From Candidatus Kapaibacterium sp. (lineage in GTDB: Bacteria > Bacteroidota > Ignavibacteria > Palsa-1295), in assembly GCA_038240295.1 (NCBI GenBank), contig JBBSDW010000001.1, positions 24,875 through 88,874 of the forward strand: a DNA stretch of 64,000 nucleotides, in the 5' to 3' direction. How positions within the stretch are numbered: position 1 is the stretch's first letter; every line of letters begins with the position of its first letter. A program made the translations under genes and the position numbers. The notes beneath the pieces were generated by a model. That model had not been told where the DNA came from. It saw nothing but the letters and a program-made list of their open reading frames with translations, and did not search any database. Positions 1 to 64,000 of this stretch are shown one piece after another.

Positions 1-46
1 GCGACAAACAGCGCTCCGAACATGATTCCCAATCGCCTCCGGATGT

Positions 47-286
47 TCATCGGTCGCCACTCTCTGAATAATGTTGTGGCGAGGTCCGCATTCTGCGAAC
101 ATTCGTATCGAGACGTTCGAGATGCGATTTGAGCATCTGGAGTAGATCGGGGCGCAGCGCTACCGAAATTTTGCGACCTGCGATTGGAAATTCCGAAAGT
201 CCGCGCGCGTACTTCCTAAGCGCATGTACGTTCATTCGCTCAAGTTCAAGCAGCGTCGGAATCGATTGATCGGGCAACTTCGGCAA
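47..286 (-). CDS. Small hypothetical ORF (79 aa) with no recognisable motifs; it may not be a real gene
   Basis: Only an ORF in the track; no motifs seen. Confidence 0.15.
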   Translation of the reverse strand: MPKLPDQSIPTLLELERMNVHALRKYARGLSEFPIAGRKISVALRPDLLQMLKSHLERLDTNVRRMRTSPQHYSESGDR

Positions 287-373
287 CCTCCAAGAGTGGC
301 AGCAACTATTGGGTGAACACCGAAGGCTGGAGGTTTCTCTCCCTTAGAATCGAAGTATTCGCAGGGTTCTGGA

Positions 374-2161
374 TTAAAAGCGCCAATAGAGCTTTCCGCT
401 CACATCGAGCAGTGCCGGCTCCTTGACACCGAGGCCGATCGCCTCTCCCACACTGAGCGATGCGCCGAAGCCCGTGCCCGAAGATCCAAAATCGGTGGCG
501 AAGCCAACCGCAGGTACGAGCAAGGTTGCCGAACGAAGATCGGTCGTATGTACCGGTGTCGACCAGATGCCATAATATCCAACGCTCAGGAGCGGCTCGA
601 TCGCACCGCCAAACGGCTTCGCAGGGATCCAGCTAAGTTGAAGACCGAGTGACTTTGGAGAGGTAAAAATCTGCGAGACGTTCGGCGCCTGTGTGTAACT
701 CAAATAGGGGATCGCAGACCAGTAGGCAAGTCCAAACGAAATATCGAAGGCAAGATCGGGGGTGCTCGATTCAACTCCAAGAAAGAGATTGGTCGCTGCA
801 CTCGGTCCCGATCCGAAGCCGACGCGAATATGCAGACCTGCTATGGAATTTCGCTGCGTCGCATTGACGAGGTCGAGCAGTGTCTGTTTTTCTTTTTTGG
901 TATCGTTCAGCGTTGCGTCGAGCCTCGTCGAGCGAACACGTTCTGCTTCGAGTGCAAAGGTTGTATTGCGAAGCAGCTCGGCCATGTTCGACTTCCGGCC
1001 GCCGATCTTGAGGGTGTCCTCGCCAATCTGCTGCGGGCTCTCGATGAGGACCGGTGAGCTCTTTGTAAAGCTGATCGTGTCGGCAAAAAGCTGGCGACCG
1101 CTTCCAATCTCGGATGCAATGATTCGCGCTTTGTATGGCCCGTTCGCGAATGAGCGCAGGCTCCACTCGGCTAAATACGAGGCGGGCTGCTTGACTGTGT
1201 CGAGGATCGTAAGCGGGTGCTCCGGATCGACGACGGAAAGCAATTGGATCCGAACATTGGAATTTGCGCCGACGGTATAAGGAATGGAAAGCTGCTGCGA
1301 AATCGGCGATATTGCTGGTTTCCCTACGGCATATTTCAGGCGATCGCTCGCTAAAAAGATGTGCTCGGTAAAGAAACGTGCAAAGTCTTCGTAAAAATCG
1401 AGGAACGTGCCGTCCTCAAGCTGCAGGATCCTGCCGCGACGTTCCGGAGGCGCATTCTCTAGTTCAAGCCGAACAGGCTCTTCGGCCTTCTGTGTAAATT
1501 CTTTGTCGAAGCGTTCGAGCTTCACTTCGGCGTCGCTCGTGTTCGATTGCATGGAACGTTCGATGATCACATAATACGTGATCGAATCGGGTGGTGAGCC
1601 TTTGTGCATCGGCAACGGGAGAATTCCAACATTCACCGTGTAGGAAGCAGCGTCGCTCTTGAGTGTCTTTGAAAGATTGCTTACGACGGGAAGTGCGAGG
1701 GGCGTCCTTGCAGACCCGAGAAAATACATGATCGGTTGATCGCCGGCCATCGAATCCGTCGTCCGCTTTCTGCCTTCGGGCGAGATCGACATATAGCGCG
1801 GCTCGAGATGAAAGCTTGCCTCGAAAAGAACATCCTCACCCGAAGAGCCGCTGGTTCGCACGTAGTTGGCTTCCATGTGGACGATCTCTGGGCGGAGTCC
1901 ATCCCCGTATTTCTTCAGTTCGGCGTTGAGCCTGTTATGCATGAGATCGTCGATCGACTCTCCTTGTGATCTATCATCGACGATCGGCACAAAACCGACT
2001 GGTTTCGGTTCGACTTCCACCTTATGCTGGCCCAGCCGCGGGTCGGCTTTTGACATCACCGTGCACATCAGGCATAGCCCTACGATCATCACACCCACAG
2101 TGCGATGAGGACTAAATCGTACAAGCTTGAACGAGCGGAACATCTTACGAGTATGGTTCAA
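374..2161 (-). CDS. Secreted protein with a C-terminal outer-membrane beta-barrel-like domain; last gene of an ECF sigma/anti-sigma operon
   Basis: N-terminal hydrophobic signal-like segment (VGVMIVGLCLMCTVMS). The C-terminal ~170 aa have alternating hydrophobic residues, are Gly/Ser/aromatic-rich and end in YWRF, an aromatic C-terminus typical of OM beta-barrels. Lies 4 bp downstream of the anti-sigma gene on the same strand. Confidence 0.5.
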   Translation of the reverse strand: MNHTRKMFRSFKLVRFSPHRTVGVMIVGLCLMCTVMSKADPRLGQHKVEVEPKPVGFVPIVDDRSQGESIDDLMHNRLNAELKKYGDGLRPEIVHMEANYVRTSGSSGEDVLFEASFHLEPRYMSISPEGRKRTTDSMAGDQPIMYFLGSARTPLALPVVSNLSKTLKSDAASYTVNVGILPLPMHKGSPPDSITYYVIIERSMQSNTSDAEVKLERFDKEFTQKAEEPVRLELENAPPERRGRILQLEDGTFLDFYEDFARFFTEHIFLASDRLKYAVGKPAISPISQQLSIPYTVGANSNVRIQLLSVVDPEHPLTILDTVKQPASYLAEWSLRSFANGPYKARIIASEIGSGRQLFADTISFTKSSPVLIESPQQIGEDTLKIGGRKSNMAELLRNTTFALEAERVRSTRLDATLNDTKKEKQTLLDLVNATQRNSIAGLHIRVGFGSGPSAATNLFLGVESSTPDLAFDISFGLAYWSAIPYLSYTQAPNVSQIFTSPKSLGLQLSWIPAKPFGGAIEPLLSVGYYGIWSTPVHTTDLRSATLLVPAVGFATDFGSSGTGFGASLSVGEAIGLGVKEPALLDVSGKLYWRF

Positions 2162-2164
2162 AGC

Positions 2165-2950
2165 TTAAAGCCGGTCCTGCTGTGTGACATTGATCGACCG
2201 CGTATTTCGAATAAGCTTGGCAAAACGGTGCGAAGCCATTACGTCCTTCGGATCGTCTTCCGTCTTCGTTGCAGTCTGCGGAGCGGCTACGCTATTCTGA
2301 GCAACTTCACCGGCATGCGAGGGTGCCTGAGTGGTGGCTTGAGGAGCAACAATATATTCCTTGACGATCTTGATGCGCTCGGCAGGCTGGGCCTGCGCTG
2401 GAGCATTTTGTGCTTGCGGCGCCGGAATCGCGGCCGCTGAGTTGGCTTGATTTGCCGCAACGTCATTGGTTGTAGCACTCTTCTGCATACCGTTATGCGC
2501 AACAACTACTTGATTTTGCTGATCTGCAGAGTGCGTAAGATACCAGGTAGAACCAATGGCAAGCAGGAGGAGCAGCAATGCCGGAGACAGACGTTTCGTC
2601 CATGTTTTCATGCGACGATCGGTTGCAACAGTCGCGACGATCACGTGATCTTCGCTACGCGGCTGGATTACCGGCGCCGCTTCTAATTGCGGAACGCTCG
2701 TCAGCATCGACTGCAACCTGGCACGCGTTCGCTGATCGACAGAAGCGGAAAGTTGGAACCGAGCATCCGATTCCGAAGCGTGAATGGCACCTCGAACGAC
2801 GAGATACTCACGAAGGATCTTGCGTGCATCTGCGTGCGTAGCAAGACGTTCGAAGAGTTCGACTTCAAGCTCTTTACGCATCAATTCACCATCGAGGTAA
2901 CTGACGATCAGTTCTTCGGTTGTTGAATGCGCCTGTTGCGATGTATTCAT
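2165..2950 (-). CDS. Anti-sigma factor, single-pass membrane protein
   Basis: N-terminal EELIVSYLDGEL..ELE helix typical of the anti-sigma N-domain. TM segment LSPALLLLLLAIGSTWYL. Immediately downstream of the ECF sigma gene. Confidence 0.6.
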   Translation of the reverse strand: MNTSQQAHSTTEELIVSYLDGELMRKELEVELFERLATHADARKILREYLVVRGAIHASESDARFQLSASVDQRTRARLQSMLTSVPQLEAAPVIQPRSEDHVIVATVATDRRMKTWTKRLSPALLLLLLAIGSTWYLTHSADQQNQVVVAHNGMQKSATTNDVAANQANSAAAIPAPQAQNAPAQAQPAERIKIVKEYIVAPQATTQAPSHAGEVAQNSVAAPQTATKTEDDPKDVMASHRFAKLIRNTRSINVTQQDRL

Positions 2951-2964
2951 ATATCTGATTCTGT

Positions 2965-3786
2965 TCAGGGCTCGGGGACATCGGGTACTAACCCGTATGC
3001 CTCGTCGCCAATGATCGGCAGGAGCACCTTTCGGAGTCTTGCCTTCGCTCTAAAAATTCTAATACGGATTGTCGAAAGAGATGTTCCGGTCATCTTCCCG
3101 ATCTCATCGTATGTCATGCCTTCATAGTCGCTGAGAAGCAATGCCTCTCGGTATGTCTCGGGCAGCGATGCGATTGCTTTCAGCAGCAGATCGGTCTGCT
3201 CTTTCTTCGACATTCGCTCGAGCGGATCGTCGATCACTGAGAATGCACTCCGGACATCTGCTCGAACGTCTTCATCAAAATTTTCTGCGTCCCCGACTCG
3301 TTCGGTCCGCATGACGTGCTGCACAAACTTTCGCTTGGAGATCAAGCAGGTATGTCTGGTCACCGTAAAGATCCAGGCTCTGAAATCGCCGCCAACGAAC
3401 GTATGCTGATACTGCGTCACCCGCAGAAATACTTCCTGAAACGTGTCGTCGACGTGAGCAGCGTCCATTCCCGCAGAGTAGAGCGCACGGGCGCAATACG
3501 CGTAGATATTGCTCTTATACCGATCGTACATTTTGAGGAACGCCGACTGACTCCCCTGCTGGAACAATCTGAAGAGCGCCTCGTCGCTATCCGGATTTTC
3601 AATGAACTGACCTTCGTGCGAAGGATTTTCGGATTCCTGAGCGCCCGTTTGCACCCTCCGAGAGTATTGCTTTCGCGATGCCTCGTTTCTGGCATCGTTC
3701 AGCAACGGATCGGACGACGCAGCGCCGAAGCCCTGGGTCTCCTGATCGTTCTCCGAATGATCGTGCGTTTCGCTTGAAACCGACAT
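2965..3786 (-). CDS. RNA polymerase ECF-type sigma-70 factor with a ~90 aa acidic N-terminal extension
   Basis: Region 2 (DTFQEVFLRV..FRAWIFTVTRHTCLISKRK) and region 4 HTH (LPETYREALLLSDYEGMTYDEIGKMTGTSLSTIRIRIFRAKARLRK). Confidence 0.85.
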   Translation of the reverse strand: MSVSSETHDHSENDQETQGFGAASSDPLLNDARNEASRKQYSRRVQTGAQESENPSHEGQFIENPDSDEALFRLFQQGSQSAFLKMYDRYKSNIYAYCARALYSAGMDAAHVDDTFQEVFLRVTQYQHTFVGGDFRAWIFTVTRHTCLISKRKFVQHVMRTERVGDAENFDEDVRADVRSAFSVIDDPLERMSKKEQTDLLLKAIASLPETYREALLLSDYEGMTYDEIGKMTGTSLSTIRIRIFRAKARLRKVLLPIIGDEAYGLVPDVPEP

Positions 3787-4525
3787 TGCTGAAGAAAAGA
3801 GAGCGTTCGCGCCCCCGTGTTAGCGATCGCGGCTGGCGATCAGATCCGATAGTTCTAGCAACGATGCGCTGCGCTAATCGAGCGCTCAGCATCGTTGCCC
3901 GCGGTTTTCCGCAATCCCATCTTTAGGCCGCGCCTCTTATGCAGCAATAGCCGGGGCTCAATCTCGCCCGAACCACACTACCCAATAAGTCACGTCAAGG
4001 AAAAGAATTACACCTCGAGCGGGAAATATCTCAGCTTTATCGAGGTCTCTGACAAGGAAGTTAAATACGGTGCCGTTCCCATGACGCGTTGAAGCTCGTA
4101 CAGAATGAAGAAAAGGCTGTCTCGTTTCTAACCAGTTTCCCCAAGAAGTCGAAATATTTCGTCGAAACGACCAAAATCCTGCCTACGTAACACACCACGT
4201 GGGGATTAGTGGGCGATGAAATAGTAAAAGTGTGCAAAAATAGGATGCAGGAGAGCAAAATTAGACAAAATAATTGCCGTTTTTGGAAATAAAGTGACAC
4301 TTCGTTTGTAATTCGTTTAAGATTGTACTAAGTTTGTACGTATGCGGAGGGAATAACTACACCTTTACTTCAATGCGGTTCTGTAGTCGTTCTCTTAATT
4401 TAATGATTGGGGTCGTGATCGTTCTCCAAAAACGGTTATGACGACTCCTGACAAAGCGCCTCTGGGAAAGGTGGGTTGCCAGGTTTGCCAATGATGTGTT
4501 TACATGCTGCTCTTAATGCGATGCT

Positions 4526-6109
4526 ATGCTAACGGTAACCAAACCATATGTTGCCTCGAAAGGCAATTCCGAAATCGGCCACCTGAGCCGGTCACTTAAT
4601 GCTATGTCCGAGATGAATCCATCGGGTCCTGAGCTTCCGACTACCTTCTATCCGATGGAAGATGGCCCAGACGCACCGATTCTTATTGTGGATGATGAGC
4701 CCTTCGTTGCGGATCTCATCCACCACTGGGTACAAAATGTCTGGGATTATCCTGCAATTGTTGCTCATACAGGGGAAGAAGCGATCATCCAGATGCGCGA
4801 GCGGAATCCACGTCTTGTATTGCTCGACATCAACTTGCCCGACATCAACGGCATCGATGTACTTCGCGCGATCAAGAGTGCGAACGCGCATCTGCCGGTT
4901 GTAATGATCAGCGCGCAGGAGAGTGTCGCCACGGCGGTCGAAGCGCTCAAGGCGGGGGCCTATGACTATCTGACCAAACCGATCGATACCGAGCGGCTGC
5001 AGATCATCATTCGAAACGCTGTCACAGCCTACAGCTACCAACAGAAATTAAAGAACCTGCAAGCCGAGCTCAACAATCGCTACGACTTCAGCAATATCGT
5101 CTCGGCCGATCCCTTGATGCATGATCTCTTCAAGCTCATGCGAAAGGCGGTCAATAGCGATATCACGGTTTGCATTCTCGGTGAATCGGGAACGGGCAAA
5201 GAGCTCGTCGCCCGCGCTCTGCACGCAAACGGATCGAGAAAAGACAAAGCATTCCAGGTGGTTAATTGTGCTGCCATTCCTCACGAGCTGCTCGAATCCG
5301 AACTCTTCGGACATGAGCGTGGAAGCTTCACCGGTGCGATCGGCAGAAAGATCGGCAAGTTCGAGGCAGCACATGGCGGGACGCTCTTCCTCGATGAAAT
5401 TGGCGATATGGAGCTCACGCTTCAGGTAAAACTCTTACGCGCCATTCAGCAGCGAGAGTTCGAACGAGTGGGCGGCACTGAAACCGTTCGCGTCGATGTC
5501 CGAATCGTCTGTGCAACGAACGCCGAGCTTCGCGAGCTTATCCAGCAGCGCAAATTCCGCGAAGACCTTTATTATCGAATCTCTACTTTCCCGATCTTGC
5601 TTCCACCGCTTCGCGATCGCAAAGGCGATGTGTTGTTGCTCGCCGAGACATTCCTTCGCCGCTTCAGCGAGCGGCAGGGACGGGAGATCACGAAGATCCA
5701 TCCGCTTGCGATACAGGCGATGATGGCTTATAACTGGCCCGGAAATATTCGTGAACTCGAAAGCACGATCGAACGCGCGGTGCTTATCTGCGACAAAGAT
5801 GAAGTGCTCTTAAGCGATCTGCCGATCCCAATTCGGGAATGTGCGGAGGTCAATTCGCAAGCAGCGCCGATGTACGAACTTGAGGATTACTTCGATGCCG
5901 AGCAGAACCGCGTCGTGCTTCCGCTCGAACAGTTGAAGCAGCTCGCGATCAAGCATGCACTCGATGCCTGCGACGGAAATATTTCCGAGGCATCGGTCAA
6001 GCTCGACATCTCCAGATCGACGATGTACCGATTGCTCGAGATCTACAACATACGCACCGAGAATGGCGTCGCTCACGCATCGCATTCGGCAGCAGTTGCG
6101 GTCGGTTAA
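4526..6109 (+). CDS. Sigma-54-dependent response regulator (NtrC family): receiver + AAA+ sigma-54 activator + Fis-type HTH
   Basis: Receiver domain (ILIVDDEP...[15 protein letters not shown]...KPID). Walker [24 protein letters not shown] (GAFTGA-like), C-terminal HTH. The true start may be the internal MSEMNPS. Confidence 0.9.
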
Positions 6110-6133
6110 GATAACGAAATCGAATTAAAAAAA

Positions 6134-6163
6134 CGGAAGGCTCGATCGCCTTCCGTTTTTTTT
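6134..6163. terminator. Bidirectional rho-independent terminator between convergent genes
   Basis: Perfect hairpin cggaaggc-tcgat-cgccttccg, flanked by an A-run upstream and a T-run downstream. Confidence 0.7.
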
Positions 6164-6199
6164 GCCTTCCACTTTTTTGATCGTAAAACGAGAGCGTCG

Positions 6200-8125
6200 T
6201 TACTTGACAAGCATCATCTGCTCGGAGTGCACACCCGAATCGGTCTGGATCCGGCATGTATAGGAACCGCTCGAAAGCGCGCTTGCATCGAAGCGAACCT
6301 GGTGAGCACCTTCCGTTCGCAGCCCGTTCTCGAGTGTCTCGACTAAGCTTCCCATCATGTCATAGACCGCGAGCGTTACATGTGTGGGATGCGAAAGCGT
6401 ATAGCTAATTGTGGTGGATGGATTGAAGGGATTCGGATAATTCTGTTGTAAGCTGAAGCTCTCTGGCAGTGCTTGAGCCACTGCGGCAGTCTTCGGATCC
6501 CAGCTGAATCGGAATGCGCGATAACTGCTGTTCGGAGTCTGGATCGTTAGTTCATATGCGATCGAACCATCGGGATGTACTTCTGTGAGCAGAGGCGCAC
6601 TCGTCGCCAGTCCCCAGCTTACGAGTGTGTTGCCGTTCGGAAGGCGCTCGACATTACCCATCGCTGCCGTTTGGATTTCTGGAGTGTGATGATACTGCCA
6701 AACAAGATCGCAGGTTTTTGCCTGCTCATCAACGCGGTATTCGAGGGCCCGCGAATTCGGGACTGGATGGTAATTGCCATTGTCGAAGATGGTGATCGTA
6801 CCGGCGGGAGTTCTGCGTACGGCATGTTGATGCGAGAATCCGAGCGTGTCGTTCAGGAATTTAAACTGATTATGCTGGCCGCCCATGCGCCAGATCATTG
6901 CGCCGGTTTCGCGATCGATCTTCGTGATTTCATCCAGATGCCGCGAAGAAAGGATCAAGTTACCATCGGTATCCTGCATGATCGAGTTTGCATGGACGTA
7001 ATCGAGATACTTGAGCGTGAAATTTTCGTGTACCGCATCCTCAAAATTAAAGTTATCGAAACTGCTCCACTGAAAGACAACATCCTTGCTTTTATCGATC
7101 TCCTGGATGACAGCTCCGATGACCTGCGCTTGCGGATTTCCACCTTTGACAAAACTGCTCAGGTCGCGTTGCTCGGTATCGCAGGCAATTAGCAATGCGT
7201 GACCATTCGGCATCAGCCAGCAATCGTGCAGGTCCGTAACAAGACCGGCACCGCACATGAAGCTATCGACAACGGCATAGTTGCTGTCAAGGCCATAGAA
7301 CAAGTGCCGCCCTTCGTCGTAATAGGTCATCAATCCTGTCGGCTGAACCTTAAAATCGACGGCGTTATTCTGCAAGCGCTTGTACCAGAACGGTGTCGCG
7401 TCGTTGTTTAGAATCATGAGATAAGGCGTAACCGTCGATTTATAGTAGGTCGCTTCAAAACTTGCGACAAAGATTCGTCCCGCCGAGGTTGTTGCGCCCT
7501 GAGTTGCCTCCAACACTGGGAAATCGGAAGGGAGCGAAGCTGCAGATATTTTACCACCCCCGCCCTGTTCAGGACTCAACGCATATACCGGGTCGCTTCC
7601 GGGCTGATCTGCGGCGCCTCCTCCTTCGGATATGATCAGCTTTTTGCGGCTGATCGTAAAACTCCATGCAAAGCCTCCAAGCGATTGTCCATGAATGGTC
7701 TTAAGACCCGCTGAGACCCTGACCAATACCCGTTCGCCGCCTGCAAAGACTGTGGTACTCTTGACGATGATAGTCCGGCCATCGTCCGAAAGCCTTGCCG
7801 AAACTGCATGAAATTTAGAGATCGATCCTGTCACCGTAAACATATCTGGATCGACACTTACGGCACTAAGCGAATCGCCGGGCTTGATAATGATGCTCGT
7901 TTGAGGCGAGACGAAGATCGAGCCATTTCGAGGATGCACATACTTTGGCGACAACGGGCTCGCCGCGTGAGACGAGAATGGGGCAAGACAAAAACATGCG
8001 ATCGCGACGATCGCAGAAACCATGCGAAAAGAAGGATTCATGACAGAGCGAGAATTAGAAAAACAACCGAGAGCAGAAAGAGGGGGTAACCCTCCCATGT
8101 TAGAGACACTGAATCGGAGGCCCAT
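6200..8125 (-). CDS. Arylsulfotransferase (ASST)-like beta-propeller protein with a T9SS C-terminal sorting domain
   Basis: Motifs HDCWLMPNGHALL and SSRHLDEITKIDRETGAMIWRMGG resemble the ASST family. C-terminus LQQNYPNPFNPSTTISY...VYDMMGSLV is a type-A T9SS C-terminal domain. Signal peptide MNPSFRMVSAIVAIACFCLAPFSSHAAS suggests the true start is near 8041. Confidence 0.6.
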   Translation of the reverse strand: MGLRFSVSNMGGLPPLSALGCFSNSRSVMNPSFRMVSAIVAIACFCLAPFSSHAASPLSPKYVHPRNGSIFVSPQTSIIIKPGDSLSAVSVDPDMFTVTGSISKFHAVSARLSDDGRTIIVKSTTVFAGGERVLVRVSAGLKTIHGQSLGGFAWSFTISRKKLIISEGGGAADQPGSDPVYALSPEQGGGGKISAASLPSDFPVLEATQGATTSAGRIFVASFEATYYKSTVTPYLMILNNDATPFWYKRLQNNAVDFKVQPTGLMTYYDEGRHLFYGLDSNYAVVDSFMCGAGLVTDLHDCWLMPNGHALLIACDTEQRDLSSFVKGGNPQAQVIGAVIQEIDKSKDVVFQWSSFDNFNFEDAVHENFTLKYLDYVHANSIMQDTDGNLILSSRHLDEITKIDRETGAMIWRMGGQHNQFKFLNDTLGFSHQHAVRRTPAGTITIFDNGNYHPVPNSRALEYRVDEQAKTCDLVWQYHHTPEIQTAAMGNVERLPNGNTLVSWGLATSAPLLTEVHPDGSIAYELTIQTPNSSYRAFRFSWDPKTAAVAQALPESFSLQQNYPNPFNPSTTISYTLSHPTHVTLAVYDMMGSLVETLENGLRTEGAHQVRFDASALSSGSYTCRIQTDSGVHSEQMMLVK

Positions 8126-8169
8126 GTGACACAGACACCGCTTTTTCTTCTGTTCCGAGATTAAAATTG

Positions 8170-8469
8170 TTATGGGTGCGGATGCGTGATCCAGCCCCTT
8201 GTGTAGTAGTCGGCAAACGTGAAACTGACCATGATGAAGAACCAGAAGACACCGGCGAAAATGATAAGTTTTGTCAGCCTTGAAGAGTATTTTACGTGCA
8301 TGAAAAAGAGCACGACGAGACTCGCCTTCACAAGTGCGATCGCGAGAGCTACGACGATGTTAAATGGTCCAAGGTCCTGAAACGCGATGAACGTCGTAAG
8401 CGCAGTCAGACAGAGCAGCGCTCCGAAGACGCTGAAATAAATTTTGCGCGAAACGATGTGCTCTGACAT
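8170..8469 (-). CDS. ctaF: Cytochrome c oxidase subunit IV (caa3-type, CtaF-like)
   Basis: 99 aa with three TM helices. Last gene of the oxidase operon. Confidence 0.65.
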   Translation of the reverse strand: MSEHIVSRKIYFSVFGALLCLTALTTFIAFQDLGPFNIVVALAIALVKASLVVLFFMHVKYSSRLTKLIIFAGVFWFFIMVSFTFADYYTRGWITHPHP

Positions 8470-8478
8470 AGTTGCTTT

Positions 8479-9162
8479 TTAGTGGATCGGTGGTAAGTGA
8501 CGATCGATCAGGTAGAGCAATGGAAACAGGAATATCCAAATCACGTCGACAAAGTGCCAGTACAATCCCACAAGTTCGACTGGCGCGTGATACTCGGGGG
8601 AGAATCTTCCCTTCGCTGCCTTCACGAGTATCCATGTCATGAGGCCAAGCCCGATGATCATGTGTATCGCATGGATCCCGGTCATCACAAAATAGAAGTA
8701 AACGAACATCTCAACCTTGCCGGCGAAGGGTCCGTGATACTGAAAATCGAGGCCAGGGATCAGGTGCTCATCCCATTTATGGATGTACTCGGTGAACTTG
8801 ATGCCCAGGAAGGTCATGCCCAGCAGCATCGTCAAGGCGACAAAAATGATGATGAGCTTTTTATCCTTGCGTGCCTGGGCCGACCACACTGCGAGCGCCA
8901 TTGTAAGCGACGAGCAGATGAGGACGCCAGTATTGATCGTGCCGAGTTCCACGTTCAGGAATCCGCTGCCGATCGCGAACGCCTCCGGATTCATCGAGCG
9001 ATAGAGACTATAGGCCATAAAGAGCACACCGAAGAACATGATCTCGGTTACGAGAAATGTCCACATCCCAAGCGAACCCGCCTCGCGCTGTTGCTCGAGG
9101 TCTTCGAAGTGATGGGCCAATGCGGCGTGCGCGCCTTTTTTATGTGTTGCTTCTGTTGACAA
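8479..9162 (-). CDS. ctaE: Cytochrome c oxidase subunit III
   Basis: 227 aa polytopic protein ([16 protein letters not shown]...[11 protein letters not shown]) typical of subunit III. Confidence 0.85.
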
Positions 9163-9234
9163 TGTCGATTACCGATGTGGGGTACGCTTTAGCTTGCCCC
9201 AATCAATCTTTCAAATAGCTGTTCTGTAAATCCA

Positions 9235-10902
9235 CTACCCGGCTCGATCATCCACCGAAACTTTCCCAATGATCTCAAGCTCTTCACGCGGCGCAAATTC
9301 GTATGCTTCCCACGTGACGTGCGGAGTCTCAAGAAAATTCTCAACCGGCGGCGGCGAGCTTGTGCGCCACTCCAACCCTGCAGCCCCCCACGGATTTGGC
9401 GGAGCGATCTTTCCGTATCGCATCGACCAGATCAAGTAGACCATCGGGATAAGTACGCCAATTCCCAGGATCGATGCACCGGCAGTGCTCAGCACGTGCA
9501 GCACCTGAAACTCAGGCGGATACATGTGATAGCGCCGCGGCATTCCAAGATAGCCGAGCAAAAATTGAGGAAAGAATGTCAGGTTGAACCCAACAAAGAT
9601 GATCAATGCTGCGATCTTCGCCCACAGCTCAGGATAGAGTCTGCCGGTAATCTTTGGCCACCAAAAATGCAACCCGCCAAGATAGGCCATGAGCGTTACT
9701 CCCACCATCACGTAATGGAAATGCGCGACGATGAAATAGGTATCGGTCACATGTACATCGACGCCAAGCGCAGCAACGAATAGTCCTGTCATGCCGCCAA
9801 TCATGAACAGTCCGATGAAGGCGATGGCATAGAGCATCGGAGTCTGCCAGGAGATCGAGCCTTTATAGAGCGTTGCCGTCCAGTTAAACACTTTGACCGC
9901 AGATGGGATCGCGACCGCATAGCTGAGGAAGCTAAAGATCATACCGGCATACACCGATTGACCGGATACAAACATGTGATGTCCCCAGACCAAAAATCCG
10001 AAGACAGCTATAGCAATCGAAGAGAACGCTACGAACTTATAGCCAAAAATATTTTTCTTCGACATGTTCGCGATCAACTCTGAGATCACGCCCATCCCTG
10101 GCAGCACCATGATGTAAACTGCTGGGTGCGAATAGAACCAGAACAGATGCTGGAAGAGTACCGGATCACCGCCAAGCGCGGGATCGAAAATCCCGACATG
10201 GAATGTCCGCTCGATCGCAAGCAAGGCCACGGTGATCGCGAGCACGGGTGTGCCCAGGATGAAAATGATGCTCGTAGCATAGAGTGACCAGATAAAAAGT
10301 GGCAGTCGAAACCACGTCATACCAGGTGCGCGCATCGTGTGGATCGTCACGATGAAGTTGAGTCCCGTCAGGATCGAGCTAAAGCCGGTGATGAAAATGC
10401 CCAGGCCAGCCGCAGTGACGTAGGTGTTTGAGAATGTCGTGCTGTACGGGGTGTAGAAGGTCCATCCCGTGTCGACGCCTCCAGATAGAATTGCGTAGAG
10501 CGTGAAGAGCGCTCCAAGAATATAAATGTACCAGCTCGCAAGATTGAGTCTTGGAAAGGCAAGATCCTTCGCGCCGATCATGATCGGGATCAGGAAATTT
10601 CCGAGCACGGCCGGAATGCCGGGAATCAAAAAGAAGAAGACCATCACGATGCCGTGCATCGTGAACAGCTTGTTATAATTATCGGCCGAGAATAGATCGC
10701 CAGCCGGCGTAAGCAGGTTTAAGCGAATGAGCAGCGCAAAGACGCCTCCAAGGAGGAAGAAAAAACTTACCGATGCAAGATACAGAAGCGCGATTCGTTT
10801 ATGATCCCTCGTCAGCAGCCACGACTTTACGCCATAGCTGTGATTGAGATAATTCGTTCGAACGCGCTCCCGGTGATCGGTTGGCGGTGATGCAATACTC
10901 AT
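9235..10902 (-). CDS. ctaD: Cytochrome c oxidase subunit I (haem-copper oxidase catalytic subunit)
   Basis: WFFGHPEVY-like segment ([17 protein letters not shown]), GHHMF, and conserved His ligands across ~12 TM helices. Confidence 0.95.
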
Positions 10903-10931
10903 ACGTAGTTCAAAATCTTTCGCATGTGCTT

Positions 10932-11936
10932 CTACTTCTTCCCAACGTTTGTGGTGTCAATCGGCACCGGATTTTCTGTCGGCCCTCCCGTCGTGGGTTG
11001 CTGCGGAGCCAAAGACTTGAGATAGGCCAGCACCTGGATCAGTTGCTCTTCGCTGATCCGTCCCTGAAAGCTCGGCATGATCGGCTGGTAACCTGCAACG
11101 ATCTGTGAGCCTGGGCTCAGGATCGACTGGCGAATGTAATTGTCGTCGACCAATACTTTTTCGCCCGTAGTCAACTGCTGCTGTTTTCCATACAACCCTT
11201 CGAGCACAGGTCCACGGCCGCTGCCATCAGACTTGTGACAGGTAATGCAGCCAAAATCGGTAAAGAGCTTCTCTCCTTTTTGTGTGAGTGTTCCCTCGGT
11301 CGCGCCTCCGTTAAGCCACTTCGCATATTCTTTCGGCTCCATCACGTAGATCGTCCCGATCATTGCTGCATGATTGGTCCCGCAATATTCTGCGCAGAAA
11401 AGATGATAGGCCCCGGGCTTCGTCGCTTCGAACCACATTTGTTCATAGCGATTCGGACCCGGCACGACATCCTGCTTCATTCGAAATGCAGGAACAAAAA
11501 AGCTATGGATCACATCCTCGCTCGCCATAGTAAGGCGGATACGTTTGCCGAGCGGGATGTGCAGTTCATTGATCTCACGCTGACCTTCGGGGTGCTGGAA
11601 TTTCCACATCCACTGTTTGCCGACGACATAGATATCGCTTGCATTTTCCGGAATCCGATATTGCGCGAAAAAGACGCTTGCACCCCAGAAGAACATGACC
11701 ATCGCGAGACAGAATGGGATGATCGTCCAAAGTAACTCGAGCTTGATCGAGCCGGCGATCGGTTTCGGAATCGTATGTTCGGAGCGTCTTCTATATTTTA
11801 CAAAAAAGAAGAGCAGCGTGGACGAAATAAGTACGGTAAAAAAGATCGTCGTCGCCACGAGGAACGCGTAGAGATTGTCGACGCGAGATGCGACGGTCGA
11901 AGCCTGCTCCGGCATGAATGGCAACCACGTTCCCAT
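10932..11936 (-). CDS. ctaC: Cytochrome c oxidase subunit II with a fused C-terminal cytochrome c domain (caa3-type)
   Basis: CuA site HSFFVPAF...[12 protein letters not shown] and a C-terminal haem c motif [11 protein letters not shown]. Confidence 0.9.
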
Positions 11937-11939
11937 GCG

Positions 11940-12875
11940 CTATTGGATTACTCCTGTATTTACCGGATGCCTGCCCGGTGATGTGACAACGCCTGTGCCT
12001 TCCAACTGATATGCGAGCAACCGCTTTTTACGAATCGAACGGAGCACAATGAAAAGCATACCGAGTGCCAGCAGAGTCGCCGCGCCACTAAAGCGGATCA
12101 GACTAACGATCGTCGCTCCATTCTTCGAACGCATTGGATCGTAATGATAGCAAAAGAGTAAAAACTGATCGGTCAGCGTACCAATTCGTGCGTTCGAAGC
12201 CTCCATCAGCGCGTACTTTAGTTCTTTCGGCGCATACTCGATTCCGAAGAAATACTTGGAGATCTTTCCTTCCGGAGTCGTAAGGATAACGCCCGAAGCG
12301 TGCGCGTATTGCTGGGAGACCGAATCATACACGTATCGAAATCCCGCAGCGCGTGTGACTGCGCCGATCGCTGCGCTATCGCCCGACAGAAAATGCCAAC
12401 CAGCTTCAGTGCCAGCACGATGATACCGGTTTACATAGTTCTTCTTCTTCGCCGCAGCGAGTTGGAATGAATCCTTCGGATTGAAGCTGATAGCGATCAC
12501 ATCGAAATCTTTTCCTGCATTGAGATCGAGTGGGAGGAGCCCAGCGGTAAGTCCATTGAGCACTTCCGTGCACAGCATTGGACACTCGAAATATACAAAC
12601 GCAAGCAGCACTGGGCGCTTACCGAAGAGATCGCCGAGCTTGATCTGCTTGCCCGTTTCATTGGTGAAGGTCACAGACATCGGAAGCTGCTGATCGAGAT
12701 GTTGATCGATCCCGACATTGCTCAGTAACTTAGGCGTGGTGTTCTCGCCGGCGGGACGCGATGTGAGATCGGGGCCGCCTTTCCACATTCGTGGCTGCTG
12801 CGCGTGGACGCGTGTTGCGCAAACGATAAGTAAAAACGCGATCAAGAATTTTTTCATGGTCAGTGATCCCTCCAT
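11940..12875 (-). CDS. SCO1/SenC family copper chaperone (thioredoxin fold)
   Basis: FVYFECPMLCTEVLNG CxxxC motif in a thioredoxin-like domain, with a signal peptide. Sits between the ACIII and oxidase genes. Confidence 0.8.
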   Translation of the reverse strand: MEGSLTMKKFLIAFLLIVCATRVHAQQPRMWKGGPDLTSRPAGENTTPKLLSNVGIDQHLDQQLPMSVTFTNETGKQIKLGDLFGKRPVLLAFVYFECPMLCTEVLNGLTAGLLPLDLNAGKDFDVIAISFNPKDSFQLAAAKKKNYVNRYHRAGTEAGWHFLSGDSAAIGAVTRAAGFRYVYDSVSQQYAHASGVILTTPEGKISKYFFGIEYAPKELKYALMEASNARIGTLTDQFLLFCYHYDPMRSKNGATIVSLIRFSGAATLLALGMLFIVLRSIRKKRLLAYQLEGTGVVTSPGRHPVNTGVIQ

Positions 12876-13411
12876 TCAAGCGATCTACCTGCGCTCATCG
12901 AACTCGGAATGAGCACGCCTTGCTCATTTTGCAGCGTGATCGAATCAATCGTGCGTGATGGAATGGTTTGACGAAGCAGCATTGCCTTTGCGCTATCGAT
13001 CGGCAAATGGATAATGCCGCTTGATCGCTGTGCCCATCCATAGCTGTTCAACTCCCCGGTCTGCGATGCGTGAAAATCTTTCATTTCTTCTAATGGATGC
13101 TCAGCATGGCCTGGCGCAAGCTGAAGCCGCGGCTCAGGCGGAAGCTTATCGGCTGTCGTGCGTTCGATCGGCGTTAAACGGATCTCGCCGCGAAGTTCGC
13201 GGCTATAAAGATACTTGAACGTACCATAGACAATCAAACCAACGAGTGCGAAACCAACCGTCAAGCCAATAACAAACTGAATGATGCCGCGAATATTGAC
13301 GTCACTGTATTCGTGCGTGACATTCTGGTTGCGGATGAGCGCGACATCCGGTGTTTGATCGTCCGGATGTTGATGGAGCTTGCTCTGATCGTTTGGCATT
13401 TGTTCAGTCAA
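12860..13411 (-). CDS. Single-TM hypothetical protein, possibly an ActG-like accessory subunit of the ACIII/caa3 supercomplex
   Basis: One TM helix (IIQFVIGLTVGFALVGLIVYGTF). Position between actF and sco1, overlapping both. The function is inferred from context only. Confidence 0.4.
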   Translation of the reverse strand: MTEQMPNDQSKLHQHPDDQTPDVALIRNQNVTHEYSDVNIRGIIQFVIGLTVGFALVGLIVYGTFKYLYSRELRGEIRLTPIERTTADKLPPEPRLQLAPGHAEHPLEEMKDFHASQTGELNSYGWAQRSSGIIHLPIDSAKAMLLRQTIPSRTIDSITLQNEQGVLIPSSMSAGRSLEWRDH

Positions 13412-13414
13412 GCT

Positions 13415-14620
13415 TTAATGAAAATGATCGGTTGGCAGCAGCGACTGCGTAAGTTCTTCATCGTTCGCAGGCATAAGCGGCCGCCTTTGCAATTGCCAGC
13501 AGAAGTATGCGAAGACGAAGCCGCTCAGCGCCAGAGGCAGCGCGATATCCATCCAACTAATAAAGAAATGCCTGCGATGATACGCCGGTTCAACGTTCCA
13601 ATACAGATCGACAAGACGCATCGCGAGCAGCCATGCGGCAACCCATACGAGCGATCGGCCCTTGCTCTTGATATCCCGTGACAATAATAAAAGGAAGGGC
13701 AACGCAAAGTGCGCAATGATAAGCAGAATGCCGACCGTCTGCCAGCCTCCCAGCGTGCGGGTCATGTACCACGGGATCTCATCTGGAAGATTTCCAGCCC
13801 AAATGATCAAAAATTGGGAGAAGGAGAAATACGCCCAGAGCATCACGAATGCGAAAAGCAATTTTCCGAGATCGCGCAAGTGGCTGCGAAGGATCACCGA
13901 TCGCATTGGCTCGAACTGCATCAGGAGTACGAGCATCACCACCACGAACGATAGCGCGTTGATCAGTTGTCCGAGCATCACCACGAGTCCGTAGATCGTC
14001 GAGTACCATTCGGGATCGAGCGACATCAGCCAGTCGAATGCGGAAAAGGTAACCGTGAGCACAAAGAGCAGCAGCCCGGGGCCGCTCAACCTGAGCGCTT
14101 TATTTGTCCAGGCAGGATTTGCCTGCTTATCCTGCTCCAAAGACCACTTATTCAGTAGCCTCGAAAGCAGATACCAGACTGCGAAATAAATAACAACGCG
14201 GATATAGAAGAATGGCACGTTAAGATAAGGCGCCTTCGCAGTCAGCGACGCACTCGCTTTGACGACGTTCGGATCGGTCCAGGTGAATAGTTCTTTGAGT
14301 CCGATCGCGATCGGAATAAAGAGAATAAAGAGGAGCGGGAATGTGCGAGTTGCGGCCTCGAGAATTCTTCGAATGACGAGGCCCCATGCACCGCCGGAGA
14401 CATACTGAAGCATCAGAAGTCCAAGCGACGCAAGCGGGATCGCGAGCACGAACATGAAGGCAATGAGATACGAGTGCAAAAATTGCGCACGATCGACGAA
14501 CAGACCGAGAATGGAGGCGACCATCCCGATCGCACCCACGAATAGACCGACACGCTGATAGCGCGCGATCTCCAGCGGAGGTGCGTATGAAACCGGAACA
14601 GATAAATTATTCGCGTTCAA
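13415..14620 (-). CDS. actF: Alternative complex III subunit ActF (NrfD/PsrC-like membrane subunit)
   Basis: ~10 TM polytopic protein in the canonical position after actE. Confidence 0.75.
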   Translation of the reverse strand: MNANNLSVPVSYAPPLEIARYQRVGLFVGAIGMVASILGLFVDRAQFLHSYLIAFMFVLAIPLASLGLLMLQYVSGGAWGLVIRRILEAATRTFPLLFILFIPIAIGLKELFTWTDPNVVKASASLTAKAPYLNVPFFYIRVVIYFAVWYLLSRLLNKWSLEQDKQANPAWTNKALRLSGPGLLLFVLTVTFSAFDWLMSLDPEWYSTIYGLVVMLGQLINALSFVVVMLVLLMQFEPMRSVILRSHLRDLGKLLFAFVMLWAYFSFSQFLIIWAGNLPDEIPWYMTRTLGGWQTVGILLIIAHFALPFLLLLSRDIKSKGRSLVWVAAWLLAMRLVDLYWNVEPAYHRRHFFISWMDIALPLALSGFVFAYFCWQLQRRPLMPANDEELTQSLLPTDHFH

Positions 14621-14627
14621 ACTTCTG

Positions 14628-15233
14628 CTATTCAGGTTTGGATGTTACGGGTTTTCTTGAATCGAGTTCGGCGCGCTGCTGAGCTGTCAGATCGGAGGCA
14701 TGCGCATGCTGCGAAGTTTGCAACGCCTTCACATACGCAACAACCGCCCACCGGTCTGCTGGGTCGAGCTGCATTGCATAATCGGGCATCATGCCAAAAC
14801 CATTGGTGATCACATCGAAAAAATGTCCGGGCGGCGCAGCAAGAAGCCCGGTATCGGTACTAAAGTTAGGCGGGGGTGGAAACCCACGCCGTACGACCAT
14901 CCCATCGCCCGCACCCGATAACCCATGACACGGACTGCAGTAAATATTGAAGCGCGCCTGACCGCGATCGAGCATCGCACCAGTGATCGGATATGGGAAC
15001 GTCGCAACGTCGGAGCCTTTACCGGATGCATCGATGGTCTTGCCCTGATAAAAAGCTGGATCTGCTCGAAGAAATCCTCGTGCAACGGTTCCCTCTACGA
15101 GCGGCCGCATGGAGAGGCTATCGTCGAAGACCGCGCTCGAACGGTATGGCTTCATCTTCGGCTGATCGTGCATTTCGTCCCTGCACGCGCCAAGTCCAAG
15201 TAAAGCTGCGATCAGAATGAGATATTTACTCAT
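14628..15233 (-). CDS. actE: Alternative complex III subunit ActE (monohaem cytochrome c lipoprotein)
   Basis: Lipobox LLGLGAC and a single CSPCH haem-binding motif. Confidence 0.8.
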   Translation of the reverse strand: MSKYLILIAALLGLGACRDEMHDQPKMKPYRSSAVFDDSLSMRPLVEGTVARGFLRADPAFYQGKTIDASGKGSDVATFPYPITGAMLDRGQARFNIYCSPCHGLSGAGDGMVVRRGFPPPPNFSTDTGLLAAPPGHFFDVITNGFGMMPDYAMQLDPADRWAVVAYVKALQTSQHAHASDLTAQQRAELDSRKPVTSKPE

Positions 15234-15768
15234 CGATGTCGGATACCTCCCTCGGATTCAAACTTTTTAAGAATTCGTGCGTGCCTTGATGCGTAAAAAG
15301 CGGGTCGGCTTTCGCGATCATCAAAAAAAAACGGTCGTTCGAGGCAAGTGCAAACCGCGGTACGTTAAAGGCCGGATGATATGGCTGCGGGAGTCCGTTC
15401 AGCGCGAGCATGCCGAGCACCGCCGCGAGCGCGGCAAAGAGCACCGTCATCTCGAAGGTGATCGGAATGAATGCAGGCCAGCTGTTGGTTGGCCGGCCAC
15501 CGACATTGATCGGATACGTGATAGCAGAGGCCCAGTACTGCAAGCCAAATCCAAAGAGGCCGCCAAGAATACCGCCGATCAATACGATAAGCGCAAGTTT
15601 GTTTTGCGCGAAGCCGATCGCCTCCGAAAGTTCTTCGATCGGGAATGGTGTGAATGCGTCGATGCGGCGATAACCTGCGGCATAGGTCGCACGTGCGGCG
15701 CGAACAAGTTCGTTCGGGGTATCGAACTCGGCAAGCAATCCGTAAAGCGGTGGTGCGATCTGTTTCAT
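15226..15768 (-). CDS. actD: Alternative complex III subunit ActD
   Basis: 180 aa membrane-anchored protein between actC and actE, as in ACIII operons. Confidence 0.7.
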   Translation of the reverse strand: MKQIAPPLYGLLAEFDTPNELVRAARATYAAGYRRIDAFTPFPIEELSEAIGFAQNKLALIVLIGGILGGLFGFGLQYWASAITYPINVGGRPTNSWPAFIPITFEMTVLFAALAAVLGMLALNGLPQPYHPAFNVPRFALASNDRFFLMIAKADPLFTHQGTHEFLKSLNPREVSDIDE

Positions 15769-15784
15769 GGCTGGTATTCCTTGA

Positions 15785-17167
15785 TCAATGTTTCTCTTTG
15801 ATCGCCGCCGCAGGCAGCATGGCCCGCACCTCGAAGATCGAGATCGTAGGCAGGAACCGAAGGAAAAGGAACAGCAGCGTCAGGAAGAGGCCGATGCTAC
15901 CGACGAAGGTCATCCAGTCATAACGCGTGCCGGCGTACATCCCCCAGGACGAAGGCAGAAAGTCGCGGCTCAAACTTGAGACAACGATCACAAACCGCTC
16001 GAGCCACATGCCGATATTTACGATGATCGAGATCACAAATAATGCCCAGACGCTATTGCGAGTCCGGCGCATCCACATAAGCTGCGGGGTCAGGATATTG
16101 CAAAGGATCAGCGCTGCGTAAAAAATCCCGTACGGTCCGGTGATCCGGTTGACTGTCTGGAAATGCTCGTGCGGATTGCCCGAATAAAGCAAACCCATGA
16201 AGATCTCCATCCCATAGCCATACGCAACTACCAGTCCCATCGCAAGCATCACCTTCGACATATTCTGCAAATGCCGCATAGTGATGAAACCCTCGAGATG
16301 ATAGAACTTTCGGATCGGAATCGCGAGCGTCATCACCATTGCAAATCCAGAATAGATCGCACCAGCTACGAAATAGGGTGGGAAGATCGTGGTGTGCCAG
16401 CCGGGCAAGATCGAGATTGCGAAATCGAAACTCACGACCGTATGCACTGACACAACAAGTGGAGTCGCAAGTCCTGCGAGCAACAAATACATTGTTTCGT
16501 AACGGCTCCAGTGTTTTGCCGAGCCTCGCCATCCCATCGCGAGCAATCCGTAGATCACCTTCTGTACGCGGCCTGTCGCCCGGTCCCGCAACGTTGCCAG
16601 ATCGGGGATCAACCCAACGAACCAGAACATCAAGCTCACGATCGCGTAGGTCGAAACCGCAAACACGTCCCAGATGAGGGGACTGCGAAATTGCGGCCAG
16701 ACCGACATCGTGTTCGGATAGGGAAAGAGCCAATAGGCAAGCCAGGGCCTACCGAGATGGAGCAAGGGATAAACGCCAGCGCACGCGACCGCAAACAGCG
16801 TCATCGCCTCGGCGAACCGGTTGATCGACGTTCGCCAATCCTGCTTCAGCAATAGCAGGATTGCGCTGATGAGGGTGCCCGCGTGGCCGATACCGATCCA
16901 CCAGACGAAATTCACGATCGCAAATCCCCAGCCCACCGGGATGTTCACACCCCAGACACCGATGCCCCTTACAAACAATACCGATACCGCATACAGGAAC
17001 ATCATGAAGAGAGCGAACGAGATCCCGAATCCGATGTACCAACCGCGCGGAGTTTTGTGCGTAAGTACGATCGAGCTGATCTTGTCAGTGACGGTCGCGA
17101 ATGTGTACCCCGGCTCCATGATCGGGGGTACTACCTTCTCTGCCATCATCGGTTCTCTCTCTGCCAT
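15785..17167 (-). CDS. actC: Alternative complex III subunit ActC (NrfD/PsrC-family quinol-interacting membrane subunit)
   Basis: 460 aa polytopic membrane protein typical of NrfD-like subunits, immediately after actB. Confidence 0.85.
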   Translation of the reverse strand: MAEREPMMAEKVVPPIMEPGYTFATVTDKISSIVLTHKTPRGWYIGFGISFALFMMFLYAVSVLFVRGIGVWGVNIPVGWGFAIVNFVWWIGIGHAGTLISAILLLLKQDWRTSINRFAEAMTLFAVACAGVYPLLHLGRPWLAYWLFPYPNTMSVWPQFRSPLIWDVFAVSTYAIVSLMFWFVGLIPDLATLRDRATGRVQKVIYGLLAMGWRGSAKHWSRYETMYLLLAGLATPLVVSVHTVVSFDFAISILPGWHTTIFPPYFVAGAIYSGFAMVMTLAIPIRKFYHLEGFITMRHLQNMSKVMLAMGLVVAYGYGMEIFMGLLYSGNPHEHFQTVNRITGPYGIFYAALILCNILTPQLMWMRRTRNSVWALFVISIIVNIGMWLERFVIVVSSLSRDFLPSSWGMYAGTRYDWMTFVGSIGLFLTLLFLFLRFLPTISIFEVRAMLPAAAIKEKH

Positions 17168-17173
17168 TGTCGC

Positions 17174-20100
17174 TTATGCGTTTTCCGTTTTGGTCGGTTT
17201 CAATGCAGGATTTGGATTTCGCAGGACGCTTAAATACGTGGTGCGCGGCCGAGTATTGAGATCGTCGAGCAGCGAGTAATTTCGCTTCGACGCCTTGAGT
17301 TTCGCAACCTTGCTGTTGGGATCGTTGATATTCCCGAACGTGATCGCATCTGCCGGACAGGCCGACTGACAGGCCGTCACGATCTCGCCGTCGCGAACGA
17401 GTCGGTTCTCCTTTTCAGATTCGATCTTCGCATTCTGTATGCGCTGAATGCAATAGGTGCACTTCTCCATGATGCCACGGCTGCGTACCGTCACCTCGGG
17501 GTTGCGTAAAAGTTTGAGCGACGCTGACGTCCAGTCGTTGAACAACAGAAAGTTAAAGCGGCGAACTTTGTAGGGGCAGTTGTTCGAGCAATAACGCGTA
17601 CCGACACATCGATTATAGACCATGTCATTGGTCCCTTCGGCCGAGTGCACTGTCGCCCCCACTGGACAAACGACTTCGCACGGAGCGTTCTCACAATGCA
17701 TGCAAGGGACAGGCTGAAACACCGACCCATTAGGGTTATCACCCGAACCGGTGAAATATCGATCGATACGGATCCAGTGCATTTCGCGGCTCATCATCAC
17801 CTGTTCCTTGCCGACAACAGGGATGTTATTCTCCGATTGACATGCGACCGTGCAGGCGCTGCAGCCTACACATGAATTGAGATCGATCGCAAGCCCCCAT
17901 GCATAGCCGTTATATGGCCAGTTCGGAAATAGCGAAAGGTCGCGCGGCGTTGGCGGTTCCTCTTCGTGGATATAATCAGGATGCTCCCGATACTCGTCGA
18001 ACGTTGTCTCGTGAACCAGATTCCATCCTTCCATAGAATGGTGCGTCTGCGTCTGAGCCATCACATAACGCTCGGCTGTACTGCGGACGATCAAGCCGGT
18101 TGCATTCCATGGTGTTCCTGTGTTCCGAATGAGATTTGCGTTGAATCCTGTCGCAGTCCCTACGTGACCAGCGCGCGTGCGTCCGTAACCGAGATGAAGC
18201 GTAACAACGCCATCCGGCTGACCCGGAAGTATCCAGGCGGGCGCCTTGATCTTTCTGCCTGCGAGTTCAAGCTCCACAACATCAACCTCGAAATCGCCGC
18301 CGCTCGAACCCATGGAATTTTCAAGTCGAAGATTGCGGGCATCACGCGGACTGAAGAATGCAGCATTATCCCATGTGAGCTTCGTCATTGTTTTTGGAAG
18401 CTCCTGCAACCAGCCATTGTTGGCGAACTGCCCGTCGTGGATGGTGGGGTCAAGTCGGAAATTTACCTCGAAGGTATTGGACGCTGGCTGCTGCTGCGGC
18501 GTTACGTTGGTAAGGAGCCCGCTTGTCTGTTTTGCGGTGAGTCCTCCGGCGGGCAATGCACTCTCTTTTAAAAAGCCATCGTGCACGGCCTGGCGCCAGG
18601 ATGCTTCTGTATTCAACGCTCCCTGCGATTTCCAGTATGCGCGGACAATTTCATAGGATGTGTGGTCCGATTGATCGATGATCGCAGCGAGCACTTCGTG
18701 CTTCGACTTGCCTTGATAGAGCGGTGCGATCAGCGGCTGCACGATCGAGATCGTACCATCATAAGCGCGGGTATCCGACCATGTTTCAAGATAATGAGCT
18801 TCGGGCACATGCCAGTGGCAATAGCTGCTCGTCTCGTCGTTATATAGCCCGTGATAAATGCGGAGTTGCACCGATTCAAGTGCCCCAGCAAAGTTCAAAT
18901 CTGCCGGGGCTGCATAGACAGGATTGCCACCGAGGATGATGAGCGTCGTGACCTTGCGCTGCTGCATATCTGCGACAAGCTCGCGGAGTCCATTGAGCTG
19001 TGCGACCGGATTGACTTCGAGCGGCTTCGTGAAGACGACCGTCGAACCGGCATTCCCCAGCGCACCATTCATTGCGTAGGCGAGCGCGTGGACTGCGGCC
19101 GGTTGTTCATCACCCGCGATCACAAGACTCGAACCACGATGAGCTTTGAGATCTTTTGCGACCTCCTCGATCATCAGTGAGAATGCTTCGGGCACTTCAG
19201 CTGCGGCACCCACACCGATCGCTGCAGCAACCCCTCGTGCGAACATTTCTACCTCGCTCGGCTTCATCGGAATACGATGATCCGAGTTACCGCCCGTCGC
19301 TGTGGCGGTTGTCTCAACCGCGTAAAGTCTGTTCGGCGTATTGCCCGCTTCGGGGTTTCGTTTTTTCGTGTAGTCTTTTATGTAACGGAGATTTTTGGGA
19401 TGGCTGGCAAGGAAATCGGCATCGAGCGAAAGAATTCGGTCTGCCTTTTCGAAGTGATAGATGGGACGAACAGGCTCGCCAAAGACTTCCTGCGCAGCCT
19501 GAAACGCGCCATCGCTCGCAGCGGACTCGTACTGATACCACGTTGCATTCGGATAGAGCTTTAACAGATCCATGATCTGCTTTCCGAGTGTCGGCGATAT
19601 TACGGGCTCAGTGAGAATGCGAAGTCCCTGACCGCCATTTGATTTTTCAACTCCAAGCGCGACGCGGATCTCTCCGATAAAACTCGACCAGGAATGGATC
19701 TCACCGGTGTAGGTGACAGCCTGCGAACGCTCGGGATCGTACAAACCAAGAATAGATGCCTGCGAAAAGATATCCGTGCCACCAAGCGTTGCAGGATGCT
19801 CCGGATTGCCTTCGATCTTCGTTGGCCGGCCTTCGTTGCTACGAACGAGCAATGGGGCTGCACCGCCCGACATCGGCATTGCTGTCGCAAAGTAAAGTGG
19901 CTTGCCTGCCACGATCTCTTCTGGCTGCCTGACATAAGGAAGGAGCTCTTCTTTTGGCTGATAGGCACAGCTGCTGAAACCAGCCAGCGCGAGCGACGCA
20001 CCCATCAACTGCAAGAATCGTCGACGCGAGAACGGATCGACGATCACTTCGACCTGCGATGGATACTCGCGCTTTACATAAGCTTCGAACTCCGGTGTGC

Positions 20101-20353
20101 CCGCCCATTCGTCAATGCTTCTCCAGTACTGTTTGCCGGACTTGCCTTCCACACTTTTTTGAAACGCCAGGACTTCACTGCTCGCAGCGTCGCGTGAGCC
20201 CGCCGCAATCGGATCTGGGGATTCAGGGGTCGTTGGCGTGTCCTGTCCGAGAACCGGCAACGAGAATCCGTTGCCCGATCCAAACTGGATAGGCCCAACT
20301 TCATCGTTCATCCGATCTTTTTTCTGTTGCATTAGCGGTGACAGGTCGAACAA
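17174..20353 (-). CDS. actB: Alternative complex III subunit ActB (molybdopterin-oxidoreductase-like domain fused to a 4Fe-4S ferredoxin-like domain), with a Tat-like motif
   Basis: Internal twin-arginine motif SRRRFLQLMGASLALAGF. Multiple Cys clusters (CVGCSACTVACQSENN, CMHCENAPCEVVCP, CVGTRYCSNNCP, CTYC...CQSACP). Confidence 0.9.
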   Translation of the reverse strand: MFDLSPLMQQKKDRMNDEVGPIQFGSGNGFSLPVLGQDTPTTPESPDPIAAGSRDAASSEVLAFQKSVEGKSGKQYWRSIDEWAGTPEFEAYVKREYPSQVEVIVDPFSRRRFLQLMGASLALAGFSSCAYQPKEELLPYVRQPEEIVAGKPLYFATAMPMSGGAAPLLVRSNEGRPTKIEGNPEHPATLGGTDIFSQASILGLYDPERSQAVTYTGEIHSWSSFIGEIRVALGVEKSNGGQGLRILTEPVISPTLGKQIMDLLKLYPNATWYQYESAASDGAFQAAQEVFGEPVRPIYHFEKADRILSLDADFLASHPKNLRYIKDYTKKRNPEAGNTPNRLYAVETTATATGGNSDHRIPMKPSEVEMFARGVAAAIGVGAAAEVPEAFSLMIEEVAKDLKAHRGSSLVIAGDEQPAAVHALAYAMNGALGNAGSTVVFTKPLEVNPVAQLNGLRELVADMQQRKVTTLIILGGNPVYAAPADLNFAGALESVQLRIYHGLYNDETSSYCHWHVPEAHYLETWSDTRAYDGTISIVQPLIAPLYQGKSKHEVLAAIIDQSDHTSYEIVRAYWKSQGALNTEASWRQAVHDGFLKESALPAGGLTAKQTSGLLTNVTPQQQPASNTFEVNFRLDPTIHDGQFANNGWLQELPKTMTKLTWDNAAFFSPRDARNLRLENSMGSSGGDFEVDVVELELAGRKIKAPAWILPGQPDGVVTLHLGYGRTRAGHVGTATGFNANLIRNTGTPWNATGLIVRSTAERYVMAQTQTHHSMEGWNLVHETTFDEYREHPDYIHEEEPPTPRDLSLFPNWPYNGYAWGLAIDLNSCVGCSACTVACQSENNIPVVGKEQVMMSREMHWIRIDRYFTGSGDNPNGSVFQPVPCMHCENAPCEVVCPVGATVHSAEGTNDMVYNRCVGTRYCSNNCPYKVRRFNFLLFNDWTSASLKLLRNPEVTVRSRGIMEKCTYCIQRIQNAKIESEKENRLVRDGEIVTACQSACPADAITFGNINDPNSKVAKLKASKRNYSLLDDLNTRPRTTYLSVLRNPNPALKPTKTENA

Positions 20354-20991
20354 CTTTCAAGCACGGCTTTCGATTGAATATTGTACTCTTTGGCAAGCCG
20401 TTTTCCACGTTCGGCTTGATCCGAGGGCACGGTCCATGCCATGTTGAAGATCTCGCTTTTTGGTCGCAGCACTTTTTCGGGATTGCGATGACAATCGAGG
20501 CACCACTCCATCTGGAGCGGGCTGACTTGCATCATGAGCGGCATTTGATCGACACGACCATGACACGTCGAGCAGCCTACGCCTTTGCTGACATGAATGC
20601 TGTGGTTGAAATAGACGAAGTCTGGCAGATCGTGCACTTTCGTCCACCGAATCGGCTTCCCGGTTCGAAAACTTGCGCGCACCGGTTCGAGGTATGGGCT
20701 ATCCTTCCAGATTTGCGAATGGCAGTTCATGCAGACGCGAGTCGGCGGAATTCCAGCTGACGCGGCCTTTTCGACGGAAGTGTGACAGTAGCGGCAATCG
20801 AGTCCGACATCGCCAACGTGATGCTTGTGACTGAACTGAACGGGCTGTTCGCGAGCAACGAACGCGTGCGTGATGTAATTGGAACGGTTGAATTCGGCGA
20901 TCGCGAACAGCGCACCAACAATAATGAACAGAGTCCCAAAAATGGTGACTCGGGCAAGCGTGTTCGTACTGTGGTGAAAGATCTGAGACAT
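20332..20991 (-). CDS. actA: Alternative complex III subunit ActA (pentahaem cytochrome c)
   Basis: Five CxxCH motifs (CRYCH, CMNCH, CSTCH, CLDCH, CSTCH) and an N-terminal TM anchor. Confidence 0.9.
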   Translation of the reverse strand: MSQIFHHSTNTLARVTIFGTLFIIVGALFAIAEFNRSNYITHAFVAREQPVQFSHKHHVGDVGLDCRYCHTSVEKAASAGIPPTRVCMNCHSQIWKDSPYLEPVRASFRTGKPIRWTKVHDLPDFVYFNHSIHVSKGVGCSTCHGRVDQMPLMMQVSPLQMEWCLDCHRNPEKVLRPKSEIFNMAWTVPSDQAERGKRLAKEYNIQSKAVLESCSTCHR

Positions 20992-21202
20992 TCCCTAAGT
21001 CTAAGTCTTAGCAAGCGAAGCATCGGCACGGTGCGAGCGTGATGAGTAACGCTCGCTCTGGAATTGAGTTGCGGGCTTAACATGCGCACTTCTGAAATTG
21101 ATTCAATGAAAAGTGATAAACTTTTTTTATTATTCACAAGATTTGAGCGCGATTTTTGCACGGACAATCATTGCACACTATCATTACGAAGACAAACGAC
21201 GT

Positions 21203-21463
21203 ATGAACGACTTGAAGTTACTCAACACCTACGGCACCCAGTTCGAGGCTGAACTTGTAAAAAATAGGCTTGAACGCGAGGGCATCGAAGCTGCGATCGA
21301 ATCTCACGATGCCTCCGGTATGTTCCCTTCTGTAGATTATGCCGACGGCGTACGCGTCTATGTCGAGCCAGATGATTACGAAGAGGCAGTCGCCATTACG
21401 ACCGTGAGCGATGAGAACCAGCTTGATAACATCGATGCCAGCGAGACGCTCGCAGAAGAATAA
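21203..21463 (+). CDS. Small DUF2007-like hypothetical protein
   Basis: 87 aa acidic protein (MNDLKLLNTYGTQFEAELVKNRLEREGIEA...). The internal Met was chosen as the start because the upstream part of the ORF overlaps the actA promoter region. Confidence 0.35.
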   Translation: MNDLKLLNTYGTQFEAELVKNRLEREGIEAAIESHDASGMFPSVDYADGVRVYVEPDDYEEAVAITTVSDENQLDNIDASETLAEE

Positions 21464-21464
21464 A

Positions 21465-21839
21465 CTATTCGAGGTCTCCTACGATGAACGAGAGGAGGAT
21501 TCCTCCGTATGTCTGCGTGTGATTGCTGACAAAGCCGGTAAGTTCAAAGCCAGCGAGATCCGAGAGTTTATATCCGAAGATTGCTTGCGCCGTTCCTCCG
21601 AGTCCAGAAAGCTCATAGGAATATTGTAGCGTTCGGGGTCCGCCCGGCGGGGTGTAGTAGCTGTCGACGGTAGCCCTTGTATAATTAGGTCCGGCTGCGA
21701 TCGTAGCCCAAAAGTCTCCTTGACGCAAGGTTGCGCCCCATTCAAGGCCGACTAAAGCTCGCAGCACGAAAAAGCTCTGCCGAATTTTTCCGAAGTCCGA
21801 AGGTAGACGTATACCGGAGCACGAGCGTTTGCCAGTCAT
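21465..21839 (-). CDS. Hypothetical protein (Gly/Tyr/Thr-rich); last gene of the interrupted-sigma operon
   Basis: ORF whose start overlaps the upstream gene's stop by 4 bp (ATGA). Confidence 0.35.
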   Translation of the reverse strand: MTGKRSCSGIRLPSDFGKIRQSFFVLRALVGLEWGATLRQGDFWATIAAGPNYTRATVDSYYTPPGGPRTLQYSYELSGLGGTAQAIFGYKLSDLAGFELTGFVSNHTQTYGGILLSFIVGDLE

Positions 21840-22543
21840 GGTGAACCTCGACCTGTATACCCCCCTCCTGTCGTATTCAGCGAACTCATGACAATACCCG
21901 CCTGGAGCCCGGCGCTGAACTGAAATCGAGACGGAGTTAGAGCTGTACTGTGATGATCTACGACTGCTGCTGCCATTTGACGTGAGAACGCAGCAGTAGA
22001 CGCGGAGTCTGATTCGCCCGCTCTCGCATTTTGATCAACAATGTCTCGGTTCTTTGCCGGGGCGTTAGTTGCCCGGATGTTGCTCGACTGTCCATTCAGC
22101 TTGGAAGAGGGATCGCCAATTCCCACCGAAGGCACTCCTGTATCCTGAGCGCGCGTCGAAGTCTGGATCCAATTCCTATTAGATCCACTTATCGGCTTAA
22201 CATGTGATCGAAACTTCGGTAACACGCCTGCACCAAGTTTGAGACTGGACGAAGCTATTGCGTCCAGGTTCGAAATCGGATCGACGCCCTGCTCTTGACT
22301 CGGCATGAGGATGTGTTGCGCGGAGCTCGATGTTATAAATCGCCGCCCCAGTGGCGCGCTTCCAATGAAACGGACAACGAGCACCATCGCAACAGCCAAT
22401 CCACCACACACAAGAACAAGAGGCCGCTTAGACCTTGGGGTCACGGTGTTTTTACGAACGAACGATCGAAGGTCGGCCAGAGATACGGCAGCGTTGTCGG
22501 CGCGCAGGGGCAGGAAAATATCTCCGCTATTTGTAAAAGACAT
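21836..22543 (-). CDS. Membrane-anchored hypothetical protein, possibly an anti-sigma factor
   Basis: One TM helix (LVLVCGGLAVAMVLVV) followed by a Ser/Thr/Ala-rich periplasmic region. Directly downstream of the ECF sigma gene. Confidence 0.4.
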   Translation of the reverse strand: MSFTNSGDIFLPLRADNAAVSLADLRSFVRKNTVTPRSKRPLVLVCGGLAVAMVLVVRFIGSAPLGRRFITSSSAQHILMPSQEQGVDPISNLDAIASSSLKLGAGVLPKFRSHVKPISGSNRNWIQTSTRAQDTGVPSVGIGDPSSKLNGQSSNIRATNAPAKNRDIVDQNARAGESDSASTAAFSRQMAAAVVDHHSTALTPSRFQFSAGLQAGIVMSSLNTTGGGYTGRGSP

Positions 22544-22620
22544 GCGCTGACTTGCGTAAAATTTATCTGGTTATGCCAATTTCTGGATTTTCCATTTCAC
22601 CGTTGCGACTGGGGCATCGC

Positions 22621-23040
22621 TCATCCTGAACCGCCTTGCACGTCGCGAATCTCTTCGATCGAGAGTCCGCTAAATTCGAAGAGCATTAACGATTCACGCT
22701 GCGCCTCGGGCAGAGCGCTGAGCGCCTCCATGAGCAAGTCAAGATCGTGTGGGGACTCGGATGAGTCTTCGATGCTCGCATCACCGGCTTCAGATTCCGA
22801 TGCGAAAATTTTGTGACGCCAAACCTTTCGCTTGTGTATGCGAACCGCGATCGTAAAAAGAAATTTCCGGAATGCGAGTTGATCTTTAAGCTTTGAAAAG
22901 CTTTTGTGCGATGCAAGCACCGCGTCGCTCACAAGATCCTTAGCATCTTCGCGCGAGCGCGTAAGCCCAAGTGCGAAACGCCATAGTCACGCGCGACTTT
23001 CTTCGATCAGTTGCCAAAATCTTTCCTCTGTTTCGTGCAT
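22621..23040 (-). pseudogene. Small ECF sigma factor interrupted by an in-frame TGA (opal) codon
   Basis: Minus-strand translation from ATG at 23038-23040 gives MHETEERFWQLIEESRA, then TGA (plus-strand tca at 22987-22989), then LWRFALGLTRSREDAKDLVSDAVL...FRKFLFTIAVRIHKRK...ALSALPEAQRESLMLFEFSGLSIEEI in the same frame. Regions 2.1-2.4 and 4.2 are all present. The ORF track only detects the GTG-initiated distal 103 aa. Confidence 0.6.
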
Positions 23041-23190
23041 CTGGATTGTAGGTGACGCAGCGATGGAAAAAGTCGCAGAGGATTTGGATGTATGTTATGC
23101 TGGCATCTGGAATTCTCGCGCCTCAACCGCCCAACGACGGGATAGACTGCTTCCAGTGCGAGGCGAAGAAAGTACGCAAGTCATTTCACC

Positions 23191-24858
23191 TCAAATATTC
23201 GGCAAGATGTCGAAGTATTCGTTGTCTTCGTTGCTTCCGCCCTCACCCAAGCCAATTTCCTTCTCGGACTCGATGAACTCAATGTGCTCGATCCATTTGA
23301 CCATTTTGTATCCGAGTTGATTCTCCACTCGAAGCCTCAGCGGTGCGCCGTATTCAAGACCAAGCGGCGCTCCGTTCATCTCGTAGGCGAGGAGGCACTC
23401 TGGCTTAAGGACGTTGTCAATGCTCTGTGTGTCGTAATAGATGCCTCCGTACGGGCCTTCGCCAAACGAAAAGAAGGCGACGGTCCTGGCAGTAGCTGTT
23501 GGCTTTACCAAATCCACGATCGTTTTCATCGACACGCCTCCCCACTCTGCAATGCCAGACCACCCTTGAATGCAATGGTGCATCGAAATATGCTCCGCTT
23601 TACTAAGCGCTTCAAGATCCGAAAGCGACAATTGCATCGGCCGCTCCACCAAACCTCCGATCTTTAATTTGTAATCTCGAAAGCTTCCCGCGGCTAATTC
23701 TTTCCAATCTTCGCGGACAGGCCGTTTGCCGTTTGGCCAAAAATAAGGCGAAATCTGCGCTTTGGTATATCGCTCGCTGGGATCGAGTTTGTTGAGCGTC
23801 GCGAGCCGGAGCGGTTGAGTGATCGTCTTTTGGAGGTGCTGCAACATTCGTGGATATTTCCAGGACGTATAGTGCGCAACGATCCAGCACGCTACCACAA
23901 CTGCAATACCGGTAAAGCCGAGAATCATCCCGAGCGGATTCAGATCGTTCGTGCCTCGAACAATGTGGTTCATGTTCTGAGTAAATCCAGTCAGGATAAC
24001 CAATGTTACATGAACGGCTAAGAACCCAACCCAACCGAGCATCATCAAAAAGTGGATCGAGCGTGCGCCTTGTCTTCCACCAAAGAATCGGAGAAACCAC
24101 GAAAAGCGATTCGCCATTGCCGGTGACATCGCCGCACCGGTAAGGATCGAGACAGGCGCAAATAAAAATATCGCTGCAAAGTACGCTAACTGTTGCAGCG
24201 CGTTATATCCATAAAAGCCGTTGGGTTCAGGCGGAAATTGGAAGTTCGCATAATGTACGAACGTGCTCCAGGCCTGCGGGAATACGACCCACGACGTTGG
24301 TACGACGCGCACCCACTGTCCAGAAATAAAAAGCATCGGGATGAAGATCAGCCCGGTGATGATGAATCCATAGACATCGATGAAGTGCCATGAGCGAGCG
24401 ACTCCGACCGTATGTCGATAGCCGGGCAGTGCAAAGATTGGTGAAATGTAACGATCATCGTCCTTGGCGGTCCACACGCGATCACGTGGTACCTTGAGGG
24501 GTGTGAAGCGAATCCATTCGGAATCGGGGGTGCAGCCATCGTTGAAATACAACCGTGGATGGTCCATAAGGATCGAAAGACCACTACGGACGAGCATCGT
24601 TAAAAAGAGAAAATTAAAGAAGTGCGCATACCGAACCCACACCGGAAACCCATGAGGGCCAATGGCAGATGCCTCGCTAAATTGAGGAACGAGAGGGATA
24701 TACGGCATCCCGAAAATAGCAACTTGCAGCCAGGCCACCACTAACACAAGAAGGATCAACAGTCCTACCCAGGTAAGAATCGATGGTCTGATCCAGATCC
24801 GAAATCGCCGGTCTGGTGGATAATAAACAGCTTTATGCGCTGCGTCGAAAGACATCAT
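23191..24858 (-). CDS. Fusion of a membrane b-type cytochrome domain with a sulfite-oxidase-family molybdopterin oxidoreductase domain (MsrQ-MsrP-like)
   Basis: N-terminal ~370 aa with multiple TM helices and conserved His residues. C-terminal Moco domain (MHHCIQGWSGIAEWGGV...LLAYEMNGAPLGLEYGAPLRLRVENQLGYKMVKWIEHIEF) resembles MsrP/YedY. Confidence 0.7.
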   Translation of the reverse strand: MMSFDAAHKAVYYPPDRRFRIWIRPSILTWVGLLILLVLVVAWLQVAIFGMPYIPLVPQFSEASAIGPHGFPVWVRYAHFFNFLFLTMLVRSGLSILMDHPRLYFNDGCTPDSEWIRFTPLKVPRDRVWTAKDDDRYISPIFALPGYRHTVGVARSWHFIDVYGFIITGLIFIPMLFISGQWVRVVPTSWVVFPQAWSTFVHYANFQFPPEPNGFYGYNALQQLAYFAAIFLFAPVSILTGAAMSPAMANRFSWFLRFFGGRQGARSIHFLMMLGWVGFLAVHVTLVILTGFTQNMNHIVRGTNDLNPLGMILGFTGIAVVVACWIVAHYTSWKYPRMLQHLQKTITQPLRLATLNKLDPSERYTKAQISPYFWPNGKRPVREDWKELAAGSFRDYKLKIGGLVERPMQLSLSDLEALSKAEHISMHHCIQGWSGIAEWGGVSMKTIVDLVKPTATARTVAFFSFGEGPYGGIYYDTQSIDNVLKPECLLAYEMNGAPLGLEYGAPLRLRVENQLGYKMVKWIEHIEFIESEKEIGLGEGGSNEDNEYFDILPNI

Positions 24859-25052
24859 TTGTTTGCGCGAAAAAGAGGTTTATGCGATCGAAATTAGCCC
24901 CGAGTTGGACGCGTTCCGAGACTTCGTGCAAACCCCACGGAATACCGGCCGCACATGCAATTTTCACGCCTCTCTTGCAAGCTACACCAAAACTTTTGCT
25001 TCGAGGGCGAATCACCACAACAGTGCGCGATGCATTTGAACGGTGAGGAAAC

Positions 25053-25466
25053 TTAGCGCGACGCGGTCGGGAGTATTCGCGCCTCGACTGCCATGCAATG
25101 ATCTTCTATATAGAAGATACCGGCCTCCTCCGAAAGCTTTTTTGACTCGGCGTTCATGATGCCCGATTGAAGCCATATCGCCATTGGCTTCGCTTTGCGC
25201 TTCAGCACATCGCGCACAACGTCCGGTGTCGCATCGCTCACGCGAAAGACATCGATAACATCGACCGCCGTCTCTTCGGGAATGGCCGAGACATAGGGGA
25301 AGGCTGGGATTCCTTCCCACTCTTTCAAACGAGGATTAACGGGAATGATCATAAACCCCTTTTGCTGCAACCGTTTTGCTACACCATAGCTCGGGCGATC
25401 GGGTTCGGCACTTAGGCCAACGATGGCGATCGTCTTTGCCGAATGAAGAAGCTCAGGGATGTCCAT
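25053..25466 (-). CDS. CoA-binding domain protein (YccU/YneT family)
   Basis: KTIAIVGLSAEPDRPSYGVAKRLQQKGFMIIPVNP Rossmann-like CoA-binding motif. Confidence 0.8.
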   Translation of the reverse strand: MDIPELLHSAKTIAIVGLSAEPDRPSYGVAKRLQQKGFMIIPVNPRLKEWEGIPAFPYVSAIPEETAVDVIDVFRVSDATPDVVRDVLKRKAKPMAIWLQSGIMNAESKKLSEEAGIFYIEDHCMAVEARILPTASR

Positions 25467-25475
25467 AGCAGAATA

Positions 25476-26555
25476 TTAGTGAGCGGTGACCTTTGGGGCC
25501 GTCTTTGTGGCCGACGCTCCAGTATAGGGCTCAATCAAAAGTGGCCGATCGAGCGCGTCGCCGATGCGTACAAGCTCGCAGACCATCTCTTCGAATAGCT
25601 CGAACGTCAGCGATTGTCCGCCATCACTCAATGCCCGATCGGGATCGGGATGGACTTCGACCATGACCCCGTCAGCGCCAGCCGCGATCGCAGCTCGTGC
25701 CATTGCATTCACGAATTCACGTTTGCCGGTACCATGAGATGGATCGACAAGGATCGGCAGATGCGAAAGTTTTTTAACGATCGGCACGGCACTGATGTCG
25801 GTAGTGTGACGAACGGCCGTCTCGAAAGTCCGAATGCCGCGTTCGCACAGGATCACATTCTGATTGCCGCCTGCCATAATATACTCGGCGGCCATGAGCC
25901 ACTCTTCGATCGTTGCGGCCGGTCCACGCTTGAGGAGGACTGGTCGATTGATATTCCCCAATTGGCGAAGCAACGGAAAGTTCTGCATGTTGCGTGCGCC
26001 GATCTGCACGATGTCGGTGAACTCGGCGATCGAGGGAACATGCGCTGGCTCCATCACTTCGCTTACTATATAGAGACCGAATTCCTGGGAGACCTTGCGG
26101 AGCATCTCAAGGCCATCGAAGCCCAATCCCTGGAATGCGTATGGTGACGTCCTTGGCTTAAATGCCCCGCCTCTGAGAAAACGTCCGCCCGCCTTCCGAA
26201 CGCATTCTGCAGTCCGGCGAAGCTGATCTTCTGACTCGACCGAGCAAGGACCCGCTATAACAATAGAAGGTGCGGTACCGCCGATACGTGTACCATCGGC
26301 AAAGGTGATCACCGTGTCTTCGGGATGCGCGGTGCGCGAAGTGAGTTTGTAGGGCGAACTTACACGAACAACATCCTGCACGCCTTCCATCGTGGACATC
26401 GACTGGACATCGAGCCCATTACTCGAGCCAATGATGCCGATGATGGTTTGCTGCTGTCCGGACATCCGCTCGACGTGGATGCCGAGCGAAGTGAGAAACT
26501 TGATTATTTGCGAGATATGGGCCTCACTCGCGCCGCGTTGCATTACAATGATCAT
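25476..26555 (-). CDS. aroF: 3-deoxy-7-phosphoheptulonate (DAHP) synthase, Thermotoga type with an N-terminal ferredoxin-like regulatory domain
   Basis: IAGPCSVES, KPRTSPY.FQGLG, LLKRG, LVDPSHGTG and MVEVHPDP motifs of the DAHP/KDO8P synthase family, plus a ~70 aa N-terminal regulatory domain. Confidence 0.9.
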   Translation of the reverse strand: MIIVMQRGASEAHISQIIKFLTSLGIHVERMSGQQQTIIGIIGSSNGLDVQSMSTMEGVQDVVRVSSPYKLTSRTAHPEDTVITFADGTRIGGTAPSIVIAGPCSVESEDQLRRTAECVRKAGGRFLRGGAFKPRTSPYAFQGLGFDGLEMLRKVSQEFGLYIVSEVMEPAHVPSIAEFTDIVQIGARNMQNFPLLRQLGNINRPVLLKRGPAATIEEWLMAAEYIMAGGNQNVILCERGIRTFETAVRHTTDISAVPIVKKLSHLPILVDPSHGTGKREFVNAMARAAIAAGADGVMVEVHPDPDRALSDGGQSLTFELFEEMVCELVRIGDALDRPLLIEPYTGASATKTAPKVTAH

Positions 26556-26695
26556 AGTGCCTGTCCGAACAAATACAGAGCCGCCAAAGATTTCCGTGAC
26601 GAAAAGCTGGATCGTACGCTGAATTATTATTCCTCAAAATTAAGCGTGTCGCAATAAAACGAGAGATTGCTCGTTTCACATCAACCCTTGGTGGC

Positions 26696-27370
26696 ATGAT
26701 TTTGTCTTGCCAGTTCGACAAATTCACTATTTTTTTCGCCATGCAAAAGAACACCGCCGCAACCCATTCACAAACCCATTCACATAAGAATAGCACCGCC
26801 CCTGCAAAGAATGGCACGACGCCCAAACCAGTTGCCAACGATGCTTCATCAAGCCCCGCACTCGCTAATGACACAGAGCCAGGTTTGCTCGAGCTTTTTC
26901 TCTCTGAGCTTCGCGACATCTACTGGGCGGAGAATCAGTTAGTAATGGCGCTCCCAAAAATGAAAGCTGCATCGACCTCGAAAAAGCTTGCGAAGGCAAT
27001 TAGTGACCATCTCGAACAAACCAAGGGTCATGTCACAAGGCTCGAGAAAGTCTTCCAGCTGCTCGGACAGCAACCCCGCGCGAAGAAATGCGACGCGATG
27101 GAAGGCCTGTCCAAAGAAGGCGAAGCCGTGATCGAATCGACAATGCCAGGTTCGGCAACCAGGGATGTTGGCATCATCATCGCCTCGCAAAAAGTCGAGC
27201 ATTACGAAATCGCTGCATACGGTGGACTGGCGCAGCTTGCACGCACGATGGGGCTTGAGGATGCCGTAGCCTTGCTCGAGCAAACACTCGCCGAAGAAAA
27301 AGCATCGGACTCGCTGCTTACGGACATCGCCGAGAACGACATCAACTATCAGGCTTCTAAAGAAGACTGA
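26696..27370 (+). CDS. Ferritin-like DUF892 (YciE/YciF family) stress protein with a low-complexity N-terminal extension
   Basis: ELFLSELRDIYWAENQL...HLEQTKGHVTRLEKVF...VEHYEIAAYGGL pattern of YciE/YciF proteins. Adjacent to catalase. Confidence 0.75.
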   Translation: MILSCQFDKFTIFFAMQKNTAATHSQTHSHKNSTAPAKNGTTPKPVANDASSSPALANDTEPGLLELFLSELRDIYWAENQLVMALPKMKAASTSKKLAKAISDHLEQTKGHVTRLEKVFQLLGQQPRAKKCDAMEGLSKEGEAVIESTMPGSATRDVGIIIASQKVEHYEIAAYGGLAQLARTMGLEDAVALLEQTLAEEKASDSLLTDIAENDINYQASKED

Positions 27371-27447
27371 CCTTACAACAATATCCGATGTGAGGCCTCA
27401 CGAACAGGCAGCCTCGGGATTCTCTGCATTCCAAAAATTTTACAAAC

Positions 27448-29658
27448 ATGGCCAAGAAAAAACCTGCAAAAGACACTTTGAATCCTGCCGTTGGCGATGG
27501 CGGCTCGTTCAATCCCGACAACGCGAAGACGATCGCATTGCAGCCGCACACATCCGACGCGACGGGGCAACGCATGACGACCGATCAAGGCGTGGCAATC
27601 AATGACGACCAAAACACGCTGAAGGCCGGCAGCCGCGGACCGTCGCTGCTTGAAGATTTTATCGTTCGTGAAAAACTAACGCATTTCGATCATGAGCGCA
27701 TTCCTGAACGGATCGTTCATGCACGGGGCTCAGGGGCGCACGGTGTGTTTCGAGTTTATAAATCGCAATCGGCGCTGACGAAGGCTGGGTTTCTGCAGGA
27801 TCCATCGGTCGAGACGCCAGTCTTTGTGCGTTTTTCAACCGTCGCAGGGTCGCGAGGCTCAACCGATCTCGCTCGTGACGTCCGAGGATTCGCAGTGAAG
27901 TTTTATACGCAGGAAGGCAATTTCGATCTTGTCGGCAATAACATGCCGGTCTTTTTTATTCAGGACGCTACGAAATTTCCGGATCTCGTTCATGCGGTAA
28001 AGCCCGAGCCGGACAACGAAATGCCCCAGGCAGCGTCGGCGCATGATACCTTCTGGGATTTCATCTCGCTCATGCCCGAGAGCACGCACATGATCATGTG
28101 GGTGATGAGTGATCGTGCACTGCCGCGAAGCCTGCGAATGATGGAAGGATTTGGCGTGCATACGTTTCGCATGATTAACAGGGCAGGCGAATCGAACTTT
28201 GTGAAATTTCATTGGAAACCGTTACTGGGAATGCATTCAGTCGCGTGGGACGAAGCGCAAAATATTTCAGGAAAAGATTCCGACTTCCATCGCCGCGATC
28301 TCTGGAATGCGATCGAGACCGGCAATTTTCCTGAATGGGAATTAGGCGTTCAGGTTGTGCCCGAGGCCGATGAGCATAAATTCGATTTCGATCTGCTCGA
28401 CCCAACGAAGCTCATTCCGGAAGAACTCGTGCCGGTCAAACTGATCGGGCGCATGACGCTCAATCGAAATCCCGACAACTTTTTTGCCGAGACCGAACAG
28501 GTCGCGATGCATATTGGCAATATTGTGCCGGGCATAGACTTCACGAATGATCCGCTCTTGCAGGGCAGGCTCTTTTCTTACACCGACACGCAGCTGATCA
28601 GGCTGGGCGGTCCAAATTTCCATGAGATCCCGATCAATCGACCTATCGTACCGGTACACAATAATCAGCGCGACGGGCACATGCGCCAAACGATCGATCG
28701 CGGTAAAACAAGTTATGGCCCGAACTCTATCGGTGGAGGCTGTCCGTTCCAGGTCGGCGCGGCTGATGGTGGATTTGTTTCGTATCCTGAAAGAATCGAC
28801 GCACACAAAATTCGCGAGCGCTCCGCGAGCTTCATGGACCACTTTAGTCAGGCAAAACTCTTTTTTAACAGTCAGAGTGAACCCGAAAAACAGCATATCA
28901 TCGATGCGCTCAGCTTTGAACTCGGGCATGTGCAGACGATCGAGATCCGTGAGCGTATGCTGCGCACACTCGCGCAAGTCGATAAATCACTGGCAGCAGC
29001 CATCGCGTTCAACTTGCGCCTAAGTGTGCCCAAGGAGATGCCTGTCAACCATAGCGTCCCCGCCGATGGAGATCCGGAGCACTATCGCTCGATCGTTCGC
29101 GAACCGGATCTTCCGATCTCGCCCGCGCTCAGCATGGCGAACACAAAAAAGGATTCGATCGCAACACGCACGATCGCGATACTCGCCGCAGATGGCGTAG
29201 ATGGTGGCTCGGTAAACGCAATGAAGGAAGCGATCATGGCCGCCGGCGCAGTACCGGAAGTGATCGCACCCCGGCAGAATTATATCATCGCCGAAGATGA
29301 CTCGCAGATTCCGGTCGCTAAAAGCTTTATGACGGCTGCTTCTGTTTTTTACGATGCAGTCTATGTCCCAGGCGGAATGCAGAGCGTTGCAACACTCGAG
29401 GCATGCCCCGAGGCGATCCATTTCCTAAACGAAGCATTCAAACATTGCAAGCCGATCGCAGCCGATCGATCCGCAATGCAAGTCATCGCCGCAACCTACT
29501 TTGCGAGAAAGCTGCCCGCAGAGTTCAACGAGTCAAGCGTGCTCACGGAGGGGATTGTTATCGGTGAGGATCCCGCCAAGCTTGCAAAACTTTTCATCAA
29601 AGCGATCTCTCAGCATAGATTCTGGGAAAGAGAAGCGCCGCGGAAAGTGCCTGCGTAG
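27448..29658 (+). CDS. katE: Large-subunit monofunctional catalase (HPII) with a C-terminal DJ-1/PfpI-like domain
   Basis: [62 protein letters not shown]. 736 aa in length. Confidence 0.95.
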
Positions 29659-29691
29659 CACACATCGTGAATTGCAGAACGGACATGAATG

Positions 29692-29724
29692 CTCCCTCAC
29701 TCGTGAGGGAGTTTTTCATTTTGG
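29692..29724 (+). terminator. Rho-independent terminator after katE
   Basis: Hairpin ctccctcac-tcg-tgagggag followed by TTTTTCATTTT. Confidence 0.65.
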
Positions 29725-29845
29725 GTTAGAAGAATATCTTTCTTCGGTAATCTATAAAAATTGATGGTCAAATTACGACTTAACCCACATCCTGCCGATG
29801 ATCTCGCCTACAAGACTGAAATGTGAGTCTAGTATCGCCATATTT

Positions 29846-30040
29846 TCAGACGCCGACGACATCGATGTCCGAAAGCGTATCACCCAGGATCACAGCGGCT
29901 CCGAGCGCAGGCAGGTCATAGTTCGCACGATAGGCTGTCAAGAGCGAATCGAGCTTATGACGCGAGATCTCACCATGCTGTGCGAAGGCGATCGAAGGAA
30001 CACCGATGAGCAAAAAAATGAGAAGAGTGAAATGCTTCAT
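29846..30040 (-). pseudogene. N-terminal remnant (65 aa) of a beta-lactamase-family serine hydrolase
   Basis: Signal peptide MKHFTLLIFLLIGVPSIAFA, then LDSLLTAYRANYDLPALGAAVILGDTL, typical of the start of class C beta-lactamase-like hydrolases. Stops after 65 aa and no catalytic SxxK region follows. Confidence 0.4.
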
Positions 30041-30239
30041 TCGGCCAGTTACGCCATTCTTTAATCGAGGTTTCACGATAGGACGTGGCACAGTTGGCTG
30101 ACACCAAATCAAGCGCATCAAGCAAAAGGGATGCTCCTCAAAAGATGGAAGCCTCGTACATACACATCAAGCCTTCAACCTCTCAAGGAATTTTAGGACG
30201 AGACACCGATTCCGCTATTGCCTGCTGCCTATCCCCAAC

Positions 30240-30992
30240 TCACTTCTGCGCCACACTAAACGCATATCCGATTTGCGAATCAAGAGCGGCCTTGTTCCCG
30301 GCATCGCGCGGATCAAGCGGTTTGGAGGTTGAACCTTCAAAGACATTTTTGGCGTCTAAGCGAACGTCAACAGTATAACTGTGGCCAGCCAACATGTCAG
30401 CCATTGGTTGGATTGGCGTGATTACCCGTTGAGTGTTTGAGGTCTTGTAAATGAAATTCTGCGTCATGCCGGAGTTGTCTGTTAGTTGTCCTTCGATGAT
30501 AACGCTCGGGCGATCGGCCGTGGCAAAATCGGCAAACGCGGGATCCGAGAGGTGTCCACTTTCCGAGGCATCGAGTTGATGGAGATTGAAGGATATCTGA
30601 TTGAAAATGCCGGGAGGAATTGATAGCGAAGAAAACTGACCTGTATTGCCTGGCGTGAAATCGGCGATCCTGGATCCTACAGTGAAAGTATCAACCGTCA
30701 CAGTGCTCGTATCGACCAAGCTGCCAAAAAACATTGAGCCAATCAGCACCCGTACATGAGTGATCCTTATCGACTGCACAGTAGTACCGGAAGCTGGCGA
30801 GGCCGACTTTGAGCGAGTAGCTTGCAGTGTAGGGTTGAGTAAGTCGGTCGTGGCTGTTACATTCGCGGTCGTGCCACCGGTTGTATTAGGCCCGGTCGAA
30901 GAACTCGAACAACCTGGCATGAGCATGAACAGAATCGTCAACCCAGAAAGTACACGAACGCTGTGACCAAAGAGAATGGAAGTATTTTTCAT
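30240..30992 (-). CDS. Hypothetical lipoprotein
   Basis: Lipobox LMPGCSSSS with a Thr/Ser/Gly-rich linker and a beta-rich body. Confidence 0.5.
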   Translation of the reverse strand: MKNTSILFGHSVRVLSGLTILFMLMPGCSSSSTGPNTTGGTTANVTATTDLLNPTLQATRSKSASPASGTTVQSIRITHVRVLIGSMFFGSLVDTSTVTVDTFTVGSRIADFTPGNTGQFSSLSIPPGIFNQISFNLHQLDASESGHLSDPAFADFATADRPSVIIEGQLTDNSGMTQNFIYKTSNTQRVITPIQPMADMLAGHSYTVDVRLDAKNVFEGSTSKPLDPRDAGNKAALDSQIGYAFSVAQK

Positions 30993-31108
30993 AGTTGTAG
31001 GGAATGATCAAAAAAGAGAGCCACTACCTCTCGACAACGCAGCCGAAAAAGAGCAGAATGCTGAAGATCAACTGCGCACAAAGGTACAAAGTTCGAGCAT
31101 AGGCTGTT

Positions 31109-31495
31109 TCAAAGTTTCACGAAGCGAATGAAAAGGTCGTGCAGTACTTTTTCGGGGTCGCTCGTGATTCCCGAATGGCACGGGGACGTTTGAATGATCG
31201 TGCTGCGCGGCGCGACAAGCCAATGAAAGCGCTCGTGCTGTGGGAGTTCGCCGATGGCACCTGCCTCCGGTCCGCCGACACAGATGCGCGGGATCATCAA
31301 TAGATGCTCTTCAACTTCATGCAGATCGATCGTTGGAAATAGCGTCTGAATTCGCGGGGCATCGAGTTCGACGCGCGCAGCCAGATACTTGACAACGCGC
31401 GAATAGACGATCACGCCGACGTTGACGAATTCCTCGCGCTCGACTCGCGGCACTACGCGAACGATCGCGTACTCATACGAGCTTTGCTCGAGCAT
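31109..31495 (-). CDS. DUF3037-domain protein; partner of the HipA-like kinase
   Basis: 128 aa protein (YEYAIVRVVPRVEREEFVNVGVIVYS...HERFHWLVAPRSTIIQTS) matching the conserved DUF3037 pattern. Overlaps the kinase gene by 23 bp. Confidence 0.55.
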   Translation of the reverse strand: MLEQSSYEYAIVRVVPRVEREEFVNVGVIVYSRVVKYLAARVELDAPRIQTLFPTIDLHEVEEHLLMIPRICVGGPEAGAIGELPQHERFHWLVAPRSTIIQTSPCHSGITSDPEKVLHDLFIRFVKL

Positions 31496-32288
31496 TTTCT
31501 GCCTCCGTAAGAAAAATTTCTGATGAACTCACACGTTCGAGTAAGTAGCTGACGTAGGCAGCACGATGCGCATTCACATTTTCAAATCCTGAATCAGCAG
31601 GCAGCCAAACCTCAGGGATCTCGGCAACAATTTGTTCGAGCAATTCTTTGCTTACGATGCCGCGCAAATCAGTATCGGCTTCTTTCAATTGCGAAGCGGA
31701 TTTGAGCAGTACGTGATCTTTGATCTGCGTGAAGGGGCTCTTGCTTTTATCAAGCTCGCCTTTCCATTGGTGATGGAAATAGAGCGATGCACCATGGTCA
31801 ATGAGCCATAGATTCTTGTGCCACATGAGCATATTCGCGTTGCGTGCTGTTCGGTCGACATTCGTTGTGAGCGCATCGAGCCAGACGATCCTGGAAGCGA
31901 TCATCGGGTCGATGTTAGAGTTAGCCTTCGGATCGAAGGTGATCGAGCCTGGAAGGTAATCAAGCGCGAGATTGATGCCGGCGCTTTTTGTCAGAAGTTC
32001 GCGAATTTCGTAATCGGGTTCGTTCCGGCCAAGCGCAGGATCGAGTTCAACGAGCACGATCTCTGGAATACGAAGGCCAATTGCTCGCGCCAGTTCACCG
32101 CTGATGATCTCCGCGATCAGGGCCTTCCTGCCCTGACCCGAACCTGTGAATTTTAGCACATACAATCCATCGTCATCCGCCTCGATGATCGCAGGCAGCG
32201 ACCCGCCTTCGCGAAGAGGCGTGACATACCGAGTAGCTCTAAGTGTGCGTAACATTCCCCAAATATACCGGATGGAACTGACGAACAC
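31473..32288 (-). CDS. HipA-like / atypical protein kinase family protein
   Basis: Kinase-like catalytic loop NVDRTARNANML and metal-binding LIDHGASL (D..N and DxG-like). Gly-rich YVLKFTGSGQGRKALIAE N-lobe. Confidence 0.5.
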   Translation of the reverse strand: MFVSSIRYIWGMLRTLRATRYVTPLREGGSLPAIIEADDDGLYVLKFTGSGQGRKALIAEIISGELARAIGLRIPEIVLVELDPALGRNEPDYEIRELLTKSAGINLALDYLPGSITFDPKANSNIDPMIASRIVWLDALTTNVDRTARNANMLMWHKNLWLIDHGASLYFHHQWKGELDKSKSPFTQIKDHVLLKSASQLKEADTDLRGIVSKELLEQIVAEIPEVWLPADSGFENVNAHRAAYVSYLLERVSSSEIFLTEAENARAKLV

Positions 32289-32320
32289 CTGTGCAGTTGA
32301 TTAATCGCGCTAAAACCCAT

Positions 32321-32422
32321 CGACACCTGACACCCGACACCGGACACCTGACCCCTGACGCCCGACACCTGACGCCCGACACCGGACGCCCGACACCGGA
32401 CGCCCTGCACCCACCCGACACC
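32321..32422. repeat. Heptanucleotide tandem repeat (GACRCCN, ~14 units) in a divergent intergenic region
   Basis: Direct reading gives cgacacct gacaccc gacaccg gacacct gacccct gacgccc gacacct gacgccc gacaccg gacgccc gacaccg gacgccc ... Confidence 0.8.
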
Positions 32423-32522
32423 ATTCAGGCCGCCAAAAAGTTGAATCCCAGACGCTTTTGGCTCGTATGCCATTAAAGCCCTGTACCCGACCTGTCACCG
32501 ACTTTCTTCGCCCAAGTTTTTC

Positions 32523-35243
32523 ATGGCTAAACAGCAGCAACGTACGAACGCGCGCACGCAGCAGGAGCGCAAGACTTCAACCAAATCTTCTTCACGAAGC
32601 CTTGACGACATGCGCAACGGTTTGCGCACTGGCGACCCAGCCGGTCTGCTTCCTGAAAAATGGAAAGACCTGATCTGCATCGTAGTGATCTTCCTTTCGC
32701 TCATTATCTTTTTTGGGAAGGTGCTCGACAAAGAGCATACGTTCAACGCCGGCGATAACGTCGCAAGCGAAAGCTTTAAGCCATTCGTCGAGCAAGCTGC
32801 CAAAGATGGCGTGAGCGTGCCGCAGTGGATACCGAATATTTTTAGCGGCATGCCGGCTTTTGCTGCGCTCGTGGTGACAGGCGAGCGTACGAATGATATC
32901 GTTCACGAAATTTTCGACGTGATCCAGCAACTCCCGATGGCGCTCGCCGGCAACAGTGATGCGATGGCGCAGATCTGGCATTATTTCATCTTGGGACTCG
33001 GCGTGTACCTGCTTCTTCGTGTCGGTAGAAAAACTTCATGGCTGCCAGCGCTTTTTGGTGCCTTCAGCACGATGTTCTCGACGTGGATCATTACCTACGT
33101 CATGATCGGGCACAATACGAAAGTGTTCGCAATCATGACGATGCCCTACATCTTTCTCGCGGTTGAAAAACTTCGCGTCGAAAAACTTGGATGGCGCACC
33201 GCGGTTTTCTGGTCAGCAATCTTAGGAATCGCAGTCCACTTTCTTCTCGAGTCGACGCACATGCAGATGGTGTTCTACATCTTCCTCGCGTTGCTCCTTT
33301 ATTTTATTGTTGGACTTGTCACCGATCTCATTCGGAAATCTGGCGTTGTTAGCACGATTCGCGCTGGGGTGATCGCGCTTTGTATGGTCGGTCTCGCGTT
33401 CGCGATGAGTGCGGACAGATATATGGCTACGCTGGGCTATGAGCCTTATTCGATTCGTGGTTCGGCACCGATCGTCGATACAAAAACGGATGCCGCAAAA
33501 AGTGCATCGAGCACTGCTGGTGTTGATAAGACCGGCGGACTCGATTGGAATTACGCAACGCAATGGTCGTTCTCGCCCGGCGAGATGATCACGTTCATCG
33601 TGCCTGCCTGGTTCGGTTTCGGCAAGCTTCCCTATTCCGGCAGTGAATTGAATGTTCCCGAGGGCACACCGGTCCCAACGTATTGGGGTCAAATGAACGG
33701 CACCGACGCCGCGAATTACACCGGCATCGTGGTGTTCTTCCTCGCGCTAATCGGCATTGTCGTGCTCTGGAAACGAGACCGGCTCGTACCCGCTCTTGCG
33801 ATCATTAGTCTCTTCGCGCTGATATTATCCTTTGGGGGCAACCTGCCGATTCTGTTCGGGCCGATGTTCCATGCTTTCCCGATGTTCGATAAATTTCGAG
33901 CGCCGATGATGGCGCTCGTTTTGATGCAGCTAAGCTTCCCGATCATTGCTGCACTGATGCTTGAAGAGGTCTATCGCGTTTGGAAAAACCGCGACCGAGT
34001 GGAGGGTCTGCAGCTTGAGAAATATTTCAAGTACGCCATGATCGTCGCTGGCGCACTCCTTGTCATCTTCCTTGTTGGCCGTGGCGGATTCGAAGGTTCG
34101 ATCAAATCGAGTATTGCGAAGAGCGGCAAACCTTACGTATCGACTGTCGCTGCGCTGAGCGACCTCGCGGCTTCTACGGCTATGAATGACGCGATGATCT
34201 GCATGTTCATCGCTGCGCTTGCTTGCGGATTGATCTGGTGGTTCGTAAAAAAGCAGTCGATCTCACCGCTTATTCTGGGGCTTGCTATCCTCCTACTTAC
34301 TGTGATCGATCTCTGGCGCGTCGATAGCCGTCCGTTCGATGTAACGACCAAAGCAGACTACGAGAACAATTTCAAAGATCACGATTACGATCAGTTTATC
34401 AAACAGGATAAATCGCTCTATCGCGTGATCGATATGAACGAACCGATGTCGAACGTGCCGGTAAGTTATGGTTTCCAGACAATCGCTGGTTATCATGCGG
34501 CGAAGATGCGTGAATATCAGGACGTCGTTGATATCACGGGAGACGGCGGCGGCAATGCGATCGTCAATCCGATCATGTGGAATTTGCTGAACACGAAATA
34601 CATTATCGCGAACGGTGCCGTCTCGCAGGATCAACAGCGGTTTGTACCTGTTTTCCAATCGCGTGAGCCTGCTGCTGCTGGACAAGACGGAAAGCCAGGC
34701 CAGGCGACACTCGTCTGGATGAATCCGCAGGCATTGCCACGCGTGCTTCTCGTACCCAAATATGAGATTCACGCTCCGCTTGATATTCTTCATGCGATGC
34801 ACGATGGCACCTTCGATCCACGACAGACGGTGATGTTCGATAAAGAACCAGCGGGACTCGGCACCCTGCCGGGTACGCCCATCGATACGACAAAAGAGCG
34901 CGCCGTCGTGACGAGCTACAAGAACGAATCGGTCGAGATCAAAGCAACCGCTGCGACAGATCGACTCATGTTCATGTCCGACACCTGGTATCCGGACTGG
35001 AGTGCCACCATCGACGGAAAGCCAACCACGATCTACAAAGCCGATTATGCTTTCCGCGCAGTGAAAGTACCTGCGGGCGATCACACGATCAAATTCACGT
35101 TCGAAGATCCGCGATACGCCACTGGCAAAGCGATCTCTCTAACCGCAAACATCCTCGCGATCGTAGGACTCATTGCAGGTCTCGGAAGCGTCCTAACCGG
35201 ACGCAAGAAGAAAGAAGTAGTCGTCGAAGACGAGATAGTTTAA
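32523..35243 (+). CDS. Large polytopic membrane protein, YfhO-family-like (putative glycosyltransferase / membrane-embedded glycan modifier)
   Basis: 906 aa, about 13 predicted TM helices in the first ~600 aa, then a soluble C-terminal domain and a final TM helix. Resembles YfhO-family proteins of Bacteroidota. The true start may be the internal MRNGLRT. Confidence 0.45.
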   Translation: MAKQQQRTNARTQQERKTSTKSSSRSLDDMRNGLRTGDPAGLLPEKWKDLICIVVIFLSLIIFFGKVLDKEHTFNAGDNVASESFKPFVEQAAKDGVSVPQWIPNIFSGMPAFAALVVTGERTNDIVHEIFDVIQQLPMALAGNSDAMAQIWHYFILGLGVYLLLRVGRKTSWLPALFGAFSTMFSTWIITYVMIGHNTKVFAIMTMPYIFLAVEKLRVEKLGWRTAVFWSAILGIAVHFLLESTHMQMVFYIFLALLLYFIVGLVTDLIRKSGVVSTIRAGVIALCMVGLAFAMSADRYMATLGYEPYSIRGSAPIVDTKTDAAKSASSTAGVDKTGGLDWNYATQWSFSPGEMITFIVPAWFGFGKLPYSGSELNVPEGTPVPTYWGQMNGTDAANYTGIVVFFLALIGIVVLWKRDRLVPALAIISLFALILSFGGNLPILFGPMFHAFPMFDKFRAPMMALVLMQLSFPIIAALMLEEVYRVWKNRDRVEGLQLEKYFKYAMIVAGALLVIFLVGRGGFEGSIKSSIAKSGKPYVSTVAALSDLAASTAMNDAMICMFIAALACGLIWWFVKKQSISPLILGLAILLLTVIDLWRVDSRPFDVTTKADYENNFKDHDYDQFIKQDKSLYRVIDMNEPMSNVPVSYGFQTIAGYHAAKMREYQDVVDITGDGGGNAIVNPIMWNLLNTKYIIANGAVSQDQQRFVPVFQSREPAAAGQDGKPGQATLVWMNPQALPRVLLVPKYEIHAPLDILHAMHDGTFDPRQTVMFDKEPAGLGTLPGTPIDTTKERAVVTSYKNESVEIKATAATDRLMFMSDTWYPDWSATIDGKPTTIYKADYAFRAVKVPAGDHTIKFTFEDPRYATGKAISLTANILAIVGLIAGLGSVLTGRKKKEVVVEDEIV

Positions 35244-35308
35244 TTTAAGACTTTAGCGCTGCCTATATTGGTGCCCACATTCATGGGCACCTTACGGACA
35301 CGTGCAAT

Positions 35309-35360
35309 CCCCCCGCCTCTGAAAGAGGAGGGGGTTAGGGGGTGGTGTGGTTGGGGCAGC
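35309..35360. repeat. Left ~45 bp inverted repeat flanking the DUF559 gene; contains a hairpin
   Basis: cctctgaaagaggagggggttagggggtggtgtggttggggcagc. Its reverse complement is found at 35828-35880 (cctctgaaagaggagggggttgggggtggtgtagttggggctgcc). Confidence 0.75.
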
Positions 35361-35379
35361 ACAATATTTGGATTAGCAG

Positions 35380-35805
35380 ATGCGAACATTCAATAGAGAA
35401 GAATTCAAGGATCTTCGCAAATCATTGCGAAACGATGCAACATTTGCGGAGCGCATTTTCTGGTATTCCTTGCGTGGCGCGCAGTTGGATGGTCGAAAGT
35501 TTCGAAGACAGCATGGCATCTTGAATTTCACTGTAGATTTTTATTGTCCAGAAGAGAAGCTGGTGATCGAGTTGGATGGCGACGTGCATGATCTTGAGGA
35601 GGTCGCTGCGTACGATGCGCCAAGGCAGCAGGTTCTGGAACGCATGGGTTGCAAGGTCTTGCGCTTCAAGAACAATGACGTTATCGAGCGAAGCGATGAG
35701 GTGATCGCGACGATCAAACAAACTTGGCAGGGACGCGAGCGCGAGTCTGTTAGGACTACACGAGTACGATCGCGGCGAGTGCGAGACTCAGGCGATTCGG
35801 GATAA
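35380..35805 (+). CDS. DUF559 endonuclease-domain protein (Vsr/PD-(D/E)xK-like)
   Basis: FRRQHGILNFTVDFYCPEEKLVIELDGDVHD...RFKNNDV matches the DUF559 signature. Confidence 0.75.
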   Translation: MRTFNREEFKDLRKSLRNDATFAERIFWYSLRGAQLDGRKFRRQHGILNFTVDFYCPEEKLVIELDGDVHDLEEVAAYDAPRQQVLERMGCKVLRFKNNDVIERSDEVIATIKQTWQGRERESVRTTRVRSRRVRDSGDSG

Positions 35806-35827
35806 TTCGGCAGCCATTGAAATTATT

Positions 35828-35880
35828 CGGCAGCCCCAACTACACCACCCCCAACCCCCTCCTCTTTCAGAGGATGGGGC
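35828..35880. repeat. Right inverted repeat of the DUF559 cassette; doubles as a bidirectional terminator hairpin followed by a T-run
   Basis: ccccaactacaccacccccaaccccctcctctttcagagg followed by atggggcttttttattt. Confidence 0.75.
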
Positions 35881-35888
35881 TTTTTTAT

Positions 35889-36665
35889 TTAAATGCGGCG
35901 CACCACCGTCGCGCTCGCTTGCGCCGTTGGAAAAATGATCATCTCCGCGATCTGAACATGCGCCGGCCGGCCTACTGACCAGATGATCGCATCTGCGATA
36001 TCCTCCGGCGAGAGCGGTGTAAAACCTTGATATACTTTTTCCGCTCGCTCGGTATCGCCGTGGAAACGTACCTCGGAAAATTCTGTCTCGACCAACCCAG
36101 GATCGATCGTCGTTACGCGAATCGCTGTCTCAACAAGATCAAGCCGCAAGCCTTTCGTGATCGCATCGACTGCATACTTCGAAGCACAATACACATTGCC
36201 CTTTGGATAGACTTCATGTCCTGCGATCGAGCCGATGTTCACAACGTGTCCCCGATTGCGCAAAACCATCCCAGGCACTACAGCCCGCGTTACGAAAAGC
36301 AAGCCCTTCACGTTCGTGTCGAGCATTTCTTCCCAATCTTCGATGTCCCCTTCCTGCAGCTTATCGAGTCCACGTGAGAGGCCTGCGTTGTTTACGAGGA
36401 TATCGATTTCGCGCTGAGCGACAGGCAGGTGCGCGAGTTGTGCAACAACAGCATCCCTATCGCGCACGTCAAGCTCGAAGACGTGAATTTCGGACTTCGG
36501 AAATTCATCCGTGAGTTCAGCCTTCAGTGCATGCAGTCGTTCGATGCGGCGGGCGCATAGAAGAAGCCTCGCTCCTTGTTTCGCAAATTCACGAGCTGTC
36601 GCACGACCGATGCCGCTTGAGGCGCCGGTGATGAAGACGAGTTTATTGGCCAGAGAGAGTGACAA
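35889..36665 (-). CDS. SDR-family NAD(P)-dependent oxidoreductase
   Basis: TGASSGIG cofactor motif, NNAG, and the catalytic YCASK. Confidence 0.9.
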   Translation of the reverse strand: MSLSLANKLVFITGASSGIGRATAREFAKQGARLLLCARRIERLHALKAELTDEFPKSEIHVFELDVRDRDAVVAQLAHLPVAQREIDILVNNAGLSRGLDKLQEGDIEDWEEMLDTNVKGLLFVTRAVVPGMVLRNRGHVVNIGSIAGHEVYPKGNVYCASKYAVDAITKGLRLDLVETAIRVTTIDPGLVETEFSEVRFHGDTERAEKVYQGFTPLSPEDIADAIIWSVGRPAHVQIAEMIIFPTAQASATVVRRI

Positions 36666-36674
36666 GGTAGGCGT

Positions 36675-37097
36675 TTATTGGTTTGATTGGCGGAAAGCTT
36701 CTGGAGTCAATAGCGCAAGCATTTCACGAGGACGGAGAATCCCGATTGCATTGCCAACATCGACCGTCAGCAGATCTTTATCACCCGTTACGAGAAATGT
36801 TGCAGCGCTCTTTATTGCCGCAGCAAGGATAAGAACATCATTGGGGTCGCGAACAACAAACTGAACTTCGAAAGGAGGTAGAATTATCTCCCACGAACGG
36901 GACAATGCTGCAAGGAACACTTCAACATCCTCTGGTTGCGCATAAACTTTCGCGATCAGGACCCTTCGGGTTTTGACAAGGATTTGATCGCTTACAATTA
37001 TCCGGTGACTCGTAACCAGATAGTGGACCAATGCACGCGAAACTCCATTTGTGGCGAACGCGGAGATGAGTACATTTGCATCTATAAAAATTTTCAA
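36675..37097 (-). CDS. PIN-domain ribonuclease toxin (VapC-like)
   Basis: MKIFIDANVLISA...LVTGDKDLL, conserved acidic PIN residues. Confidence 0.7.
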   Translation of the reverse strand: MKIFIDANVLISAFATNGVSRALVHYLVTSHRIIVSDQILVKTRRVLIAKVYAQPEDVEVFLAALSRSWEIILPPFEVQFVVRDPNDVLILAAAIKSAATFLVTGDKDLLTVDVGNAIGILRPREMLALLTPEAFRQSNQ

Positions 37098-37327
37098 GAT
37101 ACTTCGTTGAAGATATCCTCATCAGTCAAGTAACCCTTCTCGCGCGCAAGTGGGGTTATATAGTCCTCAAATTCCTTGATTTTTTTGAGCAGCAGCTGTC
37201 TTCGTAGAAGATCATTGACGATCTCGGTCGTGCCTCTATGCTCGACACTGCTTTCCTCTTCCAGCAGCGCAAATAAGTCAGGCTCAATGATCACCGTATG
37301 TTGGATATCCGTTTGGCGTGTACTCAT
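37094..37327 (-). CDS. Putative antitoxin partner of the PIN toxin (78 aa)
   Basis: Small acidic ORF overlapping the PIN gene start by 4 bp. The internal Met was chosen because the upstream part of the ORF is a degenerate duplicate of the hmgA 3' end. Confidence 0.4.
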   Translation of the reverse strand: MSTRQTDIQHTVIIEPDLFALLEEESSVEHRGTTEIVNDLLRRQLLLKKIKEFEDYITPLAREKGYLTDEDIFNEVS

Positions 37328-37648
37328 ACTCGTTACTACAAAACAGAAATACGGAAAGTTTATTCTTACGTTTTCGAACCCTCTTTCTTCTCCTCCCAGC
37401 TTCCCCAGTGTTTTTCCACTCTGCGACTTCTCGGCTGGCAGGACGATCGTGAGCGGCTGGCAACAGCAGCCTTTCTCATGCGTTAGCAATCGCGTGCTGG
37501 GCGGCATTAGCCTTGTTCGATCATAAAAGACTTTTATCTGCTCCATACAAGTTCTCCCTTTTTGATTCCATCAGTCAGGTAGGCTGGTATGAAAAAGCCG
37601 ACACCGTTCAAACGCTTTATGACCGAACAAACGAAGTGTTTCGAATTT

Positions 37649-38791
37649 TTACTTCGGCTGGGTTTCCTCTTTCTTCTCCTCCCAGCTTCCCCAGTATTCT
37701 TTCCACTCTGCGGCCTCGGCGGCGGGGGCGATCGTGAGAGGGTGTCGGGCGTCGATCATCATGGCCATTTCGTTCGTGCGCTTCAGGTTGTTTTGATTGC
37801 GCAGTGCCTTCGGATGCGGGCCGTGATGGATGCCTTGCGGGTGGAGCGTCATCATTGCCGCTTCGATGTTGTCGCGTGAGAAGAAATCGCCGTCGTGATA
37901 AAACAGCACTTCATCGTAGTCGGTGTTGCGATGGTAGAACGGCACCTTCAACGTGTCCTGATCCTCTTCGATGGGACGCGGCAAGAATGAGCAGACGACA
38001 AAATTCTCGGCCATGAACGTGGTGTGTACCGGCGGCGGAAGATGCACTCGTGGCGAGATGACTGGACGGATATCGCGCATGTTGATCTTGAACACTGTCA
38101 AGTCGCCGCGCCAGCCGACGATGTCGATCGGATTATAGGGATAGAAGATCGAGGTCCACTCACCCAGGCGCTTGATGCGGATCTCGTATTCTTTGCCGTT
38201 CGGGCCAGGGTCAACATATTCCGTGAACTCAGGTATCGTAAGTGCACCGTTATCATACAGTGCGTGCATACCAATGAGCCCCTTCTGCTCAGGCGTCGGC
38301 GGAAGTATCTCGGAATGCGCTTCGACGTGGACGAAAAAATTATCGGTCGTCGTCGGGACGAATCGATACGTTGTCGCGCGAGGTATGACGATGTAATCGC
38401 CCTTCTCGAAATCGAGCACACCAAAATCTGTTTCGAGTTTTCCTTCGCCTTGATGCACGAAATAGAGTTCGTCACCATCGGCATTGCGATAATAGGCTGG
38501 CGATGCCTCCGAGCGACGCGAGATCGAGATGATCAGATCGTCGTTATAAAGGATCGGGATCGACCATCCATTCTTATCCTTCAGATCGGTCGGTTCGACC
38601 TTGTTGAGATAGAACGCATGCGGTCGAAGCTTCCCCTCGATGCGTGTCCAGCTCGTGGGTGGATGTGCGTGGTAGAGATGCGACACGCGTCCAAAAAATC
38701 CTTCGCGGCCGTGCTCTTCCTCGAATGTACCTTCGGGCAAAGCTACGTGCGGCTGCCGCGTCGCGCGGCCTTTCATGATCGGAAAATTCAT
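37649..38791 (-). CDS. hmgA: Homogentisate 1,2-dioxygenase
   Basis: AYYRNADGDELYFVHQGEG and PFYHRNTDYDEVLFYHDG...HPQGIHHGPHP align with HGD motifs (FYNSDGDFLIVPQKG; PPYYHRN...HGPD). Confidence 0.8.
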   Translation of the reverse strand: MNFPIMKGRATRQPHVALPEGTFEEEHGREGFFGRVSHLYHAHPPTSWTRIEGKLRPHAFYLNKVEPTDLKDKNGWSIPILYNDDLIISISRRSEASPAYYRNADGDELYFVHQGEGKLETDFGVLDFEKGDYIVIPRATTYRFVPTTTDNFFVHVEAHSEILPPTPEQKGLIGMHALYDNGALTIPEFTEYVDPGPNGKEYEIRIKRLGEWTSIFYPYNPIDIVGWRGDLTVFKINMRDIRPVISPRVHLPPPVHTTFMAENFVVCSFLPRPIEEDQDTLKVPFYHRNTDYDEVLFYHDGDFFSRDNIEAAMMTLHPQGIHHGPHPKALRNQNNLKRTNEMAMMIDARHPLTIAPAAEAAEWKEYWGSWEEKKEETQPK

Positions 38792-38878
38792 ACGCTTCCT
38801 TATATAGGTGATGATCGCTTATGCAAACTTCACTTCGCCCTCTTTGGATTCGTATGTTTGAACTTCGAACATCATCTT

Positions 38879-39235
38879 ATGGATCTCGAATCAATTCGAT
38901 CATTTTGCCTGAGCTTGCCCGGAGCGACCGAGCAAATTCAATGGGAGTCCGACCTTCTTTTTAAAGTTGGCGGAAAGATGTTTGTCGTTACTGGACTTGA
39001 TGCGAGGTTCCGCCATTCCCTCAAATGCACGGCAGAAAACTTCGGAGAGCTCGTCGAACGAGAGGACATTGTTCCGGCGCCGTATCTCGCAAAACACACT
39101 TGGGTCGTGCTGCGATCGGAGAAAGCCGTTACCACCAACGAGCTAAAGATTCTGATCCGCGAAAGTTACGCCCTCGTGTTCGCGACGCTTCCGAAAAAAG
39201 CAAGGCTCGCAATCGACTCCGAGGCTCAGAGCTAA
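38879..39235 (+). CDS. MmcQ/YjbR-family protein
   Basis: 118 aa C-terminal portion of a long ORF. The upstream part of that ORF is antisense to hmgA and is discarded. Confidence 0.5.
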   Translation: MDLESIRSFCLSLPGATEQIQWESDLLFKVGGKMFVVTGLDARFRHSLKCTAENFGELVEREDIVPAPYLAKHTWVVLRSEKAVTTNELKILIRESYALVFATLPKKARLAIDSEAQS

Positions 39236-40659
39236 GCTGGGATCGCTTCGTGAACTATGCCTTCTTCTTCCACCTTATGCACCAGCCGATCCTCGGCACT
39301 TATCAATTTCTTTTTCTTCCAATCACCTCGCGCATAGACGACGATCGCAAGGATGGCGGTCAGAACATACGATAGCGGGAATGCCCACCACACGCCGACA
39401 ATGCCCATCGACTTCGACATGATATAGGCGGGTGGAAAAAGAAAGATCCACATCGAGATGAGCGTCAACACCATCGCCATCATCATACTGCCCGCCGCAC
39501 GGAGAACCCCGACGAGTGCCATCTGCACTCCAATAAATCCCCATGACAGGCACATGATGCGGATGAATACACTCGCATCGGTGATCACAGCTTGATCTTC
39601 AGGCACGAAGAACGCAACGATCTCCGGTGCGCCGAAATATGCGATAACTCCGAGCACAGATAATCCACCAAAGGATAAGATAGCACCTAATCTCCCGATC
39701 CTGCCGGCACGTTCGATATTTCCGGCACCAAGATTTTGACCGACGAGTGTCGAGACAGCCATCGAAACTCCCATCGCAAGGATGATGACGACTTGCAAGA
39801 AATTTCCTGCGACGCCATAGGTGGCGATAGCTATGGTACCGAACCCCGTGATAAGGAACGTCATCACCATCAGGCCAAGTGACCGTGCCGACATTTCGAT
39901 CGAAGCCGGAAATCCAAGCAGGAATGCTCGCTTGATATACGCCCAGTCGGGACGAAGATCGCGAAGATGCAGTGTGACTCCGTATTTGCCTTTGACGAGT
40001 ACCACGAGCCCGATGATCGCTGCAAGGCTTTGCGTGCCGAGTGTAGCCATCGCAGCGCCCGTGACACCATACCCGTGGATCGGTCCGGCTCCAAAAATGA
40101 AGAGCGGATCCAAAGCAAAATTGAGCGCGACCGTCCCCATCACGATATACACAGGCAGCGTCGCCTCTCCGACGCCGCGCAACAGCGACTGGAACATGAA
40201 GAAAAAAAAGTTGAAGACCATGCCGACAAACGACACACGCATAAACCCAAGCGCACCGTTATAAACCTGCGGACTCACGCCCATCGCATGCAGGAACATC
40301 GGCGTGACAAAATAGCCGATGATCCCGATCAGGACGGAGATGATGAAGATCATGAGCAGCGTTTGCCCCGCGACATGATCGACCATCTCGAGATTCCGCG
40401 CACCGACATACTGCGCGACGAGCGTTGTGCCGGCCATCGCCAGTCCGATCGCAAAGGCCATACTCAAAAAAGCGACCGGCATCGAAATCGCAACCGCTGC
40501 AACCGCATCACCGCCCAACCGCCCGACCCAAAACGCGTCGATCAATTGATAGCCGGCCTGCAGAATATTCGACGCAATGATAGGCACCGACAGTCGCAAC
40601 AGCGACCGCATGATCGGTCCTTCAAGTAACTGCTTCGACCGAATATCTCTCTGCGACAT
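39232..40659 (-). CDS. MATE-family multidrug/toxic-compound efflux transporter
   Basis: 12-TM protein with the N-terminal LLRLSVPIIASNILQAGYQLIDAFWVGRLG MATE motif. Confidence 0.9.
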   Translation of the reverse strand: MSQRDIRSKQLLEGPIMRSLLRLSVPIIASNILQAGYQLIDAFWVGRLGGDAVAAVAISMPVAFLSMAFAIGLAMAGTTLVAQYVGARNLEMVDHVAGQTLLMIFIISVLIGIIGYFVTPMFLHAMGVSPQVYNGALGFMRVSFVGMVFNFFFFMFQSLLRGVGEATLPVYIVMGTVALNFALDPLFIFGAGPIHGYGVTGAAMATLGTQSLAAIIGLVVLVKGKYGVTLHLRDLRPDWAYIKRAFLLGFPASIEMSARSLGLMVMTFLITGFGTIAIATYGVAGNFLQVVIILAMGVSMAVSTLVGQNLGAGNIERAGRIGRLGAILSFGGLSVLGVIAYFGAPEIVAFFVPEDQAVITDASVFIRIMCLSWGFIGVQMALVGVLRAAGSMMMAMVLTLISMWIFLFPPAYIMSKSMGIVGVWWAFPLSYVLTAILAIVVYARGDWKKKKLISAEDRLVHKVEEEGIVHEAIPA

Positions 40660-41106
40660 GGTGTGTGTATCCTCGAAATCAATTGAACGGACGCAGTCAA
40701 CGACCGAGCAAACACCCTCGTTCTCTCAGAAGCGCCAACGCTCCACTATTCATGAAAGAAGCACCCTTTGCAAAAAGAATACCCGATTTGGAGGCTGGAT
40801 TCACATTTTTTGGGGAGAACTCCACTAATCGTGTACAAACTTTTTAGTCTGGAAGAATAGTGCTGCGCTTCATTTTCTGCATCCACGGCCTTAGGGTGTG
40901 CATTTGGAATTCATAGTTCTCCTTCACACAGAAAGCCGTTAACCTCTAATCCCAAACCAGTTAGCTGTTTTCAGCAGGAGTTTTCAAACGTTGAGCGACC
41001 GCAAAATGGACATAGCAAAACGTTGTCTATGTGCCTTAAGTTCCTCATTTTCAATTGTACTCAGTTGTCGAATCGATACATCTTCGGTCGTCCCGCCGAT
41101 TACCGC

Positions 41107-41826
41107 CTATTCAAATAGCGGTTGGCAGTCAACTAGCGAATAGGTTGTTGGAAAAAAGCCGAAGATCGTGTGCTCACCCATTAGACCCTGGAAATCGGTT
41201 GTACCATTGATGCCAATATGATTAAAGCTGACCGTAATGGTGTCATCGCACGGATGATTCGGATCGTAGACTTTGATCGTGGTCATCGTGTCTGTGATCT
41301 CATAACCCCACGCGAGGACCTGGTGATTGAGCTTGAGTTTAAAGGGGTCGGGAGAATGTGTGCAGACGAGCCCCAGCGGACACGGGTGTCCGCTATCGAT
41401 CACACGTTTGATCGCTGGCATTGATTGATGGACGGTGCGCCAGGATGTGCCACGCAGCAAAAGTCCGGCGAAGAGCATCGTGTCCTGAGAGGCAAGATTC
41501 ATCCAGCCATAATAATCGAGCACTCCTTTGGGGAGATCGAAACTTTGGAGACTTCTTCGAAGAAGAAACTTGAATGCGTTTGAATCGGCATGCGGAGCAG
41601 TTGTTTCTGGAGGAGCCAGCATTTTCCGTTCGAAGAGATCCCTCGCGGCGTAGACCATGCCTCCGCATACTCCATTGGAGGCGTCACCAATTCCAATTTT
41701 TTTCGCGCCGATGATCGCAAGTTCGACATAAGGAACATGCGGCCACACGTTCGAATACTTCAGTCCATAGATCGAAGGGAGAAACCCGTCGACCAAGTTC
41801 TTCAACGTCCCCAATTCATCCTTCAT
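41107..41826 (-). CDS. Hypothetical protein with a possible papain-like Cys/His/Asp catalytic arrangement
   Basis: GVCGGMVYAARDLF (Cys at a helix N-terminus), later HQVLAWGYE and YDPNHPCDD. No signal peptide. Adjacent to tRNA-Leu. Confidence 0.45.
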   Translation of the reverse strand: MKDELGTLKNLVDGFLPSIYGLKYSNVWPHVPYVELAIIGAKKIGIGDASNGVCGGMVYAARDLFERKMLAPPETTAPHADSNAFKFLLRRSLQSFDLPKGVLDYYGWMNLASQDTMLFAGLLLRGTSWRTVHQSMPAIKRVIDSGHPCPLGLVCTHSPDPFKLKLNHQVLAWGYEITDTMTTIKVYDPNHPCDDTITVSFNHIGINGTTDFQGLMGEHTIFGFFPTTYSLVDCQPLFE

Positions 41827-41854
41827 CCTTCACCCCTCATCCTTGCCCGAAGTG

Positions 41855-41939
41855 TACCGACAGCCGGACTCGAACCGGCACGTTCCTTACAGAACAACGG
41901 ATTTTAAGTCCGTTGCGTCTACCATTCCGCCATGTCGGC
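41855..41939 (-). tRNA. tRNA-Leu (anticodon UAA), class II with a long variable arm
   Basis: Hand-folded: acceptor gccgaca/tgtcggt, D arm gcgg-aatggtaga-cgc, anticodon stem acgga/tccgt with loop cuUAAaa, long variable arm, T arm gccgg-ttcgagt-ccggc. Confidence 0.8.
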
Positions 41940-42290
41940 AACAAGATTTGAATCGGAGACAGATGCGTGTGTGGGTTGCATCATCGATTCCCATAACACC
42001 TTCGAAAATCGTCTAAATTTGACGCTTTTAGACGTTTCTGAGCCAACTTATGGACCTTTATTACTTAGGAAAACAGTAAGTTCCGGGTTTTGGTCGCACC
42101 AATTTCTCAGGTTGATGCCGAAAATTTGTAGGATTTGCTGAAATTACCTGTAATCTGCGTAAATTCCGTTCCAATAAACGGTGGTATCCGGGAGAATTTT
42201 CCCGAGATGGGGACCACGTCTTCGACCCTTTGCAACCTCGGTTTGAATCCCAACACTTTTTTTTCGACTTTTGAAAAAATGTCGTAGTTC

Positions 42291-43811
42291 ATGATTCAAG
42301 TTGCTAGCTATCTTTGCACCATGATTTTACATCCCCGCGTTCTTCTCGTGAGTTTACTGTTCATCATCTCCGCATTGTTTGAATCTGCAGAGGCGCAAGT
42401 ATTCGATGCATCTGCCATCTATCAAGCTGCGGTTCGAGGTGTAGTACTTGTCGAATCTCAAGGCGGTACAGGTTCTGGGTTCTTCATCAATCACGATGGG
42501 TGGTTAGTCACAAACCGACACGTCATCGAAGCCGAAGATGGTTCGCTTGAGAACGCGAGTGAAATTCAAGTTTACACCGCGGATTATGCCGACACCCTAT
42601 CAGTGGTGCAAATTATTGACGCCAGTAACGGGAAGAAAATAAATGGCTATTCACATCCTGATCTTGTCTTCCTCCGAACTGATTTTAGTCCTAAGCTCGT
42701 GCTGCCCTTGTCGCCTGATGCAAATACACCTGTAGGCGAACAGGTAGAACGAATCGGCAATGAGCTGAGTGGCAATTGGGTCCAAGCAAATGGATCTGTA
42801 TCCACGAATAATCTGCCGGAATTCCTCCAAATTCAGACGCCTGTAAACCATGGCAATTCTGGTGGGCCACTGCTAAATAAAGCCGGGCAGGTTGTCGGTG
42901 TAGTTACTCTGACGTTTCAAAACATCGCGGAGAATACCAATTTCGCGACCAAGAGCAGCGTCCTCAAAGAACGTCTCGCGGCACATAACATTAAGTTTTA
43001 TACTCGGGGCATCGTCAAGGTCGGTGAGTCCCCGTTGGAGCTTAACGCCGAGCAGGTAAACCGTGATCGTGATTCGCTCAATGTTGATAATGATCGATTG
43101 CGGATTCAGCGTGAGACGCTCGATCAAGAAAAAGATAAATTCAGGCAGCAGCAGATCGAGAACGCGGCGACGCAGGCATCCGCGATTGCAATCCGGAAGG
43201 AACTTGCAAACAAAGAAAGCGAATTGCAAATACGGGAAGACAGCCTTGTAGGCCGTCAACGGGAATTGGAATCAGCCGAAGCATCTCTACGATACGCGAA
43301 GAAATCATTTCAACAGGATTATGATGCAGCCCAGTATCTTTCGCCACCACGTTTCGCCATAGAGCTCATGGGGGGAGTCGGTTATTGGTACGTCCGCGAT
43401 ACAGTAAGTTATGCGCAGCCCCGCTTTACACTAACAGCGCTCCATCGATTCGATCTTAACAAACAGCAGGGTCACGAGAGCGACGCAGCGAATCGCATTG
43501 GCGTGCAGTATGGCGTGCATGGCGTCTTCGATGGTAAGAATGGAATCCTGCAACGCGGCTTCGCACAAGAGTTATCGATTCTGCTCGACCTCCACGAAGT
43601 TACTCGGTTTCAATTTGGTCGAGTCGTATCTCGAACATATTCCTCCGCTGCCGGAGACGAATACTGGTTGGTCGGGTTTGGCGTGTTTGTGCATCCCTAT
43701 CCGCTGCCTATCACGATCTATGGTTCAATGGTGAGCGATAACCGATTTTTCCAGAATTCCTTCGTCGTCGGTCTGTCCATCGGTTACGGCGATAACTTCC
43801 TCCAGATGTGA
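42291..43811 (+). CDS. Secreted trypsin-like (S1/HtrA-type) serine peptidase fused to a ~90 aa coiled coil and a beta-rich C-terminal domain
   Basis: Signal peptide. His (WLVTNRHVI), Asp and Ser (NHGNSGGPLLN) of the chymotrypsin fold. Heptad-rich segment (RDRDSLNVDNDRLRIQRETLDQEKDKFRQQQIEN...). Lower GC than the flanks. Confidence 0.7.
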   Translation: MIQVASYLCTMILHPRVLLVSLLFIISALFESAEAQVFDASAIYQAAVRGVVLVESQGGTGSGFFINHDGWLVTNRHVIEAEDGSLENASEIQVYTADYADTLSVVQIIDASNGKKINGYSHPDLVFLRTDFSPKLVLPLSPDANTPVGEQVERIGNELSGNWVQANGSVSTNNLPEFLQIQTPVNHGNSGGPLLNKAGQVVGVVTLTFQNIAENTNFATKSSVLKERLAAHNIKFYTRGIVKVGESPLELNAEQVNRDRDSLNVDNDRLRIQRETLDQEKDKFRQQQIENAATQASAIAIRKELANKESELQIREDSLVGRQRELESAEASLRYAKKSFQQDYDAAQYLSPPRFAIELMGGVGYWYVRDTVSYAQPRFTLTALHRFDLNKQQGHESDAANRIGVQYGVHGVFDGKNGILQRGFAQELSILLDLHEVTRFQFGRVVSRTYSSAAGDEYWLVGFGVFVHPYPLPITIYGSMVSDNRFFQNSFVVGLSIGYGDNFLQM

Positions 43812-44260
43812 TTTGATGCCGGATTACGGCCGTTGTTCACGGCATCAAACGGAAAGCGCCGTGGGCTCAACCTTTTAGGTTTCACTGATCTCGCAGAGTA
43901 CGCCAACAAGCAAGAACATCCTAACGGTGTTTGCGCGGGTACCATAAGCTTTGCACCGACCATGCAAAACGTTATGACGCGGAACGCCATCGACGGCGAT
44001 AATTGGAAGCTATAATCAATAAGTCAGAGTTTTGTTGAGACGAGTTGTTGGTATCTTAGCTCTTGCTTAAGCAGCAAAGCTTCAAGACCGAGAAACTACA
44101 TGACTACATACATCAGATAACTGGTCGCTAGCCATTTTGTCCCGGAATCAAGAGGTTACTGCATACTGCATCGCCGTTCTGGGGGCGAATGTATTCTGCT
44201 CTGAAGAAGATTGACTTCCGAATCCCAAGAGTCGAGGTTGGGTTGAAACCCGACCTACGT

Positions 44261-45319
44261 TTAGCCGATCGACATTCGGAATGGATAGAGAATGAAGAAG
44301 CGCTTTTCGGGATAGAAGCGGAAGGCTGGCGCTGGAAAATGCCAGTAGTCGATGCCTCGCTTAAAGAATTGCCAGATGCCGTTGTCCCAATCGGGTAAGA
44401 GTTTGCCGATGTCGTAATCGAGCGAGATCTGCCACGCCTTGTGACGTAGATCGAAGATATGATCTGGATGTGCGTTGTCGAGGGGTTCGAGATATTCGCC
44501 CGAAGCGCCAAGAGCAAGGTTCAGCCATTTTGGCCAGTATTGTTTAAGACCTTCGGGAAGCATGCCGTGAATATCGAAGCAGAACCAATATGCCTGCCCG
44601 CCATAGTCCTCAATAAAATTAAGCGACTGCCCAGGTATGTCCGGCTTATTCTCGAGATATTTATTGCTTGGAAAATAAGACCATTTATACTGGAAATTTC
44701 TAAGAAACGGAATCCGATTGCGCGCGAGGAACATCGTCGCCCCTAAGATATCTGCCTTTGCATCGCCACGGGAGAACCCCCACTGTGAAGCGAATCCATC
44801 TTCGATCTCCACATAGAATTCCCAAAGTGCGCCGCTAAAGGCTGCCAGGAGCGTTGAAGTGGCGCTATCCATTCCAGCCCAGGTGTAGGCTTCATCGAAA
44901 AAATGCGAGCTGTAATAGGCCCCGAAGGTATGCCCAAATTTGTCAAACTCGGCCTGATAGTCGGGATCTTCGATCACATGAAAGCGTGTACGGTCATTCT
45001 TCCACCATGCGTTACTTTGATAAACATGGAACAGTCCCACCGCAGCAGCAAGAGATCCAAAAGAGATTGCGACGCGGTCCCACTTAACAACTGGCTTAAC
45101 CGAAGTGTCGACCCGCTCAGGAGCACCCGGATGTTCCAAAAGGACATGGTCGGACCTATGGAATGGCGCCATTATTGGCGTTCCGCCGGTGCTATCGCTT
45201 GCGTTCATTCCGGTAACATACCTTTGCTGCGAGATCGCCTGCCCCGGCAGAAGCCAGGCGCAAACTACAATGCCAACGGAAACCATGATCCAAACGATGT
45301 GCCGTTTATTTGTGCGCAT
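44261..45319 (-). CDS. Hypothetical secreted protein, Trp/aromatic-rich
   Basis: N-terminal TM/signal segment (IVWIMVSVGIVVCAWLL); no confident family assignment. Confidence 0.45.
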   Translation of the reverse strand: MRTNKRHIVWIMVSVGIVVCAWLLPGQAISQQRYVTGMNASDSTGGTPIMAPFHRSDHVLLEHPGAPERVDTSVKPVVKWDRVAISFGSLAAAVGLFHVYQSNAWWKNDRTRFHVIEDPDYQAEFDKFGHTFGAYYSSHFFDEAYTWAGMDSATSTLLAAFSGALWEFYVEIEDGFASQWGFSRGDAKADILGATMFLARNRIPFLRNFQYKWSYFPSNKYLENKPDIPGQSLNFIEDYGGQAYWFCFDIHGMLPEGLKQYWPKWLNLALGASGEYLEPLDNAHPDHIFDLRHKAWQISLDYDIGKLLPDWDNGIWQFFKRGIDYWHFPAPAFRFYPEKRFFILYPFRMSIG

Positions 45320-45894
45320 TAGTTGTCCCGAAAGCGTAATCCAATGGTGATACCACTAAAGAGCCCGGTCGCCTGACCGAGATAGACCACCGGCGTAACA
45401 AATGCACCGGCTTCCAGCGCAAGACACTTACCGAGCGCATAAATAATACCTGCGTTCAGCGGAATGCCGATCGACACTCGCGTCAGTAATGCGGAAAATT
45501 CTGGACCGATCGCAGCGTAACCTGCCAGTTGCTCTCCTTCTCCGAAGAGTCGCTTGAGTTTCAGGGTAAATCCATACGAATCGAGATGAAACTCATGAAA
45601 CGTAAAAAAATCGAGCGTCTGGAAGTTTTCATAACTCAGCATCAACTCAACACAAAGCGCCAAATGATTGCCGACCGAGACATCGTAGAACGGATTAATG
45701 ACGGGCTTCGGGCCATCCAGATTCCCTCGATGCGCTACACCGAACCGCACACCGTATGCACCTGATGTCACGATCGCTCTGGAATCGCCGGTATGCATTG
45801 TCGCAGTCGAATCGGTTGTCTGGGCTCGCGAGAGTTCGAAGGAATGCAGGAGGAAACATCCGATCAGGCCGATGGCAATGAAGAATTTGGTCAT
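45319..45894 (-). CDS. Small outer-membrane beta-barrel (OmpW/porin-like) protein
   Basis: Signal peptide plus ~170 aa of alternating amphipathic beta-strands. Confidence 0.5.
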   Translation of the reverse strand: MTKFFIAIGLIGCFLLHSFELSRAQTTDSTATMHTGDSRAIVTSGAYGVRFGVAHRGNLDGPKPVINPFYDVSVGNHLALCVELMLSYENFQTLDFFTFHEFHLDSYGFTLKLKRLFGEGEQLAGYAAIGPEFSALLTRVSIGIPLNAGIIYALGKCLALEAGAFVTPVVYLGQATGLFSGITIGLRFRDN

Positions 45895-46391
45895 TGCTTG
45901 GTTAAAAGAATTTCAACATAATGCGCCGAATCTGCTGGTAGAAAAAGGCTCCCTTCGGTAATATTCGTTAGCGTATTGACTGTCACATCGCAGGCGATCG
46001 CGGTTCCATTCTGCTTCGACTGATCGAGCGTTTCAGCTTTTGGATACAAGTATCCGTTGATGTGTGCAAAATAATTTGCGTAGTAGGCAATGTTCCCAGC
46101 GTACGCGTCATCGATCGCTGCCAGTCCTTCGGGTATCGTGTTTCCTGATGATCGGCCTGTCCCTGTGACCGCACCATTTTGCTGCGATAGCACAAGTGCG
46201 AAATGCGCCGTGTCGGTGGGGACTGTAGTACCGATCGAAGAGAGCGATAGTTTGCCGGTATACGTGCCATTGACACTGAACGAAGTGAAATCGCTCGACC
46301 CGAAATCATTCATCACCGCAGTGCACGAACTGAGCGCCGCGCAAGCGGTCAAAACTAATATCAGTTTCCTATTCACAACTCCCTTTCCCAT
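45891..46391 (-). CDS. Hypothetical lipoprotein
   Basis: Lipobox LSSCTA with Thr/Ser/Gly-rich content. Overlaps the next gene by 4 bp. Confidence 0.45.
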   Translation of the reverse strand: MGKGVVNRKLILVLTACAALSSCTAVMNDFGSSDFTSFSVNGTYTGKLSLSSIGTTVPTDTAHFALVLSQQNGAVTGTGRSSGNTIPEGLAAIDDAYAGNIAYYANYFAHINGYLYPKAETLDQSKQNGTAIACDVTVNTLTNITEGSLFLPADSAHYVEILLTKQ

Positions 46392-46408
46392 TTTAACACT
46401 CGTTCGCG

Positions 46409-49400
46409 TTATGCGTTGTGGCCACTATCGTTCGGGGCCGAAGGCGATTCTCCCAAATGATGCTGCGCGCGAATATCGCGTTCATGCAATTCGCGAACGT
46501 GCTGTTCGTGCAAATGCTCCTCGACTTCCTGCACTTCAACGGCCAGCGCCACTTCGTCCTTCCGCGATGTTCGTTCGATCGTATAATACAACGCAGGAAG
46601 CACAAGCAAAGTTAAGATCAATGCGCTCGCAAGGCCGCCAACGATCACTGTAGCGAGCGGTCGCTGGACGTCTGAGCCGATACCCGTAGCGAGCGAGGCA
46701 GGAATAAGCCCGAGCAGCGCCACGAGCATCATCATCAGGATCGGACGAAGTTCATCCTGCGCGCCTTGCCGGACTGCATCAAGCAGCGGCATTTCATGCT
46801 CGGAGCGAAGCGAATTGATCCGCGAAATAAGAATGACGCCGGACATGACTGCTACGCCGAAAAGCGAAATAAATCCTACACCCGAGGAAACGCTGAAGTT
46901 GATACCGCGAATCCATAGTGCAAGCACACCGCCAACGAGCGCGAGCGGCACATTGACAAGTACGATTAACGCGTACTTAACGGATTTGAAGGTGATAAAG
47001 AGCAATCCAAAGATGAGAAACAACGTGATCGGGATGATGACGATCAAATGTTCTTTTGCTCTTGTCAGATTTTCAAATTGTCCGCCCCAATCGAGCGAAT
47101 ATCCTTTGGGTAATTTCAGGATCGCGTCGACTTTTTTCTGGGCCTCGGCAACAAAGCTTCCCTGGTCGCGGCCCCGAACATTCGTCCGCACTCCAACCTG
47201 GCGATGACCATCTTCGCGAGCGATGAGCGTCGAGCCGTCTTCGATGTGAATATCGGCGAGTTCTGCGAGCGGAATATGCTGACCGCTTGGCGACGTCACT
47301 TCGAGCCGCGAAACATCTTCGACCGTCGAGCGTGCGTTCGCCTGATATCTGATCACGATATCGAACTTGCGCTCCCCTTCGTAAAGCGTGCTCACCGGCT
47401 TTCCTGCGACTGCCAGTTCGATCACATCCTCTACATCGCGCACGTTGATGCCATAGCGGGCCGCCGCCTGTCGGTTCACCTCGATCTTGAGTTGCGCCTG
47501 ATCGCCTTCTTCTTCGATCCCGGTTTCTGTTGCGCCTCGGATTCCTTTGATCGCGCGATAGATCGTATCGGCATACCCACGAAGCTTGCCAAGACTATCG
47601 CCATTGACAAGAATGGCAAGATCGGCGCTGGAGCCTGTCACTGCCTCGGTAACGTTATCGAGAATGGGCTGCGAAAAGCTAAAGCCTGCGCCGGCAATTC
47701 TTGATTCCAGATTTTCCTTGATCTCTGCAAGCAGCTTATGCTTATCCATGCCCGCAGGCCACGTATCGTATTGCGTGAGTTCGACATGCGTTTCGATTCG
47801 GTTCGGGCCATAGGGATCGGTGCCGTCATCGTTGCGGCCAAGCTGCGTGATGACTGCGCGAACTTCGGGATACTTTCGAACAACCTCGCGAATGATCGGC
47901 GGATAATGTGCCGCTTCCGTCAGCGAAATACCGGCAGGCAGCACCGTCCGGATAACGATGGCTCCTTCGTCAAGCTCCGGCAGGAATTCGGTACCGAGTT
48001 GTGAACCAATGAGGAGAGCCCCGCCAATCACAAGCACCGTCGCGCCCAGGACGATATAGCGATATGCAAGCAATACCTCAGTGATGCGACCGTAGAGCTT
48101 ATCGAGAAATGTAACGATCGGATTTTTCCACTCGCTTACCTTGCCAGATCGAAAAAGATAGGTCGCGAGTACGGGGATAAGCGTCAAGGCGAGCAACAGC
48201 GAGCCGGCGATGGCAAACGACAGCGTGTAGGCCATCGGAGAGAAGAGCTTGCCTTCAACACGTGTGAGCGTAAAGAGCGGCAGATATGCAAGGATGATGA
48301 TGATCACCGAAAAGAAGATTTGGCGATCGACGGCCTGCGTCGCTTCTACAATGAGCCTGAAGTTGCCTTTCTTCTCACGCTCTTCGGCAGGAGTGTGTGA
48401 TAGCTTTGTCATGATCGCTTCGGTCATGATCACGGCACCATCGACGATGATGCCGAAGTCGATAGCACCAAGCGAAAGCAAATTCGCTGGGATACCGGTA
48501 AACCGCATCACGATAAACGCCCACAGGAGCGAAAGCGGGATCGTCACCGCAGTCAGAAGTGCTGCCTTGCCGTTGCCGAGGAAGAAAAGCAGAATGATCA
48601 CGACGATCGTAACGCCTTCGAGGAGCGTGTGACTGACCGTGTGCAGCGTATTTTCGACAAGCTCGCCGCGATCGTAAAGTGTATAGAGCTTCACACCTTC
48701 AGGCATTGCTTCGCGAGCCTCGTCCAATTTTGCGCGGACATCCTTCAGAACCTCGCTCGGATTTTCACCGCGGCGCATAAGCACAATACCCTGCACGCCG
48801 CTCGTGATATCTACGTGCCGCGTGTTATCGCTATAACCAAGTATTCCCGACGGTGGGAGCGCGGTGATCTCGACAGAACCGACGTCGTGCACATAAACTG
48901 GTGTACCCGTCGTCGTGCTCGAAAGAACGATCGAGCCGATATCGTCTTCGGATCTGATCGTACCGATGCCTCGAATCGAAAGCGCTTGCGATCCGCGCTC
49001 AAGTACGTTACCGCCCGTGTTCGAGTTGTTCGCCTGAATAGCGGTCTGAACATTATTGGCAGTAAGCCCGTATTTGCGAAGCTTGAGCGGATCGAGGATG
49101 ACGCTATATTGCTTGACGAGACCGCCGAAATTCACAACGTCTGCCACACCTTTGGCCTGCAACAGTTTGGGCACGACGACCCAATCCTGCAGCGTGCGAA
49201 GACTCATTGGCGATGCGTTTGGTCCGCCCTCGATGACGTATCGATAGATCTCGCCGACCGGTGTCGATAGCGGTGCCAGATCGGGACTAAGGCCGTCGGG
49301 AATATCTGCTCCGCGAAGTTTTTCGATCACTTGCTGACGCGCAAAATAATCGTCGGTGCCTTCGTCGAACGTAAGCCGAACGATGCTCAAGCCGAACATT

Positions 49401-49657
49401 GTGCGCGAACGCCGGTTCACTACCCGTGGGACGGCGTTGAGTGCGCGCTCGATCGGGATTGTAACCTGCTGCTCGACTTCCGCTGCGGCCCGTCCGGGAT
49501 ATTTTGTAATCACATCCACTTCGGTATCGGCAACGTCAGGATATGCTTCGATCTTGATCGTCAGATAGGAAGCGATGCCACCCACAATAATAAGCAGCGC
49601 GAAGAGCAGCGTGAGCACCCGCTGCCGCATCGCAAAATGAACGAGTTGACGGATCAT
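46409..49657 (-). CDS. czcA: Heavy-metal-efflux RND permease (CzcA/CusA family)
   Basis: N-terminus IEAYPDVADTEVDVITKYPG...FDEGTDDYFARQQV matches the CzcA pattern. 1082 aa with 12 TM helices. Confidence 0.9.
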   Translation of the reverse strand: MIRQLVHFAMRQRVLTLLFALLIIVGGIASYLTIKIEAYPDVADTEVDVITKYPGRAAAEVEQQVTIPIERALNAVPRVVNRRSRTMFGLSIVRLTFDEGTDDYFARQQVIEKLRGADIPDGLSPDLAPLSTPVGEIYRYVIEGGPNASPMSLRTLQDWVVVPKLLQAKGVADVVNFGGLVKQYSVILDPLKLRKYGLTANNVQTAIQANNSNTGGNVLERGSQALSIRGIGTIRSEDDIGSIVLSSTTTGTPVYVHDVGSVEITALPPSGILGYSDNTRHVDITSGVQGIVLMRRGENPSEVLKDVRAKLDEAREAMPEGVKLYTLYDRGELVENTLHTVSHTLLEGVTIVVIILLFFLGNGKAALLTAVTIPLSLLWAFIVMRFTGIPANLLSLGAIDFGIIVDGAVIMTEAIMTKLSHTPAEEREKKGNFRLIVEATQAVDRQIFFSVIIIILAYLPLFTLTRVEGKLFSPMAYTLSFAIAGSLLLALTLIPVLATYLFRSGKVSEWKNPIVTFLDKLYGRITEVLLAYRYIVLGATVLVIGGALLIGSQLGTEFLPELDEGAIVIRTVLPAGISLTEAAHYPPIIREVVRKYPEVRAVITQLGRNDDGTDPYGPNRIETHVELTQYDTWPAGMDKHKLLAEIKENLESRIAGAGFSFSQPILDNVTEAVTGSSADLAILVNGDSLGKLRGYADTIYRAIKGIRGATETGIEEEGDQAQLKIEVNRQAAARYGINVRDVEDVIELAVAGKPVSTLYEGERKFDIVIRYQANARSTVEDVSRLEVTSPSGQHIPLAELADIHIEDGSTLIAREDGHRQVGVRTNVRGRDQGSFVAEAQKKVDAILKLPKGYSLDWGGQFENLTRAKEHLIVIIPITLFLIFGLLFITFKSVKYALIVLVNVPLALVGGVLALWIRGINFSVSSGVGFISLFGVAVMSGVILISRINSLRSEHEMPLLDAVRQGAQDELRPILMMMLVALLGLIPASLATGIGSDVQRPLATVIVGGLASALILTLLVLPALYYTIERTSRKDEVALAVEVQEVEEHLHEQHVRELHERDIRAQHHLGESPSAPNDSGHNA

Positions 49658-49672
49658 GATCGCGAACTGGGA

Positions 49673-50827
49673 TTAATATCCGAAACTCAAACCCTTCAAC
49701 AGTACCGCGCCTTCGATCACGACCTGATCGCCATCGGAAAGTCCGCTGGTCACGATAAAATCATTGTTCGACTGCTGCCCCAGCATCACTTCTTTGCGCT
49801 CGAACGTCCTGCCGTCTCGCGTGACAAATACGAACGACTTCCCTTGAACGGAAACAATGGCCGATTGCGGCACGACAAACCGGTGCACCACATCGACGCC
49901 GAACGAAGCGCGGGCGAACATGCCCGGACGAAGAATATGTTTTTGATCGGCAAGTTCAACGCGGACGTTGAAGGTTCGCGTCGTCGGATCGACTGCGTGA
50001 CCAATGTCGAGCACACGCCCATGGAATGTTTCGCCCTTGAATGAGTCGAATAATATCTGCACGTCTTCGCCCATCTGCACTGTCGAGATCTCACTCTCAG
50101 GTACATTCGCGATCAGGAGCGAACTGTTCGCACGAAGATGATCGAGTTCAGTCGCGGAAAGTCCGGTCGTAAGCAATCGCGATTCGAGACCGGTGAGTGT
50201 GGTCTGCGCCATTACTTCATCGCTCTCGGCTTGCGTAACCTCTTTTCCCGCAATGGCATTGTGCGCGTAGAGATCGCGCAGGCGTTCCAGTTCGCGCCCC
50301 GAACGGGCCATGTCATGCTTTGCTCGGAGCCAGTCGGTATAAAGTTGTGTGAGGTCCGACGTTTCAAAAACAGGAACAGTGATCTTGGAGCCCTGCATCT
50401 GCATCGTTGTGAGCACGATGCGAGCGGGAGCCGTCGTCGTGATCGAGACATCTTTGTATTCGGCAGTCCCGATCTTAAGTACACCGCGCGCCGAATCGCC
50501 CGGCGCAAATTCGATCGTTGCCCCGTCCTGCGAGATCAAGGGATGCCGGAGTTCAGCCTGTGCGAGCTTGACCGGCTCGACAGTGACCGCTGAATGTTGC
50601 TCCGACTGATCGCTGTGCGTGCATCCTGAAACAACGAGTGCAAGTGCGACAAGCGCCGAGAGGGCCGCGCTTGAAGCACCCGTTGTGCACGTTCGTTTCA
50701 CGATGCTCCGCGGGAGTAACGCGAGCATTTCCCTTGATCTCGTTCGACTGTTTTTTTTCATGTTCCTATTGATCCTATTCCTATTGATCCTATTCCTATT
50801 AAACTTATTCGAATTCATTAAAGACAT
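49673..50827 (-). CDS. czcB: RND efflux periplasmic adaptor (membrane fusion protein, CzcB-like)
   Basis: Lipoyl/beta-barrel adaptor motifs. The true start is probably the internal MKKNS near 50761. Confidence 0.85.
   Translation of the reverse strand: MSLMNSNKFNRNRINRNRINRNMKKNSRTRSREMLALLPRSIVKRTCTTGASSAALSALVALALVVSGCTHSDQSEQHSAVTVEPVKLAQAELRHPLISQDGATIEFAPGDSARGVLKIGTAEYKDVSITTTAPARIVLTTMQMQGSKITVPVFETSDLTQLYTDWLRAKHDMARSGRELERLRDLYAHNAIAGKEVTQAESDEVMAQTTLTGLESRLLTTGLSATELDHLRANSSLLIANVPESEISTVQMGEDVQILFDSFKGETFHGRVLDIGHAVDPTTRTFNVRVELADQKHILRPGMFARASFGVDVVHRFVVPQSAIVSVQGKSFVFVTRDGRTFERKEVMLGQQSNNDFIVTSGLSDGDQVVIEGAVLLKGLSFGY
50765..50804. repeat. 15-bp tandem repeat (cctattgatcctatt x2 plus a partial copy) at the czcC/czcB junction
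   Basis: Direct reading. Encodes NRNRINRNRIN in the extended adaptor ORF. Confidence 0.7.
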
Positions 50828-52109
50828 CCTTTCCTACGACCGCATTAAGTACGACTAAACTTTTGGCAAAATCGCCGAGCGATTCGACATACGATTGCCG
50901 AAGCTCATTATAGGTTCGCGCTGCATCGAGAAAGTCGATGAGCGAAGTGCCGCCGCGCCGATAGGCATATTCGATCGCCGAGCGAACGTCGAGCGATTTG
51001 CCGAGAACGCTCTCGCCGAGCGTCCGCAATGCCTGCTGTTTATTTGCGGCGTCAAACCACGCGTTCGTCACATCGGCGCGCAATTGGATCAGCGCCGATT
51101 CCGTCTGCGCTTTCGTTTCCGCCTCACGTATCGCGGCTTTCTCGATCTCACCCTGATTGCGGTTGAAGAGCGGAAGCGGAATCGAGACGGTTGTGCCGTA
51201 ATAGGTGATCTCCTGCGAGCGCAAATAATCGAGCGAGACGTTCAAGTCGATCGTTGCGAGCGAACGCTGAAGTTCGGTGTTCGTCCGGGCTTCTTCTTCG
51301 GTCGCACGCAGGACGCGAATATCTGTTCGCCGTTCTTCAGCGATCGCAATGAGCGAGTCAAGCCTTGGAAGCGGCTGCATTGCGACCGAGCGAATCGCGA
51401 TAAAGGCCGACGTATCCGGCTGTAGAGGTTCGCTTGTCTTGAGTCCCGTTCGTCCCATCAGCGCGTAGAGCGTGACGCGGGTCGCGCGATTATCTTCGAA
51501 AGTGCGAAGCGTCTCGAGTTTGAATTTGTCGCGTTCTACTTCGGAGCGTGTGAGTTCGACCGGGGCAATATCCCGATCCTTGACGCGGATCTTGCTCAGA
51601 CTCACCAATGAATCGAGAAGTGTGAGGTTTTCGCTTGAAGCATAGGCTCGTTCGGCCGTGCTCGCGAAGTCGATATACGCAGATCGAACGGCAAGCGTTG
51701 TTTGCCGCAAAGCATCTTCATATTGAAGCTGCGCAACGTTCAGCGCGGCATTCGATTGCTTCAGACGCGCATCGCGCTTGCCTCCAAGTTCGATTGGGAT
51801 GCCGAGCGAGACGCCATAATTTTTATCTTTGGCGGTCAGGCCTTCGCTCGGCAGAATATCTGCGTTGAGCGTCAGTGAGGGATTTGGCAAGAGTCCGGCA
51901 GTGATCTGATCCGCTTCAGCTGCATGCTGCTCGTAGCGAAGCGAGCGGAGTGAAGCATTGTTGGCTATCGCTTCGCTAAGCGCATTGTGCATCGAGAGCA
52001 CCCCGCCGGATGCCGCAGGCTGCGCATGTGCATTGCTGAGCGCACAGCAAACAAGTGCGCTCACGATAAAGGAAAATGTCTTATTGATCTTGTGCATACG
52101 TGCATCCAT
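50805..52109 (-). CDS. czcC: TolC-family outer-membrane efflux protein (CzcC-like)
   Basis: Signal peptide, two OEP repeats, coiled-coil-rich. Confidence 0.85.
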   Translation of the reverse strand: MDARMHKINKTFSFIVSALVCCALSNAHAQPAASGGVLSMHNALSEAIANNASLRSLRYEQHAAEADQITAGLLPNPSLTLNADILPSEGLTAKDKNYGVSLGIPIELGGKRDARLKQSNAALNVAQLQYEDALRQTTLAVRSAYIDFASTAERAYASSENLTLLDSLVSLSKIRVKDRDIAPVELTRSEVERDKFKLETLRTFEDNRATRVTLYALMGRTGLKTSEPLQPDTSAFIAIRSVAMQPLPRLDSLIAIAEERRTDIRVLRATEEEARTNTELQRSLATIDLNVSLDYLRSQEITYYGTTVSIPLPLFNRNQGEIEKAAIREAETKAQTESALIQLRADVTNAWFDAANKQQALRTLGESVLGKSLDVRSAIEYAYRRGGTSLIDFLDAARTYNELRQSYVESLGDFAKSLVVLNAVVGKDVFNEFE

Positions 52110-52217
52110 CGACGATTGCGATCCTGATGCTGAAAATGTTTAGCAAGGAATAGAATCAGTACCGAATCACACTCCAGTACTGGGAGTGAATCGGATAATG
52201 GGAAGGATCGGAACCAG

Positions 52218-52733
52218 CTAAATGAGTATTCGGAGGAAGGAGATCGTGCGATCCACGAGTGGGATCACCAGCGCACGTGTTGGTTCGGGAGCCGAAATGT
52301 AGACAGCAATTTCATAGACGAGGTCCGATTGCGATTCACCATCAAGCACTGTCGGCGAATCGACATCCTCATAAACGATCGTACCGCTAAACTTTACAGG
52401 TGCCTGAAGCGTCGTCGCGGAGTGCGAAGCAAGCTGAACCGGAATTCCCACGACCGAAGGAGCATCGGCTGTTGTACCCGAATCAAATTGAGAATCGAGG
52501 ATCGCTGGGTTATCATGATAGTGCATGTCACCAGTGACAGCTGCATAGATCACGTCGATATTGATCGCATCCAGCAGATAGGTCATCATTACCACGCAGG
52601 CGAGAACGCGCGCCACATGCCGCATCACTCGCACGAGGCGTGTGGCGTGGCGTGGGTTTTCCCCGAATGCGATATGTCGGATAAGTGATAGCACTGTTCG
52701 AGTGAACCCGAACGGGATCGCGTTGGGTTCCAA
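52218..52733 (-). CDS. Small hypothetical secreted protein upstream of czcCBA
   Basis: ORF with a hydrophobic N-terminal region; probable start at the internal MRHVARVLACVVMM. Confidence 0.3.
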   Translation of the reverse strand: MEPNAIPFGFTRTVLSLIRHIAFGENPRHATRLVRVMRHVARVLACVVMMTYLLDAINIDVIYAAVTGDMHYHDNPAILDSQFDSGTTADAPSVVGIPVQLASHSATTLQAPVKFSGTIVYEDVDSPTVLDGESQSDLVYEIAVYISAPEPTRALVIPLVDRTISFLRILI

Positions 52734-52756
52734 ACCAATATTTCAAATAGGTAAAG

Positions 52757-53293
52757 ATGGAGCAAAAGATTGTGACAGTACCAAATCGGGACAGGACGCA
52801 GGGCGGTGCCGATCGGAAGGAAATTCTCCGGGGCGAACTCGAAGCGCTTTTAAGCATGGATGAACCACTCATCACACTTTTTTCCAATGCCGCCGCTTTT
52901 ATTTACGACGCACTGGATCGGCTCAATTGGGCAGGCTTTTATTTTTTGAAAGGCGATTCACTTTTTCTTGGGCCATTTATTGGCAAGCCAGCGTGTACGC
53001 GTATTGAGAATGGAAAAGGTGTTTGTGGAGCAAGTGTGATACGACGCGAGGTTCTGGTTGTCGATGATGTCGATGCGTTTCCGGGTCACATTGCCTGCGA
53101 TTCGGCTTCGCGTTCCGAGATCGTGCTTCCACTCATTCTCGCGAGTGGTCGCGTTCTCGGTGTGCTCGATGTCGATAGTCCCGATCTGGAAAGATTTTCC
53201 ATCGAGGAGCGAGCGTTGCTCGAAGCGCTGCGAGATGTGATCGTTTCTAAGCTTGACCGAATGGTGAGTCTTGACGAAGCGATCTTTGTTTGA
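52757..53293 (+). CDS. GAF-domain free methionine-(R)-sulfoxide reductase (fRMsr/MsrC-like)
   Basis: GAF domain with KGVCG and HIACDSASRSEIVLPL motifs typical of fRMsr. Confidence 0.7.
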   Translation: MEQKIVTVPNRDRTQGGADRKEILRGELEALLSMDEPLITLFSNAAAFIYDALDRLNWAGFYFLKGDSLFLGPFIGKPACTRIENGKGVCGASVIRREVLVVDDVDAFPGHIACDSASRSEIVLPLILASGRVLGVLDVDSPDLERFSIEERALLEALRDVIVSKLDRMVSLDEAIFV

Positions 53294-55333
53294 TCATTTC
53301 GTCTGCAGTTCGGCTGCGAGCGGCGTCTGCACTTCGACCGTGACCGTTCGGCAATAGTAACGCCCTTCCGGCAGGTCGTTGCTATAGACCTGACGGTTTG
53401 ATCCGACGCCTTCGGTCCTGAGAATCTGCGTGTTGCTTTTATCGGCAAGGATAAGATCGCGCACGGCAAAGGCTCTACCCTGCGAAAGTTGCTGATTGTG
53501 TTTTGCTTCACCCAGATTATCGGTCGAGCCGATGATCGTCGATTTCGAACTATCGAGAATTGAATGCGCGACAAAGTGCGAGATCATCCGTTGATTTTGC
53601 GGAGTGATCGCCGACTTATCGAAATCGAAGACGATCAAACTCAGTCTGCTTAGTTCAAACGGATTCGTCGACTTCGCACTCGGGATTGATGTTCGACTGG
53701 TTGAACTAAGCCCGTCGCGGCCGTTTACGATCAAATTGCAATGAAGAGAATCGAGCGGATGGGTAGCGCTTGCGACGTTTGCGGTTGCCTGACTCGTGAT
53801 CGGCCAGTTGATATTCGTCGGAGGTCTTCCGAGGCCCGAGGTCTGCCAGATATTTTTATCTCTGGCGTCGACTGTCAATTTCCAGTGTTCGACATCGGCA
53901 GGATGATCCGTCTCAACGGCGAATGGTACCGATGCCGGTTCGTACGCATATTCTTTAAAGCGTTCGTGCAGGATCGGTCGCAGCAATTCGTCGTTCGGGC
54001 TGGTCAGTTCGACGCGTCTGTTTTCCTCGATGCCTTGCGGAAATTCGAGCGTCGATGGGAATGTCGGTCGCGTGCTGGTCGAAATCGTTATCCGCTGCGG
54101 CGCCACGCTCCAGGTATTTACGAGATACGACTTCACGCTTTCGGCACGCGCATTTGCGAGTTCAAGCGAGGCAGCTTCCGATGGGGTTTCTTTTCCATCG
54201 GTGGTTCCGTTGAGCACAAGTGCATAACTGCTGTCACGTGCCATCCTGCTTCCGATGACATTCAGAATATGATGATAGGCTTCGAGCGAATGGTGCGGCA
54301 GATCGGTCTCTTGGAATGAACGGGTGTCGTTGACGGCGATCGGATGATATCGAACGGGAAGCTGCGCGTTCGCGCTATCGAAGAAGACATAAGGCAAAAG
54401 TGGGAATGTCTCAGTCACGATCGTTTCGACGATCGTCAAGTGCGGAGCATTTACCGTAGAGAGCAATGCGATCGGCGGCACTGGCTGCATTTTTTTCTGA
54501 GCAAGCACCGGTGGCACGAGATTCGGCGCATCGGGAAGTTCGAGGCCCGGAGGTGAATATCGAAGTGCAAGTCCAAATTCGAGCGAGCTTACTTTCCAGC
54601 TATAGCCACTGACAATTCCTGTAAAGGGCAAGTAGTAGCGCACTTCGGGAGCGGCAGTGAGTCCGACACCGAACGGAAATTGATAGCCGAGCGCACCGGC
54701 CATTCCAACCGGCATCTTGATCCCGGCGATCGCACCCGTCGCAACATCGCGCGTTGTCGTGTGCGTCTGAGGATAGACGACCCCTTGCGGCGAAAGGATC
54801 TGTTCGGTCTGATGATAGCTCGATGAGCCGAGCGGCGCACTAACGTTAAGTGTCGCCCGCGCATAAAGTGGAAATGTCGCTATCGGTTTATATTCGAGTC
54901 CGACATCGAGAACCGCGAACCCAAGATTTGCACTCGCGCTGTTCTTGCGAAGCAAGGTCACATACTGATTCGTGTTTGGATCGAGAATAGGAAGTAAACC
55001 CGAATTGACAACGCCGAACGTACCTCCGCGCTGCGCATATTGCAGGCTTGCGTAGAGCCCCATCCCCTCCGTGAAAAAAGGCAGCGTACCGAACGCGCCT
55101 AACGAAAATCCACTGCCTGTTCCCTGATCAAAATTTCCGCAGTTGACACAGTTCTGAAATAGCTGCTCCTGCGTTTTATGGAAGTTGAGGGAGTATCCGC
55201 TTAAGAGCCCGAGCGAAAAAGATTGCGGCGAATAATTTTCAGTCGCCTCCTGCGCGAATGCAGAAGTCGCAATCATGAGCATGAGCATGCCGGCAAGTGC
55301 GCAGCTCACTGTATGAAGAGATTTAAAAAGCAA
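53294..55333 (-). CDS. OmpA-family outer-membrane protein (N-terminal beta-barrel region plus C-terminal OmpA/MotB peptidoglycan-binding domain)
   Basis: Signal peptide. C-terminal FDFDKSAI...NQQLSQGRAFAV OmpA-like domain. Confidence 0.8.
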   Translation of the reverse strand: MLFKSLHTVSCALAGMLMLMIATSAFAQEATENYSPQSFSLGLLSGYSLNFHKTQEQLFQNCVNCGNFDQGTGSGFSLGAFGTLPFFTEGMGLYASLQYAQRGGTFGVVNSGLLPILDPNTNQYVTLLRKNSASANLGFAVLDVGLEYKPIATFPLYARATLNVSAPLGSSSYHQTEQILSPQGVVYPQTHTTTRDVATGAIAGIKMPVGMAGALGYQFPFGVGLTAAPEVRYYLPFTGIVSGYSWKVSSLEFGLALRYSPPGLELPDAPNLVPPVLAQKKMQPVPPIALLSTVNAPHLTIVETIVTETFPLLPYVFFDSANAQLPVRYHPIAVNDTRSFQETDLPHHSLEAYHHILNVIGSRMARDSSYALVLNGTTDGKETPSEAASLELANARAESVKSYLVNTWSVAPQRITISTSTRPTFPSTLEFPQGIEENRRVELTSPNDELLRPILHERFKEYAYEPASVPFAVETDHPADVEHWKLTVDARDKNIWQTSGLGRPPTNINWPITSQATANVASATHPLDSLHCNLIVNGRDGLSSTSRTSIPSAKSTNPFELSRLSLIVFDFDKSAITPQNQRMISHFVAHSILDSSKSTIIGSTDNLGEAKHNQQLSQGRAFAVRDLILADKSNTQILRTEGVGSNRQVYSNDLPEGRYYCRTVTVEVQTPLAAELQTK

Positions 55334-55355
55334 TCGGAACAGCGTAATTATTGGT

Positions 55356-58300
55356 CTAACGGACGATCATCATTCGTCGCGTATCGTGATAACTTCCAGC
55401 CTCGAAGCGGATGTAGTAAGCTCCGGGGGCACATCCTGTGAGGTCGAGATCGACGGAATATTTTCCGCCTTTCATCAATGTATAACCATCGAGCGGCCTC
55501 GAAACGACTGCACCGGTCGCACTGTAGACTTTCATCGAAGCGTAGGCATCTTCAACAAATTCGACATCGAGCTTCACGCGGCCGTTCGATGGGTTCGGCG
55601 ATGGGATCGAGATCGAATTGATACCACCTTTGAATTCAAGATAGGAAATATTGCAGCGCGGATCGACGCGCACGCTTGTTGTGTCGCCCATCGGCACTGG
55701 CGTAATCCAGAGATCCGAATCGCTCGTGAAGAGCGCCGGCGCAAGGATCATTTTCGTAACAATACTATCCGGGACTGCGACAACAAACTTGATCCGAGCG
55801 ATCTCACCCTTCTTGACATTCTGCGCTTTGGGCAGTGAGATCGAAAGGCCTGCGCCAATTTGTTTTATTACCGGCGTCGCATAGCTCGAGGTTGCGCTCA
55901 CATATTGCAGCGCACGGCGATCGTAGACGAGCGAATACTTGATGTCGATCGGATTCAGCGGGAAATCTCGATCGATCATGATCGGTACATACACCGTATC
56001 CGAAATCACTCCGGCAACTGAATCGATCGAGCTTACGGTACCGCCGATCACAAGGTTTAGCGGAAAGGGCGGCGCATAGCCGAAACTATGCAGGCTCCCG
56101 CTGTCATTGATCGGACAGGGACTATTCGAGACCGAAAAAAGCGAGGTATCGAATGTTGCTTGCGCGCGCGGACAAAACCTCACGGTCAGTACGATCGAGT
56201 CACCTGGCGCAAGGATCGCTGGGTATGGCTTGTTGCTTGCGACTACGGAATGCCACTTAGGCAAGCCTACAAGCGAATCGAAGCGAACCGGAATCAGACC
56301 GGGATTCCTCACCGTCACAAATCGATCGTCACACGAACGCGCATTTACCGTATCGAATCTGGTGCCTCGCGAGATCGCGATCATCGGCTGCGCGATCTCG
56401 ACATATCCTTTATCGATACCGGCGACGATCTTAAAAAAGACAAGCGAATCGCTATCGAAGAAAATACTGTCGATCGAAATTGGAAATTTCGTCGCTCCGC
56501 CCCTCACGACGAACTTCACATAGGCGATGACTCCCGCCTGCACGTTGCGCGCATCTTTCAGATTTGCATGCGCACCGTCTGTAGAATCTTTAATGGTTGC
56601 AAGGGCGGTGTATTGCGACTGGATGCCGATAATTCTGAGCGCTGTTGTGTCGTATCCAAGCCTGAAAATGATGTCGATGATATTCTGCGGGATCGCGCGG
56701 CTGAGCATGATCGGCAGCGTGAGCGTGTCGCAGGTGTTCAGTACGATCGTATCGCGATCGACCTTGGCGGTGTCAAAAGCCATTTGCAATCCAAAGGCTG
56801 GAGCGAACCCACTACCCATGACGAGTATCGATGTATCGATGCCATCGCACGGAAACACCGTATGCAAAAGCATCCTCGCGATATAGGTCTTGGGCGCACG
56901 CGGGAAGAAATTCACCTTGACCGAAAATTTCTCACCACGATGGATCACCCACGGCAGCGGTGCACCTGTCGAGGCAACGACGCTGAATACTTTTTGATCG
57001 GGTTGAAACGAGACCCAATCGATAACGACACTATCGCCGCTCGGATTAACGAACGGATCGGGCACTGCAATATCGACGGCGATCGCCTGCGCGCTCGTGT
57101 CGACGCGGGTTGCAGGAAAATTGACGAGCACTTTGCTCGGTTGAAAATTGAGCTCTCGCCGTCCGCTTAGGATCGTGGTATAGGTTTGCGACCAGCCCGG
57201 CGTATGTGCAGCGATATGGAGCGTTGCGTTGAGCAGCACGTTCGCCTGAATAGCCGGGATGTTGGGACAGAATGAAATCGTGAGCGTATCACCCGATCCG
57301 GGTGGAATCCTGTAAGGCGCCGTTGTACCAGCGATGAACGAACTCCAACGATAAACCGTCGGATTCGGATTTGGCACACCGGCTCCGTCGATCCAGATCG
57401 AATCAATCGTGATCGGAACGAGATTGCTGTAGTTCGGAAGCGGTATCGATCGGTTGAGACAATCGCACGGCTTGATCAAGCTATAATTGACAAAGCTGAG
57501 TGGAACCTCGAGTTTTACAAGTTGCCCATTGCCGGTTAGTACACCGCCATAACTGATCGTACATGGTTGATCCGTCTGCACGGTGATGGGACCATCGTAG
57601 CTCGTCTGGGTCGTTGGTTTGAACTGCACATAAACCCATAGGCTATCGCGCGGCTGCAGGAGATCTGGCAGCGGCGGGTTTGTGCTGAGCACAGTGTAGC
57701 CAGGCGGCACATTGATAGCTGTGATGTGCAGCGGGATCGAACTATTATTTTCGAGTAGGATGCTATCCGTTTTTTGCCAGCCGACTTCTACGGTTTGAAA
57801 TGTGGTGAGTGGCGTTACATACAGTTTCGGCGCAAGGCTCGTCGCACGAATGAGCAATTCATATTTTTCGCCATTCGATAGATTGATATCGATGTAGCCA
57901 TCGTCGGCACGATCGAGCACGAGATCGTTCGGGCAATAGGTTACGATATACTGGATCGCAGTGCCCGCTTTGAAGAGTCCCGCATGCGTTGCGCTCACGA
58001 GTTTCATCTTTCCGCTTGGATCGATGAGTTGATCGTTCGTGACCGTAAGATCGGAACTTGTGATGTTCGTCGCCGTGATCGTATCGGTTTGACACTGACA
58101 TCCGATCACATCCGTGATCGGCAGATAAGGCGGCTGAAATGAAAGATCCTGAAAGACACCCGTGCCCGTGATCGGAATTTCGATCGTACTAAAACATCCT
58201 TCGTCGAATACGGCAAGTGTGTCAACGTAATTCTTTAACTCTCGCGGCCTGAATTCGACGGTGATCGTTTTGGTCTGCCCCGGCTGGATCGTAAACGATT

Positions 58301-60296
58301 TTCCTCCGACGATCGTGAAGACGTCCCCAATCTTTAAATACGAAGCAAGATCGCGGGCATTGGCTCCGTGATTGGTCACCGTCGCAGTTAATTGCAGTGT
58401 CTTACCGATCGTGACATTTCCATACGCGATCAACGCTTGATTGAACGAAAAGTCGACGGATATGCCGCTGCCACTTAATCCTATGCGCTTGACGATCGTG
58501 CATCCATGATAATGGGAATAGACTTTCATTTCCCCGGCCACAGGACCCGGCGCAGTAGGTTTGAATCTTACGTAAACAGCCTGATACGCATTCTTGGGTG
58601 CAAGCTTGATCGGGAAGCGAAAGGACGGTCCAAAAAACTGCGGCTGACTGTAGGTGATCGAATCGATGTAGACCGTATCGACGGTGAGCCCGCGATATTG
58701 ATAGAGTCTCACGCTCGAGATCTGCGTTGGACAAACAGCTTCGAAGGCCATCGTATCGACGATGCGCTTGCCATCAGTTGCGAGCAATGCGATCACCGCC
58801 TGCGACCTTCCGTAGATCGGGATCACCCCGCTGCCCGGGCACGCATCGTTACTCTTGATACGAAGTGTGTCATAGAGCGTCTTTGAAGAATCGAGCTGAT
58901 CAAAATGGACCATCATGATCCAGCACTGGCCTGGCTGAAGTGTCAGCGGCAACGCGCCAAATCCTCCAGCCGGATGCCACGTGAAATAATTCGAATCGAA
59001 CTGTGCACCGGAGATGGTGACAGGCGTGCCGGCGATGTTGCAAATCTTTACCGTGTCCTCATAGAACTTCGTTTCTTCGCATCCGACATAAAGCGTATCG
59101 AACTTCACCGAGCCTGTAGAGTAACTTAGCTGCGTTGTTCGGTTGATCGTGATCGGTACCGAGAGCGGTGTGCCGCACCTGTTCGCGCTTGTTATCACCA
59201 GATTCGCAGTGAGCGTCCCGATCTGGTTGGCGTGCAGATCCATCGTTACCTGCTGACCTACATTTTGCGACAGTACGAGTGACTTTGAAGAAAGCGTGAA
59301 CAACCCAGCTGAGGCACCGCTCACACTTAGATTGACCCGATCGCCGCAAAACGAAGTGTCGGTGATCGTAAAAACAAAGGTTGTATCGCTTGTGCACGCA
59401 AGCGATGTTGCGACGGATGCGGGAAGTACCGTATAGGTTAGCGGGACGACGCGAGTGCTTACATCACAGTGTGCACCGCTTCGCATCCTGCCGATCATGT
59501 GACCTGCTGCATCGCAAAGGAATTGGGTGCCTACAGGTTCGTTGCACCTGAAATACATGATGAGCCCAGGCTCATTTCCACTTAGTGAAAGAAGTCGCTG
59601 GCAGTCGACCTCATGCTGCGAAAGTGCGCGGCGCCACAATCGGACTTCGTCGAGTTGCCCAAGGAATGCACGGTAGCGCGACGAATCATCATAGAGCGCG
59701 TTGCAGCTTGCGAGCTGCATGCCGAGCGCCGAACTTTCGATCGGATGAAGATGCGTGATCGGATATTGCACGTTGCCGGTTCTCGCGACTTCCTGACCAT
59801 CGACGAGTAACCTTCCCTGCGTCGATTGTCCATCCCACACGGCTGCGATGTGCACCCAGCCTCGCGTATAGAGGTCGGGTATGAGCGCCTGCACAATCGT
59901 GTTATCGAGATCGCCTTTAAATGATCCATCGGGACTGAGCGCAAAGACAAGTTCGTTGTCCTCGATATAAACGACCCACTGATCGTTGTTGTCTTTGTTC
60001 GGTCCCCAGAGTCCAGCGACAAATTGCCGCTTGCCCGGTTGCGGCTTTGGTGCGATCCAGGCCTCGAACGTCATCGCAGTATCCATCGCGCGCATGACAT
60101 AAGACGTATCGATATCGACATACTGCGCGCCCTTGCCAGCCGTCACCCGAATCGTAAGCGCATTGCCAACGCATGATTTATCTCCATCGCATTTCGCTGG
60201 ATACTGTGCACGTACGTCGCTGCTCAACAAAAGCGCGATCATCGCGACGCAACCCAGGAGCACTCGGATGGCCGAATGGTGACGATTGAAGTTCAT
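55356..60296 (-). CDS. Giant cell-surface protein (1646 aa): LamG/ConA-like lectin domain, many Ig-like beta-sandwich repeats, T9SS C-terminal sorting domain
   Basis: Signal peptide. LamG-like FEAWIAPKP...WVHIAAVWDG...LDEVRLWRRAL. Repetitive beta-sandwich modules. C-terminal KVYSATGAVV...GAYYIRF domain. Confidence 0.8.
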   Translation of the reverse strand: MNFNRHHSAIRVLLGCVAMIALLLSSDVRAQYPAKCDGDKSCVGNALTIRVTAGKGAQYVDIDTSYVMRAMDTAMTFEAWIAPKPQPGKRQFVAGLWGPNKDNNDQWVVYIEDNELVFALSPDGSFKGDLDNTIVQALIPDLYTRGWVHIAAVWDGQSTQGRLLVDGQEVARTGNVQYPITHLHPIESSALGMQLASCNALYDDSSRYRAFLGQLDEVRLWRRALSQHEVDCQRLLSLSGNEPGLIMYFRCNEPVGTQFLCDAAGHMIGRMRSGAHCDVSTRVVPLTYTVLPASVATSLACTSDTTFVFTITDTSFCGDRVNLSVSGASAGLFTLSSKSLVLSQNVGQQVTMDLHANQIGTLTANLVITSANRCGTPLSVPITINRTTQLSYSTGSVKFDTLYVGCEETKFYEDTVKICNIAGTPVTISGAQFDSNYFTWHPAGGFGALPLTLQPGQCWIMMVHFDQLDSSKTLYDTLRIKSNDACPGSGVIPIYGRSQAVIALLATDGKRIVDTMAFEAVCPTQISSVRLYQYRGLTVDTVYIDSITYSQPQFFGPSFRFPIKLAPKNAYQAVYVRFKPTAPGPVAGEMKVYSHYHGCTIVKRIGLSGSGISVDFSFNQALIAYGNVTIGKTLQLTATVTNHGANARDLASYLKIGDVFTIVGGKSFTIQPGQTKTITVEFRPRELKNYVDTLAVFDEGCFSTIEIPITGTGVFQDLSFQPPYLPITDVIGCQCQTDTITATNITSSDLTVTNDQLIDPSGKMKLVSATHAGLFKAGTAIQYIVTYCPNDLVLDRADDGYIDINLSNGEKYELLIRATSLAPKLYVTPLTTFQTVEVGWQKTDSILLENNSSIPLHITAINVPPGYTVLSTNPPLPDLLQPRDSLWVYVQFKPTTQTSYDGPITVQTDQPCTISYGGVLTGNGQLVKLEVPLSFVNYSLIKPCDCLNRSIPLPNYSNLVPITIDSIWIDGAGVPNPNPTVYRWSSFIAGTTAPYRIPPGSGDTLTISFCPNIPAIQANVLLNATLHIAAHTPGWSQTYTTILSGRRELNFQPSKVLVNFPATRVDTSAQAIAVDIAVPDPFVNPSGDSVVIDWVSFQPDQKVFSVVASTGAPLPWVIHRGEKFSVKVNFFPRAPKTYIARMLLHTVFPCDGIDTSILVMGSGFAPAFGLQMAFDTAKVDRDTIVLNTCDTLTLPIMLSRAIPQNIIDIIFRLGYDTTALRIIGIQSQYTALATIKDSTDGAHANLKDARNVQAGVIAYVKFVVRGGATKFPISIDSIFFDSDSLVFFKIVAGIDKGYVEIAQPMIAISRGTRFDTVNARSCDDRFVTVRNPGLIPVRFDSLVGLPKWHSVVASNKPYPAILAPGDSIVLTVRFCPRAQATFDTSLFSVSNSPCPINDSGSLHSFGYAPPFPLNLVIGGTVSSIDSVAGVISDTVYVPIMIDRDFPLNPIDIKYSLVYDRRALQYVSATSSYATPVIKQIGAGLSISLPKAQNVKKGEIARIKFVVAVPDSIVTKMILAPALFTSDSDLWITPVPMGDTTSVRVDPRCNISYLEFKGGINSISIPSPNPSNGRVKLDVEFVEDAYASMKVYSATGAVVSRPLDGYTLMKGGKYSVDLDLTGCAPGAYYIRFEAGSYHDTRRMMIVR

Positions 60297-60326
60297 GCCC
60301 GGAAGCGAATTAAAGCTGTAGCAGTA

Positions 60327-61931
60327 TTAACGTACACATTCGATCATGTGCGTGATCCGCTCTGTGCCTGCACTTACCGTACAGATGTAGGTACCGCTCG
60401 CGAGCGGCCTTCCAGTGATCTGCATTGGATCGAACGGGATCTGATGCAGCCCGGCCGCAAGTCTCCGCTGAAGGATCGCGCCCAGATGCTGACCAGCGAT
60501 GTTCGAGATCTCGATCGAAACATCGCTCGCATTATCAAGCGAAAGCTGCAGCATCGTAGTCGTCGCAAAGGGATTCGGATAATTCGAAAGCACCATTGAG
60601 CTTGCCTGAGCGGGAGTGCTGTTGATCCCGCGCTGCGTCTTGATCACGCCGAGCGGCTCGACGGTGATATCATCCGAAGGCAATTGCAACACTGCTTTCG
60701 CATCTACTGCGGCAAGCCCAAACCACTTTGTCAGCACGTCCATATAGACGCGGCGATAGTCGATCTGCTTTGGGACATCCCCGTTCTCATCAAGATTGCC
60801 GAGGTCGGGTGTTTGACCGAAGACGCCGGAATTGACCTGCGTACCAAATACGAACTGCACTGACGCAGCGCCATGATCGGTACCAAACGAGCCATTCTCC
60901 GCTGGGCGGCGGCCGAATTCGCTGACGGTCAATCCGATGACGCGATCTGCTTCGCCGAGCGCTACCATATCGTGCATGAACTGTGCGACACCATCGCCCA
61001 AATGACTCATGAGATTCGGATGCTGACCGCTATTAGGATCGGTCTGCTGCGTTACATGGGTATCGAATCCACCCAGCGAAACGACATACACTTTTGTTTG
61101 CAGGCCACCTGCGATGAGCGCTGCAACGGAAGCCATTTGCTGCCCAAGACTGTCGCTGCCGTAGGTTGCCTTCAACTTGGATTTTCCCGCAGCGTAGGCA
61201 TTCCGGATATTCAGCGCATAAGTGTTCGAGCGGCTCGCGATGTCGGAGACGAAGGCGTATTCGTCCGCGTAATGCGTGCCGGTCGCATTTGCATCCTGCG
61301 CATCGAGATCGGAGCTTACCCCTAACTGCTTGCTGGGATCGGAGACTTCAACGCCCATTCGCCCCTTATCGCTAATGAGCGTCAGCGAGAATCCGCCGAG
61401 CTGAATCGCAAGCGGATCGGGCGGCAGCGTTTGTGGAAAGCTCGGATATTGCTTTTCAAGCATACGCCCGACCCATCCGGTCGAGAGCAGATGATTCGGA
61501 TCGGAATCGTTTATGCCGCTGAGCCAGATATCGGTCGAACGAAAATGCGAAAGATTAGGATTGTCATATCCAACGCCTTGAACCACGGCTGCATACCCAG
61601 TCTGTAGAAGCCTCACCATGCCACCCTGACTTCCAGCTGCGAGCTTCGGCGCAAAGTAAAGATTGCCGATGACGTTCGTTGCATCGGTCTTCAGAATACC
61701 GATCGTCGGACGAAGATTATAGTAGTTGGCATCGTCGACTGGTATGACGGTATTGAGTCCGTCGTTGCCACCGAAAAGCTGGATCACGATCAGGATCTTA
61801 TCGGAGGCATCTTCCTCCATCTGCGCGAGCAACGGCATCGGTGAAGATGCTCGAACGGGAATGCCATTGAGCAGGATCGGCGCTGCTGCTGCCGTCGCGG
61901 CGAGCGACTGAAGAAATGTTCTACGCTTCAT
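60327..61931 (-). CDS. DUF1501-family (sulfatase-like) protein with a twin-arginine signal and a T9SS C-terminal domain
   Basis: MKRRTFLQSLAATAAAAPIL Tat motif. DUF1501 core (FGGNDGLNTVIP, DTHV). C-terminus SNYPNPFATTTMLQL...GTYICTV is a type-A T9SS C-terminal domain. Confidence 0.75.
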   Translation of the reverse strand: MKRRTFLQSLAATAAAAPILLNGIPVRASSPMPLLAQMEEDASDKILIVIQLFGGNDGLNTVIPVDDANYYNLRPTIGILKTDATNVIGNLYFAPKLAAGSQGGMVRLLQTGYAAVVQGVGYDNPNLSHFRSTDIWLSGINDSDPNHLLSTGWVGRMLEKQYPSFPQTLPPDPLAIQLGGFSLTLISDKGRMGVEVSDPSKQLGVSSDLDAQDANATGTHYADEYAFVSDIASRSNTYALNIRNAYAAGKSKLKATYGSDSLGQQMASVAALIAGGLQTKVYVVSLGGFDTHVTQQTDPNSGQHPNLMSHLGDGVAQFMHDMVALGEADRVIGLTVSEFGRRPAENGSFGTDHGAASVQFVFGTQVNSGVFGQTPDLGNLDENGDVPKQIDYRRVYMDVLTKWFGLAAVDAKAVLQLPSDDITVEPLGVIKTQRGINSTPAQASSMVLSNYPNPFATTTMLQLSLDNASDVSIEISNIAGQHLGAILQRRLAAGLHQIPFDPMQITGRPLASGTYICTVSAGTERITHMIECVR

Positions 61932-61999
61932 AATGCTCCGTTGATTTATGCGTTAGAGCTGTACGTGAAAAATTGTTATGATTTGCAAGCGGTGCGTGC

Positions 62000-63673
62000 T
62001 CAGCAGAGTTGAAAGTCGGGCAGTTCGCTGATGGTTGTCAGCACCTGACGCATGTTGCTTGCCGCAGTCGATGGACTTTGCAGGATCGTTGGCCATTCAT
62101 ACGACGGTGCGTTCCCGGTCAGCTTATTGAGCAGATCGGTCGATCGCTGCGCCGAAAGTGCTCTTGGCAAAAGCAATGCGGCGACGTTCGTGATCAGCTT
62201 TTGTGCCTCAGTATAATTCGGGAATTGCATGATGAACGCAGTAACGGTTGCGTCGTCGAGCGCCGCGATAGCAGCTGTCGCGACGTTCGCGCGAACCGGA
62301 TAGGTCGTCGTCGTGATCCAATCGTGCCAGCCCGGCCAGCCGCTCACATTCGGCGGATTGAAGAGCGTCTGACCGAGACTAACCATCGTGGTATCGATGT
62401 TGAGTTTTGGAGCGATCTGTCTGGCGAACCCAACCGAAAATTCGGCCGGTGTTTTGATCTGCGCACCGATGTTCGCATTATCGAAAAAGTGTGCACTCTT
62501 TAGCAGCGCACTCATCACCGGTTTGATCGAAAAATTATTTTGCACCAGCAGATCCGCCATCGCCTGAACGACAAGCATATCGGATGAGGAAGGATTGCTA
62601 TAGACAAAGAACTGATAGAGCTTCGTCGAAATAAAGAGCGCAGCCGCCGAAGCGCGAACGGAGAAAAGCGTATCGATCAATTTTTGAACTTCTTCCTGCC
62701 GCACGATATATTCGGTGTTCGTCGTCGCATCGCGCGCGGGGAAGCTCACGCCGAGCAATTCCTTTTGGCCGATGTCATGCTGATCGGGCAGAAAGTACGT
62801 ATTGAAGATCTGGTTCGGTGCCGGCTCGTTGCTATACTGCGCGATGCGCCAGCCGGTAAGGATCCGGGCGGCGTTCTTCACGTCGCCTTCGGTGTATTGT
62901 CCGAGACCGATGGTAAAAAGCTCCATCAGCTCGCGCGCATAATTCTCGTTCGGAACGCCAACGGAGTTTTGATTACCTCCGAGATAATCGAGCATTCCAC
63001 CATCGAGCGTCATGCTCATTGCAAGATCGTTGAATTTTTCAAGACCATGCTGGCGAAAGTGATCGTTCTGCCGATAGAGTAACGGCGCCACGACATACGA
63101 TTGATCGGCAACGAACTGCGTCGTGAAATGTCCCGACCAGAACATCGTCATCTTCTCCGCGATCGTTGTACCTGCATCGCGCATGACGCCGGCAAACCAT
63201 GTACGAAGCGTTGCGGCATCCGCCGCCCATTTGGCCTCGAGTTGGCCGATGAGGACAGTATCGAGACCGTTCGTATTTGTCGTAAGCGAATCGGCAACCG
63301 CTGGCCTTGCAGGAGTGCTGGGTGTATTGAGTAGTAGATCTACAGCGTCCGATGGAGTGAGCGCACTGAGCGCCGCCATGTTTGCCCAGGTCGGCAGCAT
63401 CGTGGTTCTGCGTAGCAGGTGACCAATGCGTATCAGATCGCTATTCCACGGTTCGGATCCCGATGGCACATAGGGATCGAGTCCGGTACTTAGCGGACGA
63501 TTGATCGAACTGGTAGGTACGAAGTTCGCACCGGTTGCACCGGCTACACGTGTCAGAAAGGATCTGCGGTCCATAAAAGCCTGATAGACATCGCCAGCTG
63601 CCAAGGCAATCGGCAGCATAGCGAAAATGAAAATTAAATTTCCTGCAAACAGGAGCAGGAAGCGACAACACAA
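62000..63673 (-). CDS. DUF1800-family protein, usual partner of DUF1501
   Basis: DUF1800 pattern. Probable true start at MDRRSFLTRVAG (Tat-like). Confidence 0.7.
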   Translation of the reverse strand: MCCRFLLLFAGNLIFIFAMLPIALAAGDVYQAFMDRRSFLTRVAGATGANFVPTSSINRPLSTGLDPYVPSGSEPWNSDLIRIGHLLRRTTMLPTWANMAALSALTPSDAVDLLLNTPSTPARPAVADSLTTNTNGLDTVLIGQLEAKWAADAATLRTWFAGVMRDAGTTIAEKMTMFWSGHFTTQFVADQSYVVAPLLYRQNDHFRQHGLEKFNDLAMSMTLDGGMLDYLGGNQNSVGVPNENYARELMELFTIGLGQYTEGDVKNAARILTGWRIAQYSNEPAPNQIFNTYFLPDQHDIGQKELLGVSFPARDATTNTEYIVRQEEVQKLIDTLFSVRASAAALFISTKLYQFFVYSNPSSSDMLVVQAMADLLVQNNFSIKPVMSALLKSAHFFDNANIGAQIKTPAEFSVGFARQIAPKLNIDTTMVSLGQTLFNPPNVSGWPGWHDWITTTTYPVRANVATAAIAALDDATVTAFIMQFPNYTEAQKLITNVAALLLPRALSAQRSTDLLNKLTGNAPSYEWPTILQSPSTAASNMRQVLTTISELPDFQLC

Positions 63674-64000
63674 TAAAAACCGAGCGTTTTCCTGTAGAGC
63701 GATAGATGCCGCTCCTATGAATAACCCGTGAAAAGCGCAGAAGTTACTTACGGGCGGTTCGGAAGCTCATCGCAAGCAAAGCAAAACAAGAAACGCTAGA
63801 GCAAGAAACTCCGAGCAAGAAGGAATCGAGTGTTACGGCAAACTTCGATCAACAGCAACCGCCCTCCGAGCATCCTAACTCCGGTGCAACGCCTCAAATT
63901 CTCGCAATGATTCCACAGTGTCCCGCCGCATTTGCGCAATGCAGAACGATCCCAAACAGCATCAGACGTTCACGTTTGAATGCATTTTTTGCCAGAGCTT

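Follow-up and report, generated by a model that had tools for sequence, protein, structure and literature searches.

Probable pseudogenisation of a two-gene ECF sigma/anti-sigma-like operon in which an in-frame TGA is one of several lesions

Introduction

ECF (group IV) sigma-70 factors paired with a single-pass membrane anti-sigma are recognized by model TIGR02937 and by the domain pair PF04542 and PF08281. When bacterial genes decay, the usual course is nonsense mutation and frameshift, then deletion, as in the loss of sigma factor genes from the reduced genome of Mycobacterium leprae. The rpoS amber allele (codon 33) of Escherichia coli K-12 laboratory strains carries an early in-frame stop, and some activity is left. 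Programmed UGA recoding is described as selenocysteine insertion and as leaky UGA, and a UGA followed by C is considered a leaky context in E. coli.

We analysed a 64-kb stretch of DNA, hereafter the window, in which an earlier note had described an ECF sigma factor gene on the minus strand, broken by a single in-frame TGA but with regions 2.1-2.4 and 4.2 present and nothing else missing. Set against its relatives, this gene and the one downstream carry further damage. We conclude, with high though not complete confidence, that the two genes form an ECF sigma/anti-sigma-like operon undergoing pseudogenisation, with at least four disabling mutations, the TGA among them.

Results

The sigma factor frame

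The sigma frame begins on the minus strand at an ATG (23040-23038) with the opening peptide MHETEERFWQLIEESRA, and its codon 18 is the in-frame TGA (22989-22987), designated lesion S1. Beyond codon 18 the frame continues as LWRFALGLTRSREDAKDLVSDAVL...LMLFEFSGLSIEEIRDVQGGSG (immediately after the stop, LWRFALGL...LSIEEIRDVQGGSG) until it is terminated by a second TGA at 22623-22621. With the stop replaced, the sequence matches Sigma70_r2 (PF04542) at 33.1 bits against a cut-off of 24, over residues 11-68, and Sigma70_r4_2 (PF08281) at 26.9 bits against a cut-off of 25.7. Region 2 is thus present once the stop is replaced; the S1 TGA falls inside the PF04542 match, so that in the actual sequence region 2 is interrupted. 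An orthologue of 60% identity spans the S1 stop in one tblastn segment, and the frame is therefore not a chance ORF. The ATG, the TGA and the sigma-like frame running to 22621, as first described, are all borne out by sequence, translation, Pfam and tblastn.

The repaired sigma sequence passes NCBIfam model TIGR02937 (57.3 bits versus 42.9), matching only model positions 3-156 of 165, and is 60-64% identical to P0002-P0005 and to the sigma factor of L020. This pass and the clear orthologues identify the gene as an ECF sigma factor by descent. The feature as a whole is a sigma factor pseudogene at 22571-23040 on the minus strand, running from the ATG to the TAA that closes a displaced remnant of region 4.2; it rests on the region 2 match, the partial region 4.2 match and 60-64% identity to intact orthologues of 167-192 aa. 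The locus offers no uninterrupted ORF of the length typical of close relatives (167-200 aa). Its longest ORF is a 103-aa fragment starting at GTG 22932 (P0001), the only part of the gene annotated in the source record. An alternative frame supplying a continuous sigma factor had been allowed for earlier; all three frames were translated, and none restores region 4.2.

Region 4.2 and the C-terminal tail

In frame, PF08281 is matched over no more than positions 2-32 of its 54. In the relatives P0002-P0006 (167-200 aa, 46-63% identity), QGG[ST] is followed by three residues, by VKxRLxRGRExL (also written xSGVKxRLxRGR) and then by a tail; the spacing of three residues from QGG[ST] to VK holds in relatives that have the QGG[ST] motif. 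In the window, 26 nt (22626-22601) separate the GGS codons from GTG AAA (VK), which lies in another frame, where L020 has 9 nt. Nucleotide comparison with L020 thus defines lesion S2 (22601-22626, minus strand), a frameshift of net +17 nt relative to the 9 nt of relatives, which includes the premature TGA at 22623-22621.

Past this lesion, in the displaced frame, lies VATVKWKIQKLA followed by a stop (22571-22609, minus strand), which the splice test with the Pfam region 4.2 profile marks as a remnant of the recognition helix. Joining VATVKWKIQKLA to the sequence ending in QGGS extends the match from 2-32 to 2-47 and raises it from 30.3 to 36.0 bits, a gain of 5.7 bits and 15 profile positions; an intact orthologue in the same test covers 2-54 at 50 bits. 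Three other reconstructions served as controls, one reading through in frame, one using the third frame and one leaving the extra residues in place, and none extended the region 4.2 match in Pfam. The modest gain of 5.7 bits suggests that VATVKWKIQKLA is the displaced recognition helix. No single frame holds a complete region 4.2 helix-turn-helix, since 17 nt must be removed to reach 2-47.

The tail is lost as well. Among relatives whose 3' end is complete and whose match is near-full-length, 30-69 residues follow QGG[ST], while the window has one and then a stop, and the repaired sigma gene remains about 40 C-terminal codons short of its relatives. The claim that nothing but the single codon was amiss does not survive: region 4 is matched at 2-32 of 54, its helix is out of frame and the tail is absent.

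What relatives carry at the in-frame TGA

From 99 loci fetched, 86 relatives cover the S1 column (22987-22989, minus strand). Their residues there are Arg in 31, Ser in 14, Gly in nine, Pro in seven, Ala and Asp in five each, Lys and Val in four each, Leu and Asn in two each, and Thr, Gln and Glu in one each. Neither Trp, Cys nor an aromatic residue occurs there in any of the 86, and none has a stop at this column or elsewhere in frame within the aligned region. The expectation that ECF sigma factors usually have an aromatic or hydrophobic residue at this codon finds no support in a column of Arg, Ser, Gly, Pro and others that is never aromatic, and the proposed orthologue check for TGG or TGC at this codon gave Trp or Cys in 0 of 86. 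The closest intact relatives have GGA as the codon, others have CGN, and L003, a syntenic relative described below, has CCA. A single substitution turns GGA or CGA into TGA.

Stop codon usage and RNA structure

Of the window's 49 long ORFs, 16 end in TGA, and under code 11 those of 1,059, 1,082 and 1,646 aa are unbroken. Stop usage and these intact long ORFs rule out an alternative code in which TGA is read as an amino acid (codes 4 and 25). A stretch of 71 nt starting just before the S1 TGA has a minimum free energy of -25.7 kcal/mol; its shuffles average -24.1 kcal/mol (z = -0.56), and 50 of 200 fold as well. No Rfam family was found in 20900-23400 at E <= 1. This fold score and the empty Rfam search exclude a SECIS or other RNA element at S1 as a candidate. 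Selenoprotein status finds no footing here, with no Cys in relatives and no significant hairpin.

The partner gene

Directly downstream, the earlier note had seen a putative membrane anti-sigma factor and a further ORF of the same operon. Both are pieces of one gene, split by two frameshifts. This anti-sigma-like partner pseudogene (21465-22543, minus strand, from BLAST against L020 and L025) consists of ORF2 (22543-21836), a middle piece in the third frame (21864-21757) and ORF3 (21839-21465). In L020, whose sigma factor is 64% identical, the sigma gene is immediately followed by a single ORF of 368 aa, and in L025 (sigma factor 51% identical) by one of 355 aa. ORF3 is matched by both (E = 8e-34 for L020 and 7e-25 for L025), ORF2 by the L020 ORF at E = 1e-5 and not significantly by the L025 ORF. 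Loci more distant than these two are too far removed for a comparison of partner genes: neither ORF2 nor ORF3 has a significant match to the partner genes of L016 (176 aa), L002 (355 aa), L001 (599 aa) or L004.

Aligned to the window by tblastn, the L020 protein passes through three consecutive frames at 46%, 64% and 59% identity: the frame of ORF2 through ...AGLQAGIVMSSLN, the third-frame piece GGIQVEVHHDWQTLVLRYTSTFGLRKNSAELFRAAS at 21864-21757 with 64%, and the frame of ORF3 starting at VGLEWGATLRQGDFW... with 59%. Lesion A1 (21859-21865, minus strand), at the first change of frame, is one extra nucleotide in or beside a G6 run (GGAGGGGGGT), where the window reads ACA GGA GGG GGG T ATA CAG GTC and L020 reads ACA GGT GGA GGA GTG CAG ATC. 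Lesion A2 (21747-21765, minus strand) is a frameshift of net -32 nt, 19 nt standing where L020 has 51 nt; in L025 this stretch is similar in length to that of L020. A 44-nt GGTATAC...GGTATAC direct repeat near A1 was considered as the cause of the frameshift and rejected, as dropping one copy leaves the ORF3 frame unrestored.

In members of the partner family (about 330-368 aa; L020 approximately 1095-2107, L025 4522-5589), a short segment at the N-terminus leads into a hydrophobic stretch; a variable linker then joins this to a conserved C-terminal domain of about 150 aa, which bears the motifs HHDWQ, GDFWA..AGPN and GFVSNHTxTYGG. The repaired partner protein has no Pfam or NCBIfam match. From its position and layout we infer that the partner is a putative anti-sigma factor, and its C-terminal 150 aa or so may be a putative anti-sigma sensor domain without a described family.

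Elsewhere the downstream gene varies. In the more distant Ignavibacteriota locus L004 (6578-7619) the partner gene is split into overlapping ORFs of 140 and 252 aa, the result of a further frameshift or of a misassembly in the MAG; L002 has a single ORF of 355 aa. Different genes follow the sigma gene in L016 (6001-8439; sigma factor 60% identical) and also in L017-L019 and L023. Those of L016 encode a 176-aa protein with an N-terminal layout like that of ORF2, two paralogous proteins of 196-198 aa and a 42-aa ORF, with no Pfam hit on record for any of them; the hydrophobic N-termini of the two paralogues suggest that they may be secreted. On the plus strand of the window, a small DUF2007 gene (PF09413, 21113-21463) lies between the partner pseudogene and a pentahaem cytochrome gene and has 71% amino acid identity to its counterpart in L003. 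The window also holds a second sigma-70 family gene (2965-3786, minus strand), intact and 273 aa long; its regions 2 and 4 are of ECF type, and about 85 aa of N-terminal extension precede them.

A promoter-like motif upstream

Upstream of the sigma gene lies an ECF-type promoter-like motif (23049-23077, minus strand), identified by its conservation upstream of orthologues: TGCGAC at 23077-23072, a 15-nt spacer, and GTCACCTA at 23056-23049, ending 8 nt upstream of the sigma ATG. The arrangement TGCAAC-TTTTT-N~10-GTCACCTA is kept upstream of the intact orthologues L016, L021 and L032 and of the L003 remnant, ending 8-10 nt before the start. Judged from this conservation, the motif would be the -35/-10-like pair of an autoregulated ECF promoter. 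It looks like one that would give a nearly leaderless mRNA.

Deletion of the operon in a syntenic relative

The Ignavibacteria MAG contig JABDDM010000031 (L003) is syntenic with the window on both sides of the operon at about 76% nucleotide identity by blastn. Shared genes are DAHP-synthase-like and CoA-binding-like upstream, and downstream the DUF2007 gene followed by an apparent alternative-complex-III-type operon. By blastn synteny, alignment of the junction and translation of L003, about 1.39 kb of the operon has been deleted in L003, corresponding to 21531-22918 of the window (minus strand), from codon 42 of the sigma gene to a point 19 codons short of the partner's end. What remains is 41 sigma codons joined in frame to the last 19 partner codons, MQDSDERFWQLIEACRAPLWRFALGLTRSREDAKDLVSDAV running into SNHTQTYGGILLSFVMGDL and a stop. 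The locus is thus dispensable in a related lineage. At L003 6001-6186 the deletion is exactly in frame and leaves a chimeric ORF of 60 codons; microhomology at the junction is just 2-3 nt (..GCGGT/C AGCAA..). The S1 TGA is absent from L003, and at least S1 is therefore specific to the lineage of the window.

In the window, a 555-aa gene (23191-24858, minus strand) separates the sigma pseudogene from the CoA-binding gene; in it, a cytochrome b561-like membrane domain (PF01292) is fused to a molybdopterin oxidoreductase domain (PF00174). L003 is without this gene, having about 32 bp where the window has about 2 kb, which makes a second indel directly beside the decaying operon.

The 59 codons retained by both the window and L003 have pN 0.066 and pS 0.80, the latter saturated. 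Five flanking intact genes align full-length between the two and have pN of 0.05-0.14 and pS of 0.67-0.77. The remnants resemble flanking genes in pN and pS and thus carry the mark of purifying selection during most of the divergence between the window and L003. From the low pN of the remnants and the promoter-like motif still present, we infer that inactivation was recent relative to the split of the window and L003, in both lineages.

Lesions in a second assembly

The Logan contig L100 (923 bp, run SRR24807096) is 100% identical to 22576-21654 of the window and reproduces both A1 and A2. The exact ORF2 product is also on record from the Logan assembly of that run. SRR24807096 may be the run behind the source assembly, in which case L100 controls for the assembler and not for sequencing. 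L100 ends at 22576; the S1 TGA and the 17-nt insertion of S2 lie outside its coverage and are seen in one assembly only. The contig stops 5 nt short of the TAA that closes the displaced helix remnant and about 25 nt from the zone of the 17-nt insertion, and the break could reflect strain variation that branched the assembly graph. Genome and metagenome collections yielded no same-species contigs, the nearest having 64-67% identity, and exact-protein look-ups of P0001 and of the 555-aa neighbour found no record.

Discussion

Measured against intact orthologues, the sigma gene has S1, S2 and tail loss and the partner gene has A1 and A2, several independent lesions in adjacent genes. The locus is non-functional, since no frame and no read-through event supplies a sigma factor in full. 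In the proposed course of decay, one substitution at a variable polar codon, most simply an ancestral GGA or CGA, would have given the sigma gene its nonsense codon; a net insertion of 17 nt would have shifted the frame of the helix in region 4.2 that recognizes the -35 element, and the tail at the C-terminus would have been lost. A +1 slip in the G-run and a net deletion of 32 nt would account for the state of the co-transcribed partner, and the nearest sequenced relative, L003, would have deleted most of the operon independently. A recent nonsense mutation, as suggested before, is in essence right, one substitution from GGA or CGA being enough; the accompanying premise of an otherwise intact gene fails on S2, the tail loss and the two frameshifts of the partner.

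Could the genome in reality have an intact operon, with sequencing or assembly at fault? A1, one extra nucleotide in a G6 homopolymer, sits where sequencing errors typically occur; the source appears to be one NCBI contig of 101,673 bp, with no second assembly found over the sigma gene, and L100 stops just short of the sigma 3' lesion, which could mark a branch in the assembly graph. Against this, four kinds of lesion (a substitution and changes of +17, +1 and -32 nt) and a missing tail fall within 1.6 kb, and multi-base indels outside repeats are untypical of sequencing errors. The 49 long ORFs of the 64-kb window are uninterrupted, and the five flanking genes are full-length against L003. 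A1 and A2 recur exactly in L100 as an independent assembly, and the related lineage has genuinely lost the operon. An artefact is therefore unlikely, and so is sequencing error, raised at the outset to explain the stop, as the whole explanation. Further down the scale of probability lies regulated read-through or recoding of the UGA, at low level, by a near-cognate Trp tRNA or by selenocysteine, to give a functional sigma factor; it had also been suggested, and we regard it as extremely improbable. The S1 stop is followed by C (TGA CTA), the promoter-like motif is kept, and conservation of the frame is good as far as region 4.2, with 60-64% identity to intact orthologues. The stop is nevertheless conserved in none of the 86 relatives, where Trp and Cys are equally missing from the column; no stable or stimulatory structure and no Rfam element follows it, and TGA is a normal terminator in this genome. 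A read-through product would still end at 22623-22621 without the helix that binds the -35 element, and so would not be complete, and the partner gene is broken as well.

It is very unlikely that a truncated product has been retained for a function of its own, with the 103-aa fragment from GTG 22932 or a read-through form without helix 4.2 serving as a decoy for core RNA polymerase or the anti-sigma factor. The 103-aa ORF does exist and is annotated as a gene, and pN is low in the conserved remnants; recent inactivation explains the low pN equally well, dS being saturated between the window and L003. Regions 2.1-2.2 and the latter half of region 4.2 are missing from the fragment, its putative binding partner is itself frameshifted twice, and L003 has discarded the whole corresponding part. 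We give a similarly slight chance to a switchable contingency locus, in which slippage in the G-run of the partner together with a leaky UGA-C would let rare cells, or a sub-population collapsed by the assembler, express the system; on that account the break of L100 at 22576 could reflect strain heterogeneity around the 17-nt insertion.

In annotation, two pseudogenes, one for the sigma factor and one for its partner, should stand in place of three small hypothetical proteins. The locus does not belong among candidates for read-through or recoding, and beyond annotation its significance is small. The same ECF module has been lost by two related Ignavibacteria-like lineages, each in its own way (point lesions against a deletion of 1.39 kb), which suggests that the regulator is dispensable in the clade. 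The conserved C-terminal domain of the partner family, about 150 aa and so far undescribed, may merit separate study.

Compared with ECF sigma factors and their single-pass membrane anti-sigma factors, the locus still has a recognizable region 2 and the first half of region 4.2, a partner directly downstream with a short N-terminal segment and a hydrophobic stretch, and a promoter-like motif upstream. It departs from them in that the sigma gene has a stop, a frameshift and no tail, and in that the partner matches no Pfam or NCBIfam anti-sigma domain. To programmed UGA recoding, whether selenocysteine insertion or leaky UGA, the likeness is an in-frame UGA followed by C and nothing more; here the stop is unconserved, relatives are without Cys, no SECIS-like hairpin is present and the downstream ORF is broken. 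The rpoS amber allele shares the early in-frame stop in a sigma factor gene, but the rest of rpoS is intact and suppression or re-initiation rescues it, whereas here region 4.2 is destroyed and rescue fails. From bacterial pseudogenes the locus shows no notable difference, with several independent lesions in adjacent, functionally linked genes, intact orthologues elsewhere and L003 at a later stage of deletion. Unlike genome-wide reduction of the M. leprae type, the loss here is local, since the flanking genome looks intact.

Follow-up and report, generated by a model that had tools for sequence, protein, structure and literature searches.

Background

Short repeats with the potential to fold into a DNA triplex have been known since the 1990s under the names BoxC, PIT and TM, and neither a function nor an origin nor a partner protein has been assigned to them (PMC4666352). 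In these repeats (BoxC, described in E. coli in the 1990s; PIT, Hoyne and Maher 2000/2002; TM_ECO, Holder et al. 2015, PMC4666352) a C-rich arm is followed by a loop of 3-6 nt, a G-rich arm, a second loop of approximately 3 nt and a mirrored G-rich segment, which is the arrangement of a class II purine motif. In vitro, CD and NMR revealed a stable triplex for the E. coli unit (Holder et al. 2015, PMC4666352), DMS footprinting gave no evidence of a stable triplex in vivo (Holder et al., PMC4666352), and purine-motif triplexes do not form in RNA (PMC4666352). Published counts of TM_ECO are 19-30, compared to 1-2 in B2 strains. TM_ECO loci have been linked to raised local rearrangement, and neither mobility genes nor mobility activity have been reported near them (Holder et al., PMC4666352). 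As cited in the same article, PIT elements acted neither as promoters nor as terminators in E. coli (Hoyne and Maher 2002), and PIT units block DNA polymerase in vitro.

The locus described here lies in the window, by which we mean the whole 64-kb stretch of DNA that was analyzed, and consists of a DUF559 nuclease gene placed between two inverted repeats. These repeats have the layout of BoxC, PIT and TM_ECO, and TTA, the second loop of the left unit, is shared with TM_ECO type A. As with TM_ECO, units of this kind are found single or as inverted doublets, highly conserved within a genome and dispersed at variable loci. The sequence of the arms is different, CCCTCNCCC/GGGNGAGGG in TM_ECO and CCCCCTCCTC/GAGGAGGGGG here, and the TM_ECO consensus (CCCTCNCCC-N3-6-GGGNGAGGG-N3-GGGNGAGGG) is not matched by the window arms (CCCCCNCCTC/GAGGAGGGGG), which fall in the same class and in another sequence family. 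TM_ECO is reported to be always intergenic, whereas units in Ignavibacteriota also occur in frame within genes, and no associated gene or mobility function has been published for TM_ECO, whereas the units described here bracket a nuclease gene. Published searches for triplex repeats allowed loops of at most 6-10 nt and would miss the longer second-loop hairpins of 12-50 nt that are found in relatives.

Other described systems share parts of this architecture. In REP/REPIN-RAYT systems (REPtrons), an enzyme gene also lies between inverted short structured repeats that are dispersed as singlets and inverted doublets, and gene-less copies outnumber the gene, as they do in E. coli with one ycjD and about 20-30 units. 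The enzyme of those systems is however a HUH Y1 (IS200/IS605-like) transposase and not a Vsr-like PD-(D/E)xK nuclease of the DUF559 family, as found here; their repeat is a plain hairpin with a GTAG head and not a triplex-type unit with a mirror tail; and the 64 kb of the window genome show no dispersed copies. TIR transposons and MITEs have terminal inverted repeats as well, but our locus has no target-site duplication and no DDE transposase, and its units are triplex-coded and span approximately 36-60 nt. Rickettsia palindromic elements (RPE) are short structured repeats that insert in frame in genes and are tolerated there. The gene-less units that we found in frame in mfd, lnt and cas1 recall them, although they are much shorter (approximately 36-60 nt) and carry a triplex code.

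Among nucleases, the window protein belongs to the same fold family as Vsr and DUF559 (PDB 3hrl, which is NGO0050, and E. coli YcjD). Vsr nicks T:G mismatches in a methylation context, while an unsystematic look beside the window gene noticed no Dcm-type partner. I-Bth0305I (EDxHD family, PDB 3r3p) has a Vsr-like catalytic domain too, and is encoded by a selfish nuclease gene that is polymorphic for presence and absence; that gene, however, resides within a group I intron of a phage, and the protein carries an additional DNA-binding region, whereas the window gene is free-standing, encodes only 141 aa and is bracketed by repeats instead of intron or intein sequence. As with homing endonuclease genes in general, the cassette is absent at an otherwise conserved site (YfhO-SDR in L104 and L105, with 63% YfhO identity).

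Results

A nuclease gene between inverted repeats

The cassette is approximately 570 bp long and DUF559 is the sole ORF inside it (Table 1). By local alignment of the left flank with the reverse complement of the right flank, we recovered the near-perfect inverted repeats that an earlier note on this DNA had reported around the ORF. The two arms (35310-35369 and 35821-35879) are identical at 52 of 60 positions, with one indel of 1 nt; over the 45 nt that the earlier note had credited with about three mismatches, we found two mismatches and one indel. A repeat search returned the same pair of arms, split into two pieces. The 19-mer shared by the arms, CCTCTGAAAGAGGAGGGGG, occurs exactly twice in the 64-kb window, once per strand, compared to 0.01 copies expected from shuffled sequences. 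No third copy of the repeat was found in the window when searching for the 19-mer or a 29-mer with up to three mismatches, with a whole-window repeat scan or with a strict unit detector; a loose hairpin match at 29691-29712 was dropped because it has no tail. Both arms contain the G/C hairpin noticed earlier and fold as single-stranded DNA with energies of -13.6 and -10.8 kcal/mol (z about -3).

Table 1. Positions of the cassette components and of neighboring features in the window
Feature	Position	Strand	Remark
Hairpin GGTGCCCACATTCATGGGCACC 3' of YfhO	35270..35291	+	outside the cassette; probably the resident YfhO/SDR terminator stem, as found at the empty sites of L104 and L105
Left triplex unit	35310..35347	+	10-nt mirror tail after the hairpin, read from sequence
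Left unit, pyrimidine arm CCCCCGCCTC	35310-19	+	one mismatch to purine arm
Left unit, loop TGAAA	35320-24	+	
Left unit, purine arm GAGGAGGGGG	35325-34	+	
Left unit, linker TTA	35335-37	+	
Left unit, third-strand tail GGGGGTGGTG	35338-47	+	10/10 mirror of purine arm, code G->G, A->T
Left inverted-repeat arm, inner extension TGGTTGGGGCAGCACAATATTT	35348..35369	+	ends 10 nt before ATG
DUF559 (Vsr-like PD-(D/E)xK) nuclease gene	35380..35805	+	141 aa, intact
Short direct repeat ATAATTCGGCAGCC / ATTATTCGGCAGCC	35802..35835	+	copies at 35802-35815 and 35822-35835
Right inverted-repeat arm, inner extension	35821..35842	-	
Right triplex unit	35843..35879	-	tail toward gene, as at most other loci
Right unit, tail GGGGGTGGTG	35852-43	-	10/10 mirror of purine arm
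Right unit, linker TT	35854-53	-	
Right unit, purine arm GAGGAGGGGG	35864-55	-	
Right unit, loop TGAAA	35869-65	-	
Right unit, pyrimidine arm CCCCATCCTC	35879-70	-	one mismatch to purine arm
T-run CTTTTTTATTT	35880..35890	+	just outside right hairpin; abuts stop codon of convergent SDR gene (35889-35891)

The inner extensions of the two arms are identical at 16 of 22 positions; they are specific to this locus and lie outside the general unit. The short direct repeat near the right end, which had also been noticed before, is real: its first copy lies across the DUF559 stop codon, its second copy runs over the right arm's inner end, and it is possibly a small duplication made at the junction. 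That the right arm works as a terminator, as previously proposed, is plausible and unconfirmed. Downstream of its hairpin comes CTTTTTTATTT, which could serve as a terminator tail for DUF559, but a terminator scan gave no call for this arm because its stem carries a mismatch. The left arm has no T-run.

The window cassette shows no target-site duplication: its outer flanks read ...GCAATC before the left unit and CTTTTT after the right one. Likewise, we found no recognized transposase (DDE or similar) in the cassette, no intron or intein context around it and no sigma-70 promoter in a scan of the locus. Rfam 15 covariance models over 35000-36100 returned sub-threshold, chance-level matches only, which indicates no known RNA family.

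A Vsr-like protein with conserved putative catalytic residues

The DUF559 nucleases form a very large family for which a structure has been solved and, to our knowledge, no substrate is known. Assignment of the window ORF to this family is secure, as the protein matches the PF04480 profile over residues 10-115 with 109.9 bits (cut-off 20.6, E 7e-32) and has all 27 invariant columns of the family. D53, E59, E64, D66, H70 and D79 are invariant across 28 sequences, including the window protein, and these acidic and histidine columns may represent the catalytic residues. The sequence also matches PDB 3hrl (E 5.6e-18). Using the AF2 model of the window protein (pLDDT 83, pTM 0.75) as a Foldseek query, we obtained 3hrl as the top match (E 5e-6, TM 0.85 of target), followed by the catalytic domain of I-Bth0305I (E 2e-4, TM 0.76-0.78 of target); Vsr itself (1vsr) was matched with E 0.07. 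None of the closest DUF559 relatives exceeds 57% identity, which leaves no recent copy for comparison.

The arms fit the code of a DNA triplex

In each arm of the window repeat, a hairpin of pyrimidine arm, loop and purine arm leads through a linker of 2-3 nt into a G/T tail with the mirror sequence of the purine arm (GAGGAGGGGG / GGGGGTGGTG). Judged from the order of these segments, the anatomy fits the code of an intrastrand purine-motif DNA triplex of the BoxC/PIT/TM_ECO repeat class, with G.GC, T.AT and A.AT as the possible tail triads along the purine arm. The earlier note missed that the arms are hairpins with a mirror G/T tail, of a repeat class described in E. coli, rather than mere long terminators or generic palindromes.

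The same code is detectable beyond the window. Among approximately 161 hairpins beside DUF559 genes, 134 have a mirror tail with at most one mismatch, compared to 48 in the direct-order control. Over 32 distinct purine arms the tail covaries with the arm, with nine mismatches in total versus a mean of 56.7 after permutation, and none of the 10,000 arm-tail permutations was as good as the observed pairing. The triads were G.G in 873 cases, A->T in 307, A->A in 116 and others in 46. The G-tracts could allow a G-quadruplex, but the mirror covariation is accounted for by the triplex code alone. An RNA triple helix was rejected, since triplexes of the purine motif reportedly do not arise in RNA (PMC4666352). 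In vivo, the units may fold into a DNA triplex.

DUF559 genes are bracketed by mostly inward-facing units

We collected 80 DUF559 loci, chosen by protein similarity alone, and scored 65 DUF559 genes and 131 control ORFs (50 of them small) for nearby units. A unit lies within 250 nt of 62 of the 65 DUF559 genes and of 6 of the 131 control ORFs from the same loci (P = 5e-40, Fisher test), and units are present on both sides of 39 DUF559 genes and of one control ORF. Within 250 nt of DUF559 genes, strict units number 5.38 per kb, compared to 0.108 per kb elsewhere, an approximately 50-fold difference in density. Some of the units counted as far actually flank a second DUF559 gene. The arrangement is also oriented, since the innermost upstream unit is on the plus strand in 48 cases and on the minus strand in 17, and the innermost downstream unit is on the minus strand in 38 and on the plus strand in 13, so that tails mostly point inward. 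Median spacing is 38 nt from the hairpin to the ATG and 22 nt from the stop codon to the hairpin. Many relatives carry a GC-rich hairpin of 12-50 nt in place of the second loop.

DUF559 genes are associated with the units, and we found no prior report of this association: a search of open-access papers and bioRxiv returned no link of DUF559, ycjD or Vsr-like nucleases to BoxC, PIT or triplex repeats. The other DUF559 genes with the same kind of termini for which the earlier note had suggested a search do exist, and they help to refute the possibility that the window holds a coincidental pair of similar terminators. Protein similarity does not track arm type (0.536 versus 0.537), a weak result due to the crude 7-mer typing. 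The lack of tracking gives no sign of sequence-specific co-evolution, so that any recognition would have to be structural.

Among the 80 loci, no near-identical cassettes were found in differing genomic contexts. Two 99%-identical cassettes in L083 were rejected as evidence of transposition, as they form a local tandem-like array with an IS-like ORF interrupting it. Long direct flanking repeats had prompted a comparison with integron attC cassettes, but those direct matches proved to be unit doublets, placed back to back on either side, and the position of the loci among ordinary chromosomal genes also disfavors the integron reading. A second cassette separates cas1 from cas2 in a cas9 locus (L010; orthologue, L023), a site unrelated to that in the window.

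Empty sites and gene-less units in related genomes

Comparison of the YfhO-SDR region, which the earlier note had recommended, revealed two relatives (L104 and L105) where YfhO is followed directly by SDR across an ordinary terminator spacer of 72-79 nt with no cassette; they share only 63% YfhO identity with the window, and the exact junctions are thus unreadable. In the closest relative (L103, 86% YfhO identity), the site is occupied by an unrelated membrane ORF of 147 aa. No strict units were found in 44 kb of three syntenic relatives. The earlier proposal that the gene moved as a unit stands in part. The gene and both repeats are absent together at two orthologous loci, but there is no target-site duplication and no recent transposition was caught, which makes movement as a unit an inference and not an observation.

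Five Ignavibacteriota/Kapaibacteria MAGs contain dispersed gene-less units, some of them as inverted doublets, and this bears out the suspicion of a dispersed repeat family. There are several per genome in these related MAGs and none within 64 kb of the window genome. The lack of another copy in the window leaves without support the variant of the idea in which a repeat family of the window genome captured the gene, as does the DUF559 pairing, which is near-universal and not incidental. Several gene-less units lie in frame within mfd, lnt, cas1 and the gene of a CCG Fe-S protein. Since Pfam domains are found on both sides of them, these units arrived as insertions. No target-site duplication is visible at the cas1 doublet, which is flanked by ...CGCGATA on one side and TGTACC on the other.

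A TM_ECO unit beside ycjD in E. coli

In E. coli, a TM_ECO unit is located 167 nt from the stop codon of ycjD, which encodes a DUF559 protein. With 23 copies in 4.64 Mb, approximately 0.004 units would be expected near ycjD by chance. E. coli genomes with ycjD carry about 20-30 units. Across the complete genomes that were sampled, the median number of TM-like places is 21 when ycjD is present and 6.5 when it is absent, but this correlation is confounded by phylogeny and some E. coli lineages with no ycjD still hold 13-20 TM-like places.

Discussion

We rate the chances as about even that the feature is a selfish cassette of approximately 570 bp, in which an intact DUF559 nuclease gene is ended by inverted intrastrand-triplex units. 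This reading builds on observations: the anatomy of the locus, the triplex code and its covariation, the very strong, oriented association with DUF559 genes, orthologous sites that have no cassette, gene-less units scattered elsewhere (in part inside genes) and the neighborhood of ycjD. The action of the nuclease on the units and the mode of spread are what we infer from them. When single-stranded or extruded by supercoiling, a unit could fold as a three-stranded hairpin, with the G/T tail running back along the purine arm. The nuclease would recognize the folded structure or its junction, and would nick or cut at the ends of the element and at gene-less units. Repair or strand transfer could then copy units to new places, with or without the gene, and the gene-less single units and inverted doublets would be non-autonomous derivatives. 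Such a relation would resemble that of REPIN and RAYT, of MITE and transposon, or of a homing endonuclease gene inside its own repeated target.

A broader reading, which we hold tentatively and with less confidence than in the cassette itself, is that DUF559/YcjD-type nucleases may be the dedicated enzymes of BoxC/PIT/TM repeats from E. coli to Bacteroidota and Ignavibacteriota, recognizing their three-stranded fold and moving or copying cassettes and gene-less units. Equally tentative is its corollary, a REPIN-RAYT-like or homing-like system, mobile or semi-domesticated, whose recognition element would be a DNA triplex and not a hairpin or a sequence.

It is unlikely that the units are independent, break-prone repeats where small foreign genes, such as DUF559, happen to land because incoming DNA gets in or is tolerated there, with no specific relation to them. 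In favor of such passengers, TM_ECO loci are tied to raised local rearrangement (Holder et al.), the YfhO-SDR spacer varies and holds another gene in the closest relative, the sapF-fabI spot of E. coli holds either ycjD or eefRABCD, and arm type is not tracked by protein similarity. Against this stand the specificity of the pairing (62/65 DUF559 genes as compared to 6/131 other ORFs, including 50 small ones), the regular inward tails with their tight spacing from start and stop codons, the restriction of units to the DUF559 gene in the 64 kb of the window genome, and the empty sites, which hold no unit that could attract a gene.

Control of expression is a more doubtful alternative. Units that abut the start and stop codons at medians of 38 nt and 22 nt could act in cis as bidirectional terminators, stabilizers or a throttle on a potentially toxic nuclease, rather than as mobile ends, and would be conserved with the gene on that account. 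Their hairpins are stable, and the right one in the window precedes a T-run. Yet units also occur far from any DUF559 gene and inside the coding regions of mfd, lnt and cas1, and there are 22 further copies in E. coli K-12. The terminator scan gave no call for the right arm. According to the account in PMC4666352, PIT elements served neither as promoters nor as terminators in E. coli (Hoyne and Maher 2002), and the mirror tail is conserved although a purine-motif triplex cannot form in RNA (PMC4666352).

Lower still we place a housekeeping role of benefit to the host, in which DUF559 would remove or process triplex or H-DNA obstacles to replication and would be adjacent to units through co-inheritance or need-sensing. 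A repair enzyme acting in trans leaves the inverted bracketing of its own gene unexplained, and would hardly be so patchy among close relatives and absent at orthologous sites, inserted between cas1 and cas2, or found in a tandem cassette array (L083). This role would nonetheless agree with the Vsr-like fold, as Vsr is a repair nickase, with the block of DNA polymerase by PIT units in vitro (as cited in PMC4666352), and with the higher number of units in E. coli with ycjD, which could mean tolerance instead of spread.

Finally, two similar terminators around an ordinary gene would account for the G/C hairpins of both arms and the T-run at the right one, but coincidence has virtually no chance given arms with 52/60 identical positions, 0.01 expected copies of the 19-mer, the same architecture at 62/65 DUF559 loci and a mirror-tail covariation unmatched in 10,000 permutations.

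Conclusions

The near-universal, oriented bracketing of DUF559 genes gives the nuclease family and the triplex repeats a candidate partner each. The in-frame insertions in mfd, lnt and cas1 and the cassette between cas1 and cas2 indicate that these elements reshape coding regions and defense loci. E. coli K-12, with ycjD and roughly 23 copies of TM_ECO, allows a direct test of whether the nuclease acts on the units. If it does act on them when folded, a mobile or repeat-maintenance system would for the first time be known to depend on a DNA triplex, the instability of the loci that bear such units would be explained, and a structure-specific nuclease of possible practical use would become available.

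Anatomy of the DUF559 cassette and its arms

The DUF559 ORF lies between near-identical inverted repeats, as the earlier note had claimed: an alignment of the left flank to the reverse-complemented right flank has 52 of 60 identical positions and one indel, in agreement with a separate repeat scan, which also found the short direct repeat reported near the right end (ATTCGGCAGCC). A 19-mer common to both arms occurs exactly twice in the 64 kb, once per strand (0.01 expected). The right arm had been taken for a working terminator; CTTTTTTATTT does directly follow its hairpin, but the terminator scan does not call it. Rfam returned no match to the arms.

The earlier note missed that the arms are triplex units. 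From the outer end inward, each has a pyrimidine arm joined by the loop TGAAA to the purine arm GAGGAGGGGG, and then a linker of 2-3 nt and GGGGGTGGTG. This last segment, when reversed, is the purine arm with each A replaced by T, the code by which an antiparallel purine-motif triple helix pairs (G.GC, T.AT). Because this architecture matches the one described by Holder et al. 2015 (PMC4666352), we consider the arms members of the bacterial 'intrastrand triplex motifs', first known as BoxC repeats and later as PIT elements (Hoyne and Maher 2000, 2002, as cited in PMC4666352). The E. coli form, TM_ECO (CCCTCNCCC-N3-6-GGGNGAGGG-N3-GGGNGAGGG, with TTA or CCG as the second loop), differs from the window arms in arm sequence; it has 23 copies in MG1655, five as inverted doublets, and forms a triplex in vitro by CD and NMR (PMC4666352).

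The mirror code was first spotted when comparing many loci and tested afterwards. We drew 80 DUF559 loci from metagenomes with protein similarity (41-62% identity) as the sole criterion. Of the approximately 161 hairpins adjoining DUF559 genes in them, 134 carry a mirror tail with no more than one mismatch, compared to 48 in the direct-order control. These loci contain 32 distinct purine arms, each followed by its own mirror (for example AGGGAAGG/GGAAGGGT, AAAGGGAGA/AGAGGGATT and AAGGGGAGG/GGAGGGGT). Between the tails and their own arms we counted 9 mismatches in all; permuting arms and tails gave 56.7 on average, and none of 10,000 permutations was as good. In the third strand, G faces G 873 times, A is faced by T 307 times and by A 116 times, and other combinations make up 46. 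Linkers are of two kinds, a short one of 2-6 nt and one of 12-50 nt that forms a second, GC-rich hairpin.

Coordinates of the features discussed
Feature	Locus	Position	Strand	Remark
Degenerate heptamer array (CGACACC / TGACGCC / GGACGCC)	window	32321-32418		~14 tandem copies, between HipA-like kinase gene and YfhO
YfhO gene	window	32523-35243	+	upstream neighbour of DUF559 ORF
Inverted-repeat arms	window	35310-35369 and 35821-35879		left flank aligned with reverse complement of right flank
DUF559 ORF	window	35380-35805		PF04480, E 7e-32
Short-chain dehydrogenase (SDR) gene	window	35889-36665	-	convergent neighbour of DUF559 ORF
PIN-domain toxin gene	window	36675-37097
Toxin gene with upstream small ORF	window	36675-37546
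36-nt direct repeat	window	37380-37415 and 37666-37701		94% identical
Predicted membrane ORF, 147 aa	L103	8753-9196		in YfhO-SDR spacer
Type II CRISPR locus (cas9-cas1-cas2) with DUF559 cassette and its two units	L010	6197-7760		MAG WY3.bin23, JAKAIL010000188.1
Same, orthologue	L023	~3970-5460
DUF559 cassette array	L083	2632-5737
In-frame unit, mfd	L015	5001-5036
In-frame unit, lnt	L003	4880-4936
In-frame unit, CCG-domain Fe-S protein gene	L022	7286-7321
In-frame unit, ubiE (probably)	L005	7063-7098
Unit inside long open reading frame	L006	6158-6211
Region downstream of ycjD	L106	1351190-1351420		E. coli K-12, NC_000913.3

Units are associated with DUF559 genes

In the same 80 loci, inverted and/or direct repeats in the DUF559 flanks are far above the shuffled expectation, and they are one kind of unit everywhere. 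We then applied a strict detector (8-nt arms, at most one mismatch in stem and tail), which reports two units in the window, no more, and 0-1 in shuffled windows. By this detector, unit density is 5.38 per kb up to 250 nt from DUF559 genes, compared with 0.108 per kb in the rest of these loci, where some units flank a second DUF559 gene (L083). At least one unit lies within 250 nt of 62/65 DUF559 genes, so that the same termini do recur as the earlier note had proposed to check, and 39/65 have units on both sides; among the other ORFs of these loci only 6/131 and 1/131 do (Fisher test, 5e-40 and 2e-22, respectively). Coincidence can hence be dismissed. Upstream of the gene, the innermost unit is mostly on the gene strand (48:17); downstream, it is mostly on the opposite one (38:13), so tails face inward, as in the window. 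The dispersed repeat family foreseen from the window is found in relatives: our search of species-representative genomes returned approximately 17 true copies of the 19-mer in five Ignavibacteriota, Kapaibacteria or 'Bacteroidetes' MAGs, two of them abutting DUF559 genes with the window geometry, but the 64-kb window holds no further arm copy.

Five DUF559 database proteins (P0003-P0005, P0019 and P0035) are extended at the N- or C-terminus, for example by ...PKNSTP or VFLPPPLRPLLGQEGSN. The extra residues come from translation of the flanking units; gene callers thus routinely include the repeats in the ORF.

The window protein has 27/27 invariant columns of a 28-sequence alignment, matches PDB 3hrl (E 5.6e-18) and yields an AF2 model with pLDDT 83. 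The closest structure match of the model is again 3hrl, followed by the catalytic domain of I-Bth0305I (E 2e-4), a selfish homing endonuclease with which it has its fold in common, and by Vsr (E 0.07), with TnsA far behind. The modelled protein looks like an active small nuclease.

Cassettes and gene-less units as insertions

In two loci with YfhO orthologues (L104 and L105, 63% identity), YfhO is followed directly by the SDR gene and then by an HgmA-like gene, and the YfhO-SDR spacer (72-79 nt) contains only an ordinary bidirectional terminator. The closest relative (L103, 86% YfhO identity) has there an unrelated predicted membrane ORF with no Pfam match. Neither DUF559 nor units (strict detector) were found in the 44 kb of syntenic sequence of these three relatives. 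The window cassette is thus a probable insertion and, since L103 holds a different ORF in the spacer, this variable site may be a recurrent landing site. In a cas9 locus (L010 and its orthologue L023), cas1 and cas2 are separated by a second, independent cassette, and the cas1 ORF of L010 extends into its upstream unit. In L083, two cassettes 99% identical, units included, and a third copy of the gene 3' end and unit form an array with a period of approximately 764 nt, interrupted by an IS3-like orfA, which suggests unequal recombination between units.

Two orthologous loci, L031 and L033, have DUF559 genes 93% identical and adjacent flanks only approximately 76% identical, which may mean that the gene is under stronger constraint, or that the cassette has undergone gene conversion or re-homing. 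The window also carries a PIN-domain toxin gene with an upstream small ORF, a probable antitoxin. None of the three relatives has either of them between its SDR and HgmA-like genes. In the window they are bounded by a direct repeat, a duplication of the HgmA-like gene's 3' end, and they make up a second small insertion neighbouring the cassette.

Gene-less units in MAGs are single or inverted doublets, and behave as insertions. Several single ones lie within long open reading frames with Pfam domains on either side, where 12-19 extra codons are apparently tolerated in frame, much as with Rickettsia palindromic elements. An inverted doublet adds 33 residues in frame near the N-terminus of L010 Cas1, and a radical-SAM domain in L019 has a break where a unit lies.

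A possible decayed cassette in E. coli

The E. coli gene ycjD, annotated DUF559, sits between sapF and fabI, and its 3' end falls within a degenerate unit (CCCTCTCCCTGAAAGAGCGAGGGGG). An intact TM_ECO unit lies 167 nt past the stop codon; the interval contains a degenerate unit along with a partial copy of the last ~45 nt of ycjD. By chance, 23 units in 4.64 Mb would place approximately 0.004 of them within 250 nt of any one gene. The arrangement resembles the right end of a cassette after decay. TM_ECO neighbours have been described as having no function in common, with a mobility gene 'never' near (PMC4666352). The gene occurs in phylogroups A, B1 and C, and eefRABCD takes its place in B2 and other groups (PMC12817139). 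We detected the ycjD stretch in 3,377 of 5,426 complete genomes. Published TM_ECO counts, grouped by the phylogroups to which we take the named strains to belong, are 19-30 in A/B1/C, 1-2 in B2, 11 in O157 and 6-15 in D/F. In an even sample of the ranking of complete genomes, a comparison confounded by phylogeny, further TM-like places number 15-31 with ycjD (median 21, n = 37) and 2-20 without (median 6.5, n = 22; Mann-Whitney, 3e-9). Because of this confounding, and because some lineages without ycjD retain many units, the contrast is consistent with a nuclease-unit link but no proof of it.

Possible mechanism and alternatives

The analysis establishes the anatomy, the covarying triplex code, the oriented association, the presence/absence pattern, the scattered gene-less copies and the nuclease fold. 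Units may fold in vivo once single-stranded or extruded, and the nuclease would recognise the folded unit; cutting, followed by repair or strand transfer, could spread units with or without the gene. This could proceed as in REPIN-RAYT systems, or the gene could home into a gene-less doublet and so come to lie between its halves. That the nuclease acts on units we consider an even bet. Against this, protein similarity does not track arm type among DUF559 loci, so that a nuclease recognising the units would have to read their structure and not their sequence.

A mobile system keyed to the triplex, which is a more radical reading, we consider less likely than not. The 'selfish cassette' of the earlier note is partly supported by its absence from the L104 and L105 spacers and by the recurrent termini, but no recent transposition was caught among the 80 loci and no target duplication was found at the window cassette or the L010 cas1 doublet. 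Also against the proposed mechanism, the single duplicated cassette is a local array, and a stable TM_ECO triplex was not found in vivo (PMC4666352). A passenger of fragile sites is unlikely, although the raised local rearrangement at TM_ECO loci (PMC4666352) would favour it. Expression control is slightly less likely, as triplex motifs are described without promoter or terminator activity and purine-motif triplexes as unable to form in RNA (PMC4666352). Less probable again is a host repair enzyme.

Among open-access papers and bioRxiv we found none pairing these repeats with DUF559 or describing the resulting cassette, and a report in a subscription journal is possible. We file the window feature as a nuclease gene flanked by its cognate repeats. 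Both the protein family and the class of repeat were known before; the novel part is the link between them.

Follow-up and report, generated by a model that had tools for sequence, protein, structure and literature searches.

What are the two genes that lie on either side of the tRNA-Leu(UAA) gene of this Ignavibacteriota-type genome, and did they come to lie there together? The window (the whole 64,000-nt stretch of DNA analysed here) contains only one tRNA gene, and it is this one; it lies on the minus strand at bp 41854–41939 according to ARAGORN and at bp 41855–41939 in the Rfam RF00005 match (62.2 bits), which is where the original prediction had placed it. The genes predicted on its two sides are also both present as open reading frames. 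The first (bp 41107–41826) encodes a 239 amino acid (aa) protein and shares the minus strand with the tRNA, its start codon being 28 nt past the tRNA 3′-end. The second (bp 42291–43811, plus strand) encodes a 506 aa protein, the putative precursor of a protease with a helical stalk and a barrel-like C-terminal domain. The divergent tRNA and protease genes are separated by an AT-rich (41.9% GC) spacer of 351 nt (bp 41940–42290), presumably a promoter region, in which promoter and terminator scans gave results at chance level and Rfam gave no match. Our main reading, to which we give about an even chance of being right (roughly 0.5), is that these are two independent accessory genes flanking the tRNA, the 506 aa protein being a head-stalk-anchor envelope protease and the 239 aa protein a papain-fold hydrolase. 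No functional link between the two was found. The broader claim that neither has any functional link to its neighbors stands only in part; downstream of the protease gene lie genes for a DUF2279 lipoprotein, two small envelope proteins and an RND efflux operon, so that the protease gene is followed by others that also encode envelope proteins.

The best surviving alternative is that both genes arrived together as a small horizontally acquired islet that integrated at the tRNA-Leu gene, as had originally been proposed. Part of that proposal was a GC content of ∼46% for the protease gene against ∼58% around it, a contrast that proves to be overstated about fourfold; the gene has 49.2% GC, where the window mean is 52.45% and the flanking operons have 54–55%. 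The dip of 3–5 points under the flanks is real and small (3rd percentile of same-size windows), and it reaches beyond the two genes, since the region from 40.66 to 46.41 kb has 49.1% GC compared with 52.8% for the rest of the window and the low-GC stretch takes in three further envelope genes as far as 46.4 kb. Moreover, in three other loci the related protease genes also have a GC content 3–5 points lower than that of the DNA around them (in L168 there is hardly any flanking sequence), so low GC looks like an intrinsic property of this gene family. Tetranucleotide usage fits a foreign origin better. Of 18 coding chunks, the protease gene deviates most (z = −2.6; its first 720 bp alone give z = −4.4), and nowhere in the window is the tetranucleotide correlation lower than in the 3-kb windows across ∼40.0–45.0 kb (z of −3.2 to −4.1). 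On the other hand, synonymous codon choice is ordinary in both genes (z = −0.77 and z = +0.26).

The usual marks of integration are not seen. A general repeat search and 22-nt and 16-nt probes from the tRNA 3′-end (≤3 mismatches), run over the whole window, recovered only the tRNA itself and hence no att-like direct repeat, and a Pfam scan of the listed open reading frames from 35.4 to 53.3 kb found no integrase, transposase or other mobility gene. An element inserted at the 3′-end of a tRNA gene extends to one side only, whereas here there is one gene on each side. In other loci, relatives of the protease gene do have diverse surroundings, some of them of a mobile kind (with IS200-type transposase, toxin-antitoxin or HNH genes nearby), and gene content at this position differs elsewhere. 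Among 80 GTDB loci found through the neighboring MATE gene, all from species representatives among which the source genome is not included, neither gene of interest is present in any, and only one locus (L002) keeps the tRNA-Leu gene. This nearest available genome has in common with the window only the tRNA (98.9% identical) and MATE (82% identical at the aa level); five other genes lie in place of the 239 aa protein gene, and hisG in place of the protease gene. It is a distant genome, however, in which the other flanking genes are not syntenic either. The locus therefore resembles tRNA-linked genomic islands in its tRNA adjacency, somewhat atypical composition and gene content unlike that of a relative, and departs from them in lacking an integrase and att repeat, in having a gene on either side of the tRNA, and in its normal codon usage. 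Both genes are accessory and non-syntenic, and the stretch that holds them is slightly atypical in composition; insertion at the tRNA-Leu gene is not demonstrated, the case for a horizontal islet is weak, and joint arrival as such an islet seems to us rather unlikely.

The 239 aa protein is the more easily described of the two. A papain-like Cys/His/Asp arrangement had been predicted for it, and this is borne out both by its AlphaFold model, a papain-like α+β fold with a pLDDT of 91.6, and by conservation, as Cys54, His168, Asp188 and Asn190 are invariant among 52 homologs. The candidate catalytic residues are Cys54 (bp 41665–41667), which lies at the N-terminus of a helix (model residues 53–65), His168 (bp 41323–41325) and Asp188 (bp 41263–41265; all minus strand), together with Asn190. 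No signal peptide is apparent by eye. The protein has no match at E < 0.1 in Pfam or NCBIfam and none at E ≤ 10 among PDB sequences, and so matches none of the curated clan CA families (C1, C10, C39, C47 and others); a Foldseek search with its model found nothing significant (best E = 0.039). It is 10–12% identical to clan CA peptidases such as staphopain, streptopain, IdeS and the C39-like C-terminal domain of BtaeB (9jdd), and differs from these peptidases in having no prodomain, signal peptide or type VI secretion system (T6SS) context. BtaeB is a Bacteroides fragilis T6SS effector, and no enzymology was found in the literature on 9jdd or BtaeB.

At least 249 homologs of the 239 aa protein were found in the search, and in three long contigs that carry members of the family the gene neighborhoods show no conservation. 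Some homologs are fused to Tectonin, B_lectin, MIR or PASTA domains; because these include lectin-type fusions, there is a hint that the targets of the family are glycan-associated. Judged by model and alignment, the 239 aa protein is a putative cysteine hydrolase that stands alone, has a papain-like (clan CA-like) fold and belongs to a family not yet curated; it probably acts as a peptidase or amidase. PADLOC gave no defense-model match for it.

The 506 aa protein begins with an apparent Sec-type signal peptide (residues 1–35, bp 42291–42395), in which the hydrophobic core VLLVSLLFIISALF is followed by A-E-A and the predicted cleavage site falls between SAEA and Q. Met11, Ala35, Gln36 and Phe38 are invariant in the alignment of homologs, as is the A-Q-x-F junction, and the alignment with homolog starts suggests that translation may really begin at Met11 (bp 42321); when the start of the orthologous protein P0256 is moved upstream, it too gains a signal peptide. 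Next comes a chymotrypsin-fold protease domain of the S1C (HtrA/Deg) type at residues ∼51–232 (bp 42441–42986), of which residues 61–204 match Pfam Trypsin_2 (E = 3e-19). Its catalytic triad of His77 (bp 42519–42521), Asp124 (bp 42660–42662) and Ser190 (bp 42858–42860, in the motif GNSGGP) is invariant or nearly so in the homologs. Signal peptide, Trypsin_2 match and intact triad together uphold the original description of a secreted chymotrypsin-fold serine peptidase. That it is not a standard HtrA protein and has no PDZ domain is upheld as well. No PDZ domain is matched in Pfam at E < 0.1, and in the AlphaFold model the protease domain is followed by a helix and eight strands. All 12 NCBIfam protease models (TIGR02037, DegS, DegQ and HhoA among them) score far below their full-length cutoffs, the best being the Do-family model with 56 bits against a cutoff of 416.2. 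The exact 506 aa sequence is present in public collections, where the 90% cluster that contains it is represented by a 47 aa fragment.

Beyond the protease domain, the AlphaFold model has a low-confidence linker (residues 242–270) and then a long charged α-helix (residues 271–349; bp 43014–43337 for the two together). The helix, of ∼79 residues (pLDDT ∼74–88), is rich in Q, A, E, R and K and would be ∼12 nm long if straight. A coiled coil of ∼90 residues had been predicted here; the long helix is there, and its coiled-coil character is less clear, the heptad signal being weak (core residues occupy 41% of a/d positions compared with 21% overall). It may be a coiled coil or else a single helix that is stable by itself, and because the heptad signal is weak, oligomerization through it is unproven. 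A stalk is found in all 16 protease-bearing family members that were measured, with 100–206 residues between the catalytic serine and the barrel-like domain.

The C-terminal domain (∼150 residues, bp 43350–43784) consists of eight long amphipathic strands and is putatively an eight-stranded outer-membrane barrel anchor, its family being an uncurated one. In the AlphaFold model the strands lie at residues 354–498, with pLDDT values of 45–79 from a shallow alignment. Hydrophobic and polar faces alternate, one face carrying residues that are polar or small, and the strands are 9–17 residues long, a length that would span a membrane. Their connections (a very short β1–β2 loop and a long β2–β3 loop) do not alternate cleanly between long and short as those of classic small barrels do. 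The original prediction of a β-rich C-terminal domain ending in aromatic residues is right about the strands; the protein itself ends in methionine (...NFLQM), and it is its orthologs that end in W, F or Y. The domain has no match even at E ≤ 1 to the curated outer-membrane-barrel families of Pfam. One family member, P0259, matches Pfam OMP_b-brl (PF13505) with E = 2.4e-4 and 21.8 bits, under the gathering score of 28.7. In a profile search of the PDB the best matches are porins, at an insignificant E of 0.12, and hhalign comparisons with OmpX, OmpA and OmpW are weak (probability 11.5% for OmpX). A fold search with the full 506 aa model is dominated by protease matches and uninformative on this domain, which is also unrelated to the neighboring 191 aa protein.

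The domain is rare, an exhaustive profile search of 1.84 billion representatives finding it in 46 clusters. Among the 43 of these that were scanned for other domains, 20 carry a trypsin head, one a CAP domain and two a Cys-rich head, and ∼18 consist of a signal peptide and the domain alone; C-termini in the family are mostly W, F, Y, M, I or L. Since some family members have only a signal peptide in front of it and others a different head, the domain behaves as a modular anchor, and it is probably a small barrel, as far as model and sequence pattern predict. Two relatives, P0001 and P0002, have the full architecture of the 506 aa protein, and in another locus (L082) the ortholog is split by a 1-nt frameshift. 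When metagenomes were searched with a three-sequence family alignment, the 80 loci recovered had matches to the protease domain only, except that one of them (L088) also had a weak match to the C-terminal domain. No conserved partner gene was found in the loci examined, and hence no pointer to a substrate; the small genes directly upstream in L167 and L172, for example, are unrelated to each other.

These features suggest how the 506 aa protein might work. The Sec signal peptide would direct it into the periplasm, where the head would act as an HtrA-type (S1C) serine protease with the His77/Asp124/Ser190 triad intact and the charged helical stalk of ∼80 residues would stand in place of a PDZ sensor domain. 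The eight-strand C-terminal domain would be inserted into the outer membrane by the BAM machinery, as a small barrel protein is. With an even number of strands, a barrel has its N- and C-terminus on the same, periplasmic side, and the protease head would therefore hang ∼10–12 nm below the outer membrane and there degrade or process envelope proteins, its range being set by position and not by a PDZ domain. What the analysis shows is the protease fold with its triad, the lack of a PDZ domain, the helix, the eight amphipathic strands and the reuse of the C-terminal domain as a module. From these we infer a protease that is tethered to the outer membrane and hangs into the periplasm; that it is inserted in the membrane, that it faces the periplasm, and what its oligomeric state and substrates would be belong to this inference.

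If the C-terminal domain were instead a soluble β-sandwich with a role in oligomerization or substrate binding, the protein would be a soluble, PDZ-less HtrA-like protease, periplasmic or secreted, that self-assembles through a coiled coil. Model confidence for the domain is moderate, the window protein itself has no significant outer-membrane-barrel match, and alternating hydrophobicity is also a feature of β-sandwiches, all of which would suit such a protein. The stand-alone family members, in which a signal peptide precedes a domain with a hydrophobic or aromatic C-terminus, nevertheless resemble small outer-membrane proteins, and the P0259 match to OMP_b-brl, the porins among the PDB sequence matches (insignificant as they are) and the length and one-sided polarity of the strands all argue in the same direction; we consider a soluble domain improbable.

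A comparably low likelihood attaches to surface display in the manner of an autotransporter, with the barrel (possibly oligomerized through a coiled coil, as in trimeric autotransporters) exporting stalk and head for extracellular work such as protein foraging. The order of passenger, helical stalk and C-terminal barrel is that of type V autotransporters, CAP domains (one of the other heads found on this anchor) are typically extracellular, and an outward-facing N-terminus would be compatible with the very short β1–β2 and long β2–β3 loops. The layout of the 506 aa protein, in which an enzyme or other passenger comes first, an extended stalk next and a barrel last, is shared by autotransporter proteases of type V (SPATEs, NalP) and by trimeric autotransporters. 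However, it has no Pfam Autotransporter or YadA_anchor match at E < 0.1, its stalk is a single charged helix and not a β-helix, and eight strands per chain do not agree with an anchor of type Va, which has 12, or of type Vc, which has 4. An eight-stranded barrel has too narrow a pore to pass a polypeptide, and the ∼18 family members that are bare signal peptide and barrel have no passenger to display. Finally, reading the locus as a defense system was rejected, the PADLOC matches being generic only (the trypsin domain to RT-Protease_XI and PDC-M35A, and the coiled coil).

With periplasmic tethering as the preferred reading, the closest analogy for how the 506 aa protein may work is with the OmpM, SlpA and Omp-alpha tethers, in which a periplasmic head, a coiled-coil stalk and a C-terminal outer-membrane barrel (PMC10628300, PMC9388160) follow one another in the same order. 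Here the head is a protease (Trypsin_2) with no SLH match, the barrel is far smaller (eight predicted strands), and no sequence relationship to these tethers was detected. Its possible barrel is more like OmpX, the OmpA N-terminal domain and OMP_b-brl (PF13505) proteins, with ∼150 residues, eight amphipathic strands, mostly hydrophobic or aromatic C-termini and stand-alone signal-peptide forms in the family; the similarity is sub-threshold only, and here the domain is a C-terminal anchor for other domains. The head resembles HtrA, DegP, DegQ and DegS (MEROPS S1C) in its chymotrypsin-fold His-Asp-Ser protease domain. Those proteins differ in having a PDZ domain where the 506 aa protein, with its 56 versus 416 bits, adds a helical stalk and a β-strand domain. 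No description of such a protease-stalk-barrel architecture was found in the papers searched.

A PDZ sensor domain defines HtrA, DegP and DegS, and HtrA proteases are the textbook case of bacterial envelope protein quality control gated by PDZ domains, while OmpM and Lpp set the distance between the outer membrane and the cell wall. We propose, very tentatively and as a doubtful case, that the stalk and small barrel make up an undescribed, reusable outer-membrane anchor in Bacteroidota/Ignavibacteriota-type bacteria, which would serve as a molecular ruler for protease, CAP and Cys-rich (Zn-ribbon-like) heads, and that the 506 aa protein is a position-regulated, PDZ-independent quality-control protease. 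Current understanding is unchanged unless the membrane location and activity of the 506 aa protein are confirmed. The family of the 239 aa protein, wholly unannotated, is a candidate for curation. If the proposed anchor is real, replacement of the PDZ sensor by a rigid stalk and barrel would mean that an HtrA-type protease can be controlled by place and not by peptide sensing, and an anchor that carries various heads would be a general way to set enzymes at a defined periplasmic depth, or on the surface, in poorly studied bacteria.

The 64-kb window has a single tRNA gene, which is also its sole Rfam match: tRNA-Leu with anticodon UAA (minus strand; 41854-41939 by ARAGORN, 41855-41939 at 62 bits by Rfam). 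It lies between a 239-codon ORF (41107-41826, minus strand) and a 506-codon ORF (42291-43811, plus strand), so all three features of the original prediction exist. The 239-aa protein gene starts 28 nt from the 3′ end of the tRNA on the same strand (41827-41853), with the purine-rich sequence GGGGTGAAGG immediately before its ATG; it may be co-transcribed with the tRNA and freed through tRNA processing. A 351-nt spacer (41.9% GC) separates the tRNA from the divergently oriented 506-aa protein gene. Between 35.4 and 53.3 kb the gene order is SDR, a PIN toxin pair, a homogentisate-dioxygenase-like gene, YjbR, MATE, the 239-aa protein gene, tRNA, the protease (506-aa protein) gene, a DUF2279 lipoprotein, two small envelope proteins and an AcrB/MFP/OEP efflux operon. 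Several toxin-type or defence-type accessory genes lie in the wider region, and a HipA-like kinase gene (31473-32288) and a DUF559/restriction-endonuclease-like gene (35380-35805) are found a few kb upstream. Farther right, an OmpA-domain protein of 679 aa (53294-55333) adjoins a 1646-aa protein (55356-60296) that has Ig-like and lectin-like repeats and a C-terminal type IX secretion sorting domain; these two proteins fit a Bacteroidota/Ignavibacteriota-type cell envelope.

The GC contrast at the locus is modest: the protease gene, first put at about 46% GC against about 58% for its surroundings, measures 49.2% against 52.45% for the whole window (3rd percentile among windows of its size). The 239-aa protein gene is 50.3% GC and the flanking MATE, dioxygenase-like and RND genes 54-55%. 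Because the three genes downstream of the protease gene (44261-46391) are likewise 49-51% GC, the mildly low-GC stretch extends over 40.66-46.41 kb (49.1%, versus 52.8% for the remainder of the window). The composition measures conflict, in that synonymous codon choice is ordinary in both genes (z=-0.77 and z=+0.26, scored against all other window genes), whereas tetranucleotide usage is not. The least typical 3-kb windows cover ~40.0-45.0 kb (z -3.2 to -4.1; r ~0.70-0.74 versus a mean of 0.89), in part because the coding fraction is lower there (0.72 versus 0.89). The protease coding sequence taken alone ranks as the most atypical of 18 1.5-kb chunks (z=-2.6), and its first 720 bp as the most atypical of 54 (z=-4.4). 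Related protease genes are 3-5 GC points below their surroundings at all three other loci with flanking sequence (37.5 versus 40.8 in L082, 54 versus 59 in L167, and 49.8 versus 52.7 in L088; a fourth locus, L168, has almost no flank). Lower GC thus looks at least partly like a trait of this gene family, and its recurrence at four loci points to intrinsic bias or to frequent transfer. The PIN-domain toxin (140 aa) and its upstream 150-aa partner, which has no Pfam match (together 36675-37546), are a clearer compositional outlier than either gene at the tRNA; they are the lowest-GC genes nearby (46-47%), and the PIN gene has a GC3 of 0.41 and a codon z of -2.27. Across the window, synonymous codon usage deviates most in ORFs 21836-22543 and 30240-30992 (z=-3.4 and -2.6; no Pfam match), which may be foreign or not genuine genes.

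Horizontal acquisition at the tRNA, as originally proposed, was overstated. No direct repeat of the tRNA-Leu 3′ end is present anywhere in the window, a Pfam scan of ORFs at 35.4-53.3 kb yielded neither integrase nor transposase, and codon choice is normal; integration at tRNA-Leu is not demonstrated. Synteny was compared among GTDB species representatives, a set without the source genome. The best match to the MATE gene (82% amino acid identity) is in the Ignavibacteria MAG L002, which keeps the tRNA-Leu(UAA) (98.9% nucleotide identity, on the MATE gene's strand) but lacks both genes at this site. Five genes lie there between the tRNA and MATE (an NHL-repeat protein, a cupredoxin, an unknown protein, DoxX and a cytochrome c), and hisG occupies the position of the protease gene on the tRNA 5′ side. 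The 239-aa protein and protease genes are therefore accessory and non-syntenic, but since the remaining flanking genes also differ, L002 is too distant to tell recent gain from general rearrangement. The original prediction was largely real in its features; its GC contrast and mode of acquisition were what exceeded the data.

The 239-aa protein is papain-like, as its Cys/His/Asp arrangement had suggested, and its family is unannotated. It has no match in Pfam, NCBIfam, PADLOC or PDB sequences, and its homologues (at least 249, many from Frankia and soil metagenomes) are all labelled hypothetical. Its AlphaFold model, built on a 52-sequence alignment, is confident (pLDDT 91.6, pTM 0.88) and papain-like in fold, and Cys54 (GVCGGM), His168 (NHQVLA), and Asp188 and Asn190 (YDPN) are invariant in the family alignment. 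The top Foldseek match is not significant (E=0.039), which places the fold far from any solved structure. Tectonin, B_lectin, MIR, PASTA or DUF7910 domains are fused to the C-terminus of some homologues, a hint at glycan-associated targets. The gene neighbourhoods on three long contigs have nothing in common.

The 506-aa protein is, as predicted, a secreted S1 peptidase with no PDZ domain detected by Pfam. A Sec-type signal peptide (residues 1-35; Met11 may be the true start) is followed by an A-Q-x-F junction invariant among relatives and by a trypsin-fold domain (residues ~51-232; Trypsin_2, E=3e-19) in which His77, Asp124 and Ser190 (GNSGGP) are conserved, leaving the triad intact. Curated HtrA-family models all score far under their cutoffs (for example, 56 bits versus 416), and PADLOC gave generic protease-domain matches alone. 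The AlphaFold model continues with a low-confidence linker (242-273), a single long helix (271-349, pLDDT ~74-88) and eight strands of 9-17 residues within 354-498 (pLDDT 45-79). The helical region and beta-rich C-terminus thus stood, but the coiled coil was less clear: the helix has a Q/A/E/R/K-rich composition and a weak heptad signal (core residues 41% at a/d positions versus 21% overall), and could form either a coiled coil or a single stable helix. In the C-terminal strands, hydrophobic residues alternate with polar or small ones, an amphipathic pattern; the best PDB sequence matches of this domain are porins (not significant, E=0.12), hhalign against OmpX gives a probability of 11.5%, and one family member matches Pfam OMP_b-brl under the gathering score (2.4e-4). 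That the domain is a soluble beta-sandwich rather than a barrel seems to us unlikely.

An exhaustive profile search of 1.84 billion cluster representatives found the C-terminal domain in 46 clusters (E<=1e-3), most ending in W, F, Y, M, I or L, and 43 were scanned for head domains. Trypsin heads are present in 20 and a CAP domain in one; in two (P0269 and P0292) the same stalk and barrel bear a small Cys-rich head, and ~18 consist of a signal peptide and the C-terminal domain alone (200-280 aa). Since the heads vary and the domain also occurs alone behind a signal peptide, the stalk-plus-barrel unit behaves as a modular C-terminal anchor. In 16 protease-bearing members measured, the catalytic Ser lies 100-206 residues from the barrel, and in most of them this region is ~50-60% charged or Gln. 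The nearest full-length relatives (P0001 and P0002; C-termini ...FRFGVGKW) have the whole architecture in common with the 506-aa protein at just ~30% identity. A closer orthologue, on metagenome contig L082, is 45% identical over its 214-aa stalk-and-barrel product and is broken into two ORFs by a 1-nt frameshift within the stalk. The frameshift, in an A-rich run (4380-4450), separates the 214-aa product from a 267-aa protease ORF and may reflect an error in assembly, a pseudogene or a slippage site. The public collection includes the 506-aa protein, but a 47-aa fragment represents its 90% cluster and homology search therefore could not return it, a database artefact relevant to searches of this kind.

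No conserved gene context was found among four family loci, whose neighbours are an S41 peptidase (L082); PemK, DUF4365, HNH, a secreted Cys-rich protein and a TerB-DnaJ fusion (L167); an IS200-type transposase (L170); and separate TerB and DnaJ genes (L172). TerB and DnaJ domains adjoin the protease gene on two unrelated metagenome contigs (L167 7486-8220, fused as in DjlA; L172 1489-3078, two genes) and are absent among the genes scanned at 35.4-53.3 kb in the window; this recurrence may tie the family to an envelope co-chaperone, a lead rather than a finding. The Cys-rich gene of L167 (5233-5661) lies directly upstream of the protease gene, and its domain (a weak Ada_Zn_binding match with the motif YH..C...PCK.C) is the one that forms the heads of P0269 and P0292.

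The 506-aa protein is most likely an outer-membrane-tethered protease of the HtrA type. The analysis shows its domain identities, intact triad, lack of PDZ, helix and eight amphipathic strands and the reuse of its anchor as a module, whereas we infer its membrane insertion, orientation, oligomeric state and substrates. It would be exported by Sec, after which the C-terminal domain would insert as a small barrel whose even strand number would place both ends on the periplasmic side. A surface-displayed, autotransporter-like protease is improbable and disfavoured, as the strand count is wrong and anchor families give no matches. OmpM and SlpA (PMC10628300, PMC9388160), built of head, coiled coil and barrel, offer the best functional analogy to the tethered protease; because it lacks an SLH domain and homology to them was not detected, this is analogy rather than membership. 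Our literature search, with the terms used, found no description of the protease-stalk-barrel architecture. Architecturally, the protease is a rare and uncurated variant within a well-known family; its stalk would hold the head ~10-12 nm beneath the outer membrane, and location would take over the role of PDZ gating.

Follow-up and report, generated by a model that had tools for sequence, protein, structure and literature searches.

Proteins secreted by the T9SS are described as Sec-dependent (PMC10202324, PMC12618676, PMC9251779) and the system is tabulated as "2 (Sec)" (PMC8047123); the first-pass annotation of this DNA likewise took Sec to be the normal route for T9SS cargo, and reviews agree (PMC8047123, PMC9251779, PMC12618676). 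Type-A cargo such as P. gingivalis RgpB and F. johnsoniae NucA carries an approximately 80-residue C-terminal beta-sandwich (TIGR04183) and occurs in FCB bacteria alongside other proteins with a T9SS C-terminal domain (CTD), and in both respects resembles the DUF1501 protein considered here. Described type-A cargo has Sec signal peptides (PMC10202324, PMC12618676, PMC8047123), whereas the DUF1501 clade has a conserved twin-arginine (RR) leader and would therefore enter the periplasm already folded; this predicted leader type is the point at which DUF1501 departs from described cargo. A two-step, "mosaic" route for folded, Tat-exported phosphoesterase-type enzymes is established in Pseudomonas aeruginosa, where PlcH, PlcN, PA3910 and PA4140 pass from Tat to the T2SS (PMC4899797), and we propose a route of the same kind for DUF1501. 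The outer-membrane step in P. aeruginosa is however the T2SS, with a conformational signal, and for DUF1501 the T9SS, with a predicted cleavable CTD, and the taxa and the partner protein differ as well. PlcH leaves the cell together with PlcR, a partner from the same operon. We put forward Tat-to-T9SS export of DUF1501 as a probable analogue of the Tat-to-T2SS route.

Two further systems bear comparison. DUF1501 modules also occur in Planctomycetes, Verrucomicrobia and Proteobacteria, where the partner is PSCyt/PSD1 or DUF1800. They share with the present locus the Pfam family, a twin-arginine motif, an obligate partner gene alongside and, in some clusters, Laminin_G_3 proteins (PMC3542564, PMC5122149). 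Their DUF1501 proteins are about 400 aa long, lack a CTD and are presumed periplasmic, whereas in the present case DUF1501 has gained a T9SS tail and, unlike in those modules, the DUF1800 partner has lost its h-region. In Tat hitchhiker complexes such as E. coli PaoABC and the hydrogenase small and large subunits a single subunit supplies the Tat signal, and partners that have none assemble with it in the cytoplasm and are exported along with it (PMC4273604, PMC10924467). We liken DUF1800 to such a passenger and propose co-export, but classic passengers have no RR while the putative passenger DUF1800 keeps a conserved one, and a DUF1800–DUF1501 complex would, unlike classic hitchhikers, also face an outer-membrane step. 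In open-access papers and bioRxiv preprints we found no description of Tat-routed T9SS cargo or of a DUF1501 with a CTD, and our literature search agrees with the earlier statement that the DUF1800/DUF1501 pair is functionally uncharacterised.

Both open reading frames of the pair were found on the minus strand of the window (the whole 64-kb stretch of DNA analysed, from a Kapabacteria-like genome), as first annotated, and the features discussed below are collected in Table 1. DUF1800 lies immediately upstream of DUF1501 and adjoins it in essentially all loci, with gaps of 0–70 nt. The start codon of DUF1501 is unambiguous, an ATG with GGAG 6 nt upstream and just 7 in-frame codons back to a stop. 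DUF1800 had been read as a 557-aa protein, which proved over-extended: the TTG start at 63673, which would add a hydrophobic N-terminus, opens an extension that is not conserved among relatives, that is impossible in the closest relative (L001), where 6 codons upstream are followed by a stop, and into which a terminator-like hairpin (63661–63640) falls. The conserved start is the ATG listed in Table 1, and the upper bound of the finding is therefore 63574 and not 63673. The gene for a 1646-aa surface protein begins 30 nt downstream of DUF1501, with orthologues after the pair in L001, L002, L005, L007 and L074, and homologues of the OmpA-family protein that follows adjoin the pair in L002, L003, L005 and L074; the latter was rejected as the T9SS component PorE (NF052230, 20.7 against a cut-off of 600). 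The ActB-like subunit encoded elsewhere in the window is another predicted Tat client of the same genome.

Table 1. Features of the DUF1800/DUF1501 locus and its surroundings (positions within the window)
Feature	Positions	Strand	Extent	Basis or remarks
DUF1501 gene	60327..61931	-	534 aa + stop	ORF, PF07394 match, AF2 model, Foldseek
Predicted Tat-type signal peptide of DUF1501, MKRRTFLQSLAATAAAAPILLNGIPVRA	61848..61931	-	aa 1-28	RR conservation, h-region KD, c-region
Predicted catalytic DUF1501 domain	60687..61799	-	aa 45-415	Invariant columns, AF2 secondary structure
Predicted type-A T9SS CTD of DUF1501	60330..60593	-	aa 447-534	TIGR04183, AF2, Foldseek, PDB sequence matches
DUF1800 partner gene	62000..63574	-	524 aa + stop	Start = ATG at 63574
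DUF1800 leader, MDRRSFLTRVAGATGANFVPTSSINRPLST	63485..63574	-	aa 1-30	RR kept, no hydrophobic core
Surface protein	55356..60296	-	1646 aa	Laminin_G_3, choice-of-anchor D and Ig-like repeats, T9SS CTD, Sec-type leader
OmpA-family protein	53294..55333	-	679 aa	PF00691, 72 bits; 22 nt beyond the 1646-aa gene
ActB-like alternative-complex-III molybdopterin/FeS subunit	17174..20353	-		Tat-variant signal; TIGR04519, 58.7 bits against a cut-off of 20.6

The DUF1501 protein begins MKRRTFLQ and its leader is predicted to be cleaved after V-R-A, ahead of S-S. Against the twin-arginine consensus (S/T)-R-R-x-F-L-K it reads K-R-R-T-F-L-Q at aa 2–8, its relatives mostly having MKRRTFLK. Tat leaders were judged by three features, an h-region that is uncharged, moderately hydrophobic and no shorter than 13 residues, a basic c-region residue and an A-x-A-type cleavage site, and the DUF1501 leader has all of these: 22 uncharged residues, with a Kyte-Doolittle value of the best 12-residue stretch (KD) of 2.03, are followed by P-V-R-A and then S, the basic residue lying in the c-region. 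R3, R4 and F6 reach at least 90% conservation in an alignment of 86 sequences that average 30% identity, the RR is kept in 117 of 120 close homologue clusters and its Arg codons vary synonymously among relatives. Of these 117, 88 have a basic residue before the final c-region Ala and 114 have small-x-A. RR-bearing DUF1501 leaders have a median h-region KD of about 1.7. On the same contigs 14 CTD proteins of Sec type, all of them without an RR, have a median of 2.81 (Mann-Whitney p≈1e-9). DUF1501 leaders thus appear to behave as Tat rather than Sec leaders. That the RR is incidental to, or tolerated in, an ordinary Sec signal peptide, DUF1501 being conventional Sec-to-T9SS cargo, would agree with a literature that treats all T9SS cargo as Sec-dependent and with the curated Tat models, Pfam TAT_signal (PF10518) scoring 16.3 bits, below its gathering score of 22.7, and TIGR01409 being silent on the window protein and matching just 18 of 86 relatives. 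Short models of this type (PF10518, TIGR01409) are known to be insensitive. We hold such a Sec leader to be highly improbable, given that R-R-x-F is nearly invariant at 30% identity with its Arg codons synonymously turned over, that the h-regions are markedly less hydrophobic than those of the RR-less Sec CTD leaders, and that in phyla lacking a T9SS DUF1501 is itself predicted to depend on Tat, its twin-arginine trait having been recorded earlier for Proteobacteria and PVC bacteria (PMC5122149, PMC3542564). The predicted Tat signal is an ancestral DUF1501 trait and the predicted CTD a lineage-specific addition.

At the other end of the protein TIGR04183 matches aa 451–527 of 534 with 30.8 bits, the curated cut-off being 23. 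The tail carries the motifs YPNPF and G-x-Y and a basic terminus, PNP and G-x-Y being invariant in the family, and is modelled as a seven-strand beta-sandwich (pLDDT >93) for which Foldseek returns the CTD of NucA in complex with the F. johnsoniae T9SS (8glk_D, TM 0.68). The two relevant Pfam models both stay below their gathering score of 27, Por_Secre_tail (PF18962) at 22.2 bits and FlgD_ig at 24.9 bits; precomputed annotations place PF18962 on many DUF1501 relatives and often list PF13860. These near-equal scores and the frequent PF13860 annotations, like the absence of a T9SS core gene from the 64-kb window, would suit a generic Ig/FlgD-like binding or anchoring domain on an enzyme that stays periplasmic, as in other phyla. 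Such an assignment appears most improbable to us in view of the TIGR04183 score above cut-off and its recurrence in 74 of 86 relatives, the strictly C-terminal position and invariant PNP and G-x-Y of the domain, the structural match to a translocon-bound CTD, and the PDB sequence matches of the family, which are solely solved T9SS CTDs (8glk_D, 5hfs, 7pq4 and 8qb1). CTD-less DUF1501 relatives measure about 400–420 aa, and one from Latescibacterota has a dockerin-like tail in the place of the CTD. The tail thus seems to track the secretion system, being present in FCB lineages and absent or replaced elsewhere.

Between leader and tail lies a domain that matches PF07394, of the alkaline-phosphatase (AP) clan, over aa 45–415 with 93 bits (gathering score 27). 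D57, S128, H129, D290, H292, D352 and H353 are invariant or nearly so in the family alignment and sit at strand ends or at a helix N-terminus in the AF2 secondary structure, a placement as expected for a putative AP-type metal and nucleophile site. Foldseek matches of the AF2 model (pLDDT 86.9) are S1 sulfatases, choline sulfatase, GPE phosphodiesterase, P. aeruginosa PlcN (9gy2) and LtaS-type proteins, with a probability of 0.96–1.0 despite a global TM of just ~0.3; as modelled, the domain has the AP-superfamily alpha/beta core fold. When PDB sequences were searched with the profile of the family, CTDs alone were matched and no solved relative of the catalytic domain came up. Type I (formylglycine) sulfatases have a C/S-x-P-x-R signature at the nucleophile, and this is absent at S128, around which DUF1501 reads N-L-S-H-F-R-S. 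We predict DUF1501 to be a metal-dependent hydrolase or esterase of the alkaline-phosphatase superfamily.

Relatives and homologues were drawn from MAGs and metagenomes, the 86-protein set representing named genomes from six or more FCB lineages, and architectures were counted over 142 full-length DUF1501 representatives at 50% identity. Of these, 131 have the RR, 123 the CTD and 114 both, in a clade that spans Kapabacteria, Rhodothermales, Flavobacteriia, Cytophagales, Saprospiraceae and Marinimicrobia. Chance is excluded as the source of the combination because both elements are conserved across homologues, and RR plus predicted CTD is a conserved architecture of a large, FCB-wide DUF1501 clade and not a one-off. 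The first-pass annotation had assigned DUF1501 both a Tat signal and a type-A T9SS CTD and had called the pairing unusual. Both assignments are borne out, the former by the RR in the homologue clusters, the low h-region KD and the V-R-A site and the latter by TIGR04183; the pairing is indeed unusual against the published Sec-only view, but it is not peculiar to this gene, and a CTD is routine among the DUF1501 proteins of this clade. The pairing also recurs in an unrelated family, the intradiol dioxygenases, Fe cofactor enzymes of which about 110 of 120 clusters have RR and CTD. The Tat plus CTD reading of DUF1501 is, at the level of bioinformatics, robust.

The partner is a different matter. 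DUF1800, an all-alpha protein that matches PF08811 with 303 bits (gathering score 26.1) and for which no solved structural relative was found, has in 99 sequences an invariant R3 and R4 and an M1 and F6 that are at least 90% conserved (M-x-R-R-x-F), with no consensus over the roughly 20 residues after the motif. The best 12-residue KD of its leader is 0.78 versus 2.03 for DUF1501, the family medians are 0.35 and 1.72, and the leader is modelled as disordered. Without a hydrophobic core this leader is therefore not a complete Tat signal peptide, so that of the "Tat-like" N-terminus first ascribed to DUF1800 the twin-arginine motif stands and the h-region does not. The Arg codons of the RR vary synonymously, and a nucleotide-level element behind the conserved MDRR was ruled out because they swap between the AGR and CGN families. 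By lineage, the DUF1800 leader is a full Tat signal in a few cases (L026, L015), an RR without h-region in Kapabacteria, and missing altogether in Flavobacteriia; leader types of DUF1800 and DUF1501 showed no pattern of co-variation over the 23 comparable locus pairs, a small sample. From these sequences it would seem that in this lineage the Tat signal of DUF1800 shed its hydrophobic core while the RR stayed. Export of DUF1800 alone by a weak Tat-like leader, as the first annotation implied, could draw on the 16-residue uncharged stretch that follows the RR in the window protein and includes VAGATGANFV. We consider it very unlikely, considering the KD difference from DUF1501, the frankly polar leaders of close orthologues (for example MDRRTFLTSWRSSGSRFDNNF and MQRRAFLKGDLVETKEIDNPK) and the finding that 0 of 103 RR-bearing family members reach a KD of 1.5.

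DUF1800 might instead stay in the cytoplasm and serve DUF1501 as a maturation factor or chaperone, the headless RR being the remnant of a signal kept as a docking peptide. The vestigial Tat motif of NarG binds NarJ, and in DUF1800 the RR invariant without an h-region, the all-alpha character and the tight gene linkage are all consistent with such an analogy. Against it, the full Tat signals in L026 and L015 mean that the ancestral DUF1800 worked outside the cytoplasm, and its length of 520 aa and roughly 60 invariant polar residues suggest an enzyme or ligand-binding subunit more than a signal-peptide chaperone; a weak point in the same direction is the recovery of DUF1800 proteins in a vesicle or envelope-type fraction of Entotheonella (PMC12981691). 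A chaperone role thus strikes us as unlikely.

Taken together, we consider two-step Tat-then-T9SS export of the DUF1501 enzyme, with DUF1800 as its partner, the probable explanation. DUF1501 would fold in the cytoplasm, probably gaining its metal centre there, and its twin-arginine signal peptide would take the folded protein across the inner membrane via Tat. The T9SS, with a PorV/SprA-type translocon, would then recognise the folded C-terminal beta-sandwich and pass the already folded protein through the outer membrane; the CTD would then be removed and the enzyme released or anchored at the surface, its most likely role being to cleave phospho- or sulfo-esters of organic matter outside the cell. 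The Tat-then-T9SS mechanism is not problematic, since folded proteins are known T9SS cargo (PMC9251779). No tat genes (tatA, tatC) or T9SS core genes lie within the 64-kb window; both systems are probably in use in the organism, to judge from the two CTD proteins that the window contains besides DUF1501 and from its Tat-variant client. DUF1800, as obligate partner, would most likely be bound to DUF1501 in the cytoplasm and be taken along through the inner membrane as a Tat hitchhiker, and this would also account for the pair's need of Tat in the first place; hitchhiking is the weakest part of our explanation and we offer it tentatively, as somewhat less than an even chance. A more far-reaching version, in which a DUF1800–DUF1501 heterodimer of ~110 kDa is assembled in the cytoplasm, passes through Tat on the DUF1501 signal with the DUF1800 RR as a second docking element, and then crosses intact through the T9SS on its single CTD, as part of a general Tat-to-T9SS branch for cofactor enzymes, we regard as distinctly doubtful; the intradiol dioxygenases, in using the same signals, would define that general branch.

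CTD proteins with twin-arginine leaders, being widespread and conserved, imply that not every T9SS effector enters the periplasm unfolded via Sec, and at least two unrelated metalloenzyme families have this combination. This suggests that the T9SS, like the T2SS, may be fed by both inner-membrane pathways and may take cargo that is folded and cofactor-loaded in the cytoplasm, which bears on cargo recognition by PorV and SprA, on the usefulness of the T9SS for the display of cofactor enzymes and on substrate prediction, where pipelines that demand a Sec signal would miss such families. Were the heterodimer version true, the T9SS would be the outer-membrane terminus of a folded-complex export pathway. 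Carriers of the DUF1800/DUF1501 pair exist among culturable marine Flavobacteriia and Cytophagia; Maribacter litopenaei, Aquimarina amphilecti and Jiulongibacter sediminis are examples of cultured carriers. For the very abundant DUF1800/DUF1501 pair itself the finding is a first concrete handle: in these bacteria, to judge from its signals, the pair probably acts outside the cell.

DUF1800 and DUF1501 are encoded head-to-tail on the minus strand of the window, and the start of the latter is unambiguous: its ATG follows a GGAG, and an upstream stop is reached in only seven in-frame codons. In the DUF1501 leader, MKRRTFLQSLAATAAAAPILLNGIPVRA ahead of SS, the twin-arginine motif is close to consensus, the h-region has 22 uncharged residues and moderate hydrophobicity, and the c-region holds a basic residue and the cleavage-type site V-R-A. 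Residues 45–415 match PF07394 (Pfam; 93 bits, gathering score 27), and residues 451–527 match TIGR04183, the NCBIfam model for type-A T9SS sorting domains (30.8 bits, curated cutoff 23). The short Pfam models stay below threshold on this protein (Por_Secre_tail, 22.2 vs 27; TAT_signal, 16.3 vs 22.7), and TIGR01409 gives no match. The first-pass annotation had read here a Tat signal combined with a type-A T9SS C-terminal sorting domain (CTD), and this predicted combination is borne out by the leader consensus, the above-cutoff TIGR04183 match and the conservation of both elements.

Features of the window and of locus L024, with coordinates and strand
Feature	Location	Strand	Remarks
DUF1800 leader	63485-63574	-	invariant M-x-R-R-x-F without h-region
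DUF1501 gene	61931 to 60327	-	534 aa
Giant CTD protein and OmpA-family protein	53294-60296	-	directly downstream of DUF1501
Four-gene run		-	DUF1800, DUF1501, 1646-aa LamG/choice-of-anchor-D CTD protein, 679-aa OmpA-family protein
QrcA-like multihaem cytochrome	20332-20991	-	alternative complex III-like cluster
ActB-like molybdopterin/FeS subunit	17174-20353	-	alternative complex III-like cluster; Tat-variant signal
DsrP/QrcD-like membrane subunit	15785-17167	-	alternative complex III-like cluster
CoxB, CtaD, CtaE	8479-11936	-	oxidase genes
Arylsulfotransferase (ASST) beta-propeller + Big_5 + T9SS CTD	6200-8125	-	Por_Secre_tail 37.5 bits; Sec-type leader
Intradiol-dioxygenase CTD protein	L024:917-1858	+	314 aa; Marinimicrobia UBA2986 contig

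The AlphaFold2 model (pLDDT 86.9 overall) places a seven-strand β-sandwich at residues 447–532 (pLDDT >93), with a linker of low confidence between it and the catalytic domain, and Foldseek aligns this tail with the NucA CTD that was captured in the T9SS complex of F. johnsoniae (8glk_D, TM 0.68). When all PDB sequences were searched with the family profile, every hit was a solved T9SS CTD: 8glk_D, two gingipain CTDs (5hfs, 7pq4) and mirolase (8qb1). Within the tail, P452 and P454 of the PNP motif and G513 and Y515 of G-x-Y show little or no variation. Tail-less relatives measure about 400–420 aa. In the relatives from L019 (a Latescibacterota locus) and P0384 a dockerin-like end, …DGDGKVGFSDFIAFARAFG, replaces the CTD, as expected if the sorting tag can be exchanged; the tail that sorts or anchors DUF1501 is thus swapped between phyla.

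The start MKRR(T/S)F(L/I)K occurs in 117 of the 120 best DUF1501 clusters (90%-identity level, 51–100% identical, all ~525–550 aa), the other three being N-terminally truncated gene calls. In an alignment of 86 proteins whose mean column identity is only 30%, R3, R4 and F6 each reach at least 90% conservation, and TIGR04183 matches 74 of the 86. With HMMER, searched exhaustively against 1.84 billion representatives, 1,491 proteins were recovered at E ≤ 1e-30. Of the 150 nearest representatives at the 50%-identity level, 142 are full-length proteins, with the RR motif present in 131, a terminal CTD in 123 and both in 114, the exceptions being mostly R-K variants or truncated calls; the CTD seen on the one window protein recurs in most of these representatives. 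For both Arg codons of the motif, AGR and CGN forms interchange freely, so selection acts at the protein level. That RR motif and CTD occur on DUF1501 beyond chance is settled by this conservation across the aligned proteins. A scan of species-representative genomes yielded at least 597 relatives. The 80 best stem from MAGs labeled Kapaibacteria, Ignavibacteria, Chlorobiota, Rhodothermales, Marinimicrobia, Saprospiraceae, Chitinophagales and Cytophagales, as well as from Flavobacteriales (labels as deposited; two, Patescibacteria and Hyphomicrobiales, are probably mis-binned), and the carriers include the cultured strains Maribacter litopenaei, Aquimarina amphilecti DSM 25232, Flagellimonas spp. 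and Jiulongibacter sediminis. In Flavobacteriia and Rhodothermales orthologues a conserved His/Cys-rich stretch of 25–40 residues precedes the RR motif (for example MCDxH…LEHGxAHxxDHxxWSRRDFL; loci L014, L018, L023, L037, L049, L072 and others; proteins P0372, P0408 and P0477), which may be metal-binding or an extended n-region.

A Sec reference set was assembled from 14 other CTD proteins of the window and of the retrieved loci, and leaders were compared by the Kyte–Doolittle value (KD) of their most hydrophobic 10-residue stretch. All 14 leaders are of the classic Sec type, without RR. Median KD is 2.81 for these Sec-type leaders versus 1.68–1.73 for DUF1501 and 1.98 for the intradiol dioxygenases discussed below, the DUF1501 h-regions being less hydrophobic than those of the Sec-type set (Mann–Whitney, p ≈ 1e-9). 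Lower h-region hydrophobicity is a recognized property of Tat signals. Among 117 close DUF1501 homologues, 114 have a small-x-A site and 88 a basic residue directly ahead of the c-region's final Ala. Twin-arginine motifs have been reported on DUF1501 proteins of Proteobacteria (PMC5122149) and of Planctomycetes/Verrucomicrobia (PMC3542564), so the Tat signal is ancestral to the family. The ActB-like alternative-complex-III subunit passes the curated "TAT-variant-translocated molybdopterin oxidoreductase" model (58.7 vs 20.6), pointing to other Tat clients in this organism. The alternative complex III-like cluster lies next to cytochrome c oxidase genes (8479–20991, minus strand). Two further CTD proteins of the window, the ASST protein and the 1646-aa protein directly downstream of DUF1501, both carry Sec leaders; the ASST protein appears to be a secreted sulfotransferase.

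Scanning the fetched loci for further CTD proteins revealed a second family. The dioxygenase of L024 contains a PF00775 intradiol ring-cleavage dioxygenase domain (96.9 bits), a CTD above Pfam's own Por_Secre_tail threshold (30.6 vs 27) and the leader MISRRRFLQLSGITAAGIIF. Strict RR-x-Φ-Φ is found in 89 of its 120 best homologue clusters (P0241–P0360) and RR is kept in about 110, clusters off the strict pattern showing mostly KRRQALK or SRRKALK variants, while good h-regions and CTD tails are present in all 120. With DUF1501, at least two unrelated metal-enzyme families thus pair Tat-type leaders with T9SS tails.

The 557-aa DUF1800 frame of the first-pass annotation proved to be over-called. 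Homologues begin M-D/N-R-R, the DUF1800 of the nearest relative meets an upstream stop at six codons, and a terminator-like hairpin (63661–63640) lies within the supposed extension, which together place the conserved start at the ATG at 63574, giving 524 aa. R3 and R4 never change across 99 aligned orthologues (alignment A3), conservation of M1 and F6 reaches at least 90%, and the Arg codons vary synonymously. The 20–25 residues that follow are polar and hypervariable, with no consensus and no hydrophobic core: the best 12-residue KD has a median of 0.35 with none at or above 1.5 (DUF1501: median 1.72, 87% at or above 1.5), and the window leader, MDRRSFLTRVAGATGANFV…, reaches 0.78. Residues 1–27 are disordered in the predicted structure. 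Of the "Tat-like" leader proposed earlier, the twin-arginine motif therefore stands as invariant, but the h-region is absent and the signal incomplete; as read from these alignments, it is a "headless" twin-arginine motif under protein-level selection. The leader is wholly missing in Flavobacteriia, and a full Tat signal is found in a few lineages (L026, L015); since DUF1800 has its own export signal in some lineages, it presumably works outside the cytoplasm. The main alternative takes DUF1800 for a cytoplasmic chaperone-like protein and its RR, now without an h-region, for a remnant signal, against which the full Tat signals of those lineages speak. In lineages that have lost the h-region, DUF1800 would most simply leave bound to DUF1501, a hitchhiker mode of co-export known for PaoABC and others (passages in PMC4273604 and PMC10924467), and this would explain the Tat dependence of the pair. 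We put forward hitchhiking on DUF1501 tentatively, giving it rather less than an even chance. Two or three tandem DUF1800–DUF1501 pairs occur in Aquimarina (L049, L072) and in L040; in L026, a single DUF1501 is instead preceded by three DUF1800 paralogues, all with full Tat signals.

The gaps in the four-gene run are, in order, 68, 30 and 22 nt, and no terminator-like site was found in these three gaps. The giant protein and the OmpA-family protein are conserved neighbors of DUF1800–DUF1501 in Kapabacteria-type loci, with orthologues of ~1650–1710 aa (Laminin_G_3/choice-of-anchor-D, CTD) and ~680 aa in L001, L002, L003, L005, L007 and L074, which suggests that the four genes form a surface module. 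Laminin_G_3 partners beside DUF1501 are also described in PVC bacteria (PMC3542564). Assignment of the OmpA-family neighbor as PorE was rejected, as it fails the PorE model.

Foldseek assigns the DUF1501 catalytic domain to the alkaline-phosphatase (AP) superfamily with probability 0.96–1.0 and weak global superposition, matches including S1 sulfatases, choline sulfatase, glycerophosphoethanolamine phosphodiesterase, P. aeruginosa PlcN and LtaS-type enzymes. Conservation is complete or almost complete at D57, S128, H129, D290, H292, D352 and H353, residues that sit at strand ends or a helix N-terminus in the modeled fold, a layout that would fit the metal and nucleophile site of AP-type enzymes. 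DUF1501 lacks the signature of formylglycine sulfatases, its sequence reading N-L-S-H-F-R-S. Judging from these residues and the missing signature, DUF1501 would be a metal-dependent esterase using Ser as nucleophile, closer to phosphoesterases than to classical sulfatases.

That T9SS cargo is normally Sec-exported, as the first-pass annotation held, agrees with the reviews: a table in PMC8047123 gives "2 (Sec)" for T9SS and "2 (Sec/Tat)" for T2SS, and Sec dependence of T9SS cargo is stated in PMC9251779 and in a passage of PMC12618676. Our searches of open-access papers and bioRxiv preprints turned up neither a report of T9SS cargo routed through Tat nor one of DUF1501 bearing a CTD. Folded proteins pass T9SS via the large SprA barrel (PMC9251779), and T2SS takes substrates from both Sec and Tat, PlcH and PlcN among them (PMC4899797), so that a Tat-to-T9SS route would not be mechanistically exotic; T2SS is likewise fed by Tat, whereas the predicted outer-membrane step of DUF1501 is T9SS. 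Tat signal, AP-superfamily enzyme and type-A CTD are each known, and it is their predicted combination that is undescribed and runs against the stated Sec rule. Our readings of DUF1501 and DUF1800 export all rest on sequence inference. Within that frame the earlier interpretation is partly supported: Tat plus T9SS on DUF1501 is strengthened and generalized, but the DUF1800 signal falls short for want of an h-region. Some members are already named "T9SS type A sorting domain-containing protein" at NCBI, and the domain architecture is visible in databases. The sequences themselves are not new; the novelty lies in recognizing the route, by which the DUF1501 protein of the window quite probably travels through Tat and then T9SS, and its breadth.
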